A DNA stretch of 64,000 bases from an uncultured delta proteobacterium (GCA_963716725.1 CAVQUB010000020.1:128001-192000); one strand, 5' to 3'; positions 1 to 64,000 are shown, counted from the first letter of the stretch. The notes: generated by a model not told the origin, from the letters alone. Numbers and translations are program-made.

Positions 1-2951
1 AGCCCGTCGAACATGCACCGCTCGAAGCCGCCGGCCTGCGCCCGGCGCGACGGTGACCAGCGAACCGCCCGTTGGATTCGGAGAACAGCGCGACGTCCGC
101 GGGCAGAGCCCGGCGAGGTCGGCGCAGCCGCGCCAGGTCGAGGTCGAGGCCGAGCTCGCCGGCCATCACGCAGCGCGCGAAGGCCGACGCCCAGCCCCCC
201 TTCGCCGGCGTGGCCGCCGAGCGCACCAGCCCGTCGCGGATCGCCGCCTCCAGCGCGCGGTAGCAGCGGCAGCGTCTCGGCCGGGTCGAGGCGCGGCACC
301 TGTGTTGCCGACGTACGGCGCCGGGCTGGCCCAGCTCGCGCGGCCTCGCCGTCCAGCGTCGCCGCAGGTAGCGGAAGTACTCGCTGCCGCCCGTCTCGTC
401 CCGCGTCGCGCCGAGCAGGAAGACGACGTCGCCCGGCGCCTTGCGGCTCGAGCGTGAGCGCCGTCGCGACGTCGTCGATCTGCCCGATGGCCGAGACCAG
501 CAGCGTCGGCGGCACGCTGATCTTCACGCCCGCCCATCGGTCGAGTCGTTCTTCATCGAGTCCTTGCCCGAGATCAGCGGCGCGCCGTAGGCCACGGCAG
601 GCCTCGTACAGGCCGCGGCAGGCGCGCACGAGCTGGGCCAGCTTGTAGGCGCCGTCCGGTCGTCTCGGAGCCTGCACCGGGTCGGGCCAGCAGAAGTTGT
701 CGAGCAGCGCGATGCGATCGAGCCGCGCGCCCGGCGCAGAGCTGGCGCCGCACCGCCTCGTCGACGACCGCCCGCGCCATCGCGTGGCGTGTCGATGTCC
801 GAGTAGAACGGGTTGATCGCCCTCGGAGAGCACGAAGCCGCGCAGCGAGCCGTGCCGCGCCAGGAAGACCGTGGCGTCGGCCGGCACGTCGCTGCCCACG
901 CCGATGAACGGCTTGATCACGCTGAGCCCCTTGACCTCGTGGTCGTAGTGGCGCGCCTTGGCCTCGCCCGAGCAGAGGTTGAGCCGGCGCCAGCATCTCG
1001 GCAGCGTCGCGTCCGAGATCCGCGGGCGGCGGCGCCGGCGGCTCGTCGAAGCGCGGCGGGCTGCCAGCGCGCGGCGAGATCGAGATCGGGAGCGCCGTCG
1101 TGCAGGAACTCCATGTCGAGGCAGGCCGACCGTCTCGTCGCCGTAGGTGACGTGGAAGCAGCCGTCGTCGGTGAACTCGCCGAGCACCGTCGCCTCGACC
1201 TCGCGCCGCCGCGGCCAGGTCGAGGAACGCGCTCGATGCTGCTCCGGGCGGCACGGCCAGCGTCATGCGCTCCTGGGCCTCGGAGACCAGGATCTCCCAG
1301 GGCGCCAGGCCCGCGTACTTGAGCGGCGCCGCGCCAGGTCGAGCCGGGCGCCGCCCGGGCTCCTGCGCCATCTCGCCGACCGAGGACGAGAGCCCGCCGG
1401 CGCCGTTGTCGGTGATCGCGCTGTACAGCCCGAGGTCGCGCGCCTCGAGCAGGAAGTCGAACATCCGCTTCTGCGTGATCGGGTCGCCGATCTGCACCGC
1501 CTGGACCGGCGCGCTCTCGTCGAGCGCCGCCGAGGAGAAGGTCGCGCCGTGGATGCCGTCGGCGCCGATCCGCCCGCCGATCATCACGATCGGTCGCCGG
1601 GCCGCGCGCCCTTCTCGCTCGCCGGGCCGTCCGGCCACGGTGACCGGCAGCGAGCCGACGGTGCCGCAGAAGACCAGCGGCTTGCCCAGGTAGCGGTCGT
1701 CGAAGAGCTCCCAGCCCGCGGCCGTAGGGGATGCCGCTCTGGTTGCCGCCGTCGATCACGCCCTCGGTGCACGCCGTCGCGGATCCGCCGCGGGTGCAGC
1801 AGGCCCGTGGGCAGCTCGCCCGTCGTAGAACGGCGAGGCGAAGCAGTAGCCCCAGACGTTGACCAGCAGCTCGGCGCCGAGCCCGGTGCCGAACGGGATC
1901 GCGGTTGACGCCGACGATCCCGGTGATCGCGCCGCCGTAGGGATCGAGCGCCGACGGGGAGTTGTGCGTCTCGACCTTGTAGACCAGGTGGACGCTGGTC
2001 GTCGAAGGCCGACGACGCCGGCGTTGTCGTGGAACACCGAGACCAGCCACGAGCGTCCGTCCTCTCGCGCTCGATCACCGCACGTTCGACCGCCTCGGTC
2101 GTCGCCGCGGATGTAGGTCTTGAACAGCGGAGCCGATCGTCTCCGGCGGTCGCGCTCACCCTCGTGGTAGCGGATCGTGGCGTTGAAGATCTTGTGCTTG
2201 CAGTGCTCGCTCCAGGTCTGCGCCAGGCACTCGAGCTCCACGTCGGTCGGCTCGGTCGCCCAGGCCCGCGCTGCGCCTCGCCTCGCTGGCTCGGCCTGGC
2301 GCGCGGAAGTGATCACGGATCGCCCGCATCTCCGCCGACGAGAGCGCCAAGCAGCCTCTCGCGGCTCAGCGCCTCAGCTCGTCGTCGGTCCCGCCAAGTC
2401 GACGATGGCGACGGCCGGGGTGTCGTGGCTCGCGACCACGCGGCACGGAGAGGTCCGGGGGCGCTGCGCTCCACTCGTCGCAGGTCTCGATGCGCGTGGT
2501 CTGGATCACCGGGTTGGCCAGCAGCTCGAGCGCGATGCGCTCCGCCTGGTCGCGATCGACTCCGTCGAGCAGGTAGAGCGTCGAGGCAGTAGACGGCCGC
2601 CCGGTCTGGCAGCTTGCGTCCCAGCGTGTCCTCGACCGCGACCTGCGCGCTCTTGCCCACCGGGTCGGTCACGCCGGGCTTGAAGCCGACGGTGATCGCG
2701 ACGTCGAAGTGTTCCCCCTCGAGCTTGCCGAGCGCGCTGACTTGGAGGACCGGACAGGTGAACTCCGCGCGAACCTTCTCGGCCTCGCCGGCGCTCAATT
2801 CGCCGGTGATCCGATACACGTCGCGCGTGCGCACCCGGCCCACGTCAATCCCGAGAAAGCTCCGGATGGTGGCCGATACTCCGGCCCCGCGCGCGTCGGA
2901 AAGCTCGGGACGCACGGCGACTTCGATGCGGGTCACGGCGGAGGAGGTCAT
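1..2951 (-). CDS. purL: Phosphoribosylformylglycinamidine synthase PurL with N-terminal PurS-like region; many frameshifts; runs off the window edge
   Basis: Motifs spread over several minus-strand frames: [89 protein letters not shown] at 2951 ([11 protein letters not shown]). Confidence 0.9.
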
Positions 2952-3170
2952 CGGCTGGGCGCGCGGAGGGTAAGGGGCTCGCCCCCGGCGTGCAACACGA
3001 GTTTCGAACGGACCCGCTTTGATCCGGCTCGGCGCGGACGCGATGCTAAATTCGGCGCCAGCGGGGGAGGGCCACGAGCTCACCGTGGTTCCGCAGCTGC
3101 ACCATCACCGTGAACGGCAAAGAAGTCTACGCCAAGCGCCTCCGCTGATCGCGCCGCAAGGAGCTCACCA

Positions 3171-3611
3171 ATGTTCGAATCCAAAGACCCCGACTGGCGC
3201 CAGCGCGTCAGCGAAATATTCAGCCAGGCGAACTTCGTGCGCGACCTCGGCGTTTGCCTCGTTGACCTCGGTCCGGGTTGGGTCGAATCGGAGCTGACGG
3301 TCGAGCCTCGCCACCTGCAGCAAGACGGCGTCGTACACGCTGGGGTCCAGGCCACGCTCGCGGACCACAGCGCGGGGGCCGCTGCCGGCACGCTCGCGCC
3401 CCCCGGAGTCGCAACGCTCAGCGTCGAATTCAAGATCCAGCTGCTCCGGCCTGCGCTCGGCGAACGCCTGCGCTGCCGCGCCGAGGTAATCAAACCGGGA
3501 CGCAACATCGTCGCTACGGAGGCCTGGGTGTACGCCCTCGCCAGCGGCGAAGAGAAGCTCGTCTCGAAGCTCACCGCGACGATGAGCTACGTGCGCTTCG
3601 AATCACGCTGA
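3171..3611 (+). CDS. PaaI-family (hotdog-fold) thioesterase
   Basis: HLQQDGVVHAGVQATLADHSAG and SVEFKIQLLRPA motifs; 146 aa; AGGAG upstream. Confidence 0.9.
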   Translation: MFESKDPDWRQRVSEIFSQANFVRDLGVCLVDLGPGWVESELTVEPRHLQQDGVVHAGVQATLADHSAGAAAGTLAPPGVATLSVEFKIQLLRPALGERLRCRAEVIKPGRNIVATEAWVYALASGEEKLVSKLTATMSYVRFESR

Positions 3612-3614
3612 CGT

Positions 3615-4651
3615 TCACTTGCCGACGCGCTTCTGAAACTTCAGCGTCATCCGGTCGCTTTCGCCGATGGCCACGAACTTCTCGGGGTCTTTGTCGCCCT
3701 GGCGAAGCGCGGGAGGCAGCGACCACACGCCCTCGGGGTAGTCCTTGGTGTCCTTGGCGTTGGCGTTGACTTCGCTCTTGGCCACGAGCACGAAACCCAC
3801 CGCCTTTGCCTGCTCGATGACCCACGCCTGGGGCAGATATCCCTTCTCGGCGCTCTGGTCGGCATTGGCTCCTTCGGCTGCGCGGTGTTGGACCACGCCC
3901 AGGGTGCCGCCCGGCTTCAGCGCCGCATGGATCTGCTCCAGGTTCGCCTTCACGCGCCGTCCGCGGCGATGCCAGTTGTGCATTTCTCGGAACACCAGGG
4001 CCAAATCGACCTGGCCTTCGTGGCCCAAGACCATGTTCTGGGGATCGACAACGACCACCTCGACCCTACCGGACAGCTCCTCGGACTTGTCCAAGTAGTG
4101 GCGAAAGCGCCGACCGTAAAACGTGCCCGGCGCGGTCTCCGGGCCCTTTGGATCGAGGGCCGTGACCACCAGCTTGCCTCGGCTCCGCAGTACCGGCGCC
4201 AGGATTTCCGTGTACCAGCCGTCGCCGCCGCCGACTTCCATCGCCGTCATGTCTTGGCGCAATCCCAGGAACGTCAGCGTCTGTAGTGGGCGGCGGTGCG
4301 GATCGCGCTCGGCGTTGCCGGGCTGGCGGTGCGGGCTGGCGAGCGCAGCTTCGATGGCTGCGCGCGGATTCGGGAACTTCTTTTCGCCAATCGCCTTGAC
4401 CGCAGCGCGAAGCTCGTCGTTGAAGCGCGCGCGCTCGGCTTTGGCGTCGACCTCGAGCTGAGCGAGCTTCTTCCTGGCCGCATCGTCGACCTTCCGCTTC
4501 TCGAGCTCTTCCGCGCTGGGCGCCGGGGCTCGGGTGCCGTTGCCGGCGTGGACGGGGTCGTGGGCGGCTCGGCGGGCGGTGCTTCGGCCTCAGGCTTGGG
4601 GCCACAGGCGGCGCAGAGCAAAACCAAGAGGAGCGAAGGACGAAGGTGCAT
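3615..4651 (-). CDS. Exported/lipoprotein class I SAM-dependent methyltransferase-like protein (frameshift near 4520)
   Basis: Lipoprotein-like N-terminus MHLRPSLLLVLLCAAC; RDPHRRPLQTLTFLG, EVGGGDGWYTEILAP, NANAKDTKDYPEGVWSLPP, IGESDRMTLKF; split over ORFs 4274-4687, 4066-4605 region and 3615-4262. Confidence 0.8.
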
Positions 4652-4804
4652 GGCGAGCCAGCGTAGTGCCCTGGCTCGTTTCAGCAAGCTCGCAGAGTTT
4701 CCTCCGCGTCATGCGGCCGCGCGGCGCTCGAGACCCCGAACCCCGACTCTGGCGGCGATCCCCCGCGTCGTCCATCGACCGGTGGAGGCAGCGCCAGTCG
4801 CCAC

Positions 4805-4981
4805 TCAAGAGCTGTCGAAAATTCGACAGCTCTTTCACTTTGTCATCGGGGAGGCACGCGCCTCCCCGCCCCACCGAAGTGAATTCGTTGGGGCCCCACC
4901 CCACGCGACGCGCTTCGCGATACCCGACGGGGTGGGCCGGCTCCGCCGGCCTGCGCTCCGCCATTCTTCGACAGACCTTCA
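4805..4981. mobile_element. MITE-like non-autonomous element (171 bp, 4808-4978) flanked by TCA direct repeats
   Basis: Left end AGAGCTGTCGAA (4808-4819) versus reverse complement of right end AGGTCTGTCGAA (4967-4978), 10/12 match. TCA at 4805-4807 and 4979-4981. Three internal hairpins. Left ~104 bp recurs at 49690-49794 and the right end at 57966-58007. Confidence 0.75.
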
Positions 4982-7283
4982 CTCGATGATCACGTTCTCG
5001 GGGCACACCTCGAAACTCGCGAGGCACGGAAAGCTAAGCCCGGCGAGCACGCGGCGGACGCAGCGCGCGTGTGCCGGCGATCCGCCGTCGACCCGCTGAA
5101 CGCGGCCCTTGGCATCGAGCACCACGCGCACCGCGGCGTTCAACGCCATGCTCGGGCAGGCGGCGACGGCTCTGGCCGCTGCGTGCACGTCGCGCTGGCT
5201 CCTGCCGCTCACCGGCATCAACAACTCGTTGCCATCGGGCTGCGCGCACTTCGCGCCACGTGTAGCCAGGGCCTGCTCGACCTTGCGCACGTCGCCACGT
5301 GCGTCGAGTCGGCACAGGGCACCGTATCCGATCGTGGACTCGGTCGCCCGAGGGGACTCTCCCAAGGAGACGTTCCCGGTGAAACACGCGTCCGCGGCGG
5401 CGACGATGCCGAGAGCGGCGCGTTCGATTTCTTGGCGCTCGTCCGCCGAGCACACTCGCGTCTCGGAGGCGTCGGGCGTGACGACTTCTTCGCTCGCTGG
5501 GGCGGAGTCGGCGAGCGCATGCGGGGGCGTGCTCGCGTCCGCCATCGGCGCGACGGCGCCCACCGACGAGGTGTCGACCGGTGCGGGGCCCAGAGCCACG
5601 GCCGGCGCCGGTTCCCGAGCGCAGGCGGCAGACACCACGAAGCTCACGAAGGAAGCCGCAGCAGCCCGCATCGGCGCGAAGATCCGACGTGACCCAAGCC
5701 GTCCGAGCTTGTCCTCGATGCTCTCGAGTTCCGCCTCGATCTCGGCCGCCCGTGACCTCGCCGCACGCACCAGGGGAACCGCCTCCGCGAAGCCGCCGCC
5801 CGAAAGCGCTAGATTCGAGCGCGCTCCGGTAGCTCTCGACGTACAGACGATTGACCCGGGCCCGCGCCCGCTCCAGCCGCTCGACCCACGACGGCTCCAC
5901 GCGCTCGGCATGCAATCGCCTCGCGAGCCCGAGCGCAAGGAACGCGTCGTGCGTGCGGAACGCGACGCTGTAGTCCCAGAACGCTTCGGCACGCAGACGC
6001 ATGAAGATCTCCGCGAAGCGCTCCACTCGCGGGTCGCTGAAGGTGTAGCCGTATCGGAACGGGTTGCCGATCAGGCGCTGCTCTTCTTGCATGGTCTGAT
6101 GCAGGCGCGTGCCGTGGTAGACCATCATGCGCGTCGCCTCGAACACGCCGCGCGGCACCCGGTCGAGGAGATCGATGCCGCTCGCGATGGTCTCGGGAGT
6201 CGAGCACGGGTTGACCAGCATCAGGTTCGAGACCGTCACTACGCCCAGGTCGGCGAGTTGCTCGAGCAGCGCGAGCTCCGGTTCGCCCGGCGGCGGACGT
6301 CCGAAGCGGAGCCCCTCCTCGGCTGTCGCGAGCTCGAGCCCGACGAATACGCGCACCAGCCCCAGCTCGGCGAAGGCCGCGACAATGGCGGGCGTGATGC
6401 GGTCGGCCCGCAGCATGGTCCCAATACCGAACGCGCCAACCCCGCGCTCGGCGAGGCCCCGCTTCCAAAGCCTCAGGTACTCGAGGGCCTCGTGCTCCGC
6501 GTAAGGCAACAGGTGCTCGTCCACGAAGTAGAAATAGCGCACGCCTCGGCGGTGCCAGAGCTCCGCCATCTCGTCGCACACGGCGTCGATCTCGCGCCGG
6601 CGCACCCCACCAACGCCAGCGCGCGTCAGCACTTCTTTGGCGACGCCGGCCCGCACGCCCTCGCGGCGCTCGAGCGTGTGCAGCGCTGCGGGACCGCAGT
6701 ACTGGCAGCGGCCCAGGCACCCGCGAGACGCGGCCATGTGCGCGGCCTTGTAGCCCAGGATCTCCGGCAGTTCGTCGCGAAGCGGGTGAACGCTCTGGGA
6801 CACCGAATCGAGTACGTCTGCGGGCGCCCCGTCGCCCGCCCGCGTGGTGACGCCCCCGATGCCGTCGACGTTTCGTCCCTCCGCGACCCGGCGCGCAATC
6901 TCGACGATGGGGCCCTCGCCGGCGAAGCGGACCACGCTGTCGAGCCACTCGTGCCGCCCGAGCAGCCAGTCGCGGGCCAGCGTCGCGAACTGCCCACCCG
7001 CGGTGACGTGACCGCGAAACCCCGCGCGGCTCAGCGCTTCGCCCACGGCCAGCGGCAAGATCGCCGAGCCGCCGTCGGCCAGCGAGAGGCCAACCACTTC
7101 GGGAGGGCGCGCCAAGATCGCGGTCACGGCCCGCTCGAGCTCGACGGCGTCGTTGACGTAGTGGCGCTCTACGGTCATCCCGGCCTGCACGAGCGCGCCC
7201 GCCAGGTACGCGAGCCCGAGGTTCTCGTTGTGCTCGAGCCGGCGACCGACCAGCACGACCCGAGCGCGCGACGTCAGCGTCAT
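4979..7283 (-). CDS. Cobalamin-binding radical SAM protein with C-terminal hydrophobic segment and Cys-containing, AgmX/TonB-C-like domain (one +1 frameshift at ~5814)
   Basis: ENLGLAYLAGAL and GGQFAT (B12-binding), SRGCLGRCQYCG (CxxxCxxC), FYFVDE, VFVGLE. Removing one T at ~5814 joins RSALE to LALSGGG and the frame stays open to 4979. A separate gene from ATG 5671 is an alternative. Confidence 0.8.
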
Positions 7284-7378
7284 TCCTCGATTATGGGCCC
7301 TGCCTCGCTGCCATCGCAACTGCCCGCTGCTAGGCGCGGGACTGTCTCGGAGACCCCGAAGATGCTCTAACCGCAGGC

Positions 7379-8197
7379 GTGACTTCAGCTCAGCCGAAGT
7401 CGAGAGACTGGTTCTGGGTCGAAGCCGGCTCGCTCGTGGCCACGCTCGTGGGCGGCGCCGTCCTGCGCTACTGGCTCTCGACGGTGGTGCCCTTCGACCC
7501 GGGGGAGGTCGCTGTCCTCGAGCACGCGAGTGATCCCGACCGCGCCATGCGCGTGCCATTCATCATGATGAACGGCATCAGCCTGTTCGTGCTCTACGTG
7601 GTGGTACGCCGCAGCGCGGGCGTCGGAGCCGCCTTCGCCACGGAGCTCGCCCTCCAGGCGAGCTTGGTGTTTCAGCTCGAGGCGCTGCGAATACGGATGC
7701 TCAGCGCGGTTGTACTGCTCGCGCTGTTCGTCATCGCCTATGTCCGCCTGTACCGTCCGTCCAAGCGCCTCCCGCGGCGCGTCGACCGGATCCTGTTGGG
7801 CATAGCGCTGTTCCTATCGCTCCGGCAGCTTCAGCTGCTGGTCACACTGCCGGGGCGCATGGCCGAGATCCGCCGCGAGTCGCGCGCCGACGTGGCCTCC
7901 CTCGCCGCGAGCGTGGCTGCGTGTGGTGGCGAGCGCGAGCTGACGCTCGAGCGCCTGCCCAGTTGCCCCATTGCGTGGCCGACGAAGCGTTCGCTGGAGC
8001 AACAAGAATCGCTCTGGGAGCACCAGCGGCGGCTTGGCAAGGACGCCGTGGCCGTGCCGGCCGCCGTCGCGGTGCCCCCTTCGGGGCCGGGAGCGCGGGT
8101 CGCAATCCTCGATGCGCGCGGCGCCGGGTTCATCGTGGTCCCCGAGGGACCGCTCGCCACGACCGCGCGGCGCGTGCTCTCCAGCGCCGCGCGTTGA
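7379..8197 (+). CDS. Hypothetical integral membrane protein
   Basis: 272-aa ORF with about 5 hydrophobic segments; fills the gap between flanking genes. Confidence 0.65.
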   Translation: MTSAQPKSRDWFWVEAGSLVATLVGGAVLRYWLSTVVPFDPGEVAVLEHASDPDRAMRVPFIMMNGISLFVLYVVVRRSAGVGAAFATELALQASLVFQLEALRIRMLSAVVLLALFVIAYVRLYRPSKRLPRRVDRILLGIALFLSLRQLQLLVTLPGRMAEIRRESRADVASLAASVAACGGERELTLERLPSCPIAWPTKRSLEQQESLWEHQRRLGKDAVAVPAAVAVPPSGPGARVAILDARGAGFIVVPEGPLATTARRVLSSAAR

Positions 8198-8221
8198 CAC
8201 CCCGCGCCCCCGAGGTAGCGT
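8194..8221 (+). promoter_or_regulatory. Sigma70-type promoter (TTGACA-N16-TAGCGT), probably leaderless transcript
   Basis: Perfect -35 at 8194-8199, TAGCGT at 8216-8221, ATG at 8231, no Shine-Dalgarno. Confidence 0.55.
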
Positions 8222-8230
8222 GCGTGCGCC

Positions 8231-9855
<1,625 letters not shown>

Positions 9856-9877
9856 GGGCCCTCGCCCCCCGGACGCC

Positions 9878-11743
9878 TCAGGGCTGGACGCAGGCCGGGT
9901 CGTAGAGCGACACGTCGTCCAGGTTGAAACCGCCGACGTCGTAGGCCTGCGATTGGGGGATGGCGTAGCAGAAGCGGACCCGGAAGCTCGCGCTCTTGTG
10001 CGCCGTGACATCGAAGGTCTGGAGCGACCACTGGGCGTCGCCGATGCACTGGTTCCCAGAGTTCCAAACCGCAGTCCAGCTGCTGCCGCCGTTGCTGGTC
10101 ACGTCCACTCGGTTGGTCATGTACGGGCCCTGATCCGAGTGCAGATGGCGGTAATACGACAGGCTCACCGCTCCCGGCTCCGAGGTCAGGTTGATGTTGG
10201 GGCTCGTCATGCAGTAGTCGCCGTGCTGCGCGGTTCCGGTACAGGCGCCGATGGCCACGCCGGCCACGCCGTTGTCGTTGCCGGGGCTGTGATCGCTGCC
10301 TGGATCGTTGCCTCCGCAGGTCGAGCTGCCGCAGGTGCTGCTCTTGGCCGGCGCAATCTGCCACTGCTGCCCGAGGTTCCAGTTGGCGTTGTTGTCCGCA
10401 AAGCTCTCGAAGAAGCGCCGCGTCTTGGGGACATGGGACAGCCCCCCGAAGGTGTTGCACGAGTCGATGGTGCAGGCATTGGAGTCGTCGGTGGGCAGCT
10501 TCGCAAACTGGGCGCCGCTCGCCGGGTTGCAGGCCATGGTCGTGCACTGGTCGGCGTCGGTCTTGACCGCGGTAGCGACGATGGACAAGTCGTCGACGGT
10601 CCATCCGCCGATGTCGTAGACCTGCACGTTGCCGATGTCGAAACCGATGCGGACCTTGAGCTGCGCGTTCTTTTGAGCGGTGATGTCGAACGACATCGGA
10701 TACCAGCCCATGCCGCGGGGCGGCGCGTCAATCAAGAGCACCGGTGACGGCTGGCTCGCGGTGTTCCACAGCACGACCCACTGCGCACCGTCCCAGACCT
10801 CGATGCGGCTGTTCATGTAGGGCGCGTAGTCGGCATTGAGCCAGCGCCAGAAGCGCAGTTCGACGGAGGTGCCGGCGGGCGCCTTGGTTGCGTCGACCGC
10901 GGGGCTCTCCAAGTAGTAGAACCCATGCGTGGTCTTCGCGGGGAAGCCGCCGACCACCACCCCAGCCACGCCGTTGTCGCTGGTAGGGCTGTGATCCGAA
11001 GCGGGATCGTTGCCGCCAGAGATGCCGCCGCTCGACGCCACGGCCGGTTTGATTTGCCACTCGTTGCCGAGGACCCACCCGGCGGAGTTGTCGCTGAAGC
11101 CCTCCGCGAAGAGGGTCTGCTCCTTGAGGTGCGAGACACCCGTGGTCTTGTCGCAGAGATCGAGGGTGCATGCGTCGTTGTCGTTGAGATCGATCTTGGG
11201 GTTCGAGCACACGCCGCCCCCACAGACGTCATTGGTGCATGCGTCGCCGTCATTGCAGTCCGCCGCCCCATTGCAGCCGCCGCCGCTGCCGCCGGTGCCG
11301 CCCGTCACGCTGCCGCCGGTGCCGCCCGTCACGCTGCCGCCGGTGCCGCCCGTCACGCTGCCGCCGGTGCCGCCCGTCACGCTGCCGCCGGTGCCGCCCG
11401 TCACGCTGCCGCCGCTGCCGCCCGTCACGCTGCCGCCGCTGCCGCCCGTCACGCTGCCGCCGGTGCCGCCCGTCACGCTGCCGCCGGTGCCGCCCGTCAC
11501 GCTGCCGCCGCTGCCGCCCGTCACGCTGCCGCCGGTGCCGCCCGTCACGCTGCCGCCGGTGCCGCCCGTCACGCTGCCGCCGCTGCCGCCCGTCACGCTG
11601 CCGCCGCTGCCGCCGCCAGTCCCGCCCGCGCCGCCAGCCGACGACCCGCCCGACGCATTGAAACCTACGTCGTCGTCTCCGCCGCAGGCGGACAGCCCCA
11701 ACAACGCAATGACAGGACCAACCAAGATGCGGCGCGTAAACAT
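9878..11743 (-). CDS. Gly-rich lipoprotein with CxDxxxCTxDxC repeats and two duplicated beta-sandwich (cleaved-adhesin/MAM-like) domains
   Basis: GGAGG RBS then MFTRRILVGPVIALLGLSAC lipobox; GGSVTGG linker; CNDGDACTNDVC-type repeats; GGNDPxxDHSPxxDNGVAGV occurs twice. Confidence 0.8.
   Translation of the reverse strand: MFTRRILVGPVIALLGLSACGGDDDVGFNASGGSSAGGAGGTGGGSGGSVTGGSGGSVTGGTGGSVTGGTGGSVTGGSGGSVTGGTGGSVTGGTGGSVTGGSGGSVTGGSGGSVTGGTGGSVTGGTGGSVTGGTGGSVTGGTGGSVTGGTGGSGGGCNGAADCNDGDACTNDVCGGGVCSNPKIDLNDNDACTLDLCDKTTGVSHLKEQTLFAEGFSDNSAGWVLGNEWQIKPAVASSGGISGGNDPASDHSPTSDNGVAGVVVGGFPAKTTHGFYYLESPAVDATKAPAGTSVELRFWRWLNADYAPYMNSRIEVWDGAQWVVLWNTASQPSPVLLIDAPPRGMGWYPMSFDITAQKNAQLKVRIGFDIGNVQVYDIGGWTVDDLSIVATAVKTDADQCTTMACNPASGAQFAKLPTDDSNACTIDSCNTFGGLSHVPKTRRFFESFADNNANWNLGQQWQIAPAKSSTCGSSTCGGNDPGSDHSPGNDNGVAGVAIGACTGTAQHGDYCMTSPNINLTSEPGAVSLSYYRHLHSDQGPYMTNRVDVTSNGGSSWTAVWNSGNQCIGDAQWSLQTFDVTAHKSASFRVRFCYAIPQSQAYDVGGFNLDDVSLYDPACVQP
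11289..11600. repeat. Coding tandem repeat, 13 x 24 bp (GGSVTGG[T/S])
   Basis: Unit gccgccg(g/c)tgccgcccgtcacgct, contiguous with no spacers, one variable base. Confidence 0.95.
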
Positions 11744-11812
11744 GTCGCCTCCCAAGCCGATTGGTGTAGCACGGCGCAGCCGAATGCGGCACGCAGCCGC
11801 GCTCGTGCTAGC

Positions 11813-12088
11813 TTGAAGTCTGTGTGGAACTGGACGGGATTGCTCGCGGTATCGCTGATCGTCGCCTGCGCCACTGACAACACCGGGACACTCGCTCCCA
11901 CCATTGGAGGAGGCGCCGGGGGCACGAGCGCGACCGGGGGCACCGCAGGCAACAGCGGTGGGGGAACCGCCGGCAGCGGCGGATCGAGCTTCGGGGGCAG
12001 CGCCGGCAGCGACGGGAGCGCCGGCAGCGACGCCGCACTCGACGGGAGCGCCGGCAGCGACGCCGCACTCGAAGCAGCCGGCGAGTAG
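11813..12088 (+). CDS. Small Gly-rich lipoprotein
   Basis: TTG start, MKSVWNWTGLLAVSLIVAC lipobox, Gly/Ser/Thr-rich; exact 30-bp duplication 12011-12070. Confidence 0.6.
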   Translation: MKSVWNWTGLLAVSLIVACATDNTGTLAPTIGGGAGGTSATGGTAGNSGGGTAGSGGSSFGGSAGSDGSAGSDAALDGSAGSDAALEAAGE

Positions 12089-12195
12089 CGGGCGGCTGCC
12101 TGCGCGAAGTCCTGACGCTGAGCGGCGTCTGAGTGTTGCTTTCGATGCCGGTCGTACTGGGGATGTCGAGCTCGGGCTGCATGCACCGAGAGTCC

Positions 12196-12500
12196 TCACC
12201 CCGGCAGTCGTTTCAGCTGCGGAGTGAATCGATCGGTGAGCCAGCGCGTCGTTCCGGGGAACCAACGCGCCACGGCGTAGCTCTTGGGGTAGATCACCCG
12301 AGGCCGCTTCTTCTTCACGGCAGCGAGCACCAACGCGGCCAGCACGTCCGAGTCGCCCGTCGGAACGTAGCGTGCCGCCGCCGTCGCCTCGAAGGCCGAG
12401 CGTCCCGCGGCCTCCATCGCGCTTCGGACCGGTCCCGGATACACGGTGACGACATGCACGTTGCTGCGGGCGACTTCTGCACGCAACCCTTCCGAGCGCT
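12196..12500 (-). pseudogene. C-terminal remnant of a short-chain dehydrogenase/reductase
   Basis: SEGLRAEVARSNVHVVTVYPGPVRS is an SDR C-terminal motif; Rossmann GxxxGxG and YxxxK are absent and the upstream gene ends at 12504. Confidence 0.7.
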
Positions 12501-12503
12501 GCA

Positions 12504-12970
12504 TCAGCTGTGGCTCTCGAGCTGACCGAATCTCGCGCGCAATCGGCGGTGACGCCAGCGAAAGAGCGCGCTGACAATGCCACGTGTCAACGCCTCCGGC
12601 GCAAATCGAGGCTCTACCCGCAAACGGTCGCGGACGCGTGTCCCCCGGGAACCGCCTCGACCCAGCGCTCGTGCTCCCACACGCGCTGCAGGGTCGAGCG
12701 CGAGCGCTCGAGAAAGTGGCCGCGGCTGGCCTCGACCAGCCGAAGCTGGTGACGATCGAAAGGCAGTACGCGAAACGCGAGCAAGATCGAGGCGAAGAGT
12801 GGCTCGCCCGGCGGCGCGTCCTCGAGCGAACGCCGCCGAGCCTCGGGCGGCGCAGCCATGGCAACCCAAGGCGCCAGCTCTCGGTTCACGCCTTCCAAAG
12901 TGGACACCTCCGCCCAGACGTCGCTCTCGGGCGCGGACAGTAGAGACTCGAAATCGAGGTCGATGGTCAT
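12504..12970 (-). CDS. SRPBCC-like hypothetical protein (frameshift near 12645)
   Basis: VWAEVSTLEGVNRELAPW...FLERSRS...WEHER, then GTRVRDRL...LFRWRHRRLRARF in the next frame. Confidence 0.7.
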
Positions 12971-12990
12971 TGAATGTCGTCCCTCTCAGA

Positions 12991-15216
12991 TCAGAAAAAC
13001 GCCTCCACTCCGATGCTCGGGATGGTGACCGGCCCGATCTCCTGGGCGCGGCACTTGCCCGTCTCGTCGCAGTTCAGGTCCACAGGCTCTTTGCTGAGAG
13101 TTGCGTTCAGCACCTCGACGACGAAGGCCCAGTAGCCGCTCTCGCCGAGGCGCCAACGCTTCTCGAGGCGCAGATCCACGCGGTAGAAATCCGGGACGCG
13201 CTTCGGGCTCTTGGATCGGACCTCGGTCGAGGTGGCCTCCTCGGCTGGAAATCCCGAGTAGTAGACCAGTCGCGATCCGGCACGCCAGCGGCGACCGAGG
13301 TCGTAGGCGAGCGCCAGGTTCAGGACGTGCGTGCGGTCGAAGGCCGCGGGGAAGTGCTCGCGACCGAAGCTTCGAGTCGAACGGCTCAGAGTGTACGCGA
13401 AGTAGCCGCCGAGGCGCTGGGTCAGCGGGCGACGCAGCATGACTTCCGCACCCACGGCCGAACCCAAGCTGCGCCGATCGAGGTCGTCATCGTCACCACC
13501 ACCGCCAAGGCGATCCGTCATGTCGAAGAAGACGTTCTGGAACAGCGTGAGCGAGCCGGTGAAGTCTTCGGGCAGATCGTACTCGACGCCTGCGCTAGAC
13601 TGGAGGCTCCGCTGCAAGCCTCCGCGCAGTCCTGCCAGCTGAAACCCCGGCACCGGCACCACGAACGAGGGCGGCTGGTGCGCGATGCCAAAGGCGTGGA
13701 TAGTGCGGAGCTTGGGCGTGATCTCGAATCGGGCCGAGATCCGCGGGTCGATTCCGAGGCGCGACGCGCCGTCCGAGGAATACAGATCGAGCCGCAGGCC
13801 GGGAGTCACGCTGATTCCCCGCGCGACCTCCAGCGCGAGCTCGCCGTGGACCCCCATCGCCAGATCGGTCCGCTCGGGAAAGAGTCGCTCGAAGTCCTCT
13901 TGGTCGTCGGCGTCCTCGGCGAAGTTCGGGGTGTGAACGTCGTAGTGGTCCAGCGCCACGTCCGCCCCGACGCGCAGCGCTACGTCCCGGCTGGGGCGAT
14001 GGCGCACCTCGCTGCGGAGCGCCAGCATCCGGTCGCGCATGTAGAAATCCTCATCACCCCCGCGCGTGAGGTCGTAGCCTGCCGTGAGCGCCATGCGTAC
14101 GTCCGTGTCGCGGGTGGCGCGCCGATCCCAGCGCAAGTCCACACGATGAAACTCGGTCCCGAGCAATGTCTCGACCCGGCCCTCTCGCTTCTCACCGAGG
14201 AAGTCGTACGCGCCAAAGGAGAAGAGCGTAACCGTGTCACGGGCGCTGACGTCGTGGCTGACGCGCAGCTGGTAGTCCCAATATTCGAGCACCGCCTCCG
14301 GTGAGAGCAGCGAGAGCAAGAGCCCCGTGTAGGAGTATCGACCGCCGGCCAGGGCCGTACCGCGTCCGCCGTCAAAGGGCGCTTCCATCAGGGCGCCGGC
14401 GTCGATCAAGCGCAGGTTCGCCTCGCCGTGCAGCTCGGGTCGAGGTGGGGTCGTTTCACCCGCGACGATGCCGCCGGCGAAGCGCCCGAAGCGCGCCGGG
14501 TAGCCGCCCGGGTACAGGTCCACACGCTCGATGATGCCGGGATGGACGACCGACGGGCCCAAGCCGACGTGGTAGAGCAGCGGGACTCGGATGCCGTCGA
14601 GAAAGTAGCCGACGTTGCCGGGCGGAGCTCCGCGCACGAAGAAGAAGGGCACGCCGCTGATGATGGGCGTGACGCCGGGCAGCGCCTCGATCGCCCGGAA
14701 TGGATCTCCGAAGCTGCCCGGCAGCTCGCGCACCTCGGCGCGGGTGAAGCTACGCACAGTCGGCGCGAGCTTGTCTCCGTGCACGACGACCTCTATCTGC
14801 TCGCTCGCCCGGGATGCCGGCGGCTTCGGCGCGCTGGCCGCCGGAGGCGTATCGGTCGGCGGCTGAGACGAAGGCGGCTCGGTGAACCGGAGCTCGAAGC
14901 GGATCCGCGAGGCGACCGCCCTTCCCCCGCGCTTGGCCGGATCGAAAGTCCAACGGTAGGCGCTTCGCGCTGCCGCTTCCGCGAACGGGGGTTCACCGCT
15001 GACCACGGTCACGTCGCGGACTGCGCCGTCGAGACCGATCACGAGTTCGAGGACGACGCGGGCGTCGCCCTTGCCCCCGACCGGGTAGGCCACGCTGGTA
15101 TCGCCCATCGCCCGCGGGCGATCGACGTCCTGTTGTGCCCGCGCCGCGGGCGCGATTGCCCACACCGCAATCGCGACTGACAACGCCCAGATCAGCCGGG
15201 CGTCGGCTGATCGCAA
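12991..15216 (-). CDS. TonB-dependent receptor with N-terminal TonB-C-like domain
   Basis: Signal peptide; VVLELVIGLDGAV...WTFDPA; plug ELPGSFGDPFRAIEALPGV, FVRGA, LYPGGYPARFG; barrel ending GVEAFF. Start codon uncertain. Confidence 0.9.
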   Translation of the reverse strand: MRSADARLIWALSVAIAVWAIAPAARAQQDVDRPRAMGDTSVAYPVGGKGDARVVLELVIGLDGAVRDVTVVSGEPPFAEAAARSAYRWTFDPAKRGGRAVASRIRFELRFTEPPSSQPPTDTPPAASAPKPPASRASEQIEVVVHGDKLAPTVRSFTRAEVRELPGSFGDPFRAIEALPGVTPIISGVPFFFVRGAPPGNVGYFLDGIRVPLLYHVGLGPSVVHPGIIERVDLYPGGYPARFGRFAGGIVAGETTPPRPELHGEANLRLIDAGALMEAPFDGGRGTALAGGRYSYTGLLLSLLSPEAVLEYWDYQLRVSHDVSARDTVTLFSFGAYDFLGEKREGRVETLLGTEFHRVDLRWDRRATRDTDVRMALTAGYDLTRGGDEDFYMRDRMLALRSEVRHRPSRDVALRVGADVALDHYDVHTPNFAEDADDQEDFERLFPERTDLAMGVHGELALEVARGISVTPGLRLDLYSSDGASRLGIDPRISARFEITPKLRTIHAFGIAHQPPSFVVPVPGFQLAGLRGGLQRSLQSSAGVEYDLPEDFTGSLTLFQNVFFDMTDRLGGGGDDDDLDRRSLGSAVGAEVMLRRPLTQRLGGYFAYTLSRSTRSFGREHFPAAFDRTHVLNLALAYDLGRRWRAGSRLVYYSGFPAEEATSTEVRSKSPKRVPDFYRVDLRLEKRWRLGESGYWAFVVEVLNATLSKEPVDLNCDETGKCRAQEIGPVTIPSIGVEAFF

Positions 15217-15655
15217 CCGAACACGACGTCCACGTCTTTCACCTGCTGGGCCTTGAGCTTGTCGCAATCAGTTCCGTAGAACGTAATCTGATTGGTCGTC
15301 GAGTCGTAGTCCCTACCACTCTGATGGGTCTTGTCTCGCGGCAGCTTGGCGTTGTCGAAGAATACGAAGACTTTGCTCGGATCCTTCGGGGTCTTGTTCA
15401 GGGAGAACGAGCAGCTCGCGATGCTGCCTGCGATCTTGCTCAGGGCTGCCGAGAGGCTGGTCGCGTCGTTGGCCTGGTAGTACTTGGTCGTCGGGTCGTT
15501 GTTGGGCACGCCGCCCGCAACGGCAAACTTGTTCATCTGCACGGGATCAATGCCCGATCCGAAGCCGATGACGAAGGTCGAGACCCCGTTGGTGTTCATC
15601 TGCTTGATGATCGTCTCAGTGCCCGCATCGCCACCAGCAGCGTTGCAGCCCGCGA
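15192..15655 (-). pseudogene. 5'-truncated vWA-domain (CglB-like) protein remnant
   Basis: TFVIGFG...MNKFAVAGG...YYQA...IASCSFSL...VVFGC; signal peptide and MIDAS DxSxS absent; upstream gene ends at 15711. Confidence 0.7.
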
Positions 15656-15710
15656 CCCTGGCTGCATCGTATCGGGAACGAAAGCGCCGCGCACGCGGGA
15701 AGTGTCGGGT

Positions 15711-16571
15711 TCATTCCAGCGTCACTGGGTCTTTGCAGCACCGGAACCCGATCTCGTAGAATCGGAAGGCGTTGCCGTGATTCACGACCGCGTTCTGGCA
15801 GGTGCGCGCCTCGGCCCAATAGCGCCCCTTGAGCGATCCCGTGAAGTCCTTGCCCGAGCCACCATCACGCCGGCGCGTCCACTCCTCGACGTTGCCGCAG
15901 AGATCGAAGACGCCGTCTGGACCCGCGCAGCCGCCGTTCGATCCGTTCGGCTCGGCTTGGTAGAGCATCTCCACGTGATCTGCCGCCACCTTGGCGGAGG
16001 CCGAGACCGCCCGAGTGGCCTCGAGTAGCTGCGCGAGTGACTCGACGTTCGGCTTCGAGACCGTCCACGGCCAACCGTTGAGCTTGCTCTGATCGTAGAG
16101 CTTCCAGGTCTCGTCGTCGTTGCAGATCCCGGCCACGTGTTGATCACCGTAGGGGTAGGTCGTGCCCGTCGGTCCTTCGCAGCTTCGAGTCCACTCGTCG
16201 TCGAAGCACAGACGTTTGCCGCGGGCCTGACACCAGGCCTCGCTCTCGTCGAAGGTGAACATCACGAGGGGGAGAGCGCCGACCTGATTGGGCGCCTCGT
16301 AGCGATCGATGCACGCGGCTTCGACCAACAGCATGTCCGCGGAGCAGGCAGCGGGCGGCTCCACGTCGGGTGCCGACTCGGGCGCGTCGATGGCGTCGGC
16401 GGCGTCCATATCGACCCCGACATCTCCGGCGTCGGTTGCTGCGCTTCCCCCAAGCCCGCCGCTACCGGGCGACGCCCCGGACTCGTCGTCGTCGCCGGAG
16501 CTGCACGACCCCAGCGCGAAGATCGCCGCCAACGTCGCCAACGCCGCTCCGAGCCTCATGTCTCGCATCAT
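15711..16571 (-). CDS. SUMF1/FGE-sulfatase-fold lipoprotein
   Basis: Lipobox FALGSC; CIDRYE, CQARGKRLC, EWTRSCEG, YPYG, VFDLCGNVEEW, GFRCC. Confidence 0.85.
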   Translation of the reverse strand: MMRDMRLGAALATLAAIFALGSCSSGDDDESGASPGSGGLGGSAATDAGDVGVDMDAADAIDAPESAPDVEPPAACSADMLLVEAACIDRYEAPNQVGALPLVMFTFDESEAWCQARGKRLCFDDEWTRSCEGPTGTTYPYGDQHVAGICNDDETWKLYDQSKLNGWPWTVSKPNVESLAQLLEATRAVSASAKVAADHVEMLYQAEPNGSNGGCAGPDGVFDLCGNVEEWTRRRDGGSGKDFTGSLKGRYWAEARTCQNAVVNHGNAFRFYEIGFRCCKDPVTLE

Positions 16572-16614
16572 GGACCGACTTCGGCTCGCTCGCTCGCCGG
16601 GTTGCGCGCGGCGC

Positions 16615-17511
16615 TCAGTCCTCGGGCGGCGCCTCGGGCTCGATGGGCGACAGCGGGGAAGACGCGAGGAGTTGCGCCTCTTGGCCCCGCAGCCGACCCG
16701 TGACGCCGACCTCGACGCGCAGCGCGAGCTCCGAAGGCCTGGGGGGTAACGCCACGAGGGGCAGCGGCACCACCAGTCGTTCACCGGGTTTCAGCGCGTG
16801 CCGGCCGGAGGGCAGCTTCTTTCTGGCGATCAGGCGGGCGACGTCATCGGGGGAGAGGAAGCGCTCGTCCGCGAGGCGCCCCCCTCGCTCGAATACCACC
16901 CGCACCGTGAGCGTACCGTTGGGCGCCTTGGGCTCGAAGATGGAAAGCTCCAGAGGCTCGACCCCACGGTGTGACAGCGTCAGGTCCACGGCCACGTTCG
17001 GCCCATCGACTTGCGCGCTCGAGACGACCTTCAGGGCCGCGAGCGGACGCTGCCTCGCGGCCTCGACCAGACCGTCGAGCAGCAAACGCAGCGAGTTCGC
17101 GCCTTCGTCCTTTGCCAGGAGCGAAACCTCGGCGCGCCTCGTGCCGTGCGCCAGACGGAGGTGGCCCGAGCCGCCCGCGGTGAACCCCGGCTCATCCGAA
17201 CGATCGAGCAGCGCGAAGTCTCGGATCACGTTCTCGATCTGGCCCTGGTCACTGGGCTTCGGGCGCACAGCGAAGAAGCCGACCGGAGCGTAAGGCTCGT
17301 TGCGCCGCGCTCTGCGGAGCACGAGCCGCGCCAGGCCCTTGTCCCCGAGCGTGAACTCGAAGCTCTCGGGGGGTCGTTCGGCCTCCACTCCGTACTGGAT
17401 CGCCAGGGCCCGAGCGGGCGCGACGGTCCGCGCCGGACGACCGCCGCAACTCGTCAGCCCGATCGCCAGGGCGGCGAGAGCGAAGCGCGCTCGAAGGTGA
17501 ACTCTTCTCAC
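16615..17511 (-). CDS. Hypothetical lipoprotein
   Basis: GTG overlapping the upstream stop; ALAALAIGLTSC lipobox; ~298 aa. Confidence 0.65.
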   Translation of the reverse strand: MRRVHLRARFALAALAIGLTSCGGRPARTVAPARALAIQYGVEAERPPESFEFTLGDKGLARLVLRRARRNEPYAPVGFFAVRPKPSDQGQIENVIRDFALLDRSDEPGFTAGGSGHLRLAHGTRRAEVSLLAKDEGANSLRLLLDGLVEAARQRPLAALKVVSSAQVDGPNVAVDLTLSHRGVEPLELSIFEPKAPNGTLTVRVVFERGGRLADERFLSPDDVARLIARKKLPSGRHALKPGERLVVPLPLVALPPRPSELALRVEVGVTGRLRGQEAQLLASSPLSPIEPEAPPED

Positions 17512-18587
17512 CCCGAACCCGCGCCGACACGACCGCTGACGCTGGCGCTCGCCTGAACGCTGACGTTGATGCGCACCGACGCCTGGGCGGAGGCGTGGGC
17601 CGCGGCCGCGACGCACGCGACGGCCTGCGCGCCAGCATTGCCGATGATTTTCGGCAGGCGTCCACCGACATCGACGACCACCTTCACGTCGCCCAGGACC
17701 CGCTTGCCGAGGCCGATCTCGGCCTGGAGCAGGTAGGGCAGGTTGGCCCGGAGCGTCGCCGCCAGGCGCATGGCCGCGTCCACGTTCTGCCCGACGTTGA
17801 CGTTCACCTGGCCCGGGGTGCACTGAGCCCGGAGGCTCGCCCGAGCGCTGCAGCTCGCCTGACACTCCCCCGACGCGCTCGGGCCCTGCACGTAGCCTTC
17901 GCATTTCGGCGCCTGCCACTGGCCTTGGCACTTTGCGTGGCAGGTGGCGTCGCAACTGCCGGTGCAAGTGCCGTTGCACACTCCGGTGCAGCGTCCTTGT
18001 GCGTCCACTGCACTGCACTGCCCGTTGCAAGTTCCATTGCAACGTCCTTCGCAGCGTCCTTCGCAGGTGCCCTGGCAGTAGCCGGAGAGGCGTGCGGGTT
18101 CGCACTGCGCGACTATCTGGCCAGGATCGACCTGCACGTTGCACTGCCCATCGCACTGCGCCTTGGCTTGAAAGTCCGCCTGGCACTGGGGTGGCTGGGC
18201 CTGGACCTGGATCTGAATGCCCTGCTTCAGGATCCAGTCTATCTGCGCGGCCAGGGCGCCGCACGCCGCCTGGGCGGAGGCACCCGGGTCGTCGTTCTTG
18301 GCGTTCATGGCGGTGTCCGGGATACCCAGGTCGCGGCCCATGTTCCTGCAGGCGGTCGTGGCCAGCGCTTCCATCTGGACGGACGCCTGCATCAAGTCCT
18401 TTGTCGCGGAGACGAAGGCCCTCACCTCGGCATTGGCCTTGGCGTTGGCCGAGAAGCTCATCTGCATCGGATCGCCCGATCCGAGGGCCGGGCACGCCGC
18501 TCCGCCGAGGGCGCCGAACTTGCCGTCCATGCAGCTCATCGACACGACCATCAGGAACACAGCGAAGAGCACGTGGGCGAAGCGCAT
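17508..18587 (-). CDS. Cys-rich secreted/lipoprotein with CxGxC repeats and helical flanks
   Basis: GGAGG RBS; MRFAHVLFAVFLMVVSMSC; CQGTCEGRCEGRCNGTCNGQC array. Confidence 0.8.
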   Translation of the reverse strand: MRFAHVLFAVFLMVVSMSCMDGKFGALGGAACPALGSGDPMQMSFSANAKANAEVRAFVSATKDLMQASVQMEALATTACRNMGRDLGIPDTAMNAKNDDPGASAQAACGALAAQIDWILKQGIQIQVQAQPPQCQADFQAKAQCDGQCNVQVDPGQIVAQCEPARLSGYCQGTCEGRCEGRCNGTCNGQCSAVDAQGRCTGVCNGTCTGSCDATCHAKCQGQWQAPKCEGYVQGPSASGECQASCSARASLRAQCTPGQVNVNVGQNVDAAMRLAATLRANLPYLLQAEIGLGKRVLGDVKVVVDVGGRLPKIIGNAGAQAVACVAAAAHASAQASVRINVSVQASASVSGRVGAGSG

Positions 18588-18677
18588 GACGACCTCCGAG
18601 CGGAGCCTTGCCGGACCGCCGCTTCGACGCAAGTCCCCTGGAGCGCAGGGCTTGCGCTACTCTGCTCCGAAGCGTCG

Positions 18678-19478
18678 ATGCCGCACCAGAAACCTTATCT
18701 CGACAGCGCACTCCCGCTCTGCTTCGCGCACCGGGGAGGCGCCGCGCTCTGGCCGGAGAACACGCTCCTGGCGCTCCGCGGCGCCGTCGAGCTCGGCGTG
18801 AGCTACCTCGAGACCGACGTTCACCTGACCCGCGACGGGCACTTGGTCGTGTTCCACGACCACCGACTCGAGCGCACCACCGACGGCTACGGCTTCATCC
18901 GCGACTTCTCCCTCAGTGAGCTGCAGGAGCTCGACGCTGGCTTTCGCTTTTCGCCCGACGGCAAGACCCGGCCGTGGCGCGGCAAGGGGCTACGCATCCC
19001 GCTCTTGTCGGAGGTATTCGAGATCGCGCCACACGTCCGGCTCAACGTCGAGATGAAGCAGAGCAAGGTGGGGTTGCCGCGGGCGCTCTGGCGCTTCATC
19101 GAAGAGCACGGAGTGCACGACCGCATCTTGGTCGCGGCGGCCGAGGCCGGACTCGCGCGGGAGTTTCGCATGTTCTCCCGGGGTCGGGTCGCCACCAGCG
19201 CGTCGGCCCTTGAGGTGATCGAGTTCTGGTCAGCGGCGCGGGTGGGGCTCGGCCGCGTCGTTCCCCTGCACTACGACGCGCTTCAGGTACCCCCGAGCTA
19301 CCACGGGCTCGAGGTCGTCACGGAACGCTTCGTGCGCACCGCGCACGCGCGCGGCCTGCAGGTCCACGTGTGGACCATCGACGAACCCGCGGAAATGCGC
19401 CGCCTCCTCGCGCTGGGCGTGGACGGTCTGATGAGCGATCGGCCCGATCGATTGCTGGAGGTGATGCAAGAGCCATGA
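18678..19478 (+). CDS. Glycerophosphodiester phosphodiesterase
   Basis: FAHRGG...PENTL, LETDVHLTRDG...HD, VHVWTIDE, GVDGLMSDRP. Confidence 0.92.
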   Translation: MPHQKPYLDSALPLCFAHRGGAALWPENTLLALRGAVELGVSYLETDVHLTRDGHLVVFHDHRLERTTDGYGFIRDFSLSELQELDAGFRFSPDGKTRPWRGKGLRIPLLSEVFEIAPHVRLNVEMKQSKVGLPRALWRFIEEHGVHDRILVAAAEAGLAREFRMFSRGRVATSASALEVIEFWSAARVGLGRVVPLHYDALQVPPSYHGLEVVTERFVRTAHARGLQVHVWTIDEPAEMRRLLALGVDGLMSDRPDRLLEVMQEP

Positions 19479-19873
19479 ACCCTGCCCCACCGCCGCCTCA
19501 CGCGCCGCCGCCACCGCCCACCGGACCGGTGGGTGGCTACGGACTCGCGCTACCGCCGGGCGTGAGCGCCGAGAGCGCCTATCAGAAGCCCGGCGGCGCT
19601 GGCTCCGAGCCGCTTGGGCTCGTGGGGCTGATCCTCGGCCTGCTCAGCCTGCCGCTCTACCTGTGCTGCGGTGGGCTCTCAATCGTGCTGAACCTCGTCG
19701 GGCTCGGGCTCGGGGTCGCGGCCCTCGCTCGCGGACGGAGCGCGGAGCGCCAGGGCAGTCGCGCCGTCGCGATGGCGGCCGTGATCGTCAACGGCCTGCT
19801 CCTGCTGCTGAGCGTGGTCGCGATGCTGTTCTTCTTTGGCATGATGGGCTTCGGGATCCTGAGCGGTCCCTGA
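19475..19873 (+). CDS. DUF4190-like membrane protein
   Basis: Pro-rich N-terminus followed by 2-3 TM helices (LILGLLSLPLYLCCG); ATGA overlap with GDPD. Confidence 0.7.
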   Translation: MNPAPPPPHAPPPPPTGPVGGYGLALPPGVSAESAYQKPGGAGSEPLGLVGLILGLLSLPLYLCCGGLSIVLNLVGLGLGVAALARGRSAERQGSRAVAMAAVIVNGLLLLLSVVAMLFFFGMMGFGILSGP

Positions 19874-19891
19874 AGCGCGCTGCGGAAGCGC

Positions 19892-20269
19892 CTACTCCCC
19901 GCTGTCGGGCGCCGGCTGCGACAGGCACACCTGCGGTCCATCGTCACCCGCGTCTGGCGGCGGTGGCGACAGGCACACCTGCGGCCCGTCGTCGCCGGCG
20001 TCCGGCGGTGGCCTCGACAAACACGGCTGCGGCCCGGCGTCGGTTCCCGCGGTGCCGCCACTGCTCACGCCACCCGATCCGGCAGCGCCACCGCTCGCTC
20101 CACCGGAGCCGCCGCCCGAGACGGCCGCAGTGCCACCGCTGCCGCCGCCGTCAGTGTCTCCGCCGCAACCGGTGACCGAGGCGGCAGCAACTCCGGCGCT
20201 CGCAAGGGCCATTGCGACGAAGCGGGCGCGTCGCGCCATGATGAGTCGTTTGGCGTCTCCGTCCGACAT
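19892..20269 (-). CDS. Small Gly-rich lipoprotein with three PQxCLS repeats
   Basis: ARRARFVAMALA...VTGC signal; Gly linker; DAGPQPCLSRPPP, DAGDDGPQVCLSPPPP, DAGDDGPQVCLSQPAP. Confidence 0.75.
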   Translation of the reverse strand: MSDGDAKRLIMARRARFVAMALASAGVAAASVTGCGGDTDGGGSGGTAAVSGGGSGGASGGAAGSGGVSSGGTAGTDAGPQPCLSRPPPDAGDDGPQVCLSPPPPDAGDDGPQVCLSQPAPDSGE

Positions 20270-20305
20270 GACGCTGATGATGCGTCACGCAAACGCGGCT
20301 GTCAC

Positions 20306-21019
20306 TCAGTGTTTCTCCGTGAACACGCGGTCGGCGGGAACGCCCAGTTCGGTGGTCAGCAGCGCCACGCACTCCACCACCATCTCGCCGACGCCGCACA
20401 CGTAGACGCGCGAGCCCGAGAGCGGAGCGACCAGCTCCGCTAGGTGGCTCTGTACCCATCCGGTACGCCCCGACCAGCCGTTCTGGGGGCGACTCACGCA
20501 CGGCTCGTAGCGCAAGCGAGGGTGCTTGACACACAGCTGCTCGAGTTCGGCCCGCCACAAGAGCTCCGGCTCGGTGCGGGCGCCGGCCAACAACAAGATC
20601 GGCGAGTCCCCCCCCCTCGGCAGCGCGCGGTGCAGCATCGCGCGGATGGGCGCCAGCCCCGTCCCGGTGGCGACGAACACCTCCGGCGCACCATCCGGCT
20701 CTCGGCGCACGAAGCTGCCCTGCGGACCCATGACGTCGACGGCTCCGCCAATCACCACGTCGTCGAGGGCTCCCCCGCCCGCGACGGCGAGCTCGAATTG
20801 CCCCGAGGGCGCAAAGTCGGGAGCGCTGGCGATGGACAGCGGCATGCGCTTGTCGTCTCCGGCGGGCCCGACCTCGACGTACTGACCCGGAACCCAGTCG
20901 AGGGGTTCGGGGCCGAGGGTGGCGAGCGTGAGCCCACGCACGCGCGGCGACAACATCGTCTGTGCCACGAGCTCGGCTCGAACTCGACGGGGCGCGGGAA
21001 GTCCATGAAGCGCCTGCAT
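20306..21019 (-). CDS. FAD/NAD(P)-binding oxidoreductase (ferredoxin-NADP reductase family)
   Basis: PGQYV, LSIASAP, GPQGSF, ATGTGLAP, VYVCG, VFTEKH. Confidence 0.88.
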   Translation of the reverse strand: MQALHGLPAPRRVRAELVAQTMLSPRVRGLTLATLGPEPLDWVPGQYVEVGPAGDDKRMPLSIASAPDFAPSGQFELAVAGGGALDDVVIGGAVDVMGPQGSFVRREPDGAPEVFVATGTGLAPIRAMLHRALPRGGDSPILLLAGARTEPELLWRAELEQLCVKHPRLRYEPCVSRPQNGWSGRTGWVQSHLAELVAPLSGSRVYVCGVGEMVVECVALLTTELGVPADRVFTEKH

Positions 21020-21074
21020 AGTCCAAGGCACCTGCCGATCGCAACGGTTGGCATTGTGTTAGCCTGCGCCGCGC

Positions 21075-23058
21075 ATGCGGCCGATTACGAAGCTCTTGAT
21101 CGCGAACCGCGGCGAGATCGCCCTGCGCATCCAGTGGACGGCTCGAGCCATGGGCATCGGGACAGTCGCCGTCTTCTCGGACGCCGACCCCACGCCCCTT
21201 CGTGCGAGCCGCCGACGAGGCCGTGCGCATCGGGCCACCGCCCAGCGCCGAGAGCTACCTCCGCGTCGATCGCATCATCGACGCCGCGAGGCGCACCGGC
21301 GCCGACGCGGTCCACCCCGGCTTCGGCTTTCTCGCCGAGAACGCGGAGTTCGCGCGCGCCTGCGCGGACGCGGGCTTGATCTTCGTCGGACCCAGCCCCG
21401 AGGCCATCGCGAGCATGGGCTCCAAGAAGGCCGCAAAACGCCTGGTCGCCGCTGCCGGAGTGCCGGTCGTGCCCGGCGCCGAGCCCGACGATCAGTCCGC
21501 CGAGTCCATCGACCGAACACGCGCTGCGCCGTGGGCTTTCCGCTGCTTGCTCAAGGCCAGCGCGGGCGGCGGCGGCAAGGGCATGCGGGTGGTGAGGCGC
21601 GCTGAGGACTTGCTCTCCGCCATCGAAGGCGCCAAGCGCGAGGCCAGGAGCGCCTTCGGTGACGACACCCTGCTGGTAGAGAGGTACATCGAGCGACCGC
21701 GTCACGTCGAAATCCAGATCCTGGGCGATCGTCACGGCAACCTGCTGCACTTGTTCGAACGCGAGTGCTCGATCCAGCGCCGCCACCAGAAGATCGTCGA
21801 AGAATCGCCATCGCCAGCCCTGGACCCGGATCTCCGCGCCAAGATGGGCGCGGCAGCGGTGACCGTGGGCAAGGCCGTCGGCTACGAGAACGCCGGCACC
21901 GTCGAGTTCATCCTGGCCCAAGACGGCGCTTTCTACTTCCTGGAGGTCAACACGCGGCTTCAGGTCGAGCACCCGGTGACCGAGTGCGTGACGGGCATCG
22001 ACATCGTGCGCGAGCAGATCCTGATCGCGCAGGGTCAGCCGCTGACGTTCCAGCAGGAAGACCTGCGCCAGAACGGTCACGCGGTCGAGTGTCGCCTGTA
22101 CGCCGAGGACGCCGACAATCACTTCTTGCCGACCACCGGCAAACTCGTGGACTGGTTCGTGCCCGAGATGCCGGGACTGCGCGTGGACTCGGGCGTCGAA
22201 CAGGGCTCCGAGGTCGGCATCCACTACGATCCGATGCTGGCCAAGGTGATCACGCACGCGCCCAGCCGAGGCGAGGCCATCCAAAAGATGATCGGTGCGC
22301 TCTCGCGCCTGAGCGCCGAAGGCCTGGTCACGAACCGTGAGTTCCTGCTGCGCGTGCTGTCGCACCCCGAGTTCCGCGCGGGCGCTACCCACACTCACTT
22401 CATCGACGAGCACCTCGCGGAGCGGCCCGAGGATCCGAAGCGCGCCGAGCGCGAGCGCTGGGCGGCCGTCGCAGCGACTCTGGCGGGCCGCGACCACCGA
22501 AGGCGCGATGGCCGGATTTTGCCGGGCCTCGAGCCTGGATTCCGCAACAACCCCAACCGCCGCGAGTGGGTAGAGTACCGCCTGGCGGATCGCCACGTCC
22601 GCGTCGAATACGCGGGACTCGGGTCGGGCAAACTCGCGATGAGCGTCGACGGCAGCGAGCACGTGGTGCGTGACGTGAGCGCCGAAGAGCGACAGGTGAG
22701 CTTCGAAGACGAGGCCGGCGCACGTCGGGCGTTCCGGGTCAGTCGCCGCGCCGATCACTGGTTCGTACACGCGGTCGGCGGGTCGTTCACCTTGGTCGAG
22801 CTCCCGCGCTTCCCCGAGAAGCAGACCAGCGTCGCGCCCGGCTCTTGCGTCGCGCCGATGCCCGGCAAGGTGGTCAAGGTCGTCGCGCTCGAAGGAACCG
22901 CGGTCGCGGCCGGCGACGTGCTGGTGGTGCTCGAAGCCATGAAGATGGAGCACTCGGTCAGGGCGCCGGAGGCAGGGGTCGTGAAGCAACTCCTGGTCTC
23001 CGAGGGGGAACAGGTCGAGGCCGATGCGGTGTTGGCCATCGTCGGTGCCGCCGAGTGA
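21075..23058 (+). CDS. Biotin carboxylase/biotin-carrier (acyl-CoA carboxylase alpha subunit); frameshift near 21200
   Basis: [62 protein letters not shown] biotin site. Confidence 0.93.
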
Positions 23059-23106
23059 AGCGCTGGCGGAGGCTCGTGGTGCCGCTGGCGCTGCCCTTGC
23101 TGTGAG

Positions 23107-24282
23107 CTACGGCGCCGTTCGCATCGCCGGTGGGCTGGGAGCGTCCGGAGTCGCGGTGCGCCATCGCCAAACCAGGGCGGCGGACACCACCAGCACCACG
23201 ACCGCCAGCACGCTCATGACCACGGCGACGGGCAAGAGCACGCTCCGCGGCGGCGCCGGAGGCGGCCAGCTCGTGGGCGCCTGCAGCGGCTGGACCAACG
23301 TGGGTTGGTTCCCCGACGGGGGCGCGAGCAACTCGGTCGGCTGGTTCCCCGAGGGCGGTGCCAAAAGCAGCGTCTCCACCTGACCCGACGGCAGCTCTCC
23401 CTCCGGAGGCATCTGCACCGCCGGCCCGAGCGCCGCCACGGGAAGCTGCGGGATCAGCTGCTCGAGCACGGTCAGCATCTGCTGGCCGACAGGAAAGCGG
23501 TGGGCCGGATCCTTGTCGAGGGCGCGCCTGAGCAGGGGGCCGAATACCGATTGTTCGACCGCCGCTGGCAGGGCCACCGGATCGGGTGACAGCTGAACCC
23601 GCGCGGCCTCGAGGGGCGTTCCGCGCACCAGCGCATGACCGCACGACATCTCGGCCAGCATCATGCCGACGGCGTAGAGGTCCATGCTCGGAATCGGCGG
23701 CTGGCCCAGGATCTGGTCCGGAGGCATGTAGCGCGGCGTCCCGATCACCATGCCGGCGGCGGTGAGCGGCGCGCTCTCGCTGGTCTTCGCGATCCCAAAA
23801 TCGAGCACTTTCACGAAATCGGACTCACCCGCAAAGGTGCAAATGAAGATGTTGCCCGGCTTCATGTCGCGATGCACGACTCCAAGCGCGTGAGCCTCCA
23901 TCAAGCTCTTCAGGATTTGCGAGACGATCCGTGCCGTGCGCTGCTGGCCGAGGGGCCCCTCGCGCTTGATCAGGGCCTCGAGCGTCTCGCCGGACAACAG
24001 CTCGTACACGATGAACGGGCTCGGGCGGCGACCCAAGTCGAAGTCGAGCAGGTGCACCGTGTTGGGATGGGTGAGCTGACGAGCTAGCTCGGCTTCACGT
24101 CGGAAGCGCTGCTCGCCGGCGGCGTCGACGCTGTCGGCGCTCATGATCTTGATGGCCACCTCTCGCCCGATGCGCAGCTCGGTGGCGCGAAAGACCTGAC
24201 TGAAACCGCCGTGACCGATCTCGGCCTCCAGCCGATAGCGCTGGGCGAGCACCATACCGGGAGCTGGAATGACCTGTTCCAA
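23107..24282 (-). CDS. Membrane-anchored Ser/Thr protein kinase
   Basis: IGHGGFSQV, VAIK, HRDMKPGN, DFG, GTPRYM; C-terminal TM helix. Confidence 0.92.
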   Translation of the reverse strand: MEQVIPAPGMVLAQRYRLEAEIGHGGFSQVFRATELRIGREVAIKIMSADSVDAAGEQRFRREAELARQLTHPNTVHLLDFDLGRRPSPFIVYELLSGETLEALIKREGPLGQQRTARIVSQILKSLMEAHALGVVHRDMKPGNIFICTFAGESDFVKVLDFGIAKTSESAPLTAAGMVIGTPRYMPPDQILGQPPIPSMDLYAVGMMLAEMSCGHALVRGTPLEAARVQLSPDPVALPAAVEQSVFGPLLRRALDKDPAHRFPVGQQMLTVLEQLIPQLPVAALGPAVQMPPEGELPSGQVETLLLAPPSGNQPTELLAPPSGNQPTLVQPLQAPTSWPPPAPPRSVLLPVAVVMSVLAVVVLVVSAALVWRWRTATPDAPSPPAMRTAP

Positions 24283-24348
24283 GCCCGATCGTGCTAGCGC
24301 CGGCGGCTGGCGCGATGCAAGCGCTGGTTTCCGCTGGCAGGGTCCGGG

Positions 24349-24593
24349 ATGCGTTTCGCGGGACTTTGGCTCACGGGGGCGTTGGCCCCGGCGAGCTGCG
24401 GACAGGACGAGCGCGCGCCGGCCGTGGGGCTGGGCGATCCGGCCTGGACGCCCGGGCCTGAGCGCTGCGACGCGCAGGAGCTCGATGACCTGTCACGCTT
24501 CCGGGACTGCTCCCGGGGCAGCGGCATCTTCGGTCGCTGGGGCGAGCACGGAGAGACCGCCGCGATCGCGGGAAGGCCCCTTCGATCCGCGCT
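24349..24593 (+). pseudogene. Possible truncated lipoprotein N-terminal remnant
   Basis: MRFAGLWLTGALAPASC lipobox-like start; the ORF then runs antisense into the next gene. Confidence 0.3.
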
Positions 24594-27548
24594 TCAGAGC
24601 AGCCCCGCTCGCCCGGCCTTTCGGCGCTGGATTTCGGTTTCGATCATCGCGACGTGCTCGTGCTCCTCCGCTTCGAGCTCACGATACAGGCGCCACACCG
24701 CGCTGCCGCGCACGAGCTCCGACGAGCGCCTCGCGAAGAACTGCTTCGCGCGTTCTTCGAGGGCCGCGGCCAGCTCGAGCAACTCGATGGCGGTCGACGG
24801 CTCGGAGTTGGTCCCAGCATAGAGTTCGCTCACGTCGGGTCCGAGGGCCATCTCTCCGAGCCCCGGCGTGCTCACGTGGTAGCGCGCCGCGAGCAGGTCG
24901 ATGTGCTCGCGCTCCATGGCCGCCAGCCGTCCGAACATGTCCGCCAGTTCGGGATCCGTCGTGAGCTTGGCGCCCCGCGCGTAGAACGCCCAGCCTCCCA
25001 GCTCGATCTCCATGGCCTTTTGCACCGCATCGCGGGCGGCATCGTCCAGCTCGGTTTCGGCTCGCACCCGGCTGAGCGTGCCGTTGCAAGCTGCGCAACG
25101 CCCGAAGGGGAAGGCGAAGCCCTCGTGGACTTTGTGGCAGGACAGGCACTGCCAGGTGATGGTGGCGCCCGCACAGCACACGTAGGGCTCCCCGCGTTCG
25201 ATGCGCCCGTGGCAGCGCGGACACTTGCCTTCCCCCGCCGGAAACTCCTCGACTCCGGGCTCGATGGCCGTGGGAGGCCAGACCCGACGCTCCAAGAATC
25301 GACTGATGTGTCGCGCCGCCCGGCGACCGGCGCCCAGCGCGAGGATCACGGTGGCGCCGCCGGTGACGATGTCACCTCCGGCGAAGACGCCTTCCACGTT
25401 CGTCGCCTGCGTGAGCGGATCCGCCTCGATGTAGCCCCACTTGGTCAACTTCAGCTCCGCCACCGATCGCGGCACGATGGGGTTGGCCCGGGTGCCGAGC
25501 GCGTAGATCACGGTCGTGGCCGGGAGCTCCGAGAACTCTCCCTCCAGCGGCACCGGCTTGCGACGCCCGGAGGCATCGGGCTCGCCGAGCTCCATCTGCT
25601 GGCAGCGCAGTCCGCGGACGTTCTCACTCTCGTCGAGCAGGATCTCGGTCGGCGCCCGGAGAAAGTGGAAGCTCACGCCCTCTTCCCGCGCGTGCCGGAT
25701 TTCTTCGATGCGGGCCGGGGCCTCGGCTTCGGTGCGCCGGTACACGCACTGCACGCGCTTCGTGCCGAGGCGCTTGGCGACGCGCAAGCAGTCCATGGCG
25801 GTATTGCCCGCACCGATGACGACCACCGAGTCACCGAGCTCGATAGGAGTGTCGCGGTACGGAAAGCGATCGCCACCCATCAGGTTGACACGCGTCAGAA
25901 ACTCGTTGGCGCTCAGCACTTGACCGGCGCCTTCGCCGGGCAAGCCCAAGAACACGGGGTAGCCGGCGCCCGTCGCCACGAACAACGCCGAGAAGCCCAT
26001 CTCGCCAAGCAATTGCTCGACGGTGAAGGTCTTGCCAACGACCTTGTTCACCTCGAAGCGCACGCCGAGCTGTTCGAGCGCTCGCACTTCCTTCTCGATG
26101 AACTCGCGGGGAAGCCGGAAGCTCGGGATGCCGTAGCGCAGCACCCCACCGACGACGTGCAGGGCCTCGTAGACGATCACCTCGACGCCCTCGCGGGCCA
26201 GATCACCGGCGCAGGCGAGGCCCGCCGGGCCCGAGCCCACGATGGCGACGCGACCTTTCGACGGGTCTTTGGGCACGGGCTCGAAGATGGGCGGCGGCGC
26301 GTTGTCGCCCACGAAGCGCTCGAGGCGCCCGATGGCCACCGGCTCCATCTTCTTGTGCAAGACGCACTGCGCCTCACATTGGCTCTCTTGGGGGCAGACG
26401 CGGCCGCAGATGGCCGGAAACAGGTTGCTCTCGTGGATCACCGACAGCGCGCCCGGCAGGTCGCGCACGAGCATGTGCCGGATGAAGCGCGGAATGTCGA
26501 TGTTGACCGGGCAGCCCTCGATGCAGGTCGGTCGCACGCATTGGATGCAGCGCTCGGCTTCCAGGAGCGCGTTCTGCTCGGTGTAGCCGAGGTTCACTTC
26601 GTCGAAGCTCTGCGCGCGCTCGAGGGCAGCACGCTCGGGCATGGCAGTGGCGGTGGGAAGCACCGCCTTGAGCTTCTTGTAGTTGCGCTTGCCCTGTTCG
26701 AAGAGCTGAAGGTCGAGGTTGCAGACGTGGGCGAAGTCAGCCTCCGCACGCTGCTCGGGACCTCGGAAGCGACGCTGACGGATGGCAAGCTCGCCGAAAT
26801 CCACTTGGTGGGCGTCGAAGTCCGGCCCGTCCACACAGGCAAAGCGCAAGTCGCCGCCCACGGTGACCCGACACGAGCCGCACATGCCGGTCCCGTCCAC
26901 CATGATGGCGTTTAGGCTCACGATGGTGGGCACGCCGCTCGGCCGCGTCACCTCGGCCACCGCCCGCATCATGGCCAAGGGTCCAATGGCGATGACCCGC
27001 TTCGGCTTCGGCTCCTTGGCGATCACCTCTGCTACCGCGTCGGTCACGAGCCCCGCCCGCCCCAAGCTGCCGTCGTCCGTGCATACGACGACCTGATCGC
27101 TGATTTCCCGGAACCGTTCCTGCCAGAACACGAGGTTCTTCGAGCGAAATCCGATGATGCTGGTGACGCGGTGGCCCGCTTCCTTGAAGGCGCGCGCCTG
27201 CGGGTAGATCGGCGCCACACCGAGTCCGCCGCCGACGAGCACCACGTGACCGGGCTCGTCGACGTGACTGGCGGTCCCAAGCGGCCCGACGAAATCCAGG
27301 AACCAGTCCCCTTCACGGTACTTGGCCAGCATCTCGCGCGTCGAGCGCCCGAGGGCCTGGATCACCAGGGTGACGGTGCCGCGCCGGCGGTCGAAGTCGG
27401 CGATGGTGAGGGGGATGCGCTCGCCGTTCTCGTGCAGGCGGAGCATCACGAACTGCCCGGGCTGTGATGCCTTGGCGACGTCCGGAGCGAAGACCTCCCA
27501 GAGGAAGGTGGTGTCCGAGAAGCTCTGGTGGCGAACGATCTGGTACAC
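24594..27548 (-). CDS. Fused NfnA-NfnB (SudB/SudA, GltD-like) oxidoreductase with C-terminal Cys cluster and rubrerythrin/ferritin-like domain
   Basis: ERIPLTI, GGGLGVAP, MVDGTGMCGSC...CVDGP (2Fe-2S); RCIQC...CIEGCPV, CGRVCPQESQCE (4Fe-4S); GSGPAG, GAGNTAMD, GGDIVTG; then CPRC..CC..CLSC..CAAC and EREH/EHEH helices. Confidence 0.9.
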   Translation of the reverse strand: MYQIVRHQSFSDTTFLWEVFAPDVAKASQPGQFVMLRLHENGERIPLTIADFDRRRGTVTLVIQALGRSTREMLAKYREGDWFLDFVGPLGTASHVDEPGHVVLVGGGLGVAPIYPQARAFKEAGHRVTSIIGFRSKNLVFWQERFREISDQVVVCTDDGSLGRAGLVTDAVAEVIAKEPKPKRVIAIGPLAMMRAVAEVTRPSGVPTIVSLNAIMVDGTGMCGSCRVTVGGDLRFACVDGPDFDAHQVDFGELAIRQRRFRGPEQRAEADFAHVCNLDLQLFEQGKRNYKKLKAVLPTATAMPERAALERAQSFDEVNLGYTEQNALLEAERCIQCVRPTCIEGCPVNIDIPRFIRHMLVRDLPGALSVIHESNLFPAICGRVCPQESQCEAQCVLHKKMEPVAIGRLERFVGDNAPPPIFEPVPKDPSKGRVAIVGSGPAGLACAGDLAREGVEVIVYEALHVVGGVLRYGIPSFRLPREFIEKEVRALEQLGVRFEVNKVVGKTFTVEQLLGEMGFSALFVATGAGYPVFLGLPGEGAGQVLSANEFLTRVNLMGGDRFPYRDTPIELGDSVVVIGAGNTAMDCLRVAKRLGTKRVQCVYRRTEAEAPARIEEIRHAREEGVSFHFLRAPTEILLDESENVRGLRCQQMELGEPDASGRRKPVPLEGEFSELPATTVIYALGTRANPIVPRSVAELKLTKWGYIEADPLTQATNVEGVFAGGDIVTGGATVILALGAGRRAARHISRFLERRVWPPTAIEPGVEEFPAGEGKCPRCHGRIERGEPYVCCAGATITWQCLSCHKVHEGFAFPFGRCAACNGTLSRVRAETELDDAARDAVQKAMEIELGGWAFYARGAKLTTDPELADMFGRLAAMEREHIDLLAARYHVSTPGLGEMALGPDVSELYAGTNSEPSTAIELLELAAALEERAKQFFARRSSELVRGSAVWRLYRELEAEEHEHVAMIETEIQRRKAGRAGLL

Positions 27549-27666
27549 GCGGGAGGAGCATTGTCCTATCCCGCGAGCGGTTCCCAGGGAAATCGGGCTC
27601 GCTCCCTTCGGGAAATTCTGCGCGGCTCGATTCCAACCGGCAACGCAGGACCTATACTTCCGCGAC

Positions 27667-28317
27667 GTGAACTTCTTCGGCCACGCAGCGGTCGCCGCTT
27701 GGCGCTCGACCGATCCGAGCTTCGTGCTCGGCTCGATGCTGCCGGACTTCGCGACCATGATCCGCGCACGGCAGCCGCAGGTCGGGCACGCCACGCTCGC
27801 CGACGGCGTCGCCTACCATCACCGCACCGACGATGCGTTCCACGACTCCGGCGTGTTCCGGGAGCTGATGCGCGAAGCTCACGACCAGCTGTCGACGGCG
27901 GGTCTGCGCCGCGGCAGCGCCCGCGCGGTGGCGCACGTCGGCGTGGAAATCCTCCTCGACGGGGTGCTCGCGGATGCTCCGAGCGCGCGTCATGCCTATC
28001 TGTCGGCCCTCGCTCGGGCTCCGCTCTTGGCCTCCGAACTCGAGTGGCGAACTGACGCCGACGCCGCAGCGTTCCGGGGCTTGCTCCGGGCTCTGGCGGG
28101 CCGCGGGCTCTCGCGCGAGCACACCGCTCCGACCGTGGTCGCGTTGCGCGTCGAGCGAACCCTCTCGGATCGTCCGCGGCTGGCCATCGACCCCGGCCAG
28201 CTCGAGCTCGTCGCGCACTGGGCTTCGACGATGATGGACGCCGTCCGGACGGAGACCCCCCGACTCGTGTCGGAGCTCGAGTCTGCTCTCTTGTCTTCCT
28301 CCGGGCTCGCCCGCTGA
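27667..28317 (+). CDS. AcpH-like (ACP phosphodiesterase-like) metal-dependent hydrolase
   Basis: MNFFGH...GSMLPDF...HHRTDDAFH...AHVGVEILLD; TATACT 8 nt upstream of GTG. Confidence 0.7.
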   Translation: MNFFGHAAVAAWRSTDPSFVLGSMLPDFATMIRARQPQVGHATLADGVAYHHRTDDAFHDSGVFRELMREAHDQLSTAGLRRGSARAVAHVGVEILLDGVLADAPSARHAYLSALARAPLLASELEWRTDADAAAFRGLLRALAGRGLSREHTAPTVVALRVERTLSDRPRLAIDPGQLELVAHWASTMMDAVRTETPRLVSELESALLSSSGLAR

Positions 28318-28337
28318 GGTAGGCTCCGGCAACAATC

Positions 28338-29519
28338 ATGGCAGAAGCAGCGGGCGGACTCGGGATCGCGCGGGGCGTGGTCAAAGTGCTCGCGCTCGTC
28401 GTCGGCTTCGCTCTCGTGGCGCTGTCGCTGATGGCCCTGGTCGGAGCCGTCACGCAAAACGTCTGGGCGCGGCTCGGCGTCGCGCTGGTCGTCGCCCTGG
28501 TGGTGCCCGCCGTGATCACCGACCGCCTGCTGCCCGCCGGCGACAATCTCTCACGCGCCAAGGGCCTCCTGGGTGACGTCTTCGCGGTCTCGTGGCTGGG
28601 CGCGGGCGTGGTCTCGGTGGTCGCCTTCGGCGCGTTCATGCGGCCGCTCTTGGTGCGCGAGGCGGACCGACTCGCCGCCTCCGGGGTCGGTCCCATCGCC
28701 GAGCTGGCGTTTCTCCTCGGCGGCGCCAAGCCCGAGGCCGGCGCGCCAATCTCACCTGCAAGCGCGGCGCCGGATCCCGCCGCCGCTCCTTCGGCAAGCG
28801 CAGCGTCGGTTGGCGTGGTCCCATCCGCATCGGCTTCGCCCGAAGTCGACGCCGGCCCCCCCAAGAAGCAGGACAAGTCCGAGCTCGGTCCCGCCGAGCT
28901 GTTCAAGAGGCTCTCGCCCTCGGTCGTCACCGTGAGCATCAAGAGCGGCGACCGCGGCGGGGGCGGTACCGGGTTCCTGTTGGACCAGAGCGGAACCATC
29001 GCGACGAACCGGCACGTGGTCGAAGAGGCTGACTCTCTGTCCGTCAAGTTCATCAACGGCGCGGTCTACGAAGACGTCGAGTTGCTCGTCGAGGACGCCG
29101 GACACGACCTGGCGCTCTTGCGCGTCGAGCTCGCGAAGCCCAAAGACGGCAAGGCGCCGAAGACGGATCCCGTGAAGCTCGGGAACTCCGACGACGTCGA
29201 GGTCGGCGAGCGCGTGCTCTCCATCGGCAATCCCCTGGGACTGGAGCACACGCTGACCGACGGCCTCGTCTCGCAGCGCCGCACCTACATGGGCCGGCAG
29301 TGGATCCAGATGTCAGCGCCGGTGTCGCCCGGTAACTCGGGCGGTCCCCTCTTCGACATGAAGGGAAACGTCATCGGGGTGACGACAGCCATCGTCGGCC
29401 CGATCATCGGCCAGAACTTGAACCTCGCCGTCCCCGTCAACGCGCTCAGAGCGCTGATTCGCCCCGACTACCCCCAACGTCGCAAGATCGGAAAGGCCGG
29501 CAAGGCCGGCACCTGGTGA
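28338..29519 (+). CDS. Membrane-anchored trypsin-like (HtrA-type, PDZ-less) serine protease
   Basis: Three N-terminal TM helices; GTGF, TNRHV, DLALL, IGNPLG, PGNSGGPL. Confidence 0.9.
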   Translation: MAEAAGGLGIARGVVKVLALVVGFALVALSLMALVGAVTQNVWARLGVALVVALVVPAVITDRLLPAGDNLSRAKGLLGDVFAVSWLGAGVVSVVAFGAFMRPLLVREADRLAASGVGPIAELAFLLGGAKPEAGAPISPASAAPDPAAAPSASAASVGVVPSASASPEVDAGPPKKQDKSELGPAELFKRLSPSVVTVSIKSGDRGGGGTGFLLDQSGTIATNRHVVEEADSLSVKFINGAVYEDVELLVEDAGHDLALLRVELAKPKDGKAPKTDPVKLGNSDDVEVGERVLSIGNPLGLEHTLTDGLVSQRRTYMGRQWIQMSAPVSPGNSGGPLFDMKGNVIGVTTAIVGPIIGQNLNLAVPVNALRALIRPDYPQRRKIGKAGKAGTW

Positions 29520-29522
29520 GTC

Positions 29523-30944
29523 GTGCGACAGAACCTGGTCTTCCTGATTCTGATCGGCCTGTTCGGCGTGCTCGCGATCAGCCTGGCAACGCGCGACCGA
29601 GCGTCGCACGCTGTCCCCCTCCCCATCGCGCCGTCGGCGTCGGCGTCGACGTCGGAGGCGCCGAGCGCCTCGCAGTCAGCCGCCCCGTCGCCGTCGGCAT
29701 CGGCAGCGCCCGCAGCTTCAGTGGCGAAGCTGGGGCGACCCCTTCGAGTCATCGGCACCGGCTGGGAAACCCTCGCCCCGATCGTGCTCGCCAACGGCGG
29801 GCTCGAGCCCAAGAAGGACAGCGACGTCGGCAAGGCGGGCGTCGAGGCCGCAGTGAGGGTGGCACGCGAGCTAGACGACTTCGAAGCCGCGCTCGCCCGC
29901 GGCGGCTCTGACGGCGATGGCGCTGACGTCGCGGTCATCCCCCTGCCGAATCTCGTCGCATCTTATCAAAAGCTTCAGGCACTACGCCCGGTGGTGGTGT
30001 TCGCGAGCGCCTGGTCCCGCGGCCGTGAGGTCATCACCGCCAAGCAACCGCTCGACAAGCTCCCCGCCAGCGGAGAGGTACACTTGGCGACCGACGGCAC
30101 CCCGGCCGCGAGCTACTTTGGGCTGTTTGCCGCCGACCTGGCGGGCGTCGCTCCGGCGCGCCTACGCGCGGTCGAGCCGGGCGACGCGAAGATCCACCTC
30201 TCGGCGCTCAGTCGGCGGGAGTTCAAGGCGGCGGATCAGAAGGACGTGCTGCTCAGCACCGCGGAAGCGGTGCGCTTCGCGCCCATCGTCCTGGTGTGCT
30301 CCGCCGCGTTCGTCGAAAAACACCCCGACTCAGTCGAGCATTTCGTCGAAGCGTGGCTTGCTGGCGCCAAGCGCCTCGCTTCGGATCCCACCACCTCGGC
30401 CCGAAGCATCTCTGCCCTCGACAACGCCCCGGAGCCCATCACTCTGCTGGCCGCCCTCGGCGACCTGGTCCCCATCGGACTCGGCGAGAACGCCGAGTTG
30501 CTCGGGCTGTCCGGTCGGGGTGCGGTGACCATCGACTCACTCACGCTGCGCATGTGGCGCCTGGCGCGAGAGGCCAAGTGGATCACCGTCGCGCAGCCGG
30601 AGCGGTCGCTGGTGGTCACGGGGCCCGTCGCTCAGATCGTGCGCGCAGATCCTTCGCAGCTCAGAGCTGCCCCGAGCGCTGACGCGGTGCCCAAGCTCGC
30701 CAAAGGAGCTCGGGCGCTGATCGTGGTGCGCGCCCCTAAGGATAGCGCCGAGTCCGCCATCGGTTTCGTCGCGGGCGTGTTCCAGCGATCCCCGATTCGG
30801 GTTTCGGCCGCCGAGCCCAAGCTCGCGGAGAGCCTCGTGCGGGTGAGCAGCGAGCGCTTCGGACTGCCGCAGGGGCGCCTGCTCACGGGGACGACCGCCG
30901 CCCGCGGGGCGGAGGCCGTGGTCGAAGTGATGCCGGTGCCCTGA
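29523..30944 (+). CDS. Exported protein, NMT1/THI5-like periplasmic-binding fold (tentative)
   Basis: Signal/TM N-terminus, Ala/Ser/Pro linker, AWSRGRE...FVEKHPDSVEHFVEAW segment typical of SBP-type II proteins. Confidence 0.5.
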   Translation: MRQNLVFLILIGLFGVLAISLATRDRASHAVPLPIAPSASASTSEAPSASQSAAPSPSASAAPAASVAKLGRPLRVIGTGWETLAPIVLANGGLEPKKDSDVGKAGVEAAVRVARELDDFEAALARGGSDGDGADVAVIPLPNLVASYQKLQALRPVVVFASAWSRGREVITAKQPLDKLPASGEVHLATDGTPAASYFGLFAADLAGVAPARLRAVEPGDAKIHLSALSRREFKAADQKDVLLSTAEAVRFAPIVLVCSAAFVEKHPDSVEHFVEAWLAGAKRLASDPTTSARSISALDNAPEPITLLAALGDLVPIGLGENAELLGLSGRGAVTIDSLTLRMWRLAREAKWITVAQPERSLVVTGPVAQIVRADPSQLRAAPSADAVPKLAKGARALIVVRAPKDSAESAIGFVAGVFQRSPIRVSAAEPKLAESLVRVSSERFGLPQGRLLTGTTAARGAEAVVEVMPVP

Positions 30945-31100
30945 GGAATCCCGGCTCATCGGCCAGGTATTCGACGGAAAATTGACTAGGCGTCCGAAAC
31001 GCTTGGGAAGGCGCGGTGCTCACCGGTCCTCGACCGAGCACCCGGTTGCACACTGCCCCACATGGGGCTACCTGAGGGACCTCTTCGGGAGGTAACGGCA

Positions 31101-33107
31101 ATGGGTCTTAAGATGCGATGGGTCCACACGTCTGCGCTGGCGGTCTTCGGACTGGGCGCGGCAGCAATGGCTCCGGGTTGCGGCAGCGACAGCAGCGGCG
31201 GCGGCGGCGGAATTGGCGGCGGCGGTAACGTCGGTGCGACCGGCGGCAGCGGCAACACCGGCGGCGGTGGCGTCGGCAACACCGGCGGCGGCGGCGTCGG
31301 CAATACCGGCGGCGGCGGCGTCGGCAATACCGGCGGCGGCGGCGTCGGCGGCTCGACGGGCTGCCCCGGCACCCTCTCGGACTGCAACGGGACCTGCACC
31401 AACACCGAGTTCGATCCCAGCAACTGCGGCGCTTGCGGCACCGTCTGCAAGACCGGCGAGTTCTGCTCGCAGGGCACGTGCGCGGGCCAGTGCCTCGGCA
31501 CCACGCTCTGCACCGGCAAGTGCGTCGACACCGACGCCGATCCGAACAACTGCGGCGCCTGCGGCACGGTCTGCACGACCGGCCAGGTCTGCTCGCTCGG
31601 CAAGTGCGGCGTCAACTGCACGGGCGGCTCCGCCCAGTGCGGAGGCCAGTGCGTCGACACGCAGAGCAACCCGAACCACTGCGGCGGCTGCGGCACTGCC
31701 TGCACGAGCGGCCAGGTCTGCTCGGCAGGTCAATGCGCGACCAGCTGCGGCACCGGCTACACCAAGTGCGGGTCCTCCTGCGTCGAAACTCAGAACGACA
31801 AGAACAACTGCGGCGCCTGCGGCACGGTCTGCCCCGCCGGCCAGGCCTGCCTCCAAGGCAAGTGCGGCAGCTGCGACATCAACACCACGGACTGCGACGG
31901 CGACGGATACGCCGGCAAGAACGAAGGCGACTGCTGCGAAGTTCCCGGCCTCTGCGGCGCCAACCCGCAGCTCGTGAACCCGGGTGCGCTCGAGGTCGTG
32001 GGCAACGGCATCGACGACAACTGCAACGGCTTGGCGGATCTCTTCGACAAGTCGGACACGCAGGACTGCGACGCTGCACTGACCAGCAACTCCTCGGATC
32101 CAAAGGACTTCGCCAAGGCGCTCGGCGTCTGCCGCGCGACCGAAGAGACGCCCGCGAACAAGAAGGACAAGACCTGGGGCCTGATCGACGCGGAGCTGCT
32201 CCGGGCCGACGGCTCGCCGATCGGCGACAAGAGGGCCCACAGCATCCGCCAGAAGTTCGGTGACAACATCACCGCCCTCGAAGGCAAGAGCATGGTCGTC
32301 CTGTCCAGCGGCATCGCGGCCGACAAGACCCAGACCAACCCGGGCCCGAACGGCGGCACGACGGGCTCGAACGTTGCGACCAGTCACACGCCATCCTCGA
32401 ACGTCAACATCGCGACCTGCACCAGCACCAAGTGCATCAAGGACTGGTACAGCGCGGCCAACGCTCCGCTCAAGGCGGCCAATCAGTTCCCCCAGGCTCC
32501 GGCCTGCGGGACCGCCGGTGGCGGCACGGCGAACGACTCGGTCATGCTGCGGATCCGGCTGCGGGCACCGACCAACGCCCGGTCGTTCTCGTTCAACAGC
32601 TACTTCTTCTCCTCGGAGTACCCGGAGTACGTGTGTTCGAGCTTCAACGACCAGTTCATCACGCTGGTGGACACGCCCAGCGGCACCCCGCAGCCGATCC
32701 CGAACCCGGTCGACAAGAACTTGACGACCTACATCGACCTGGCGACCAACACCAAGTGGCCGGTGGGCATCAACATCGCCAAGGGCACCAACCTGTTCGC
32801 GGTGTGTGATCCGAAGGTCGCGGTGACGGGCTCGCCTTGCTACGAGAGCGAAGTCAACGCGAAGTCGTGCTCGCTCGGCGTCACCGATCTGATGGGCACG
32901 GGCTGGGAACCCGGAACCGGAGCGAACGCCTGCCCCGGCGGCGGCGGCACCTACTGGCTGACGGTCGCGGGCAACGTCATCCCTGGACAGATCGTGGAGG
33001 TCCGCTTCGCGATCTTCGACGTGGGTGACACCACCCTCGACTCTCTCGTGCTGCTCGACGGCTTCAAGTGGCTCCCGAACGCCACGCTGCCGGGCACCGG
33101 CGGCTGA
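31101..33107 (+). CDS. Cys-rich lipoprotein with CVDTxxDPxNCGxCGxxC repeats and choice-of-anchor-L-like C-terminal domain
   Basis: GGAGG RBS; lipobox AMAPGC; four NCGACG-type repeats; NGIDDNCNG; FFSSEYPEYVCSSFNDQF and FDVGDxxLDSLVLLDGF. Confidence 0.85.
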   Translation: MGLKMRWVHTSALAVFGLGAAAMAPGCGSDSSGGGGGIGGGGNVGATGGSGNTGGGGVGNTGGGGVGNTGGGGVGNTGGGGVGGSTGCPGTLSDCNGTCTNTEFDPSNCGACGTVCKTGEFCSQGTCAGQCLGTTLCTGKCVDTDADPNNCGACGTVCTTGQVCSLGKCGVNCTGGSAQCGGQCVDTQSNPNHCGGCGTACTSGQVCSAGQCATSCGTGYTKCGSSCVETQNDKNNCGACGTVCPAGQACLQGKCGSCDINTTDCDGDGYAGKNEGDCCEVPGLCGANPQLVNPGALEVVGNGIDDNCNGLADLFDKSDTQDCDAALTSNSSDPKDFAKALGVCRATEETPANKKDKTWGLIDAELLRADGSPIGDKRAHSIRQKFGDNITALEGKSMVVLSSGIAADKTQTNPGPNGGTTGSNVATSHTPSSNVNIATCTSTKCIKDWYSAANAPLKAANQFPQAPACGTAGGGTANDSVMLRIRLRAPTNARSFSFNSYFFSSEYPEYVCSSFNDQFITLVDTPSGTPQPIPNPVDKNLTTYIDLATNTKWPVGINIAKGTNLFAVCDPKVAVTGSPCYESEVNAKSCSLGVTDLMGTGWEPGTGANACPGGGGTYWLTVAGNVIPGQIVEVRFAIFDVGDTTLDSLVLLDGFKWLPNATLPGTGG

Positions 33108-33147
33108 GCCGGAGCTGAAACAAGGCTCTTCCTTGGGGAAGGGCAGC

Positions 33148-33182
33148 GATGGGCGCCTCTCGGGGCGCCCGTCGTCGTTTGT
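33148..33182 (+). terminator. Putative intrinsic terminator
   Basis: GATGGGCGCC...GGCGCCCGTC stem followed by GTCGTTTGT, 40 bp after the stop at 33107. Confidence 0.4.
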
Positions 33183-33212
33183 GCGCGCCGCGCTCTGGTC
33201 TATGGCCAGCGC

Positions 33213-34307
33213 ATGGGTCCAACCTACTGGGACTACCTCCAGCTCGACCGGCTCCTCGACCTCCAGGGCGGCGTCGAGGGCGACGAATCGAAGCTCGGCA
33301 CCGACGAGCTGCACTTCATCATCGTGCACCAGGCTTACGAGCTCTGGTTCAAGCTGGTGTTGCGAGAGCTCCGCACGGCTCGCGACGAGCTGGCAGCGCC
33401 GCGAGTGCCCGAAGAGAAGATCCCCCACGTCGTGCATCACCTGCGGCGCGTCACCGAGATCATGAAGCTCCTGGTCGATCAGTTTCGGGTGATGGAGACG
33501 CTCACCCCCCAGGACTTCCTGGCGTTTCGCGACAAACTGATCCCGGCCAGCGGCTTCCAGTCCTTCCAGCTGCGGGAGCTCGAGATCCTGCTCGGCCTCG
33601 ACGACGCCGAGCGCATCGCCTACGCGGGAGCCGATCCGCTCGAGCACATCCGCGCCCTGGCCCGGAGCTCGCCGGGAGGCCAGGCGGCCTGGGGCCGCAT
33701 CGAGAAGGCCCGCGCCGAGCCCACGCTTCGAAGCGCCCTTCACGACTGGCTGTACCGGACGCCGGTCCAAGGCTCACGGCCCGACGACGCGGGCGACGAC
33801 GCTTCGGTGAAGCAATTCGTGACTGATTACCACTCGGCCCTCGCGGGAGCGAATCGGGAGAAGACCCAGCACTTGCTCGCTGCCTTGGGCGGCGACGCGG
33901 AGGCCATCCAGGCGCGCATGCGCGAGGCGGAGGCTTCCGCCAAGCGCTTCTTGTTCGCCGAAGACGTGGCGGCTCCGGAACGCGCACGGGTCCTGCGCGT
34001 GCGCGCTGGGGTGCTGTTCATCGAGAGCTATCGGGAGCTGCCGCTGCTCGCGTGGCCGCGCCTGCTCATCGACTCGGTCGTCGAGCTCGAGGAGCAGCTG
34101 GTGATCTTCCGCTCGAGGCACGCGCGCATGGTGGAGCGCATCATCGGTCGCCGCGTCGGCACCGGGGGCTCGAGCGGCGTCGACTACCTGGACCAAACCG
34201 CGCGCTATCGCGTCTTCAGCGAGCTCTGGTCGGTGCGGACGCTGCTCCTGGCCAAAGAGCACCTGCCCGAGCTGCGACGCGCCGACAGCTACGGCTTCGC
34301 GACCTGA
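33213..34307 (+). CDS. kynA: Tryptophan 2,3-dioxygenase
   Basis: YWDYLQLDRLL, DELHFIIVHQAYELWFK, FRDKLIPASGFQSFQLRE, RHARMVERIIG, GTGGSSGVDYL. Confidence 0.93.
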   Translation: MGPTYWDYLQLDRLLDLQGGVEGDESKLGTDELHFIIVHQAYELWFKLVLRELRTARDELAAPRVPEEKIPHVVHHLRRVTEIMKLLVDQFRVMETLTPQDFLAFRDKLIPASGFQSFQLRELEILLGLDDAERIAYAGADPLEHIRALARSSPGGQAAWGRIEKARAEPTLRSALHDWLYRTPVQGSRPDDAGDDASVKQFVTDYHSALAGANREKTQHLLAALGGDAEAIQARMREAEASAKRFLFAEDVAAPERARVLRVRAGVLFIESYRELPLLAWPRLLIDSVVELEEQLVIFRSRHARMVERIIGRRVGTGGSSGVDYLDQTARYRVFSELWSVRTLLLAKEHLPELRRADSYGFAT

Positions 34308-34308
34308 C

Positions 34309-35286
34309 TCAGCGCTGCCGCTGGTTTAGGCGCTTGGTCTCTTTGGCGATCACCGCCGCGGCGCGCGCATAGCGCTTCTTCGGCGAGGGCACGCGACCCC
34401 GACCCGGCGCCTGCTCGTCCAGGGGCTCGTCAAAGCTGCCCGGCTCGTGCCCGAGCTCAAAGACCGTGACCTCGCGCCGGCCGCGCTCGCCGACTCGCAG
34501 CGGCATCACCGAGGCGCCGACGCCCGCGCCAACGTAGACCGCGCCCGCCCCCGCGCCCCCACCGTTGCGCGCGCCGTAGAGTCCATGCACGTACTTGTGC
34601 CCCGCCAGGCGTCCGATGGCGAGCTCGTGCAAGCGCGCGAGCGTCACTTGTCCCGCGTGAGTGTGACCCGAGAGCACGAGGGGAACACCGTGAGCCCAGA
34701 GCTTGTCCGCCTCTTCCGCGATGTGCGACAGCCCGATGGTCGGCACGTCGCGCGAGAGTCCACGCACCGCATCCGCGCGGGAAGCGTGCCCGGTATATGC
34801 GTCGTCGAGACCGACGACCTGGAGCCGCTGCCCGCGGAAGGTCAGTGTGGTGTTCTGGTTCGTGAGCACCTCGGCGCCGCCGCGCCGGAGCGCGTGACGG
34901 ACCTCAGCCGCGCCGGCCCAGTAGTCGTGGTTGCCGAGCACGCACAGCACGGGCGCAGCGAAGCGAGACACGAGCCACGACAGCTGGTCGAGATAGAGCT
35001 GGCTGTGACAGACGAAGTCCCCGGTGATCACCACTACGTCGGGCCGCTCGCGGTTCGTCAACTCCACCGCTGTCTCTTGCACCGCTTCCGGCGTCACTCG
35101 CCCCACGTGCAGATCGGTCAGGTGCACGATGCGCAGATGGGCCAAGGCACCGACATGAGCGCTCGGCCCCGCGAAACGGCGCACACGAAACTGCGCCGCC
35201 AGCCTCTGCGCGCGCGGCGACAGCGGACCGGTCGAAGGTCGGTGGGCGTCGGCGTGCAGCCCCAGTGGCGAGTGCGTTCGCGACAC
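34309..35286 (-). CDS. Calcineurin-like metallophosphoesterase
   Basis: TDLHVG, ITGDF, LGNHD, LSH, SGHTH. Confidence 0.9.
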   Translation of the reverse strand: MSRTHSPLGLHADAHRPSTGPLSPRAQRLAAQFRVRRFAGPSAHVGALAHLRIVHLTDLHVGRVTPEAVQETAVELTNRERPDVVVITGDFVCHSQLYLDQLSWLVSRFAAPVLCVLGNHDYWAGAAEVRHALRRGGAEVLTNQNTTLTFRGQRLQVVGLDDAYTGHASRADAVRGLSRDVPTIGLSHIAEEADKLWAHGVPLVLSGHTHAGQVTLARLHELAIGRLAGHKYVHGLYGARNGGGAGAGAVYVGAGVGASVMPLRVGERGRREVTVFELGHEPGSFDEPLDEQAPGRGRVPSPKKRYARAAAVIAKETKRLNQRQR

Positions 35287-35338
35287 GGAACCGCCATCGT
35301 AGCCCGCCGGGGCGGGCTCGCGAGCGCTGAATTTGCGA

Positions 35339-35632
35339 TCAGAACCTGCCGCGAACGATCAGCTCTGCGCCGCCCGGTCGACGATAGGCCCGCACCTGCG
35401 ACCACATGCGCTCCACCGCCAGGCTGAGCTCTTGCCCGGGTTCCGGCGCTTCTTTCCGGGCCACGCTAGCTCTGCCCAGCTCGAGCTCGGCGCCCTTGAC
35501 GCGCCATCCATCGAGCAGCGTGACCTCGAGCGCCGAAGCGGCACGGGCGGATGTCGACCGGGGCTCGGCCTGCGCCGGGCGGGCAGCCGCGGTGCCGAGC
35601 ACCGCTACCATGATCACCAACCCGAGCCGCAT
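35339..35632 (-). CDS. Small secreted hypothetical protein
   Basis: Signal peptide MRLGLVIMVAVLGTAAARPAQA; C-terminal GAELIVRGRF. Confidence 0.6.
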   Translation of the reverse strand: MRLGLVIMVAVLGTAAARPAQAEPRSTSARAASALEVTLLDGWRVKGAELELGRASVARKEAPEPGQELSLAVERMWSQVRAYRRPGGAELIVRGRF

Positions 35633-35644
35633 GTCTCAGCATGG

Positions 35645-35661
35645 TGCAGACACTGTGCCAG
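35645..35661 (-). promoter_or_regulatory. Sigma54 (-24/-12) promoter
   Basis: Minus strand CTGGCACAGTGTCTGCA, GG-N10-GC, just upstream of ATG 35632. Confidence 0.55.
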
Positions 35662-35771
35662 CCACCGGTGCGCAGCCCGCGCTGCGATTTCACGGCTTCG
35701 TTGGGGCGCCCGGCTCCTCGGTCGCTGCTGACCGCATGCTACAGCTGATGCCCCGAGCCCTCAGCTCGCGG

Positions 35772-36275
35772 CTACTTGCCGAGCTTGCCGCTGATGTCGG
35801 ACCCGAGCTTGTCGAGGTCGTCCATCTTCTTCTTCTCCGCACCCGACGGGACCTTCGGCTTCGGGGGCTCGTCGGCCTTGGCAACGGGGGCAGGGTCGCC
35901 GCCTCCGCCCGCCGGCGCAGGGCCTCCTCCACCGGTCGGCTTCGCAGCCTCGGCCGCCTTCGTCGCCGCTTCAGTTGCCTGCTTCTTGGCGTCTTCTTCC
36001 GCCTGCTTCGAGGCCACCGCTTGCAGGCTCTTGCGCGTGATCTCGATGTGACGTTTGCGGTCTTCAGCTGACATGCCCGCGAAGGGGTCGTCGACGCTGG
36101 AGACCACTGCCGCGGCCTGCTTGGGCTTGCCGCCCATGCTCTTGATGGCGACGACGCCTCCGACCAGAACGACCGCTCCAATGATCCCAAACAGGACCAA
36201 GGGATTGGACTTCTTCATCGGGATGGTGTCGACAGACGCTTCCGCTGCTTTGGAACTCGGGTTCGGGGAGGCCAT
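35772..36275 (-). CDS. Single-TM, Lys/Ala/Pro-rich hypothetical protein
   Basis: AGGAG RBS; TM LVLFGIIGAVVLVGGVVAI. Confidence 0.7.
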   Translation of the reverse strand: MASPNPSSKAAEASVDTIPMKKSNPLVLFGIIGAVVLVGGVVAIKSMGGKPKQAAAVVSSVDDPFAGMSAEDRKRHIEITRKSLQAVASKQAEEDAKKQATEAATKAAEAAKPTGGGGPAPAGGGGDPAPVAKADEPPKPKVPSGAEKKKMDDLDKLGSDISGKLGK

Positions 36276-36385
36276 GGGCTCCTGAAGAGTACGTGGCGGA
36301 GCGCGATCGGTCCAGCTCCCGCGTGCGCTTTGCGGCGCCCCGAAGGGCTGGCGCAAAGCCCCGAATTATCTGCGCTTACACCGCC

Positions 36386-38128
36386 TCACACGTTGTCCCA
36401 GCTGAACTTTTCGGCGTCGAAGGCGTGCTCCGCCAGGCCCTTGAGCAATTCGTCGTCGTTGATGTCGATCAAGCTGAACGCCTGCTTGACTCGTCGTTCG
36501 ACCTGGCCGCTGAACACCTTGAGAATGTCCATCTCCTTGGCTGCCTTCTCGGGCCCGAGCGCCGCCAGTGCGGCGTTGACCCGGGCGATCACACACGCCA
36601 GCACGAACAAGTCGATCATGATGTTGGCGAGGCGCCGCGCCGCGAGCTGCTTGCCGATGATGTCGCGGCCATGTTTGCGCAAGATCCGATCGACGGCCGC
36701 GGCCAGGTGCCGGGTCAGGCCTTCGAATATCGTCGTTGCCTCGTGCAGCTCCGGGCTGACCAGCGTGAAGCGGCTCCGCGCGCGACGAATGCCAGTCACC
36801 AGGCTGGCCTGCTTCATGGCGTATTGGCGCAGCACACCGAAACCCTTGATGGGATCGTCGAAAATGCCGCGCACGCTCGACGAAAGCTCCTTGAGCTGGC
36901 TGCCGACGTCGTTCATCGCCGTGAGCGCGATGAACAGCCGCAGGATCTCGTTGGTGCCCTCGAAGATGCGGTTGATGCGCGCGTCTCGCATCATTCGCTC
37001 GTAGGGGTACTCGCACATGTAGCCGTTGCCACCGGCGATCTGCAGCGCTTCGTCGGCTGTGCGCCACAGCGCTTCGCTGGCAAACACCTTGCTGATGGCG
37101 GCCTCGACCGCGTAGTCCTCGTAGCCGCTGTCGATCAGCTCGGCGACCATGTCGACGGCCGCCTCGGTCGCGTAGCAATCGATGACCATCTGCCCGACTT
37201 TGTGCTTGATCATTCCGTACTCGCGGATTGATTTACCGAAGGTCTTGCGTTCGTTGGCGTACTTGGTGCACTGCGCGATCAGCTTCTTCATCGCGCCGAT
37301 CGTGCCGCCGCCCAGCCCGGTTCGGCCGTTGTTCAAGATGGCCATGGCGATCTTGAAGCCCTTGTTCTCCTCGCCAAGCATGTTGGCGTGCGGGACGCGC
37401 ACCTCGTCGAAATGCACCGTGGTGGTGGAGCTGGCACGAAGCCCCATCTTGTCTTCGTGGGGACCCACGCTCACCCCGGGCATGTCGCGCGTCACGATGA
37501 ACGCCGTGATGTGGGGCTTGCCCTCGAGCTCGCCGGTGCGCGCGAAGACCGTGAAGAAGTCGGCGATGCCGCCGTTGGTGATCCACAGCTTGTTGCCGTT
37601 CAGCACCCACTCGTCGCCCTCTCGCACGGCGCGGGTCTTGAGTGCCGCGGCGTCCGATCCGGCGCCCGCCTCGGTCAGGGCGAAGGCCGCGATCATCTCG
37701 CCAGTCGCCAGCTTGGGCAAGAAGCGTTGCTTCTGCTCGTCCGTTCCGAAGAGCAGCAGCCCCCGCATGCCGATGGAGCTGTGCGCGCCGATGGTCACGG
37801 CGACGGAAGCGTCGTATTTGGCGACCTCTTGCAGCGTGCGCGCGTAGGCGGCGCTCTTGAAGCCGAGCCCGCCGAAGGCCTCGGGCACGACCAGACCGAA
37901 GAGGCCGAACTGCCTCAGCTCTTCCACGAACTCGGGAGGCATTTCTCCCGCACGGTCCCATTTGCGAAAGTCAGCGTCGCGCGAGCCAAGCAGTTGTTTG
38001 ACGGAGTCGATGACCCCGTGCAGGGTCTCCTTCTGCTCCGGAGCCATGACGGGGTATGGGATCAGGACCTGCTCTTCGATGTTGCCCATGCACAGGGACC
38101 TCATGAAGCTGACGCTGGTGTCGACCAT
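36386..38128 (-). CDS. Acyl-CoA dehydrogenase (ACAD9/VLCAD-like)
   Basis: AFALTEAGAGSDA, GNKLWITNG, KMGLRAS, LQIAGGNGY, RIFEGTNEILR; 580 aa with C-terminal extension. Confidence 0.95.
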   Translation of the reverse strand: MVDTSVSFMRSLCMGNIEEQVLIPYPVMAPEQKETLHGVIDSVKQLLGSRDADFRKWDRAGEMPPEFVEELRQFGLFGLVVPEAFGGLGFKSAAYARTLQEVAKYDASVAVTIGAHSSIGMRGLLLFGTDEQKQRFLPKLATGEMIAAFALTEAGAGSDAAALKTRAVREGDEWVLNGNKLWITNGGIADFFTVFARTGELEGKPHITAFIVTRDMPGVSVGPHEDKMGLRASSTTTVHFDEVRVPHANMLGEENKGFKIAMAILNNGRTGLGGGTIGAMKKLIAQCTKYANERKTFGKSIREYGMIKHKVGQMVIDCYATEAAVDMVAELIDSGYEDYAVEAAISKVFASEALWRTADEALQIAGGNGYMCEYPYERMMRDARINRIFEGTNEILRLFIALTAMNDVGSQLKELSSSVRGIFDDPIKGFGVLRQYAMKQASLVTGIRRARSRFTLVSPELHEATTIFEGLTRHLAAAVDRILRKHGRDIIGKQLAARRLANIMIDLFVLACVIARVNAALAALGPEKAAKEMDILKVFSGQVERRVKQAFSLIDINDDELLKGLAEHAFDAEKFSWDNV

Positions 38129-38244
38129 GGCGATCGACTACCCCAGCCTTGGCACGTCGGCGACCCTTTTGGCTCGGCGCGCGAGAGCCGCTGTCGCGAC
38201 GCACATTTGCGAGTCGCTTCCGGAAGCCTAGAGTTCGCCCCCCG

Positions 38245-39198
38245 ATGCTCGACCACCCTGCTCACGCGCTGCCCGCGCTGGTTCTTGGCCTGCTCGTCTC
38301 GTCGCTGCTGGCGCCGAGTTGCAAGGCGAGCCAGGCCTCCGCCGACGCCGGCGCGTCCGCGACCGGCAGCGCGCCGGAGCCGCCAGCCCCGCTGGCGTCG
38401 GCCGCGACCGACTCTGGCGCTGCCGGTCCGCTCGACGGCGGAGCTGCGGCGGAGGACGCGGCGCCCAGGGCGCGGACCGACGGTTGCGGCGAGGGCATGG
38501 TCCGCGTCGAGGGCGACTACTGCCCTGCCGTGATGCAAAACTGCCAGGAGCACCATTCGGAGTACAAGGCGCGCAAGGGCGAGAAGACCGTCAGCGAGCG
38601 CTGCCTCGTGTACAAGCAGCCGTCGACCTGCGTCTCAAAGGAGCGCAAGCAGCTGTCGTTCTGCATGGATCGCTACGAGTGGCCGAACAAAGTCGGCGAG
38701 CTCCCCCGCGTGCTCACCTCGTGGCTGGAGGCCAAGGCGCTCTGCGAAAAGGCCGGCAAGCGGCTCTGCACCGAGGACGAATTCAATTTCGCCTGCGAGG
38801 GCCCGGAGATGCTGCCCTACGCCACGGGCTACGTCCGCGATCCCAAGAAGTGCAACATCGACAAGCCCTACGTTCAGCCCGATCAGTCGCGACAGATGGC
38901 GACCTACGACAAGTGTCCCGACAACGAGTTCTGCCGCACGGAGCTGGCGCGCCTCGACCAACGCCACGCGATCGGGGCCCGTGAGACCTGCGTGTCGTGG
39001 GCGGGCGTGGTGGACATCAACGGCAACGTCAACGAGTGGGTCGAGCTGCCCGGCGAGAAGCACCCGAACCGCAGCGGCTTGAAGGGCGGCTGGTGGGGTC
39101 CGGTCCGCAATCGGTGCCGGCCCACGGTGACCTTCCACAAAGAGTTCGACTACGGCTACGAAGCCGGGCTGCGCTGCTGCACGGACGCGGGCAAGTAG
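38245..39198 (+). CDS. SUMF1/FGE-sulfatase-fold lipoprotein
   Basis: LLAPSC lipobox; CMDRYEWPN, GKRLCTEDEF, DINGNVNEW, GLRCC. Confidence 0.85.
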   Translation: MLDHPAHALPALVLGLLVSSLLAPSCKASQASADAGASATGSAPEPPAPLASAATDSGAAGPLDGGAAAEDAAPRARTDGCGEGMVRVEGDYCPAVMQNCQEHHSEYKARKGEKTVSERCLVYKQPSTCVSKERKQLSFCMDRYEWPNKVGELPRVLTSWLEAKALCEKAGKRLCTEDEFNFACEGPEMLPYATGYVRDPKKCNIDKPYVQPDQSRQMATYDKCPDNEFCRTELARLDQRHAIGARETCVSWAGVVDINGNVNEWVELPGEKHPNRSGLKGGWWGPVRNRCRPTVTFHKEFDYGYEAGLRCCTDAGK

Positions 39199-39208
39199 CC
39201 CGCGGCCA

Positions 39209-40492
39209 TCACTGCGGGCGCCCCTGGGCGACCCAACTCTCGACGATCTGCACCTGTAGCGCGGTCAGTGCCGGTAGCCCCAGGGGCATGCCTCGCGCTT
39301 CGGGATCGATCTGCCCCGCCTCTTCCTTCTGGCGAGCCAGGAGCGCGGCGACCAGGAGTGGCGTGCCGTCTTTGGTCTTGGAAAAAACGCTCATGCGCTC
39401 GCCCTTGAGATCCAAGAGCCCGCCGTTGGTGCTCTCGTAAGTCGAGAAGTCGAGCTTGCGTGGCATGAAGCCGAACCCGCCGGTCATGCCCGGACCGCCG
39501 TCACCGCGGGCGATGTCCGGGTTCGTGTGACAGTGGCGGCAGGTCTTCTGCAGTACCTCCCGGTCCACGTCTTCGAAGGTCACCTTTCGCTCGACCACGG
39601 GCAGGCGCTGCGGAATCGGCTTTCGCGGCGGCGGCTCGAGCTTCGCGCCGAGCAGATACGCGGCGGCGTCCTTGGCTTCCTTCTCGCTCAGACCCAGCTT
39701 CGGCATCAGGGTGCCGGGCCTGACCTGCGGGGGATCGAGGAGCCAGCGCGTGAGCTTCGCAAAAGTCGTCCGATCGCGCGTGTACCGAAGATCGGGCGCC
39801 AGCTCGATGGCGTCGTTGCCCTTCTGCCACGGCGTCGTCAGGGTCGGCTTCACCGGCAGCTCCGGCACACCCGAGAACAGGTGGCAGGTGCCGCAGGCCT
39901 TGGTCTCGAGCACCTGACGGCCGGCAATCGGATCGCCGCTCACCGGCTCCGCCGCCGTCTTGGCATCTCGGGTCAGGTAGGCCGCTACGTCCGCCGCCTG
40001 CTGCGCGTCGATCCGCAGCCGCGGCATGGTCGACACCATGTTTGGGCGATGCTTCTCGGGCTTCAACAGAAACGCCTGGATGAACCCAGGGTCGAGGCGC
40101 TCGCCCGCGCGATCGAGGTTCGGCGCGTTGAGGTAGTGGACGACGGTCTTCTTCCACTTGGCGATCTTGTCGGGCTTCGCCTTGAACTTGTCGGTCCAGA
40201 TCTCTTGATGACAGGTGATGCAGTGTTTCTCGAGAGGAGAGGCCGCGAGTCCGGTGCCGTCGTGACAGCGGCTACACTCGAACTTCTCGACCAGCGCCTT
40301 GCCTCGCTCCGAATCACCGGCCAGCGCAGGCGCTTTCTTCTCGGTGGCCGGGCCCACTTGGGCGACGGGGGCCGCGGATCCATCGGGAGCCGCGCTCGAC
40401 AGCGCCTCCGGCTTCGCCCCACTGCTGGTCTGCTTGCAGCCGGCGCCGAAAGCGAGCCCAAACGCCAGCGCGAGGATCAGAGGACGGGTCAT
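39209..40492 (-). CDS. Multiheme c-type cytochrome lipoprotein (4 CxxCH)
   Basis: FGAGC lipobox; CSRCH, CITCH, CGTCH, CRHCH; TMP, LMP and GMP distal-Met motifs. Confidence 0.85.
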   Translation of the reverse strand: MTRPLILALAFGLAFGAGCKQTSSGAKPEALSSAAPDGSAAPVAQVGPATEKKAPALAGDSERGKALVEKFECSRCHDGTGLAASPLEKHCITCHQEIWTDKFKAKPDKIAKWKKTVVHYLNAPNLDRAGERLDPGFIQAFLLKPEKHRPNMVSTMPRLRIDAQQAADVAAYLTRDAKTAAEPVSGDPIAGRQVLETKACGTCHLFSGVPELPVKPTLTTPWQKGNDAIELAPDLRYTRDRTTFAKLTRWLLDPPQVRPGTLMPKLGLSEKEAKDAAAYLLGAKLEPPPRKPIPQRLPVVERKVTFEDVDREVLQKTCRHCHTNPDIARGDGGPGMTGGFGFMPRKLDFSTYESTNGGLLDLKGERMSVFSKTKDGTPLLVAALLARQKEEAGQIDPEARGMPLGLPALTALQVQIVESWVAQGRPQ

Positions 40493-40536
40493 CGGACCTC
40501 CGAGTCAACTCCCGCTGGCGTCGAGCTTCAAGTCAC

Positions 40537-41202
40537 TCACGCCGACGCGCGGCAGACGGTCGCCGACTTGGCCATGGACTCGCAGCGCTTCTGGGCCACC
40601 TTCTGGCCCGCGCTGTCCCCGGCTGCGCTGCGCAGATCAGCCAGCGTCGCGTAGCCCTCGGGGGTCGAGATGAGATCCTTCTTCGCGAGCTTCTCGAGGA
40701 GCTCCTTGGCTTCGCCGCGGTGCTTCTCGACCTTGGCCAGCGCCTCGGCCAGATCGCTCTGAACCGCCGCGTCGTCCTTCTTGATGTCGCTGAGCTTACG
40801 GAGCGCCGCGACGGACCACTCGAGGTTGGTCGCCTGGTCCTTGGAGCTCTTGCCAATCCAGGTGCCCTGGGCGTAGGACGGGAGTTCCTTGGCGATGGGC
40901 AGCGCGCCGTTGTTGCGCGCGACCGCGAGCGCCAAGATGCGCTGCGCGCGGGCGACCAGGGTTCCATCCTTCTTCGCCTTGAGGTCCTTTACGTGGGGCA
41001 TCATGCGGATGATCATCGCGGCTGCCGCGGCGTGCTCGCCCTTCTTCAAGACCTTCTCGGCGCGAGCGATGCCTTCCGGGCGATGGTCGATCTCGACCGC
41101 GGGCACCCACTCACCACCGCAGGCCTTCGCGTCGCTCGCCACCGAGCCCACCGCCGCGAACGCCGAAACCGCCACCATCACCATTGCACCGAGCTTCTTC
41201 AT
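40537..41202 (-). CDS. Secreted helical/TPR-like protein
   Basis: AGGAGG RBS; signal peptide ending AKA-C; helical C-terminus. Confidence 0.75.
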   Translation of the reverse strand: MKKLGAMVMVAVSAFAAVGSVASDAKACGGEWVPAVEIDHRPEGIARAEKVLKKGEHAAAAAMIIRMMPHVKDLKAKKDGTLVARAQRILALAVARNNGALPIAKELPSYAQGTWIGKSSKDQATNLEWSVAALRKLSDIKKDDAAVQSDLAEALAKVEKHRGEAKELLEKLAKKDLISTPEGYATLADLRSAAGDSAGQKVAQKRCESMAKSATVCRASA

Positions 41203-41306
41203 GACCCTTTTTCCTCCTACGACCGTTTTGAACCGACTGGGGCTAGCCACGCTGCGTCGCGCCGAGCCCTCGAACTGTGACCGCTTGTTTCTCTGAAGGT
41301 TCCCTC

Positions 41307-41323
41307 AGCAAATGCCGGACCAA
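41307..41323 (-). promoter_or_regulatory. Putative sigma54 promoter
   Basis: Minus strand TTGGTCCGGCATTTGCT, GG-N10-GC with TTGC, ~105 bp upstream of 41202. Confidence 0.45.
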
Positions 41324-41519
41324 CCTGGGAACGTAGAACTTGGGGGGATCTTTCACCCGCTGCGTGGGAGGGTGCCCACACCCCGTGTGTCGCTCCGAGG
41401 TCGCTCGGTCCGACGTGCCGACGGCCAGGAAGCTTGGGTCGACCTTTGGCGTAGGAGGCGCACCGCCCGGCCGAAAAACCCTTCCCGTCCGCGGGGGTCG
41501 CTCGTAAAAGGGGGCCGCC

Positions 41520-42698
41520 ATGCGCCTCGCCCCCCTGCTCGCGTTCAGCGGTCTTGCCGGCTTCATCGCCTGCGCCACCGTGCCTCCGACGGACCCCGAA
41601 ACGGGGGGCTCGGGCCTGGTCGGACCCGGCGCACCTACACCGGCGCCGGACGCCAGTGTGACGTCACAAGAGGACGGAAGTGTTACGCCGAACCCGGCAG
41701 CCGTTACGGACGCCGGGGGCGGCGATGCCGCGCCGAGTCAGGCCGCCGACGAGGGAGCGTGCCCGGCGGGCATGAAGCTCGTCAGCGGCGAGTACTGCAC
41801 CGACGTCGACTACAAGTGCGAGAAATCTTGGTACGCCAAGTGGAACAAGAAGACCGTCTGCGAGCGCTTCGAAGAAAAGAGCGTGTGCGCGGGGCAGAAG
41901 CTCAAGAAGCGGTACTGCGTCGACACCTACGAATGGCCCAATGTGAAGGGCGAGCGACCCGAGGTCATGAACCGCTTCCACCAGGCCCAGCTCAAGTGCG
42001 CCGCGGTGGGCAAGCGGATGTGCACCGAGAGCGAGTGGAACATGGCCTGCGAGGGGCCTGCGATGAAGCCCTATCCCCAGGGCTACGCCCGGGACTCTTC
42101 GCAGTGCAACGGCGACCACAGGTGGGACAACCCCGACATGAAGAAGGTCGCCCAGCGCGACCCGACGGAGCTGGCCCGACTCTGGAAAGGCGTCCCGAGC
42201 GGCAGTCAGCCGAACTGCGTCAGTGACTACGGCGTCGCGGACATGCCCGGCAATACCGACGAGGTGGTCGCCAGCGAGCACCACACGCAGCACGACTTCC
42301 GCGGCAAGTACGACAGCGTGCACACCGGTGGTCCCTGGTACGAAGGGGTGCGCAACCAGTGTCGCCCCAAGGTCTACACGCACGACGAGGGCTTCTACTA
42401 TTACTTCCTCAGCTTCCGTTGTTGTGCCGAGGCCGACGGCAAGCCGACGGATCCGCGCACACCGAAGCAGATCAAGGAGAAGTGGTCCGTCGAGAAGGTG
42501 GAGAAGCTCGCGGGCTGGACCGTCGCGGAGGTGAAGGAAAAGCTCGAGCTGAAGAAGCAGGGCAAGTGCACCTGCGGGGCCAAAGACGCCAACTGCAAAA
42601 CGCTGTGCGGAACCCTGCTCGGGTCCAATGCCAAGGACTCCGTGGTGGGCGAGAAGCGTGGCGAGTTCGGCAGCAAGAGCAAGGACAAGCAGAAGTGA
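41520..42698 (+). CDS. SUMF1/FGE-sulfatase-fold lipoprotein with Cys/Lys-rich tail
   Basis: FIAC lipobox; CVDTYEWPN, GKRMCTESEW, DMPGNTDE, SFRCC. Confidence 0.85.
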   Translation: MRLAPLLAFSGLAGFIACATVPPTDPETGGSGLVGPGAPTPAPDASVTSQEDGSVTPNPAAVTDAGGGDAAPSQAADEGACPAGMKLVSGEYCTDVDYKCEKSWYAKWNKKTVCERFEEKSVCAGQKLKKRYCVDTYEWPNVKGERPEVMNRFHQAQLKCAAVGKRMCTESEWNMACEGPAMKPYPQGYARDSSQCNGDHRWDNPDMKKVAQRDPTELARLWKGVPSGSQPNCVSDYGVADMPGNTDEVVASEHHTQHDFRGKYDSVHTGGPWYEGVRNQCRPKVYTHDEGFYYYFLSFRCCAEADGKPTDPRTPKQIKEKWSVEKVEKLAGWTVAEVKEKLELKKQGKCTCGAKDANCKTLCGTLLGSNAKDSVVGEKRGEFGSKSKDKQK

Positions 42699-43231
42699 AG
42701 GCAGTCCCGCGCGGCCGCTGGGAAGGGCCGCTTCACGTCGCGGTCCTGACCACGGGCGGGACCATCGAGAAGACCTACGACGAGACCGACGGGAGTCTGC
42801 GCAACGTGCGCTCGGTGCTGGCCCGGCTGCTCGACGAACTCAGGCTGCCGGACCTCCGAGTCACCCACATACCGGTGATGAACAAAGACTCGCTGGACAT
42901 GACCCCGGCGGACCGAGCTGAAATCCTGGCCAAGGTGCGCGACGCTTCGTCGCAGCAGGATGCCGTGGTGGTGATCCACGGCACCGACACGCTGGCGGTG
43001 ACGGGCGCGCACCTCTACGACAACCTGTCCGAGCTCCCGGTTCCAGTGGTGCTGACCGGCGCGATGCGGCCCTTCGAGTTCAGGGACTCGGACGCACTGC
43101 AGAACGTCACCGAGTCGCTCTTGGCCGCTCGGCTCTTGCCGCCGGGTGTGTACGTGGTGATGCACGGCCGCGCGCTCGCGTTCCCGGGCGTCGAAAAGCA
43201 TCGCGAGCGACGCACCTTCACCCGCGCGTGA
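42695..43231 (+). CDS. Short asparaginase-domain protein
   Basis: TTGGTIEK, KDSLDM, HGTDT, LTGAMRP; N-terminal domain only. Confidence 0.88.
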   Translation: MKAVPRGRWEGPLHVAVLTTGGTIEKTYDETDGSLRNVRSVLARLLDELRLPDLRVTHIPVMNKDSLDMTPADRAEILAKVRDASSQQDAVVVIHGTDTLAVTGAHLYDNLSELPVPVVLTGAMRPFEFRDSDALQNVTESLLAARLLPPGVYVVMHGRALAFPGVEKHRERRTFTRA

Positions 43232-43234
43232 GCG

Positions 43235-45205
43235 TCACTCGGCGGTCTCGGGCGCAGGCGCAGGCGGCACCGCAGGGCTGGGCGGAGCTGCAGACTTGCC
43301 GGCGCTCGGCGGGCCCGTCTCACCTTCAGGGTCTGCAGAGGGCGGCGACTTCGCGACGACTCCCTTGGCGTTCAGGGCGGGCGCAAGGCGTACGGTCACC
43401 GTCTGTTTGTCGCTGTCGAGTGTCACTTTTCGCGACCAGTATCCATCGCGCTTGACCTCGGCCTCGACGGTCTTGCCCTTCTTCACGCGGACTTCCACGG
43501 GCATGGCTCCGAGATCGCGCCCATCGACGTAGACATGCGCGTCGATGGGCGAGAGCACGAGCGCGACGCCGACGTCGTCGGTAGCGGAGGACTCTCGCGG
43601 CTCGATGTGGGTCCCGAAGAGCAACAAACGGGCGGGTTGGAAGGCTTCACCGAGGGTCGCGACCCGCATCGAGAGCGCGAGCCAGACCGTTGCCGCGATG
43701 GCACCGACGAGCGCGAGGCCGAGCACCAATGTCCAGCTCCGGCGTCGGCCCGATTGAGCCCAATCACGCTCGGCGTCGGCAGCCTCGGCGGCACGACGCA
43801 GTTGTTCTTCCACCGGGTCGACCGAGCTCGGCACGGGCGCCACGGACATGCGTCCTGCGTCCGGGATCGAGGCCCGCACCTCGCCAGGAAACGAGTAGCG
43901 CGCGGGGTCGGAGCTGGGGGCTCGCGCGGAGCTGGGACCCGAGCCGAGCGAATCTGGACTCAGCGAAGGCGCGTTGGGGGCCTGGGGAACGAGCAGGGCC
44001 GCGGGCTCCTCGGGCTCCGGGGGTGCAACGCTGATGGGCACGTCGATGTCGACGGCTTCGCCGCGCGCGATGGCCGCCAGCGCCAGCTCGACGTCGCGCA
44101 TCGAAGCGAAGCGCTCCTCCGGTCGCTTCGCCAAGCACTTGAGCACCAGGTTTTCGAAACCCGGGGGCACCTCGAGGGAGGGCGCGGCATCGGAGAAACT
44201 CCGCGGCAACTCGTTCAGGTGCATCGAGAGGATGGTGAGGGGGTTCTCGGCATCGAAGGGCACGCGCCCCACGGACATTTCGTACAAAATGACGCCGAGC
44301 GAGTAGATGTCGGTGCGGTGGTCCACCGGACTGCCGCGACATTGCTCGGGCGACATGTAGTGGGGCGTTCCGAACACGGCACCCGCGCGCGTGAGTTTGT
44401 TGTCGATGCCAATGACTTTTGCGATGCCAAAATCGAGGATCTTGATGAAGTCGGCGCCGCTCTTCTCGATGATGAATACGTTGTCGGGCTTGAGATCGCG
44501 GTGAATGATCTGCGCAGCGTGGGCAGCCGCTAGACCCTCGGCGAGCTGGGCTCCGAGCGCCACGACCGCCGCGACGTCGACGCGACCTCTCGAGATGCGA
44601 GCACCCAGGGTCTCACCCTCCAGATACTCCATCGCAAAATAGGTCGATCCGTCCGGAACCTCTCCAAAGTCGAAGACATCGACGATGTGGTCGTTTCCGA
44701 TGCCCGAAGCCGCCCGGGCCTCGGTCACGAAGCGGTCGAGTACTTCGCTGTTCTTTGCCAGATCGGCGCGCAATATCTTGAGCGCGGCAGGACGATCGAA
44801 GACCTTTCGCTGCGCTTTGTAGACGACACCCATGCCGCCCTCGCCGAGCATCGACTCGACGATGTACCGCCCGTCGATAGTGGTGCCGATGTACTTGTCG
44901 GGCTCACGCAGCGACTGCGGAGCTCCCTGGAGCTCGACACCGCTGGCGGGGGGAACCTCAGCCCTCAGGCGCTCGTGGGTGACCGACGGCCCGAGCGCAG
45001 GGGCGAGCAGCGTCTCTTGCTCTCGTGCAAAGGCTGCGGAAGCCGCGGCGCGGGGAGGCGGCGGCGCCCCCGCGGCGGGCCGGGGCGGTGGGAGCACGCG
45101 AGGAGGCGCGGCAGCCGTGCGGCTCGGCGCTGGCGGGGCGGCAGCGTCGCCACGACGCGGCGGCGGCGGCGGTCCTGGGCGTGGAGGGGGCTGCTTGCCG
45201 GCCAT
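43235..45205 (-). CDS. Ser/Thr protein kinase with TM helix and PEGA-like domain
   Basis: [44 protein letters not shown]...RDGY. Confidence 0.93.
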
Positions 45206-45329
45206 CGCTCGGTTCGGGCAGAGGGAGCTTCGTAGCTTACCACCTCGACCCCCGAGAGCGCCATCGGCAGGTCCGGGCCACCCGCCCCGGGACAAAGCGC
45301 AGGGAATCGCTCCCCCGGGCGCGCCCCGC

Positions 45330-45851
45330 TCAGGGACAGAAGTCCGGGTCGATCAGCTCGCGGAGGGACAACATGTCCCCGAGCGCTTCGAGCCGACCGA
45401 GGGCGGCCAGCTCGAGCTGCCGGATGCGCTCGCGAGTCAGGTTCAGAATGCCGCCAACGTCTTCGAGCGTGGTTGCGCCTTCACCGGCGACGTCGAGGGC
45501 GCACGAGATCGGCATGTCCCAAACCTCGAGGTCCGGAAAGTTCAGCTTGATAGCGCCGGTGCGCGGCGAGACGTCCAGGTACAGGTGATGACGGCACGAC
45601 ACGTGCGGGCACGGGCGAGGCCCCTCCGCGCAGTCACCACGGGTCTTCGGCCGCAGCTGCTCGACGCTAGCGCGCATCTCGCGGGTCAACGGGGAGTCCG
45701 ACCGCGAGAGCCGCTTCACGCTGAGGGTGCGAGCACGCACCGGGCGTTTGCGGCGCGAGCGGCGACGGTCTCGGGTCTCGCGACCCAACTCGAAGGAGCC
45801 CGGCGCCGCGATGGAATACAGATGGCTCGGGTTCTCGTTGAAGTTCCCCAC
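45330..45851 (-). CDS. Sigma70 region-4-like HTH protein with Cys/His motif
   Basis: [34 protein letters not shown]...SCALD. Confidence 0.85.
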
Positions 45852-45994
45852 GACGGCTCCTCCCCAGTCGTGGTCTTGAATGCCCGAACGGAGCGCGAAT
45901 GGAAATAGGGGATCGCACTCGGGGGTCAGAATGGAAGGAGAACGTGGGACATGGATGACATGGACCTACACAGCCGAGTCTCGGCGCGGATCGC

Positions 45995-46756
45995 TCACTC
46001 GATGCGTTCCAGGGCGGCGGGCGGCGTCTCGCGCTCGTCAAGGAGCGAGCGTACGAAGAGCGGCGAGTCAGCGCACAAAACCGACTGCCAACGGCGGGTC
46101 GGATTTGTGACGACGCGCGGCGTGCCGCGCCCGCGAACACGGCGCGCCCCGCGCGGAAAGGGCACGCCGTCGAGCACGAGCCCGGCCGTCAGGGCGAAAT
46201 CGGCGTCGTGCGCTTCGTCGTGTTCGTGCAGGGCGACCTCTGCCCCAGGCGCGAAGTTGAGGCGTGCGATGCTGGCCTCGCGGCAATCGAGGATGACGTC
46301 GACGCTGCCGTATCGGGTCAGCTGCCGCGGAATCACCGCCCAGCTCGCGTCACGCTCGATGCTGAGCGAAGCCACCGCGCCGCCCGGCAGCGCCTGCGGC
46401 TTGACGAGCCGAACGCGTACGGCATGCACGCGAGCCTGGCGCTCCGACGGAAGCGGCTCGGAGAGCAGGTAGCGCGCCAGCGCATGCGCCGCGGTCTCGA
46501 GCAGCCCGAAGCGACAGGTCTGCAGCAAGAATATCAAGCACTGCGCCGTCGCATCGTAGTCCACTGCCTTCGAGAGCTTGCCGGTGGACGCTGCGGGTTC
46601 GGTGTCCACCGTGAGGTCGATGTCGATGCCGAGCGGCTGAGGGCGTCCGCGTTCGCGCGGATACACACCGACCACGCACTCGGTCTGGAGGCCATGAATC
46701 GAGAGGACGTCGCGTGGGGGCACCGGTAGTGCCAGGTTTGTCACGGGCGCGGTCAC
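45995..46756 (-). CDS. folB: Dihydroneopterin aldolase fused to a cupin-like domain
   Basis: VGVYPRER..QPL, VDY, FGLLE, VRLVKPQA; C-terminal ALHEHDEAHD. Confidence 0.75.
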   Translation of the reverse strand: MTAPVTNLALPVPPRDVLSIHGLQTECVVGVYPRERGRPQPLGIDIDLTVDTEPAASTGKLSKAVDYDATAQCLIFLLQTCRFGLLETAAHALARYLLSEPLPSERQARVHAVRVRLVKPQALPGGAVASLSIERDASWAVIPRQLTRYGSVDVILDCREASIARLNFAPGAEVALHEHDEAHDADFALTAGLVLDGVPFPRGARRVRGRGTPRVVTNPTRRWQSVLCADSPLFVRSLLDERETPPAALERIE

Positions 46757-46902
46757 GACGGAAGGGGCCCCTGCGCTCGGCGCTGCGGTCGTTCACAGCC
46801 CCCCGCCCAGGCGGGCGAGGCGCCCCTCCGGGCCGCGCCCAGTTCCGGCCCGATCGGCCCGGGATTTGATCTCCGCGAGCGGCGCGATAAGGTGAGGTGA
46901 AC

Positions 46903-47757
46903 ATGGGCATTGGCGACGTGCGGGCCGTGACCCGAGTTCGGCTCCGGCACCGGGGGCAAGAGCTACTCCTGACGGAGGGCAGCTACCTGCTCGGTCGCGA
47001 CGCCTCCTGTCACATCCTGCTGGACGACGCGAAGGTCTCGAGACGCCACGCGCGGATAAACGTCCGGGGTGAGCAGGTCAGCATCGACGACCTGGGCAGC
47101 ATGAACGGGCTTTACGTGAACGGGGTGCGACTCACGGGGTCGCAGCCCTTGTTCGACGGCGATTGGCTGACGGCGGGCGCCGAGGAGCTCGAAATGGTGA
47201 TTGGAGACGGCGTTGCGCGACGCTCCGCCACCGCGACCCAGGACGAGTTCAGCCCCGTGCCCTCCAGCAGCGCGGCCGAAACGACGAGGCGCATCTCGGA
47301 GCCACCGGACAACGCGGAGACCACTCAGAAGAGCCGCGCATTGGAAATCTTGGCGAGCATCGCGGATCGGGCTCTCGAAATGGGTCGGATCGAGGACGCG
47401 GAGGATCTGCTCAAGACCACCTTGCTCGACATGGCCCAAGAGTCGAGCCTTGGGCACGAGCTCGAGGCAGAGTCCCTGGAGTTCACCGTGCGCTACGCGC
47501 TGCGACTGGCGCACGCAAACGGCAGCGGCCGCTGGTTCGACTTCACGGTCGATCTGCTGAGGGGACAGCGCGCGCCATGCACCGCCAGCGTCGCGTCGGA
47601 TCTCCGAGCGACCATGAAGCGGGTGACCGCCGTCGACGTCGGTCGGCTCAGCGCGTATTCGAGAACTCTCCGCGAGTCCGGCAACGTCACCGCGGCTCAG
47701 TCCGCGACGGTGGTCGACGAGCTGATCCAAGAGGCTTCCCGAAAGCGGGGCGCGTGA
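46903..47757 (+). CDS. FHA-domain protein
   Basis: LGR...VSRRHA...DLGSMNGLYVNG. Confidence 0.9.
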   Translation: MGIGDVRAVTRVRLRHRGQELLLTEGSYLLGRDASCHILLDDAKVSRRHARINVRGEQVSIDDLGSMNGLYVNGVRLTGSQPLFDGDWLTAGAEELEMVIGDGVARRSATATQDEFSPVPSSSAAETTRRISEPPDNAETTQKSRALEILASIADRALEMGRIEDAEDLLKTTLLDMAQESSLGHELEAESLEFTVRYALRLAHANGSGRWFDFTVDLLRGQRAPCTASVASDLRATMKRVTAVDVGRLSAYSRTLRESGNVTAAQSATVVDELIQEASRKRGA

Positions 47758-48698
47758 TGTCCCGACGCCGCTACCTCTCGCCACTGTTGGCCGGCGGGCT
47801 GCTCGGCCTCGCCGTCGCCTGCGCCGCCGAGCCGTCGGACGACACGACGACGTCGTGCTCAGCCGGCGAGCCCATTGAGTGTCCGTCGCCCGAGGGGAAG
47901 ATCTTGGGTTGCTGTCCCGAGTCTCACCCGGTGTGCGCCACCGACGGGAAGGAGTGCTACGAGTGGGGCTCCGTCGGCGGCGGTGGCGGCGCGCCCGGCG
48001 GTGGCGGCGCGCCCGGCGGTGGCGGCGCGCCCGGCGGTGGCGGCGCGCCCAGCGGTGGCGGCGCGCCCGGCGGCGGCGGCGCGCCCGGCGGTGGCGGCGC
48101 GCCCAGCGGTGGCGGCGCGCCCGGCGGTGGCGGCGCGCCCGGCGGTGGCGGCGCGCCCGGCGGTGGCGGCGCGCCCGGTGGTGGCGGCGCGCCCGGCGGT
48201 GGCGGCGCGCCCGGCGGCGGGACCGGCGGGACCGGCGGGACGGGCACCGGCGGCACGGGCACCGGCGGGACCAGCTGCGTAGACGTGGGGTTCGAGCCCA
48301 ACGAAAACGAGAGTGGCGCAACCAATCTCGGGACCATCAACGACTGCGACGGATCGGGCTCGACGGCGTCGGGCAAGCTCAATGGGGCGAGCGACGTCGA
48401 TTACTACTCGTTCTTCGGCAACGACACGGCGGGGTGCGTCGTGGGCCCGGTCGCATCGACCACGGCCAAGGTCCGGCTTTGTCTGTTCGCGGATTGCGCG
48501 GGCGCGAAGGTGAGCTGCTCCTCCGGCACGCCCAATACTTCCCCCGGCGGTCGGCCGGGTTGCTGCGTCACCGCGGGTGGCAAAGTCGATATGTCGCTCG
48601 ACTGCACGGGCTGGACCGACAGCGCAACGATCTACATGCGGGTCGATCAGGGCGCAGCGAACGTGTGCACGAGCTACTCGGTCGACTACCATTACTAG
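47757..48698 (+). CDS. Gly-rich lipoprotein with C-terminal Cys-containing PPC-like domain
   Basis: LAVAC lipobox; GGGGAP repeats; FEPNE...DVDYY...YSVDYHY. Confidence 0.8.
   Translation: MSRRRYLSPLLAGGLLGLAVACAAEPSDDTTTSCSAGEPIECPSPEGKILGCCPESHPVCATDGKECYEWGSVGGGGGAPGGGGAPGGGGAPGGGGAPSGGGAPGGGGAPGGGGAPSGGGAPGGGGAPGGGGAPGGGGAPGGGGAPGGGGAPGGGTGGTGGTGTGGTGTGGTSCVDVGFEPNENESGATNLGTINDCDGSGSTASGKLNGASDVDYYSFFGNDTAGCVVGPVASTTAKVRLCLFADCAGAKVSCSSGTPNTSPGGRPGCCVTAGGKVDMSLDCTGWTDSATIYMRVDQGAANVCTSYSVDYHY
47979..48212. repeat. Coding tandem repeat, ~13 x 18 bp ([G/S]GGGAP)
   Basis: Unit ggcggtggcggcgcgccc, contiguous with no spacers. Confidence 0.93.
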
Positions 48699-48867
48699 GA
48701 CCAATGTCCTGACAATCGCCAGAGGGGCGAGCGGTCAGCGCGAGGAGGTTGACCGCTTGGGGGGCCCACCCCCGTCCGCTGGTCATCGCGCGCATTTGTA
48801 GTGCGACTTCGCGCGCGGAGCCGGCTCCTCATTTGCGGGCAGCCTGCTCTGGGCTCCGCTACTCTCG

Positions 48868-49683
48868 ATGACGACCATGACGGCTCGACCTTCGTCTTGG
48901 CGCACTCCGCTGCGGCTGTCGCTCGCGCTCGCGCTCACTGTCCTTGCGACGGGCTGCATTCTCTTGGTGGATTCGGCCGACGACAGCCTGGGGACGACTT
49001 GCCATTTTCAGGGCGAGTTGACGCAGTGTGGGCAGTGCGTCGCCAAGAGCTGTCAGGCGCAGGTGAACGCCTGCTGCGGCGCAGGCGCCGCCTGCATGGG
49101 GGAAGTGGACGCCTGCGCGAGCGGCAACTGCGCCGCGGTCTCGGTCGGAACTGCGGACTGGAAGAGCTGCGCCGCGGCTCAGTGCGCGTCGCCCTGCGGC
49201 ATCGCCAGCTCGAGCGACGCGGGGGACGGGGGCGGCGGCGAAGCCGGCTCGAGCGATGGCGGCTCGGATGCTCCCATCGAGTCGGCGGGCCCGACCAAGA
49301 CCGCTTGCCAGGTCACCGCCAGCCAATGTTTGTGCAAGCTCGACGCTCCGCCCAACGGCGTCGTCTGCGACTCCTCCGCTGTCATCAACGCACACTGCTG
49401 CGCCGATCTAGCCTGGCCAAGCTCGGGCAGCTGCACCTGCGAGACGATGTCCTGCGAGCTCAACTCGTATGGCTGCGAATGCGGCCTGGTGCAATCCGGC
49501 CCGCGCTTCGACTGCAAGCCGAACGCTTCGCAGCCCAACTGTTGCGCGCCCCACGACACTGGTTCGTGCTTGTGCAACAACAAGATCTGCGAGTCTTGGT
49601 TCGGCGCTCCGGTTCCCGAGTGCACGGCCGCCACTACGCCCTGCCCGACTGGCAAGAAGGCCGTTCAGGGCTGCTCGTTCTAG
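48868..49683 (+). CDS. Cys-rich lipoprotein
   Basis: LATGC lipobox; more than 30 Cys; stop TAG at 49681-49683. Confidence 0.75.
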   Translation: MTTMTARPSSWRTPLRLSLALALTVLATGCILLVDSADDSLGTTCHFQGELTQCGQCVAKSCQAQVNACCGAGAACMGEVDACASGNCAAVSVGTADWKSCAAAQCASPCGIASSSDAGDGGGGEAGSSDGGSDAPIESAGPTKTACQVTASQCLCKLDAPPNGVVCDSSAVINAHCCADLAWPSSGSCTCETMSCELNSYGCECGLVQSGPRFDCKPNASQPNCCAPHDTGSCLCNNKICESWFGAPVPECTAATTPCPTGKKAVQGCSF

Positions 49684-49804
49684 GTTGCGCTCAAGAGCCG
49701 TCGAAAGTTCGACAGCTCTTTCACTTTGTGATCGGGGAGGCACGCGCCTCCCCGCCCCAACGAAGTGAATTCGTTGGGACCTCACCCCAACGCGGGAAGA
49801 CGTG

Positions 49805-49945
49805 GGCGTGAGCCCGAAGTAGTCGAAGTCGACGTTGCCCGTCGGGGTCGTGAGCAGATCGAGCTTGCCGGCGGAGTCGTAGGTCCTGCCCACCAGCAAG
49901 CCATCCGGTCGCGTCGTCTGGGTGAGCTGCTTGTCCACGTTGCTT
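49805..49945 (-). pseudogene. RHS/YD-repeat fragment
   Basis: NVDKQLTQTTRPDGLLVGRTYDSAGKLDLLTTPTGNVDFDY; no start codon context, bounded by the MITE arm and the intron end. Confidence 0.7.
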
Positions 49946-49951
49946 TGTTGC

Positions 49952-50034
49952 GCCGAGTAGGGACCCCCGGTTGCCCGGCGGTTGCCCGGGGGCCCCTCTC
50001 ACAGAACCGGACTTATGGGCCTCACATCCGGCTC
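49952..50034 (-). ncRNA. Group II intron domains V and VI (3' end)
   Basis: Minus strand GAGCCGGATGTGAGGCCCATAAGTCCGGTTC (DV, AGC triad) then TGTGAGAGGGGCCCCCGG...CCGGGGGTCCCTACTCGGC (DVI with bulged A). Confidence 0.85.
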
Positions 50035-50645
50035 TTCGGGACGATGGCGTTGGCGACGGCCGTGTTCTTCACGAGACCTCGTGGCTCGCGAAGCTTGGGG
50101 CGGGTCCTCTTCCATCATCAGCTTACGCCTCAGCTCATCTTCCCTGCCGCACGGGAAGCCGATGTCCCAAATGCGCTCGTGGTTGCCACGCCAGTGAGCG
50201 TGAAGCGCAAAGCGGCCGCGTCGCTCGAAGTACTCGTTGTTGAGCCCCCGAGAAACGGCGCGGACCTTGCTGAGCGCCCACCAGCTCCGTCTTCGTGCAT
50301 GTACATCGACGTGCACGAGTGGAGCCGGCACTCCCATTTGCTTCAATCGGTTCACGATGTGCCGCTTGCGCTTCCACTGCTTCAGCAGAAGAGCGCGCAG
50401 GCGACGGCGGAGATGACCGTCGACACGGTCCATTCGAGGGTGATGCTTCCCGTCGCAGATCGCGAAGTCGCGAAGTAGCCGAGCCAACCGCGGAGATAGA
50501 CGTTCACGCGCTGGATGTACTCGTCGAACGACTGCCCCCGGTTGCGCGGCGTAAGCTCCTTCAGCCGTTGCCGGAGGCGCTCCCAGGACGACTCCGCCAC
50601 CAGGACGCGGACTGGCCCAGACTTCAGCCGATGTAGCGTCAGTCG
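50035..50645 (-). pseudogene. 5'-truncated group II intron-encoded protein (maturase/domain X only, class C-like), frameshifted
   Basis: LKELTPRNRGQSF...VNVYLRGWLGYF, then DGHLRRRLRALLLKQWKR...SWWALS...LNNEYF; RT core (YADD) absent. Confidence 0.85.
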
Positions 50646-50698
50646 GCGCGATGGACATCCGCAGAGCGGAACGCTATCGTCTGCGGAGGGGGCGGGCC

Positions 50699-53600
50699 AT
50701 GAATCGTGCGACTGTCAATTCTCGGTGGTTTTTTCAACTCGCAACGGTGCTTCTCGCGGGCGGGGGGGGGGGGGGGCTGCTCTAGCTCCGACGTGCGCGA
50801 GCCAGAGCGCGTCGTGTCGAGCGCCGACCAGATCTACGGACAGGGAGCCGTTGTAGATCAAACATCTACAAGCGGAACCGACGTAGGCATCGCGGCCAGC
50901 GTCGCGCAGATTTGCACGAGTGTGGACAACACCTGCTGCACGGCCACTTTCGTTTCCAGAACGCAGCTGGTCACTGCCGCGCACTGCATTTGCATCAAAT
51001 CACAGAAGAAGTTTGCGCCTGCGAACTCGTTTACGGTCACGCTCCCCGTTCAGCAGGGCGGCGGGTTTTCATGGGGGCCCAACGCGCCCAACGGCGGCGT
51101 CGTGACCGCTGCGGTGCCTCACCCGGACACGTTGAACACCTGCGCGGAATCTGGCGACGTGCTTGGGCCTCATCATGCGCACGACATCGCTGTCCTAACG
51201 GTGAGCCAACCCGTGCCCAACACCGTCCTCGGGAAGCCCGCGTTTCTTTTCCTCGGTGACATGAATTCCGCCTGGAATTCCAACTTCCTCTCGCACCTCG
51301 GCGGTAAATATGTGGGATTTGGCAACCAGGGTCCCAACAAGAGCTCCCCGAACGACGGGCAGCGGCGGATCGGTCCCGCAAGTGCCGTCAGCCCGTACAA
51401 AGATTTTTGCGACAAGCCGGGGATCTTGGAGGGCACCTGTTACGACGGGTGGATCTGGCGCGGAAGCGACAATGCAAACCTCACCTCGGTGATGGTGAAC
51501 GGCGATTCGGGCGGGCCGTTTTTTCTGAACGACAAGAACGGCGATTACCGGCTCGTAGGGATCCATTCGGGAAGAACGCAGCCGACGCCACTGGCCGCAA
51601 TACCCGACGGCAAGCAACTGCACGCTGTCACTGGTCCTAGCGGAGTCGGCACCGACAATTCCAGTTTCTTGTTCGCCCAGCTCGGTGGGGATCCGGACGG
51701 CGATGGCGTGCCGGACGGCACCGACAATTGTCCGTCCATCAAGTGCCCGAATGATCCAAGCGAGTGCAAGAACGCGGACCAGGCGGACAGTGACAACGAT
51801 GGCATCGGAGACGTCTGCGACAACTGCCCGTCAGTCGCCAACCCGAAGCAGGCGGATGGTGACTCCGACAACGTCGGAGACATCTGCGACCTGTGCCCTG
51901 AATTTGGCGACGAGTTCGCGCAGGGCCCGCAGTTCGACGTCGATGGCGACGGCATCGGAGGAGCGTGCGACGTCTGCAAGGGACAACCCAATCCCCGGAC
52001 AGCCTGCTTGTCGAACTCCAACTGTCCGCAGGCCGGATATTGCATCGCGGACGGACCGCCTGCTGGAATCATTGGCGGGCATTGCAGCCGCCCACGCGAC
52101 ACCGATCTCGATGGGATCCCCGATGGCTGCGACGCGTGCAAGACGGTGGTGAACACCACAGCGAATGCCAACGCTCTGGCCGAAGTGCGCGATCAGCAAC
52201 CCATGTTGAACGACGAATGCGACCCGGTGCCGAACGTTCGCCTGCCGCTCCAGGGCCCCGCACAGCCCGGGCAGATCCCGGATCCGTATCAGTTCCGGGT
52301 CATCAAGGCGGATCGCTGGCTCGGTCAGAATGCCGACGATCCCGCTGTCGGAGGCAACCGCTCCGTGGCGTATCGACATTGCTCGTGCATTGGCCAATCA
52401 GGCAACGACATCAATTTCAACCAATGCGTCAGCCAAGGCGGTCAGTGCGATTGGAACGACCCCGCCAATGGCCCGCTCTGGAGAGTTCCTCGGATCCAGG
52501 GGTTGAATGGAGCCCAGCTCCAGCCAAGCACTGGCAACTTCACGACTCCCCAGTCCTTCGCAGTCGGGCAGTCATCCGAATTCACGAACCGCTGGCCCTG
52601 GCGCGCCGACGTTCTGGCTGGGATCGTCGATGGACGAGGGAACTGCAATGCGCCACCCGGAGGGTCAAGCGACGATTGCCAGACCCATGGTGCGATCGCT
52701 GCCAGTGTGATCGGAGCACCGCTGGGCAGTAGTCGCGACACCCAACACATGGGCTTGCGCGACGTGTTCCGGGAACTGACCACGCCTGGTGTGGTCCCCA
52801 AGCCGCTGGAGGCGATGAGCTTCGATTGCTTCGGCTCAGGATGCTTCACCTGGCTCGATCCGGACGTGCTCATCTCGCCGGCACTGGTCCAGCCCGAGTT
52901 CTCCGTTTTCCTGAATCTCTTCACACAGCCCACGATACTGGCAGTCAAGGCGACCAGCCCCGTAGCGTTGACGGGGCCGAACGTGGCGCTCGACGTGAGC
53001 GCGAACGTACCGGCCAGCGTGGTGGCGATCATCGCAGATCCGACGCTGCTCAAGCTCCACCCCGTGGAGCCCGACCAGCAGATCGCGATCCACCAAGTGC
53101 AGAACGTGCCGCAAATCGTCGCGGTCTCGTCGGAGCTCGGCCCTGGACAGGACGTGGCCTTGATCCTGGCCACGCCAAGCGGACTCTCACCCAGGACGCG
53201 GACCACTCCGCTCTCTGCCACAGCGGCAATCACGTCGCCCGCGCCCCGTACTGGCGCGCAGGCAGTGTACTCCGCAATCGATCGCGCGGTGTATCTGGTC
53301 GGTGGAACCGACAACGGGGAAACCACGGGCGACATCTGGCGATTCGCTACGGAAGACGAAACGTGGACTCCCCTCGCGCTCGGCGCGGCTCAGGTGCCAG
53401 CGTCAGAGCTCCTGAGCGTCGCCTACGACCAGCAACAGAGAATGCTGTACGTACTCGATGTCGACGACGATTCGTTTCCCCCCGACTCGGTGATTGACGT
53501 GGGCGATTCTTCTGGTGGCGGAGCCTCCCCGAAGTGGCCGGGATTCAAAAAGCCGCTCGTCCAGTTGGTCCGACTGGTTCAATTCGATCTACAGGCCGGT

Positions 53601-53903
53601 ACCAGTCGCGTGGTCGCCACCTGGCCCCGTTTGGGCTTGAGCGACGCCACCCACATCGCCGCTCTGGCCGACGGTTCGCTGGCGCTGGTCACGACGAAGT
53701 TCAACGCCTACTTCGTTTTCCGTTTGGTCGTGACAGCCAACGGCGTGGTCGTGCCCGGGGGTGTGATTGCCGGCTCGGGCAAGGTTCTCGCCCAACCGGT
53801 CATGGGAGCTCGAAACCTCACTATCGCCGTCAAGCGCAATGGCAAGCTGGAGTACGTCGAGCTCGCGAAGTTCCACGCCGGCGCGCCATGCATGGCGCTC
53901 TGA
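50699..53903 (+). CDS. Lipoprotein trypsin-like (S1) serine protease with thrombospondin type-3 repeats and C-terminal Kelch-like region; signal peptide out of frame across a G15 tract
   Basis: VTAAHC, HDIAVL, NGDSGGP triad; DxDxDGIGDxCDNCP repeats; VYLVGG..GDIWRF. GGAGG then ATG 50699 MNRATVNSRWFFQLATVLLAG joins GGGGGC only if the tract is G14. Confidence 0.85.
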
Positions 53904-55315
53904 TACGCCTGGCCGTCGCGCTCCTGTCGAGCGCGGCGGTCGTGGCCGGCGTGGTTGCTGCTTGCTCCTCCGAGCCGGGTGGGAGCGAGGGCCAAGCAGC
54001 AACCGATGCGGGCTTCTTCGACGCGGTTCACGATACCCAGCCGAGCGACCAAGTCTCACTCGACTCGCCGCCAGACCACCTCGCGCTAGATGCGGGCGAC
54101 CTGCCGCCCGAGCTCGGCTGGCTCGTGGATCCAGCGATCTGGAAACCCATGGCGGGAGTGAGCATGGCGAAGTGCGAGCTGTTCGAGGCGCTGCCCGGAA
54201 AGTTTCCGTTGCCCGCCATCGAGTGGAAGGCGTGCGGTGCTGGATGCGAAGAGACGAGCCCGCAAGAAGCGCTGGTGAGCGACCTATACTTTCCGGTCGC
54301 CAGCACGCACTCCGTGGAAGGGCAAACGGAAGTCTTCCTGACCGGCGAGCAAGGTGTGAAGGGCAGCGCCTTCTGGTATGGCGTGCGCCGCGTGATCCGG
54401 CTCCGCGACGGAGTCACGCTCGGGGCGGTAGAACGGGTGGTGCCGACCAATGTGACCGAAAGCCCATGCGAGTTTGGCTCCGGGCGCGAGAGTGCACTCG
54501 AGAATACCGTGACGGGTGGAAACCCAGTAGTCAGGCTGACAATGACGGCTCCTCGGGTGGCCCTGAAGTCTTGGCGCTTTGCCCTTCCGCCGCCCTTGTT
54601 TTCGGAAGTTCCCGCTGGGTTGATCGGGTTCGACACGGATCATGATGGCGGGCAGGTGTTCTACATTGGCAAGGGCAGCGTCTGGGGGCTCCTCGATGTG
54701 GACGAGAGTGACTACACCCTACTGGAACCGAATTCGAGCTCGTACCACGGCGCGGGCGAAGGAGATCTGGCGGTGTGGACTGATTACGGTGTGGGTCGGA
54801 TCCGAGGTTGGGCGCCCGACGGACTCGGCGTGCGCACCATCGTCGACGGTTCGCCGCCGAGCATGTGTGACGTGGCGCCCACCCCGACACACATCATCGG
54901 TTTCGTACCGGAGGGTGGAAGCTGCGATGTGCCACACCCTGGTCGCGTTTGGTATGTGCCACGTAACACGACCCTGACGACCGCTACGCCAACGCTGAGT
55001 CCGCCTCTATCGGGCGACCCGATCGTGCTGGTGACGTCCTTCGGTATCCGCGCCTGGGGAGACTTCGCGGTGCTTCACCTCTCTACTCAAAATTCAAAAC
55101 CACGCCACCTTCTTGCCGTCCAGCTCTCGACCTGGAAGACGTGGCGCATCGACGCGGCAGCTGGCTTCGAAATCCAAGGGAACACGTTCGCGCTCACCGA
55201 CAAGCACCTGTATTACGGCGAAGGACCGAAGGGGAAAGCGCCCAACTATCTTTCCCGCATGCGCCGTATCGCCCTCGACCAGCTGGGCGGAGCACCCAAC
55301 GTGACACCACAATGA
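53888..55315 (+). CDS. Hypothetical lipoprotein (beta-rich)
   Basis: Overlaps the upstream stop; VVAGVVAAC lipobox; 475 aa. Confidence 0.75.
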   Translation: MHGALIRLAVALLSSAAVVAGVVAACSSEPGGSEGQAATDAGFFDAVHDTQPSDQVSLDSPPDHLALDAGDLPPELGWLVDPAIWKPMAGVSMAKCELFEALPGKFPLPAIEWKACGAGCEETSPQEALVSDLYFPVASTHSVEGQTEVFLTGEQGVKGSAFWYGVRRVIRLRDGVTLGAVERVVPTNVTESPCEFGSGRESALENTVTGGNPVVRLTMTAPRVALKSWRFALPPPLFSEVPAGLIGFDTDHDGGQVFYIGKGSVWGLLDVDESDYTLLEPNSSSYHGAGEGDLAVWTDYGVGRIRGWAPDGLGVRTIVDGSPPSMCDVAPTPTHIIGFVPEGGSCDVPHPGRVWYVPRNTTLTTATPTLSPPLSGDPIVLVTSFGIRAWGDFAVLHLSTQNSKPRHLLAVQLSTWKTWRIDAAAGFEIQGNTFALTDKHLYYGEGPKGKAPNYLSRMRRIALDQLGGAPNVTPQ

Positions 55316-55920
55316 GCCATCATTCTGCGTCGAAGCTAGTCGGGCTCGGGGTGGCGCTGGCGTTGTTCGCGCAGGGCAGCGAGGCACGTGCGGAACTCGG
55401 ATTCGTCGGCGTGGGAGCGGGCGTGGCCAAGCCGTACACCACCCAGCCGCTTGGCTTCGACGATCCAGCGGACGTGGGTCTCGGCTATGCGATCCGCGGA
55501 TTCGGCTGGGCCACGCCGTCCGATGGCCTGGCGGTTGGCATCACCGCGCTCCACGTGCGCGCACCATCACACGGTCAAACGAGCACGCTCAGCTTCGTGG
55601 GCTTGGGCGGTGGTTTGGGAACGGGTTTCGACGCGGCCACGGTGTTCATGCTCTGGGTCGCGCCAGGCGTGGGATACTCCAAGGGCGCGTGCGCTGCCGA
55701 TCTGGGAGGCGAGCTTGGAATGCGCATCGATCACCACGTGGCTCGTTCCTTTCGTGTGGGCGGAAGCGTGTCCTACACGGGAGTGCTCACCGGTTGCGGC
55801 GACGTCGCAGATGAAAGCTCGCCAGGCAACTACTCATCGGAACCGCCACTGCTTGGCTCCGCCCTCGTTCTTACCCTGGACTTCTCTTTCGATCTGGGTG
55901 CTCAGCCACGACAGCGTTGA
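55312..55920 (+). CDS. Small outer-membrane beta-barrel-like protein
   Basis: ATGA overlap; signal peptide ARA-E; alternating Gly/hydrophobic strands, LVLTLDFSFDL near the C-terminus. Confidence 0.65.
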   Translation: MSHHSASKLVGLGVALALFAQGSEARAELGFVGVGAGVAKPYTTQPLGFDDPADVGLGYAIRGFGWATPSDGLAVGITALHVRAPSHGQTSTLSFVGLGGGLGTGFDAATVFMLWVAPGVGYSKGACAADLGGELGMRIDHHVARSFRVGGSVSYTGVLTGCGDVADESSPGNYSSEPPLLGSALVLTLDFSFDLGAQPRQR

Positions 55921-56213
55921 ATTCGACTCCAACGCTAGTGCCGGGACTCGTCGCAGCTCACTCACGCGGGATCGAACACGCGAAAGCGTTTGGGTGTAGC
56001 TCTGGCGCTGACGCCGGTCACCGTCACTTCTTCCTCCCGCCGATCGGAAACGGCACGACGTTGTGCAACGTCGCCACCTTCGCTTGGTAGGTTGCGGCCA
56101 GCAGCGCCCATGCTCGATCGAACCGATCGCCGCGCTGTGTCCGTGTCCGTCCGCCCGACCGCACCCCTTGATGGGCGCTTCGACGGCGCGGCGGCAGGGC
56201 ACACTCCGCGGGC

Positions 56214-56546
56214 ATGAAACGGTGGACAGCTGATGAGGCGCGGAAAGCTCTGGCTCGGTGGGGCGCGAGCGGGAAGTCGGTTCGTGCGTTCGGGCGCGAA
56301 CACGGGATCGATGCACAGCGGCTGTATTTCTGGCGGCGCCGGTTGGGGACCGAGGCGAAGCGCGGTCTGGGGCGGCCCGTTCGTGCGCCCGCACGACTCG
56401 TGCCCGCGGTGGTGCGTGTCGGGAACGCGGAGAGCGGCGAACTCGGGGTGATCGTGCGTGTTCCGGGCGGCGTCGGCGTCGAGGCGGATCCCGGTCGCGT
56501 GAGTGCCGACTGGCTCGGGGCGCTCGTCGGCGAGCTCTCGAAGTGA
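56214..56546 (+). CDS. tnpA: IS66 accessory protein TnpA (HTH)
   Basis: WGASGKSVRAFGREHGIDAQRLYFWRRRL. Confidence 0.85.
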   Translation: MKRWTADEARKALARWGASGKSVRAFGREHGIDAQRLYFWRRRLGTEAKRGLGRPVRAPARLVPAVVRVGNAESGELGVIVRVPGGVGVEADPGRVSADWLGALVGELSK

Positions 56547-56932
56547 TAGCCGTGCTGCTCCTGCCTCGCGCGGTGCGCGTGTACGTGGCGACGGCGCCTG
56601 TGAATCTGCGGAGGTCGTTCGACGGGCTTTCGAACGAGACGCGCGAGGTCCTTCGACGCGACCCGCTCGGCGGCCACGTCTTTGTCTTCCTCAACCGGCG
56701 AGCGACAATGGTGAAACTTCTGGTGTGGACGCGCAGCGGCTTCACGATCGTGCACAAGCGTCTCGAGAAGGGCCGCTTCACGTTCCTGAGAGAGGTCGCC
56801 AGCGACGCGAAGAGCGTCGAGTTGGACGTGCACGAGCTGTCGATGTTGCTCGAGGGCATCGACGCTCGCGTTGTGCGGGCTCAGAAGCGCTGGGAGCCGC
56901 CGCTTCACGCGCGAGCCGTCGCGTCGACGTGA
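56543..56932 (+). CDS. tnpB: IS66 accessory protein TnpB (Orf2)
   Basis: PVNLRRSFDGL...DPLGGHVFVFLNRR...KLLVW...KRLEKGRF. Confidence 0.92.
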   Translation: MIAVLLLPRAVRVYVATAPVNLRRSFDGLSNETREVLRRDPLGGHVFVFLNRRATMVKLLVWTRSGFTIVHKRLEKGRFTFLREVASDAKSVELDVHELSMLLEGIDARVVRAQKRWEPPLHARAVAST

Positions 56933-57005
56933 CGGTACGTGATCCCATCTGACACTTCGCGATTGTTCTTGCCCCTGATGATCGCGGTGAAATAGAAGAT
57001 GAGAG

Positions 57006-57727
57006 GTGGGCAAGGCGACGTCGCGCAGAAGCAAAGAACGCCGCGGGCCCGTGCTCGACGTGCTCCAGGAGTTGCTCGCAGAAGGCCGCAACGACCAGGT
57101 CGTCCAGCTTTTCGAACAGCTCGTCGCCAAGAACAGCGAGCTGGAGAAGCGGCTCGCCGAGATCGGCGCGCGGCGCAAGAAGAACGAGGGGATCTCACGT
57201 GACCAGCTGCTGCTGTTTCTCGACGCGCTCGCGACTGCTGCGAGAGCGCGGCTGGAACGGACGAGGAACGTGACGAGGCGAATCTCAGGCTGCGCAGCGC
57301 GGCCGGTGTCGATGAGCAAGCTCAGCAAGGCGTGGGGACCAAAGAGATTCGGGAGCCGCGAACGCAGCCGCCGCTAAGGCGCGCTCCGCCGGCGCACCTG
57401 CGTCGAATCGACAATCCACTCGCCGTGCCTGCCACAGAGCGGCCTTGCCCGAAGTGCGGCGCCGAGCGCAAATGCATCGGCCACGATGTGACGGAGGTGA
57501 TCGAACTCATCCCTGCTGAGGTGGCGGTGCGACGCGACAGTCGGGAGAAACTCGCGTGCTCGAGCTGCGATGGCGAGTTGGTCCGCGCACCGTCTGGCGA
57601 CAAAGTCGTCGCCGGAGGCAAGCTCGGCTCGCAGCTAGTTTCCCAGCTCGTAGTCGACAAATACTGGGACGGGTTGCCGCTTCACCGCCAGAAGAACCGC
57701 TTCGAGCGCATGGGCCTGGCGATCCCC
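57006..57727 (+). pseudogene. tnpC: IS66 transposase TnpC, frameshifted and truncated before the DDE domain
   Basis: Coiled-coil N-terminus with QLLLF; CPKCG...IGHDVTEVIE...CSSC; DKYWDGLPLHRQ; ends where the RHS fragment starts. Confidence 0.85.
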
Positions 57728-57920
57728 GTCCACCTCCCCACCACCGGGTCGTAATCCCTCGCACCCAACCGCGTCAGCCCCGTCTCCGCATCGAGCGTCC
57801 CGCCCGCGAAGCCAAACGGCACAAAATCAGGCATCCCCGCGATCAGCGTCCGGTTGCCCCAAGCGCCGAAGTCGGCTCGCCACGCAACCGTTCCCGTCGC
57901 GACATCGACGACCGCCCGCG
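57728..57920 (-). pseudogene. RHS repeat-associated core fragment
   Basis: RAVVDVATGTVAWRADFGAWGN...PFGFAGGTLDAETGLTRLGARDYDPVVGRW, cut before the DP/DPxG motif. Confidence 0.85.
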
Positions 57921-58004
57921 GTCGGGTTGTCGGGCTCCTTCGGGACCGGAGCGGGCGCTGGCTCAGCTCCGCCGGCTTGCGCTCCGCCATATATCGACAC
58001 GCGT

Positions 58005-59108
58005 TCAGTTCGGCCAGGGACCTCGAAGGGACACGAAGAGCGAGCCAGGACCCAGGTTCGGAGTGAGGGCGAGCGCAGCGGCCGGACGCGAAGCACGCTC
58101 CCGCGGCCAAAGCCATGCGGCGACGACTGCGCCGCTGCCAACGACCAGCGCGCCGGTGCTGACCCAAGCGAACGAACGCGCGCGCGCAGCGTCATCGCGG
58201 TACTCAGCGAGAGCGGAAGCGTCGCGACAGAACTGGCGCTCCGACACGCAGCCCGCACGACGCTTGGCGTCTTCCGAGGTGGAGCTCGCCGACAGCGCCA
58301 TCGCGCCGGTCACCGCCGAGACCCCGAGCGCGGTCACACCCACGCCGCCCAGCACCCAGGAAGCGGTAGCGAAACGCAGCTCCTCGGCGCCCCAATCGGC
58401 GCTGGGCGCAGTGACGCAGCGACCTCCGACCCTTCGCTCGCCCGCCAAACACGCAGCCGGCTCAGCCGGACGCGGCGCTGGCAGCCTTTTGCCCTCCATT
58501 TGGCTTTCGACCGCCTCGAGGCGCGGCACCGAAACGACCCGCTCGCCGCCGTCCGCCCCGACGTCGAGCTGGGACTGCCAGCTTCGGTGGCCGGGCGCGC
58601 TCACGACGATGCGGTGCGCACCGGGGTCTATGGGTGTGGGGGTCGACCAGGCCAGCTCGGGGACTTTCGTTCCGTCAAGCTCGATGGTGATGGGCGCGCC
58701 CTTCGCCCCGGAGGCGATCTCGAAGCGCACGCGGGCGACCTTGCCCTCGAGCGCCTCGAGGTGGAGCAAGGCGAGCCGCTCGCGCTCAGGGCGCTTGTCG
58801 GCCCGAGCGGCGCTGAGCGCGTCTTGGTACTCGGTGTAGGCCGTGGCCAGTCGCCCCTGCTTCTCGTGGCAGAGGGCCAGGTTCAAGAGCGTGCCGCCTC
58901 CGGGGTCCAGTCGCTGGCTCTCGGCGAAGGCGGGGCACGCTTCAGCGTAGCGCTGCGCCTCGAGCAACACGCGCCCTTGCTCGAACAGCGCCTGGGCTTG
59001 GCGACGCTCTGCCTCATTCGGCTCGGCACGCACCAAACGTGGCAAGAGCATCACCGCGACCGCGAGGGCCAGCGTTGGTGGTCGCCGGGCTAGGGGCGGT
59101 CGGGTCAT
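58005..59108 (-). CDS. Secreted TPR + PEGA-like protein
   Basis: AQALFEQG...ACPAFAESQRLDPGGGTLLNLALCHE; IDPGAHRIVVSAPG; C-terminal hydrophobic segments. Confidence 0.85.
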   Translation of the reverse strand: MTRPPLARRPPTLALAVAVMLLPRLVRAEPNEAERRQAQALFEQGRVLLEAQRYAEACPAFAESQRLDPGGGTLLNLALCHEKQGRLATAYTEYQDALSAARADKRPERERLALLHLEALEGKVARVRFEIASGAKGAPITIELDGTKVPELAWSTPTPIDPGAHRIVVSAPGHRSWQSQLDVGADGGERVVSVPRLEAVESQMEGKRLPAPRPAEPAACLAGERRVGGRCVTAPSADWGAEELRFATASWVLGGVGVTALGVSAVTGAMALSASSTSEDAKRRAGCVSERQFCRDASALAEYRDDAARARSFAWVSTGALVVGSGAVVAAWLWPRERASRPAAALALTPNLGPGSLFVSLRGPWPN

Positions 59109-59135
59109 GGGCGCTGCCCCTGACGCTAGCACCTC

Positions 59136-60716
59136 TCATTTGCGGTCAAGCAGGCCGTCGGCGTGAATGCCCAGCGGGCTCGCCGCAGAGGCCAATCCAG
59201 GAGCGCGCGGCTCGCCGCGTCGCGGCGGCTTGGAAGCCCCCCGCTGGGATGCGTCGGGCGGGACCGTCGCCGAGGCCGGCGCCAACGCCGTAGCGTGGTC
59301 CGGGCTCGCAGCCGGTCGCGGTGCCCAGGCCGAGATCGCGCTGCGCAACCTGACCTCGGCGCCGGGCGCACGCCCGGCTGCGGACCAGATCCCGAGCCCC
59401 ACGATGACGACCACCGCAGCCGTGACCCAACCGAGGGTGCGCACCGGAGCCGGCCGCGGGCCGGCGGTTCCAGCGACGCTGGTGGCCAGCGCATCCGACC
59501 GCGCCAGCGCAGTCGGTCTCACGCTCGATCGCGCGTTGGCCGCGATGCGTTCGATGCGTTCCACGAGCGCGGTGACTCCAACGGGCGCGAAGCTCAACAA
59601 CGCCCGCGCCAACTCGGCGACGCTCGAGAACCGCAGGTCTCTATCCTTCTCCAGGCAGCGCGCGATCACCCGACCGAGCCCCTGGGGCAGATCCGGCCGA
59701 AGCTCATCGAGTGGCGGCGGGGGGCGGGTCAGGATCGCGGTGGCGAGGGCCGCCAAAGTCGGCGCATCGAACGCGGGTTTCCCGGCGCACAGTTCGTAGA
59801 GCACGGCGCCCAAGGACCACAGGTCGGTGCGCGCATCGACGGCGGCGGTGTGCTCCAGCTGCTCCGGTGACATGTAGCGCGGCGATCCCATGATGGCTGA
59901 GGTGTGGGTCAGTCCGGAATCCATGGTCGCGACCCCGGAATCCTCCGCCGCCTTGGCGATGCCGAAGTCGAGCACCTTCACCAGCGGCGAGCCGTCGACC
60001 GATCGGGTGAGGAACAGATTGGCCGGCTTGATGTCGCGGTGAACGATGCCACGAGCGTGAGCGGTCGCCAGCGCTTCACACACCTGCAACACGTGGCAGA
60101 CGGCTTCCTCCACCGGCAGCGCGCCGCGCTCCTCGAGCTCCTGCGCCAAGTCGCGACCCTCCAGGTGCTCGAGCACCAGGTACGGGCGACCGGAGCACAG
60201 ACCGGCGTCGATGACGCGCGCGATGTGCTCGCTGTCCAGCGCGGCTCCAGCCCGCGCTTCGCGCAAGAAGCGCCGCACGGATTCGTCGCTCGCGTCGGGC
60301 GCACGCAAGAGCTTCACCACCACGTAGGTCCCCAACACCAGGTGCCGTGCGCGCGCGACCACGCCCATACCACCGGCGCCGAGCACCGCTTCGATCGCGT
60401 ACTTCTCCGCGATCACGCGCCCCGGCGCGAGTAGCTGCGCCTCGGTCGAGTTCAGAGCGAAGTCCGCCGGGGCAGCCACCTGCCCCGCCGCCAGCAGCGT
60501 TGGCGCGTGTGGCTCCGCTGAGTCCACCCCTCGGTCTTCGCACTTCGCGGCTGCCAGCGCGGAGACCAACCTTCGACACTCGTCGCAGACCCCGAGATGG
60601 GCCTCGAGCTCACTCCTCCGCTCCTCCGAGTGGTCTCCAGCGACGAACGCCGCGACTTTGGCCTCGTCGGGACAATCGCGTCTCTCGGCCGGCTGCAAGC
60701 CAGAAGCGTCGGACAT
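59136..60716 (-). CDS. Ser/Thr protein kinase with N-terminal zinc-finger (HxxxCxxC) anti-sigma-like motif and TM helix
   Basis: CPDE...EAHLGVCDEC; LGAGGMGVV, HRDIKPAN, DFG, GSPRYMSPEQ. Confidence 0.92.
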   Translation of the reverse strand: MSDASGLQPAERRDCPDEAKVAAFVAGDHSEERRSELEAHLGVCDECRRLVSALAAAKCEDRGVDSAEPHAPTLLAAGQVAAPADFALNSTEAQLLAPGRVIAEKYAIEAVLGAGGMGVVARARHLVLGTYVVVKLLRAPDASDESVRRFLREARAGAALDSEHIARVIDAGLCSGRPYLVLEHLEGRDLAQELEERGALPVEEAVCHVLQVCEALATAHARGIVHRDIKPANLFLTRSVDGSPLVKVLDFGIAKAAEDSGVATMDSGLTHTSAIMGSPRYMSPEQLEHTAAVDARTDLWSLGAVLYELCAGKPAFDAPTLAALATAILTRPPPPLDELRPDLPQGLGRVIARCLEKDRDLRFSSVAELARALLSFAPVGVTALVERIERIAANARSSVRPTALARSDALATSVAGTAGPRPAPVRTLGWVTAAVVVIVGLGIWSAAGRAPGAEVRLRSAISAWAPRPAASPDHATALAPASATVPPDASQRGASKPPRRGEPRAPGLASAASPLGIHADGLLDRK

Positions 60717-60748
60717 GGTCGGAGTGCCGAAGTATGCTGGCGCGACGG

Positions 60749-61624
60749 ATGAACGAGCAAGCGCTGGCCGATGCTTTTCTACGAGCTTTGCCCGAAGCAG
60801 AGCGGGCCGGGCTCGCCAACGCCGATCTCGGCCGAGATCTCGGTTTGCTGATGCAAGCGGCCCGAGAGAGTTACCCGAGCCTGTGCGTGGACGAGCTGGG
60901 CTTCATGCACTACGCCGCGGAGCGCTACCAACAGCCGACGCAGCTGGAGCCGGCCCGCTTCGCGGACCTCTACTTGTGTGCCGGGGCCGCGGCCGGCGAC
61001 GGAGAAGCCGTTCGCATCTTCGAGACCGAGCACTGGCCCGAGCTCGAGCCGCCGCTGTCGAGGCTGCGCATGACAGCGGCGGAGCTCGCCGATCTGCGCC
61101 AGCGGCTGTTCGAGGAGCTGTTTGTGACCCGGCCCGACCGGCGCCCAAAGATCGCCGAATTTTCGGGCCTCGGCGATCTGCGTGGCTGGCTCAAGGTCAC
61201 CGCCGTGCGACTCGGGCTCAAGGTGTTGCGCGGACGCGAGCACCACGAGAACGCCGATGAGCTGCTGGAGCAGCGTGCCGCGGAAGCCGGCGATGCCGAA
61301 CTCTCACTGATGAAGGCCGAGTATCGCCCGATGTTCAAGCTGGCCTTCCAACGCGCGCTGGATTCGCTGCCGGACCGCGACCGACTGGTGCTGAAGCAAC
61401 ACCTGCTGGACGGGCTGAGCATCGACGTCCTCGGCGATCTGCACGGAGTTCACCGCGCGACGGCCGCGCGATGGCTGACCGCCGCCCGGGGGGCCCTGGT
61501 CGCGCGCACGCGGCGCGATTTGATGCGCGACGCGAACATCAGCGCTCGCGAATGCGACAGTGTGATGAAGCTGGTGCGAAGCCAGCTCGACACGACGATC
61601 CGGCGCCGGCTCTCCGACAGCTGA
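60749..61624 (+). CDS. Myxobacterial ECF-type sigma-like regulator
   Basis: DLYLCAGAAAGD, FSGLGDLRGWLKVTAVR, LDGLSIDVLGDLHGVHRATAARWL (region-4 HTH). Confidence 0.85.
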   Translation: MNEQALADAFLRALPEAERAGLANADLGRDLGLLMQAARESYPSLCVDELGFMHYAAERYQQPTQLEPARFADLYLCAGAAAGDGEAVRIFETEHWPELEPPLSRLRMTAAELADLRQRLFEELFVTRPDRRPKIAEFSGLGDLRGWLKVTAVRLGLKVLRGREHHENADELLEQRAAEAGDAELSLMKAEYRPMFKLAFQRALDSLPDRDRLVLKQHLLDGLSIDVLGDLHGVHRATAARWLTAARGALVARTRRDLMRDANISARECDSVMKLVRSQLDTTIRRRLSDS

Positions 61625-61666
61625 ACTTTCGCTGCGACCCGGCGCCTCGGGGGGGCTCTTAGGGTC

Positions 61667-62668
61667 ATGTTGCCGCTCTTTCGCCCCTCCACCCTGAGTG
61701 GGCTCTACCCCAAGGCCAGCCGAACGCTGCCTATTCTTGCTGCTTTGTCCTCGATCCACTGCTCTTCGAGCCCCGGTTCCGGGTACGGCGCCGGCGGGGC
61801 GGCCGGGGTCGGCGGCGAGTCGATGTTCGGCGGGGCCGCGGGATCGGCGGGCTCCGGGGGCGGCTCGGTCGTGGGGGGAAGCGGCGGCACCGGGGCTCAA
61901 GCGGGTGGAGGCGCCTCGAGCGGCGGAGTCGGCGGCAGTCCGTCGAGCTGCGGGGGGTACTGCGGGGAGCAAGCGCCGAGTGGCTGTTGGTGCAACGACC
62001 AGTGTTACTCGTACGGAGATTGCTGCCCGGACTATGCAGCGGCGTGCGGCAGCGGCGGCGCGGGTGGCAGCGGCGGCGCGGGTGGCAGCGGCGGCGGTGG
62101 CTCCGGGGGCAGTGGGGCGAGCGCGGGAGCGGGCGGAGTCGCCGGCTTCGATCTCGTCAACTGCACGGGGCCAGCCTCCACCACCGGCAGCGCGTCCGGC
62201 TCGACGCCCAGCGCCAAGCTGGGTTTCGTCCAACCCGATCCGTCCGGCAACGTGAAGGTGATCCTCTCGCCGAAGCTGACCACCTCAGCTGGCGATCTCG
62301 TCGTGGGGATCTATCTCTTCGCGCAGCCCAAGCAGCTCTCGTACCCGCCGAACGGCAGCGTTGGTTGCGTGATCCTCAGCGACAACGGCTCGAGCTGGGG
62401 CGTCGTCGCCAAGACGCAGATCTGCGAAGTCACGCTGTCCGCGCTTCAGTTCGCGTCGCAACCCGGCGTGTGCGACGGCGTGATCTCCGGGGTGTTCAAG
62501 GGGATCTTCAGCGGCAACCAGCCGGTCGCGGGCTCGTTCTCGCTACCGCTCGAAGTGGCAGAGTCCCAGATCAAGGCCCCTTCCTGTCAGGGCATGAACG
62601 GCCCCTGCTCGATCAATTCGGACTGCTGCTCGCAGTCGTGCTCCAAGTACATCGGGGTGTGCAATTGA
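61667..62668 (+). CDS. Gly-rich exported protein with somatomedin-B-like domain and C-terminal knottin-like Cys motif
   Basis: SCGGYCGEQAPSGCWCNDQCYSYGDCCPDYAAAC; CQGMNGPCSINSDCCSQSCSKYIGVC; start codon uncertain. Confidence 0.75.
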   Translation: MLPLFRPSTLSGLYPKASRTLPILAALSSIHCSSSPGSGYGAGGAAGVGGESMFGGAAGSAGSGGGSVVGGSGGTGAQAGGGASSGGVGGSPSSCGGYCGEQAPSGCWCNDQCYSYGDCCPDYAAACGSGGAGGSGGAGGSGGGGSGGSGASAGAGGVAGFDLVNCTGPASTTGSASGSTPSAKLGFVQPDPSGNVKVILSPKLTTSAGDLVVGIYLFAQPKQLSYPPNGSVGCVILSDNGSSWGVVAKTQICEVTLSALQFASQPGVCDGVISGVFKGIFSGNQPVAGSFSLPLEVAESQIKAPSCQGMNGPCSINSDCCSQSCSKYIGVCN

Positions 62669-63925
62669 AACGCTGGGCGGCCGCGTGCCTCGGCGCTGCG
62701 CTCCTGGCCCTCGGCGTCGCTTGCGGCAGCGGAGGTGGTACCGCTAGCGGCGCCGGCGTCGATGGCGGAGCCGGGCTCGGCGTTGGGGGCTCGGCGGCGA
62801 CTTCCGGAGGCGGAGGCACAGCAGGGACCATCAGCGCGGGCGGCAGCGCCGGGGTGGAGGACGCCGGTGCTCCCCCGGCGGTTTGCGAGGACTACATCGC
62901 GTGCGTCGCCGAATCGACGCCGGCCGGGCTCGCGGCAGTGCTCGCCGCCTACGGCAAGTCCGGCAGTTGCTGGCAACAGGGGGACCGCTCGCTCTGCGAG
63001 CAGGCTTGTCACTCCGGGATCGTCGCGGCGCACAAAGCATTCCCCAAAGCCAAGACCTGCAACGTTTGTGACACCTCCGCCGACTGCACGTCTTCTGCGC
63101 CCGCGTGCGACCCGGCGACACTGCGCTGCGTCGAGTGCGTCAGCAACTCCGACTGCAGGCGATCCGGGGAAGCCGGCCTGCGATTCGGCCGCTCGCAGTT
63201 GCGTCGCTTGCACGAACGATAGCCACTGCGCGAGCCCAAACCAGCCGGCGTGTGACCTGGCGACCCACACTTGCGTCCAGTGCACCAACAGTACCCACTG
63301 CTCCGTCTGGACGGGGCCGGTGTGTGACCTCTCGAGCCACCAGTGCCGCGATTGCGCCACCGACGCCGAGTGCGGGTCGGGGGCGTGCCATGCGGGTCAG
63401 TGCAAAGAGTGCAAGACCGACGCACAATGCCCGCTGGCCAAGCCACACTGCGGCTCGCTCGGGGTCTGCGTCGGCTGCGTGAAGGACAGCGAGTGCAGCC
63501 CTGGAGTCTGTACCTTCGGATCGTGTTGTGGCGTGAACGCTTGCGCCAAGAACGGGGTGGAGTGCGGTTCAACCGTCGACCTGGGCTGCATCTTCCAGCC
63601 CATTTCTTGCGGCCAGTGCACGGCGAACAACCTCTGCGTCAACGGCAGCTGCAAGACGAAACCGGAAAACACCTGCGTGCCGTCGGCCTGCGCCTCCAAG
63701 AAGTGCGGCTACGTGCCCGAAAAGAACGCTTACGACTGTGTCGCGGGCAGCTCCTACTGCACCGCCAACAAAGCCTGCGACCCGGGCTTCAAGTGCGTCA
63801 AATCGAGCGTCAGTGGCAGCGACTACTACACTTGTCAGAACTACTGCGTGACCTCCGCGGACTGCGCCAACGCGAAGACCTGTCAGCCCGCGAACGGGCC
63901 GACGAGCTACGGGGTGTGCAAGTAA
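62665..63925 (+). CDS. Cys-rich lipoprotein with CVxCxxxxxC repeats (frameshift near 63160)
   Basis: TTG overlapping the upstream stop; LGVAC lipobox; repeated PxCD..TxxCVxC units. Confidence 0.75.
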
Positions 63926-64000
63926 CGCGCGGGAGGCTAGCGGGGCTTCGCAGGCGACGACCCGCGCGCGTCCGGCTGCCAGAACTCACGGTCCACGTCG

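Follow-up and report, generated by a model that had tools for sequence, protein, structure and literature searches.

Within the 64,000 nucleotides of DNA from an uncultured delta proteobacterium that were analysed here (the window), one block raises the question of whether a MITE can take up genes and carry them as cargo, or whether it serves as a landing pad on which other insertions accumulate. Both readings had been offered by an earlier interpretation of the sequence alone (the sequence-only reading), which noticed that two arms of a 171-bp element bracket some 8.3 kb of DNA. Comparison with the intact copy at 4808-4978 confirmed this arrangement: two complementary halves of one MITE copy, at 49694-49798 and approximately 57955-58004, enclose about 8.2 kb, and the split copy measures 8.3 kb solely because it is interrupted. 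As argued below, the block gives the impression of an insertion hotspot in decay, not of a novel class of mobile element that carries cargo.

The split copy, its contents and its surroundings

The features of the window on which the analysis rests are as follows.

4808-4978, plus strand: intact 171-bp reference MITE copy, with terminal inverted repeats (TIRs) AGAGCTGTCGAA / AGGTCTGTCGAA and TCA at 4805-4807 and 4979-4981
48699-63984, no strand: island holding the whole finding, 15.3 kb
48868-49683, plus strand: left flanking ORF of 271 aa, which ends in TAG (49681-49683) and has no Pfam family
49691-49693, plus strand: left TCA, putative 3-bp target duplication
49694-49798, plus strand: MITE left arm, covering the 144-bp type from position 1 to about 102-105, with 93% identity to the consensus
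49805-49942, minus strand: RHS core fragment B, 90% identical to C13:102559-102696
49951-50644, minus strand: 5'-truncated group II intron of which the 3' 694 bp are present, with Domain V/VI at 49952-50036
50706-53903, plus strand: trypsin-like / TSP type-3 / Kelch protein, 1065 aa, first gene of the cluster
53900-55315, plus strand: second cluster gene, putative start codon, lipoprotein-like N-terminus (..VVAAC|SSE), no Pfam family
55312-55920, plus strand: third cluster gene, 202 aa, its ATG overlapping the preceding TGA, no Pfam family
56214-57754, plus strand: IS66-family remnant, TnpB_IS66 domain at about 56576-56878
57723-57921, minus strand: RHS core fragment A, 88% identical to C13:101345-101543
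57922-57954, no strand: 33-bp filler at the inner right junction
57955-58004, plus strand: MITE right arm, secure from 57966, ending in 12 bp that are of the older TTCGACACGCCT type but contain additional mismatches
58005-58007, plus strand: right TCA, equal to the minus-strand TGA stop of the TPR gene
58005-59132, minus strand: right flanking gene, 375-aa TPR protein, stopping at the right TCA

The left arm corresponds at 49694-49794 to positions 1-100 of the 171-bp copy (94 of 101 bases identical), agrees with positions 1-102 of the 144-bp variant as far as 49796 and continues with ..ACGCGGG to 49798; it holds older-lineage bases that are common to congeners, and the first 12 bases of its TIR include one mismatch. 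The right arm aligns by BLAST at 57966-57999 with element positions 133-166 (88%), while its last 17 bases show six mismatches to the main consensus and four to the older subfamily end. On the 144-bp variant the two arms are complementary, the left one ending in ..ACGCGGG and the right one starting with (GCGC)TGGCTCAGCTCC. They do not overlap, come together within a few bases of one point in the 144-bp element, have the same orientation and both contain older-subfamily bases, and the break between them is the ACGC|GGG point at which most copies of the family hold a 27-bp module. At the inner junctions no target duplication is secure, ACGCGGG and GCGCTGG agreeing in just 5 of 7 positions; what adjoins the arms there are the RHS fragments and 6-33 bp of filler, with no ends of any known mobile element. 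Two proposals for the inner right junction were rejected: the 33-bp filler as a diverged REP-like unit or MITE middle was not significant (57-243 of 300 shuffles, and in a set of 1000 shuffles 428, reached the score), and the same shuffle test left an arm extending to 57938 unsupported.

The interior of the block is a patchwork of truncated mobile and RHS pieces, with no clean cargo. The RHS, group II intron and IS66 debris, the protease gene and the two further ORFs listed in the sequence-only reading were all recovered and, as it had stated, no transposase matching the arms lies inside. The match of RHS fragment B is located within a 1453-aa RHS ORF, and the order of the two fragments in the block is permuted, A being downstream of B in the intact RHS gene on C13. 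The intron fragment is 94-95% identical to C13:94663-95344 and C1:285719-286399, and its Domain V/VI, at 33.1 bits (E 0.0019), stays under the gathering score of 40; the C13 copy, 95% identical over the 3' end, possesses an ORF with RVT_1 (9.6e-42) and GIIM, of which the RT part is missing from the copy in the window. In the IS66 remnant, positions 57332-57754 cover zf-IS66 and the first 38 positions of DDE_Tnp_IS66, and tnpC breaks off at 57722/57754, at the beginning of RHS fragment A; one sequencing run (X8) has 652 additional bases at the junction between 57722 and 57723. This composition is reminiscent of RHS loci with orphan cassettes, such as C13:94-105 kb of the same genome, where RHS core fragments lie beside group II intron and IS copies, but here only fragments of 138 bp and 199 bp are present, permuted and with a MITE half outside each.

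Relatives of the protease are 34-40% identical within the genus (6 congeners) and 31-44% in 40 family genomes, where the best match reaches 44% over part of its length; no close match was found in either set. For the cluster, the identity of relatives in the genus is just 37-40%. The cargo had also been described as visibly richer in A/T than its flanks, and the block indeed has 64.3% GC versus 68.5% for window positions 1-48700, with GC3 values of 0.68-0.75 in the three cargo ORFs versus 0.80-0.84 in the two flanking genes, but the contrast is modest because two neighbouring ORFs are also at 0.73.

The block is flanked by the stop codons that had been reported, the TAG of the left ORF and the TPR stop formed by the right TCA, and the convergent pair at 43231/43235, adduced earlier for its spacing, was seen as well. 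A MITE-end stub likewise stands at the stop codon of a paralog of the TPR gene (C12:56299-57573, 88% identical). Synteny with the congeners G002, G003 and G005 breaks off at 48698 and resumes at 63985 (blastn), and in these three genomes, which are without the island, its two sides are 38 bp, 78 bp and 1.3 kb apart. Since both flanking genes are inside the island that is missing from the three congeners, these relatives cannot supply an empty site. At the island borders there is no tRNA and no shared repeat of 10 or more bases except for one 11-base inverted word. The ancestral state, whether an intact MITE between both genes or an empty site, was not recovered: the exact flank words (left 25 nt, right 22 nt) gave 0 matches in the metagenome collection, a search that rare variants may escape, and no contig from four runs (48300-59300) joins 49690 to 58005, contigs being liable to drop rare variants. 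The joints that were listed in these runs had short sides of 21-58 letters and were disregarded as untrustworthy.

A MITE family that inserts at gene ends

A census of the genome revealed 13 intact copies of the MITE, three with an IS inside, one split copy and three decayed or partial ones, and the family is found in 5 of 6 congeners as well. All intact copies, which are 141-180 bp long and without coding capacity, carry the terminal inverted repeats AGAGCTGTCGAA versus AGGTCTGTCGAA. The 171-bp reference copy is rich in hairpins (DNA fold -51.9 kcal/mol, z = -6.7), and Rfam returned merely sub-threshold matches, of 20.1 and 17.8 bits. Half-elements also occur, namely a solo right half (C5:388930-389017) and a 20-bp end stub (C12:57574).

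When the flanks of 17 copies were examined, the split one included, the left flank read CTCA in 15 and CTCG in two, and the right flank TCAG in 15 and TCAC in one, the remaining copy also reading TCAG. TCA stands at both edges in 15 of the 17, the other two having TCG on the left. The right-flank TCA terminates an open frame that is 170 codons or longer in 14 of 16 copies, against a background of 15% (1184 of 7770 RCTCAG sites). The family and the related IS1182-type elements insert at C-TCA-G in a fixed orientation, coming to lie immediately behind a TGA stop in 14 of 16 copies and regenerating it. These TCA flanks are a putative 3-bp target duplication of the MITE; in one orthologous empty-versus-filled pair there is a single TCA when the site is empty and two when it is filled, with upstream intergenic DNA that is highly diverged and one TCA that may belong to the MITE itself. 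The direct TCA repeat highlighted by the sequence-only reading at the outer edges of the block is therefore present (49691-49693 and 58005-58007) but not diagnostic: because MITE copies generally carry the same flanks, it is not evidence of a single insertion.

The same genome harbours 2.7-kb non-autonomous elements, in at least three copies that are 93-98% identical, with AGATCTGTCGAA ends (the same 12-bp ends as the MITE) and CTCA/TCAG flanks. They encode a 532-aa HNH ORF and, of an IS1182-type transposase, no more than the initial 175 aa, which match positions 2-147 of the 488 of model NF033551 (105 bits, cut-off 270). Their existence implies that kilobase-sized passengers are movable by this system, an observation that speaks against a landing-pad history and keeps the cargo reading alive. 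The closest complete transposase (424 aa; DUF772, DDE_Tnp_1 and DDE_Tnp_1_6) belongs to a 3.4-kb IS, present in seven copies, which has TCA flanks and ends that are related but different, GAGCCTGTGAAAGAAT; identity in the N-terminal domain is just 37-41%. No complete transposase with MITE-identical ends was found with the 175-aa query in the genome (84% complete) or in the 6 congeners.

Because the ends and the TCA target are shared with IS1182-type elements of the same genome, the family can apparently be named as a non-autonomous MITE with IS1182-type ends and a TCA target, contrary to the earlier impression that it fits no described family. Like IS5/IS1182-derived bacterial MITEs, it is short (141-180 bp) and non-coding, with 12-16-bp TIRs and many near-identical copies, uses a short fixed target (TCA within C-TCA-G) that is apparently duplicated, and has ends and target in common with larger elements encoding an IS1182-type transposase domain; unlike them, it is accompanied by no detected complete transposase with identical ends, and its hairpin core is also found without the family's ends, in 9 of 11 loci of other Polyangiaceae/Myxococcales genomes.

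The centre of the element is an insertion hotspot

The centre of the MITE is demonstrably an insertion hotspot, having repeatedly accepted extra DNA. Most copies, among them the 171-bp type, hold an extra 27-bp REP-like module at the central ACGC|GGG point, the 179/180-bp copies have a second CCGACGGG added at that point, and in three copies a 1467-bp IS4/Tn5-like IS sits within the REP-like module, both orientations being represented. This IS, with the ends CTCATGAT.. / ..ATCATGAG, contains a 469-aa ORF that matches NF033590 (298 bits, cut-off 160) and comprises Tnp_DNA_bind and DDE_Tnp_1. All seven of its full copies lie in the target motif ACCCGA(A/C)GGGGTG, three of them inside MITEs and the others at C13:84056, C10:8851, C5:32544 and C4:158802; the 8-bp direct repeat is perfect in five of the seven, has one mismatch in another and is not a direct repeat in the last. 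It thus has the attributes of the IS4 family: its transposase is a DDE enzyme of Tn5-like type, its ends are short and inverted, and its 8-bp repeat agrees with a target duplication in the range of about 8-10 bp, PMC2266710 giving about 10 bp for that family. The three 1646-bp copies were also considered as the autonomous parent of the MITE, from which the 171-bp form would have arisen via deletion between 8-bp repeats, and this was rejected because the 1467 bp in their interior are an IS4/Tn5-like IS in its own right, which has separate ends, occupies the same motif outside MITEs too, and lies in either orientation within them.

That REP sequences can act as targets of ISs is a principle set out in PMC1525189. 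As with REP/BIME sequences, a short GC-rich palindromic repeat is here the specific target of an IS; unlike plain REP/BIME targets, the REP-like unit is embedded in a MITE, and the MITE therefore inherits the hotspot. No end of the 1467-bp IS was found within the 8.3-kb block.

How the block may have formed

We lean, with modest confidence, towards the view that the split copy is an old MITE that was used as a landing pad and then decayed inside a strain-specific island. According to this explanation, one old non-autonomous IS1182-type MITE would have inserted behind the TGA stop of the TPR gene, within the island, at a C-TCA-G target whose TCA was duplicated, and would later have been broken at the central ACGC|GGG, the family's repeated DNA-accepting spot, where approximately 8.2 kb now reside. 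The entering DNA may have been a piece of an RHS array, reaching from fragment A to the next fragment B, which was invaded, before or after entry, by a group II intron and IS66, joined to a foreign three-gene protease cluster and afterwards trimmed by deletions. Both arms would then derive from a single insertion, the DNA would have entered via break repair or illegitimate recombination rather than transposition, and the block presumably no longer moves. Common TCA flanks cannot prove a shared origin of the arms, and half-elements exist elsewhere. The break at the hotspot, the IS in three copies and the mosaic interior support the proposal of the sequence-only reading that nested insertions have used a hairpin-rich MITE as their landing pad, whereas its alternative, a non-autonomous element that captured and carries cargo, received no positive support: the block is single-copy, has a decayed right end and permuted RHS fragments at its arms, and neither a second site nor an empty site was found.

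A variant of the latter, which we consider unlikely, is that the block is, or once was, a mobile cassette, an 8.3-kb unit moved in trans to C-TCA-G that has since decayed. MIC231 of IS231 is an example of a mobile insertion cassette (MIC). Together with transporter ISs, MICs form a described class, with IS-type ends around passenger genes and their own transposase lacking, in PMC3129680 and likewise in PMC3913671. Like these elements, the block has IS-type ends around passenger genes and no cognate transposase inside; its arms face correctly outward, the TCA flanks are those of the family and, as is the case for 14 of 16 copies, a stop codon adjoins the right end. This possibility is also favoured by the 2.7-kb elements, whose ends and flanks are the same, and by two IS-loaded MITEs (on C24 and C5), in which the orientation of the IS is identical and which may be duplicates of a single loaded element of 1.65 kb. 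On the other hand, described MICs are compact, have intact ends and are shown or inferred to be mobile, whereas the block is present once in the 7.9-Mb assembly and carries 4-6 mismatches in the last 17 bases of its right end, while its content is truncated debris; an interior bounded by permuted RHS fragments and truncated elements fits piecemeal accretion better than capture. Against the cassette also stand the lack of a close protease match in congeners or family genomes and of a complete transposase with matching ends, and no second copy, empty site or intact ends that would indicate movement as a unit were found in the assembly, the four runs or the metagenome words.

It is likewise improbable that the arms are remnants of two separate MITEs or half-elements whose inner halves were deleted, with ordinary island DNA in between. 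Flanks that are alike in every copy provide no link between the arms, solo halves and stubs do exist, and the region has clearly suffered deletions; yet the arms meet at nearly one point without overlap, which would be a coincidence unless that point is a breakage hotspot, and both have the same orientation and a similar older type. Moreover, a separate left MITE should bring a right end of its own that abuts a stop codon, whereas its neighbour is a mid-gene RHS fragment.

More speculative, and in our opinion decidedly doubtful, is the idea that the central ACGC|GGG is a general DNA-capture site, at which breaks caused by the site-specific IS or by failed excision are repaired with stray DNA, and that the loaded elements (1.65, 2.7 and 8.3 kb) could then be moved in trans by an IS1182-type transposase. 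If this were true, a DNA-capture MITE would be a bacterial analogue of the plant Pack-type gene-capturing elements, able to carry a protease cluster and pieces of RHS from one gene end to another.

It is scarcely credible that the block is an assembly artefact, a chimeric join at repeats (MITE, intron, IS66, RHS) in a metagenome-type assembly. The 7.9-Mb genome does consist of 35 contigs, at 84% completeness, and repeats abound in the block, but on either side both the outer and the inner junction are crossed by short contigs that come from runs of different studies and show 0-9 differences. The left junctions are bridged in runs of three studies and the right junctions in two. Outer and inner left junctions are covered by one contig in run X1 (49436-49810, 0 differences) and in run X6 (49557-50045, 9 differences), and by two overlapping contigs in run X8 (49291-49760 and 49740-50045); the right junctions are bridged in X1 (57719-58126) and X6 (57804-58070). 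One of the bridging runs may be the source sample, and among the contigs listed none spans the whole 8.3 kb.

Considered alone, the block amounts to ordinary nested insertion and decay in a variable island, and the MITE family is more useful to specialists in mobile DNA than the block itself. The family constitutes a natural system for target choice at gene ends and for the conversion of a MITE into a hotspot, and it also suits the question of whether non-autonomous elements with kilobase passengers move in trans in myxobacteria-like genomes.

The split MITE copy and its interior

The sequence-only reading had described two MITE arms bracketing about 8.3 kb, and this arrangement is borne out, as both arms align to the 171-bp element represented by the reference copy and TCA stands at each outer edge. 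The features of the locus are listed below, with C-numbers denoting contigs of the genome under study, in which the window is C20:128001-192000.

Features of the split copy and its interior (window positions)
4808-4978: reference MITE copy, 171 bp, inverted ends AGAGCTGTCGAA / AGGTCTGTCGAA, TCA either side
49691-49693 and 58005-58007: TCA flanks of the split copy
49805-49942: RHS fragment B, 90% identical to C13:102559-102696
49951-50644, minus strand: 3'-terminal 694 bp of a group II intron
50706-55920: three overlapping genes (1065-aa trypsin/TSP3/Kelch protein; lipoprotein-like ORF; 202-aa ORF)
~56214-57754: IS66 remnant with a TnpB domain, tnpC cut after the zinc finger
57723-57921: RHS fragment A, 88% identical to C13:101345-101543

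The left arm matches positions 1-100 of the 171-bp element at 49694-49794 (94/101 identical) and positions 1-102 of the 144-bp variant up to 49796, while BLAST places 57966-57999 of the right arm on positions 133-166 of the 171-bp element (88%) and the multiple alignment puts the start of this arm at ~57955. On the 144-bp type, the form that congeners have as well and which reads ..CCCCACGC|GGGCCGGCTCC.. at its centre in the aligned variants, the two arms are complementary: the left one ends ..CCCCAACGCGGG at 49798 and the right one begins (GCGC)TGGCTCAGCTCC, so that the break falls at the central hotspot of the MITE. Bases of the older lineage are present in both arms; CCCCAACGAAG is common to the split copy, the congeners and C18:117077, and the end ..CGACACGC.T to the split copy, C21:245741, C5:388930 and the genome G004. 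From the complementarity of the arms we infer that both derive from a single element, and on balance we lean towards an account in which one old MITE copy would have broken at its hotspot and taken up mosaic DNA, which went on decaying. The inner junctions, ACGCGGG and GCGCTGG, could represent a 7-bp duplication, with a match at only 5/7 positions, and the 33 bases at 57922-57954 bear no significant likeness to anything compared.

In the intact 1453-aa ORF on C13, RHS fragment B lies upstream of fragment A, whereas on the coding strand of the block A lies upstream of B, and the interior therefore looks like a segment that starts in one RHS copy of a tandem array, such as that on C13, and ends in the following copy. 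This segment would subsequently have been invaded and trimmed. The intron fragment is 95% identical to C13:94663-95344, where the match adjoins an RT-maturase ORF, and its domain V/VI is recognized with 33 bits (E 0.0019). The suggestion that the cargo is richer in A/T than its flanks holds for overall GC content (block 64.3%, gene cluster 63.2%, upstream window 68.5%) and for GC3 (0.68-0.75 versus 0.80-0.84 in the flanking genes), but is weakened by two nearby ORFs whose GC3 is also 0.73. Relatives of the protease within the genus are only 34-40% identical, and in 40 further genomes of the family the best match reaches 44% identity and covers part of the protein.

The MITE centre and a Tn5-like insertion sequence

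The central point of the 144-bp type is occupied in the 171-bp type by 27 extra bases that reproduce a REP-like motif dispersed in the genome, and in the 179/180-bp type by this module plus a second CCGACGGG. Three MITE copies of 1646 bp carry a 1467-bp insertion sequence (IS) inside the 27-bp module. This IS, of the IS4/Tn5-like group, encodes a 469-aa Tn5-like transposase (NF033590, 298 bits; Tnp_DNA_bind, DDE_Tnp_1) and has the ends CTCATGAT../..ATCATGAG.

Full copies of the 1467-bp IS
C13:288522-289988
C13:84056-85522
C24:289-1755
C10:8851-10317
C5:32544-34010
C5:676888-678354
C4:158802-160268

Each of the seven is inserted in the REP-like motif ACCCGA(A/C)GGGGTG, with both orientations represented, and three of them are inside MITEs; PMC1525189 describes REP sequences as IS targets. 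The flanking 8-bp repeat is perfect in 5/7 copies, has one mismatch in another and is not a direct repeat in the last, and for IS4 members a target duplication of ~10 bp is given in PMC2266710. The 1646-bp copies were considered as a parent of the MITE and rejected, since a 99.9% identical IS occupies the motif outside MITEs and, within MITEs, lies in both orientations. The doubled CCGACGGG of the 179-180-bp copies (C21:257993, C13:26524, C13:329192, C6:95011 and C6:71326) is exactly the 8-bp repeat made by this IS; it looks like the scar of a departed IS in a MITE that would then have spread to give the five dispersed copies. A 2.7-kb IS1182-type element contains one copy of the IS. At C4:169700-173160, paired REP-like motifs recur three times at intervals of exactly 1693 bp, implying a tandemly repeated unit of 1.69 kb.

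The MITE family and related IS1182-type elements

With the 171-bp copy as query, BLAST against the genome (7.9 Mb in 35 contigs) returned six intact copies of 171 bp, five of 179-180 bp and single ones of 144 and 141 bp, in addition to the three interrupted by ~1.47 kb, the split copy of the window and the decayed or partial copies C18:117077, C5:388930 (a solo right half) and C12:57574 (a 20-bp stub). Of the 17 copies examined, 15 are preceded by CTCA and two by CTCG; on the right, TCAG follows 15 and TCAC one, and the remaining copy has TCAG in the multiple alignment. Because all copies share this context, the outer TCA repeat of the 8.3-kb block is expected from any copy or from any two copies. 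That the arms come from two separate MITEs would fit the existence of solo halves, and seems to us unlikely, as the arms do not overlap and meet within a few bases of one point of the 144-bp type.

The MITE lies in a fixed orientation directly behind genes, whose stop is regenerated (e.g. 4979-4981, 58005-58007). For the split copy, insertion at a TGA stop codon had been proposed, and the right TCA at 58005-58007 is indeed the stop of the 375-aa TPR gene on the minus strand, while the left flanking gene ends with TAG at 49681-49683; this position is, however, not peculiar to the split copy. The right TCA closes an opposite-strand open frame of at least 170 codons in 14/16 copies, one of the two misses being cut by a contig end, against a genome-wide background of 1184/7770 RCTCAG sites (15%), which makes insertion at a TGA stop a habit of the MITE family. 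This habit may reflect targeting or the survival of harmless insertions. For one MITE of congener G003, the orthologous site is empty in the genome under study, with a single TCA (the stop codon) in the empty state and TCA on both sides in the filled one; the pair fits a 3-bp duplication, with an upstream spacer too diverged for proof.

The ends and TCA flanks are common to larger elements, so that the MITE can provisionally be placed with IS1182-type elements. A motif scan recovered 2.7-kb elements with AGATCTGTCGAA ends and CTCA/TCAG flanks (C15:529217-531928, C15:431812-434518 and C6:142361-145701, and incomplete copies on C11 and C4). Besides a 532-aa ORF with an HNH motif, these elements encode an IS1182-type transposase that stops short after 175 aa (matching positions 2-147 of the 488 in model NF033551), yet they occur in at least three copies. 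A 3.4-kb family comprises seven copies more than 98% identical (C3:37053-40451 and six more), with ends GAGCCTGTGAAAGAAT.. related to those of the MITE, TCA on both sides, an HNH ORF homologous to that of the 2.7-kb elements and a complete 424-aa transposase (DUF772, DDE_Tnp_1, DDE_Tnp_1_6). No complete transposase with identical ends (of the type AGA(G/T)CTGTCGAA) was found in the genome under study, which is 84% complete, or in six congeners. It is also conceivable, if rather improbable, that the 8.3-kb block is a cassette: the 2.7-kb elements are multi-copy, non-autonomous and have the same ends, and elements whose IS ends enclose passenger genes are described, under the names MIC and transporter IS, in PMC3129680 and PMC3913671.

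In both IS1182-type families a conserved HNH/RuvA_C-like ORF of ~490-530 aa adjoins the transposase gene, and in the 3.4-kb family inverted repeats of 18-30 nt enclose this ORF in turn. Hits in steps of 27 bp close to the left end of the 3.4-kb element (C4:157623-157881, C5:605094-605213, C21:51084-51176) indicate a tandem repeat of that period, the number of units differing between copies. The 27-nt hairpin core of the MITE occurs in 11 loci of other Polyangiaceae/Myxococcales genomes (public MAG contigs), only two of them with an adjacent AGAGCTGTCGA. end, and at a further two palindromic ends of another kind (CTAGCAGGCTGCTGAA..) enclose it; the core may be an older module on which different MITEs have drawn.

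The locus in other populations and congeners

Misassembly is hardly credible, given that the junctions are bridged by contigs from public runs of separate studies: those of X1, possibly the source sample, at 49436-49810 and 57719-58126 with 0 differences, those of X6 at 49557-50045 (9 differences) and 57804-58070 (0 differences), and those of X8 over the left junctions at 49291-49760 and 49740-50045. Close strains, at about 97% identity or more, are present in runs such as X6 and X8. At the point where the truncated IS66 meets RHS fragment A (57722|57723), an X8 contig carries 652 additional bases. In that other population the block has a different structure, the point being either a deletion edge in the genome under study or an insertion in X8. 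An empty site was seen neither in the contigs of these three runs nor in two exact-word scans of the metagenome collection, which is not evidence of absence, and the ancestral state of the locus was likewise not found.

In congeners G005 and G003, sequence matching up to 48696 is followed after 38 and 78 bases, respectively, by sequence matching from 63985 onward, and in G002 the gap between the two sides is 1.3 kb. These short gaps indicate that 48699-63984 is a 15.3-kb island, absent from these three congeners, that includes both flanking genes; no tRNA, boundary repeats or integrase were found in it. Besides the split copy, the island encodes the following proteins: TPR, Ser/Thr kinase, sigma-70 region-4 and Somatomedin-B-domain. 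The stretch C12:56299-57594 holds an 88% identical paralog of the TPR gene, whose TGA stop abuts a 20-bp MITE end of another subtype (AGAGCTGTCCAAGAATTGAC).
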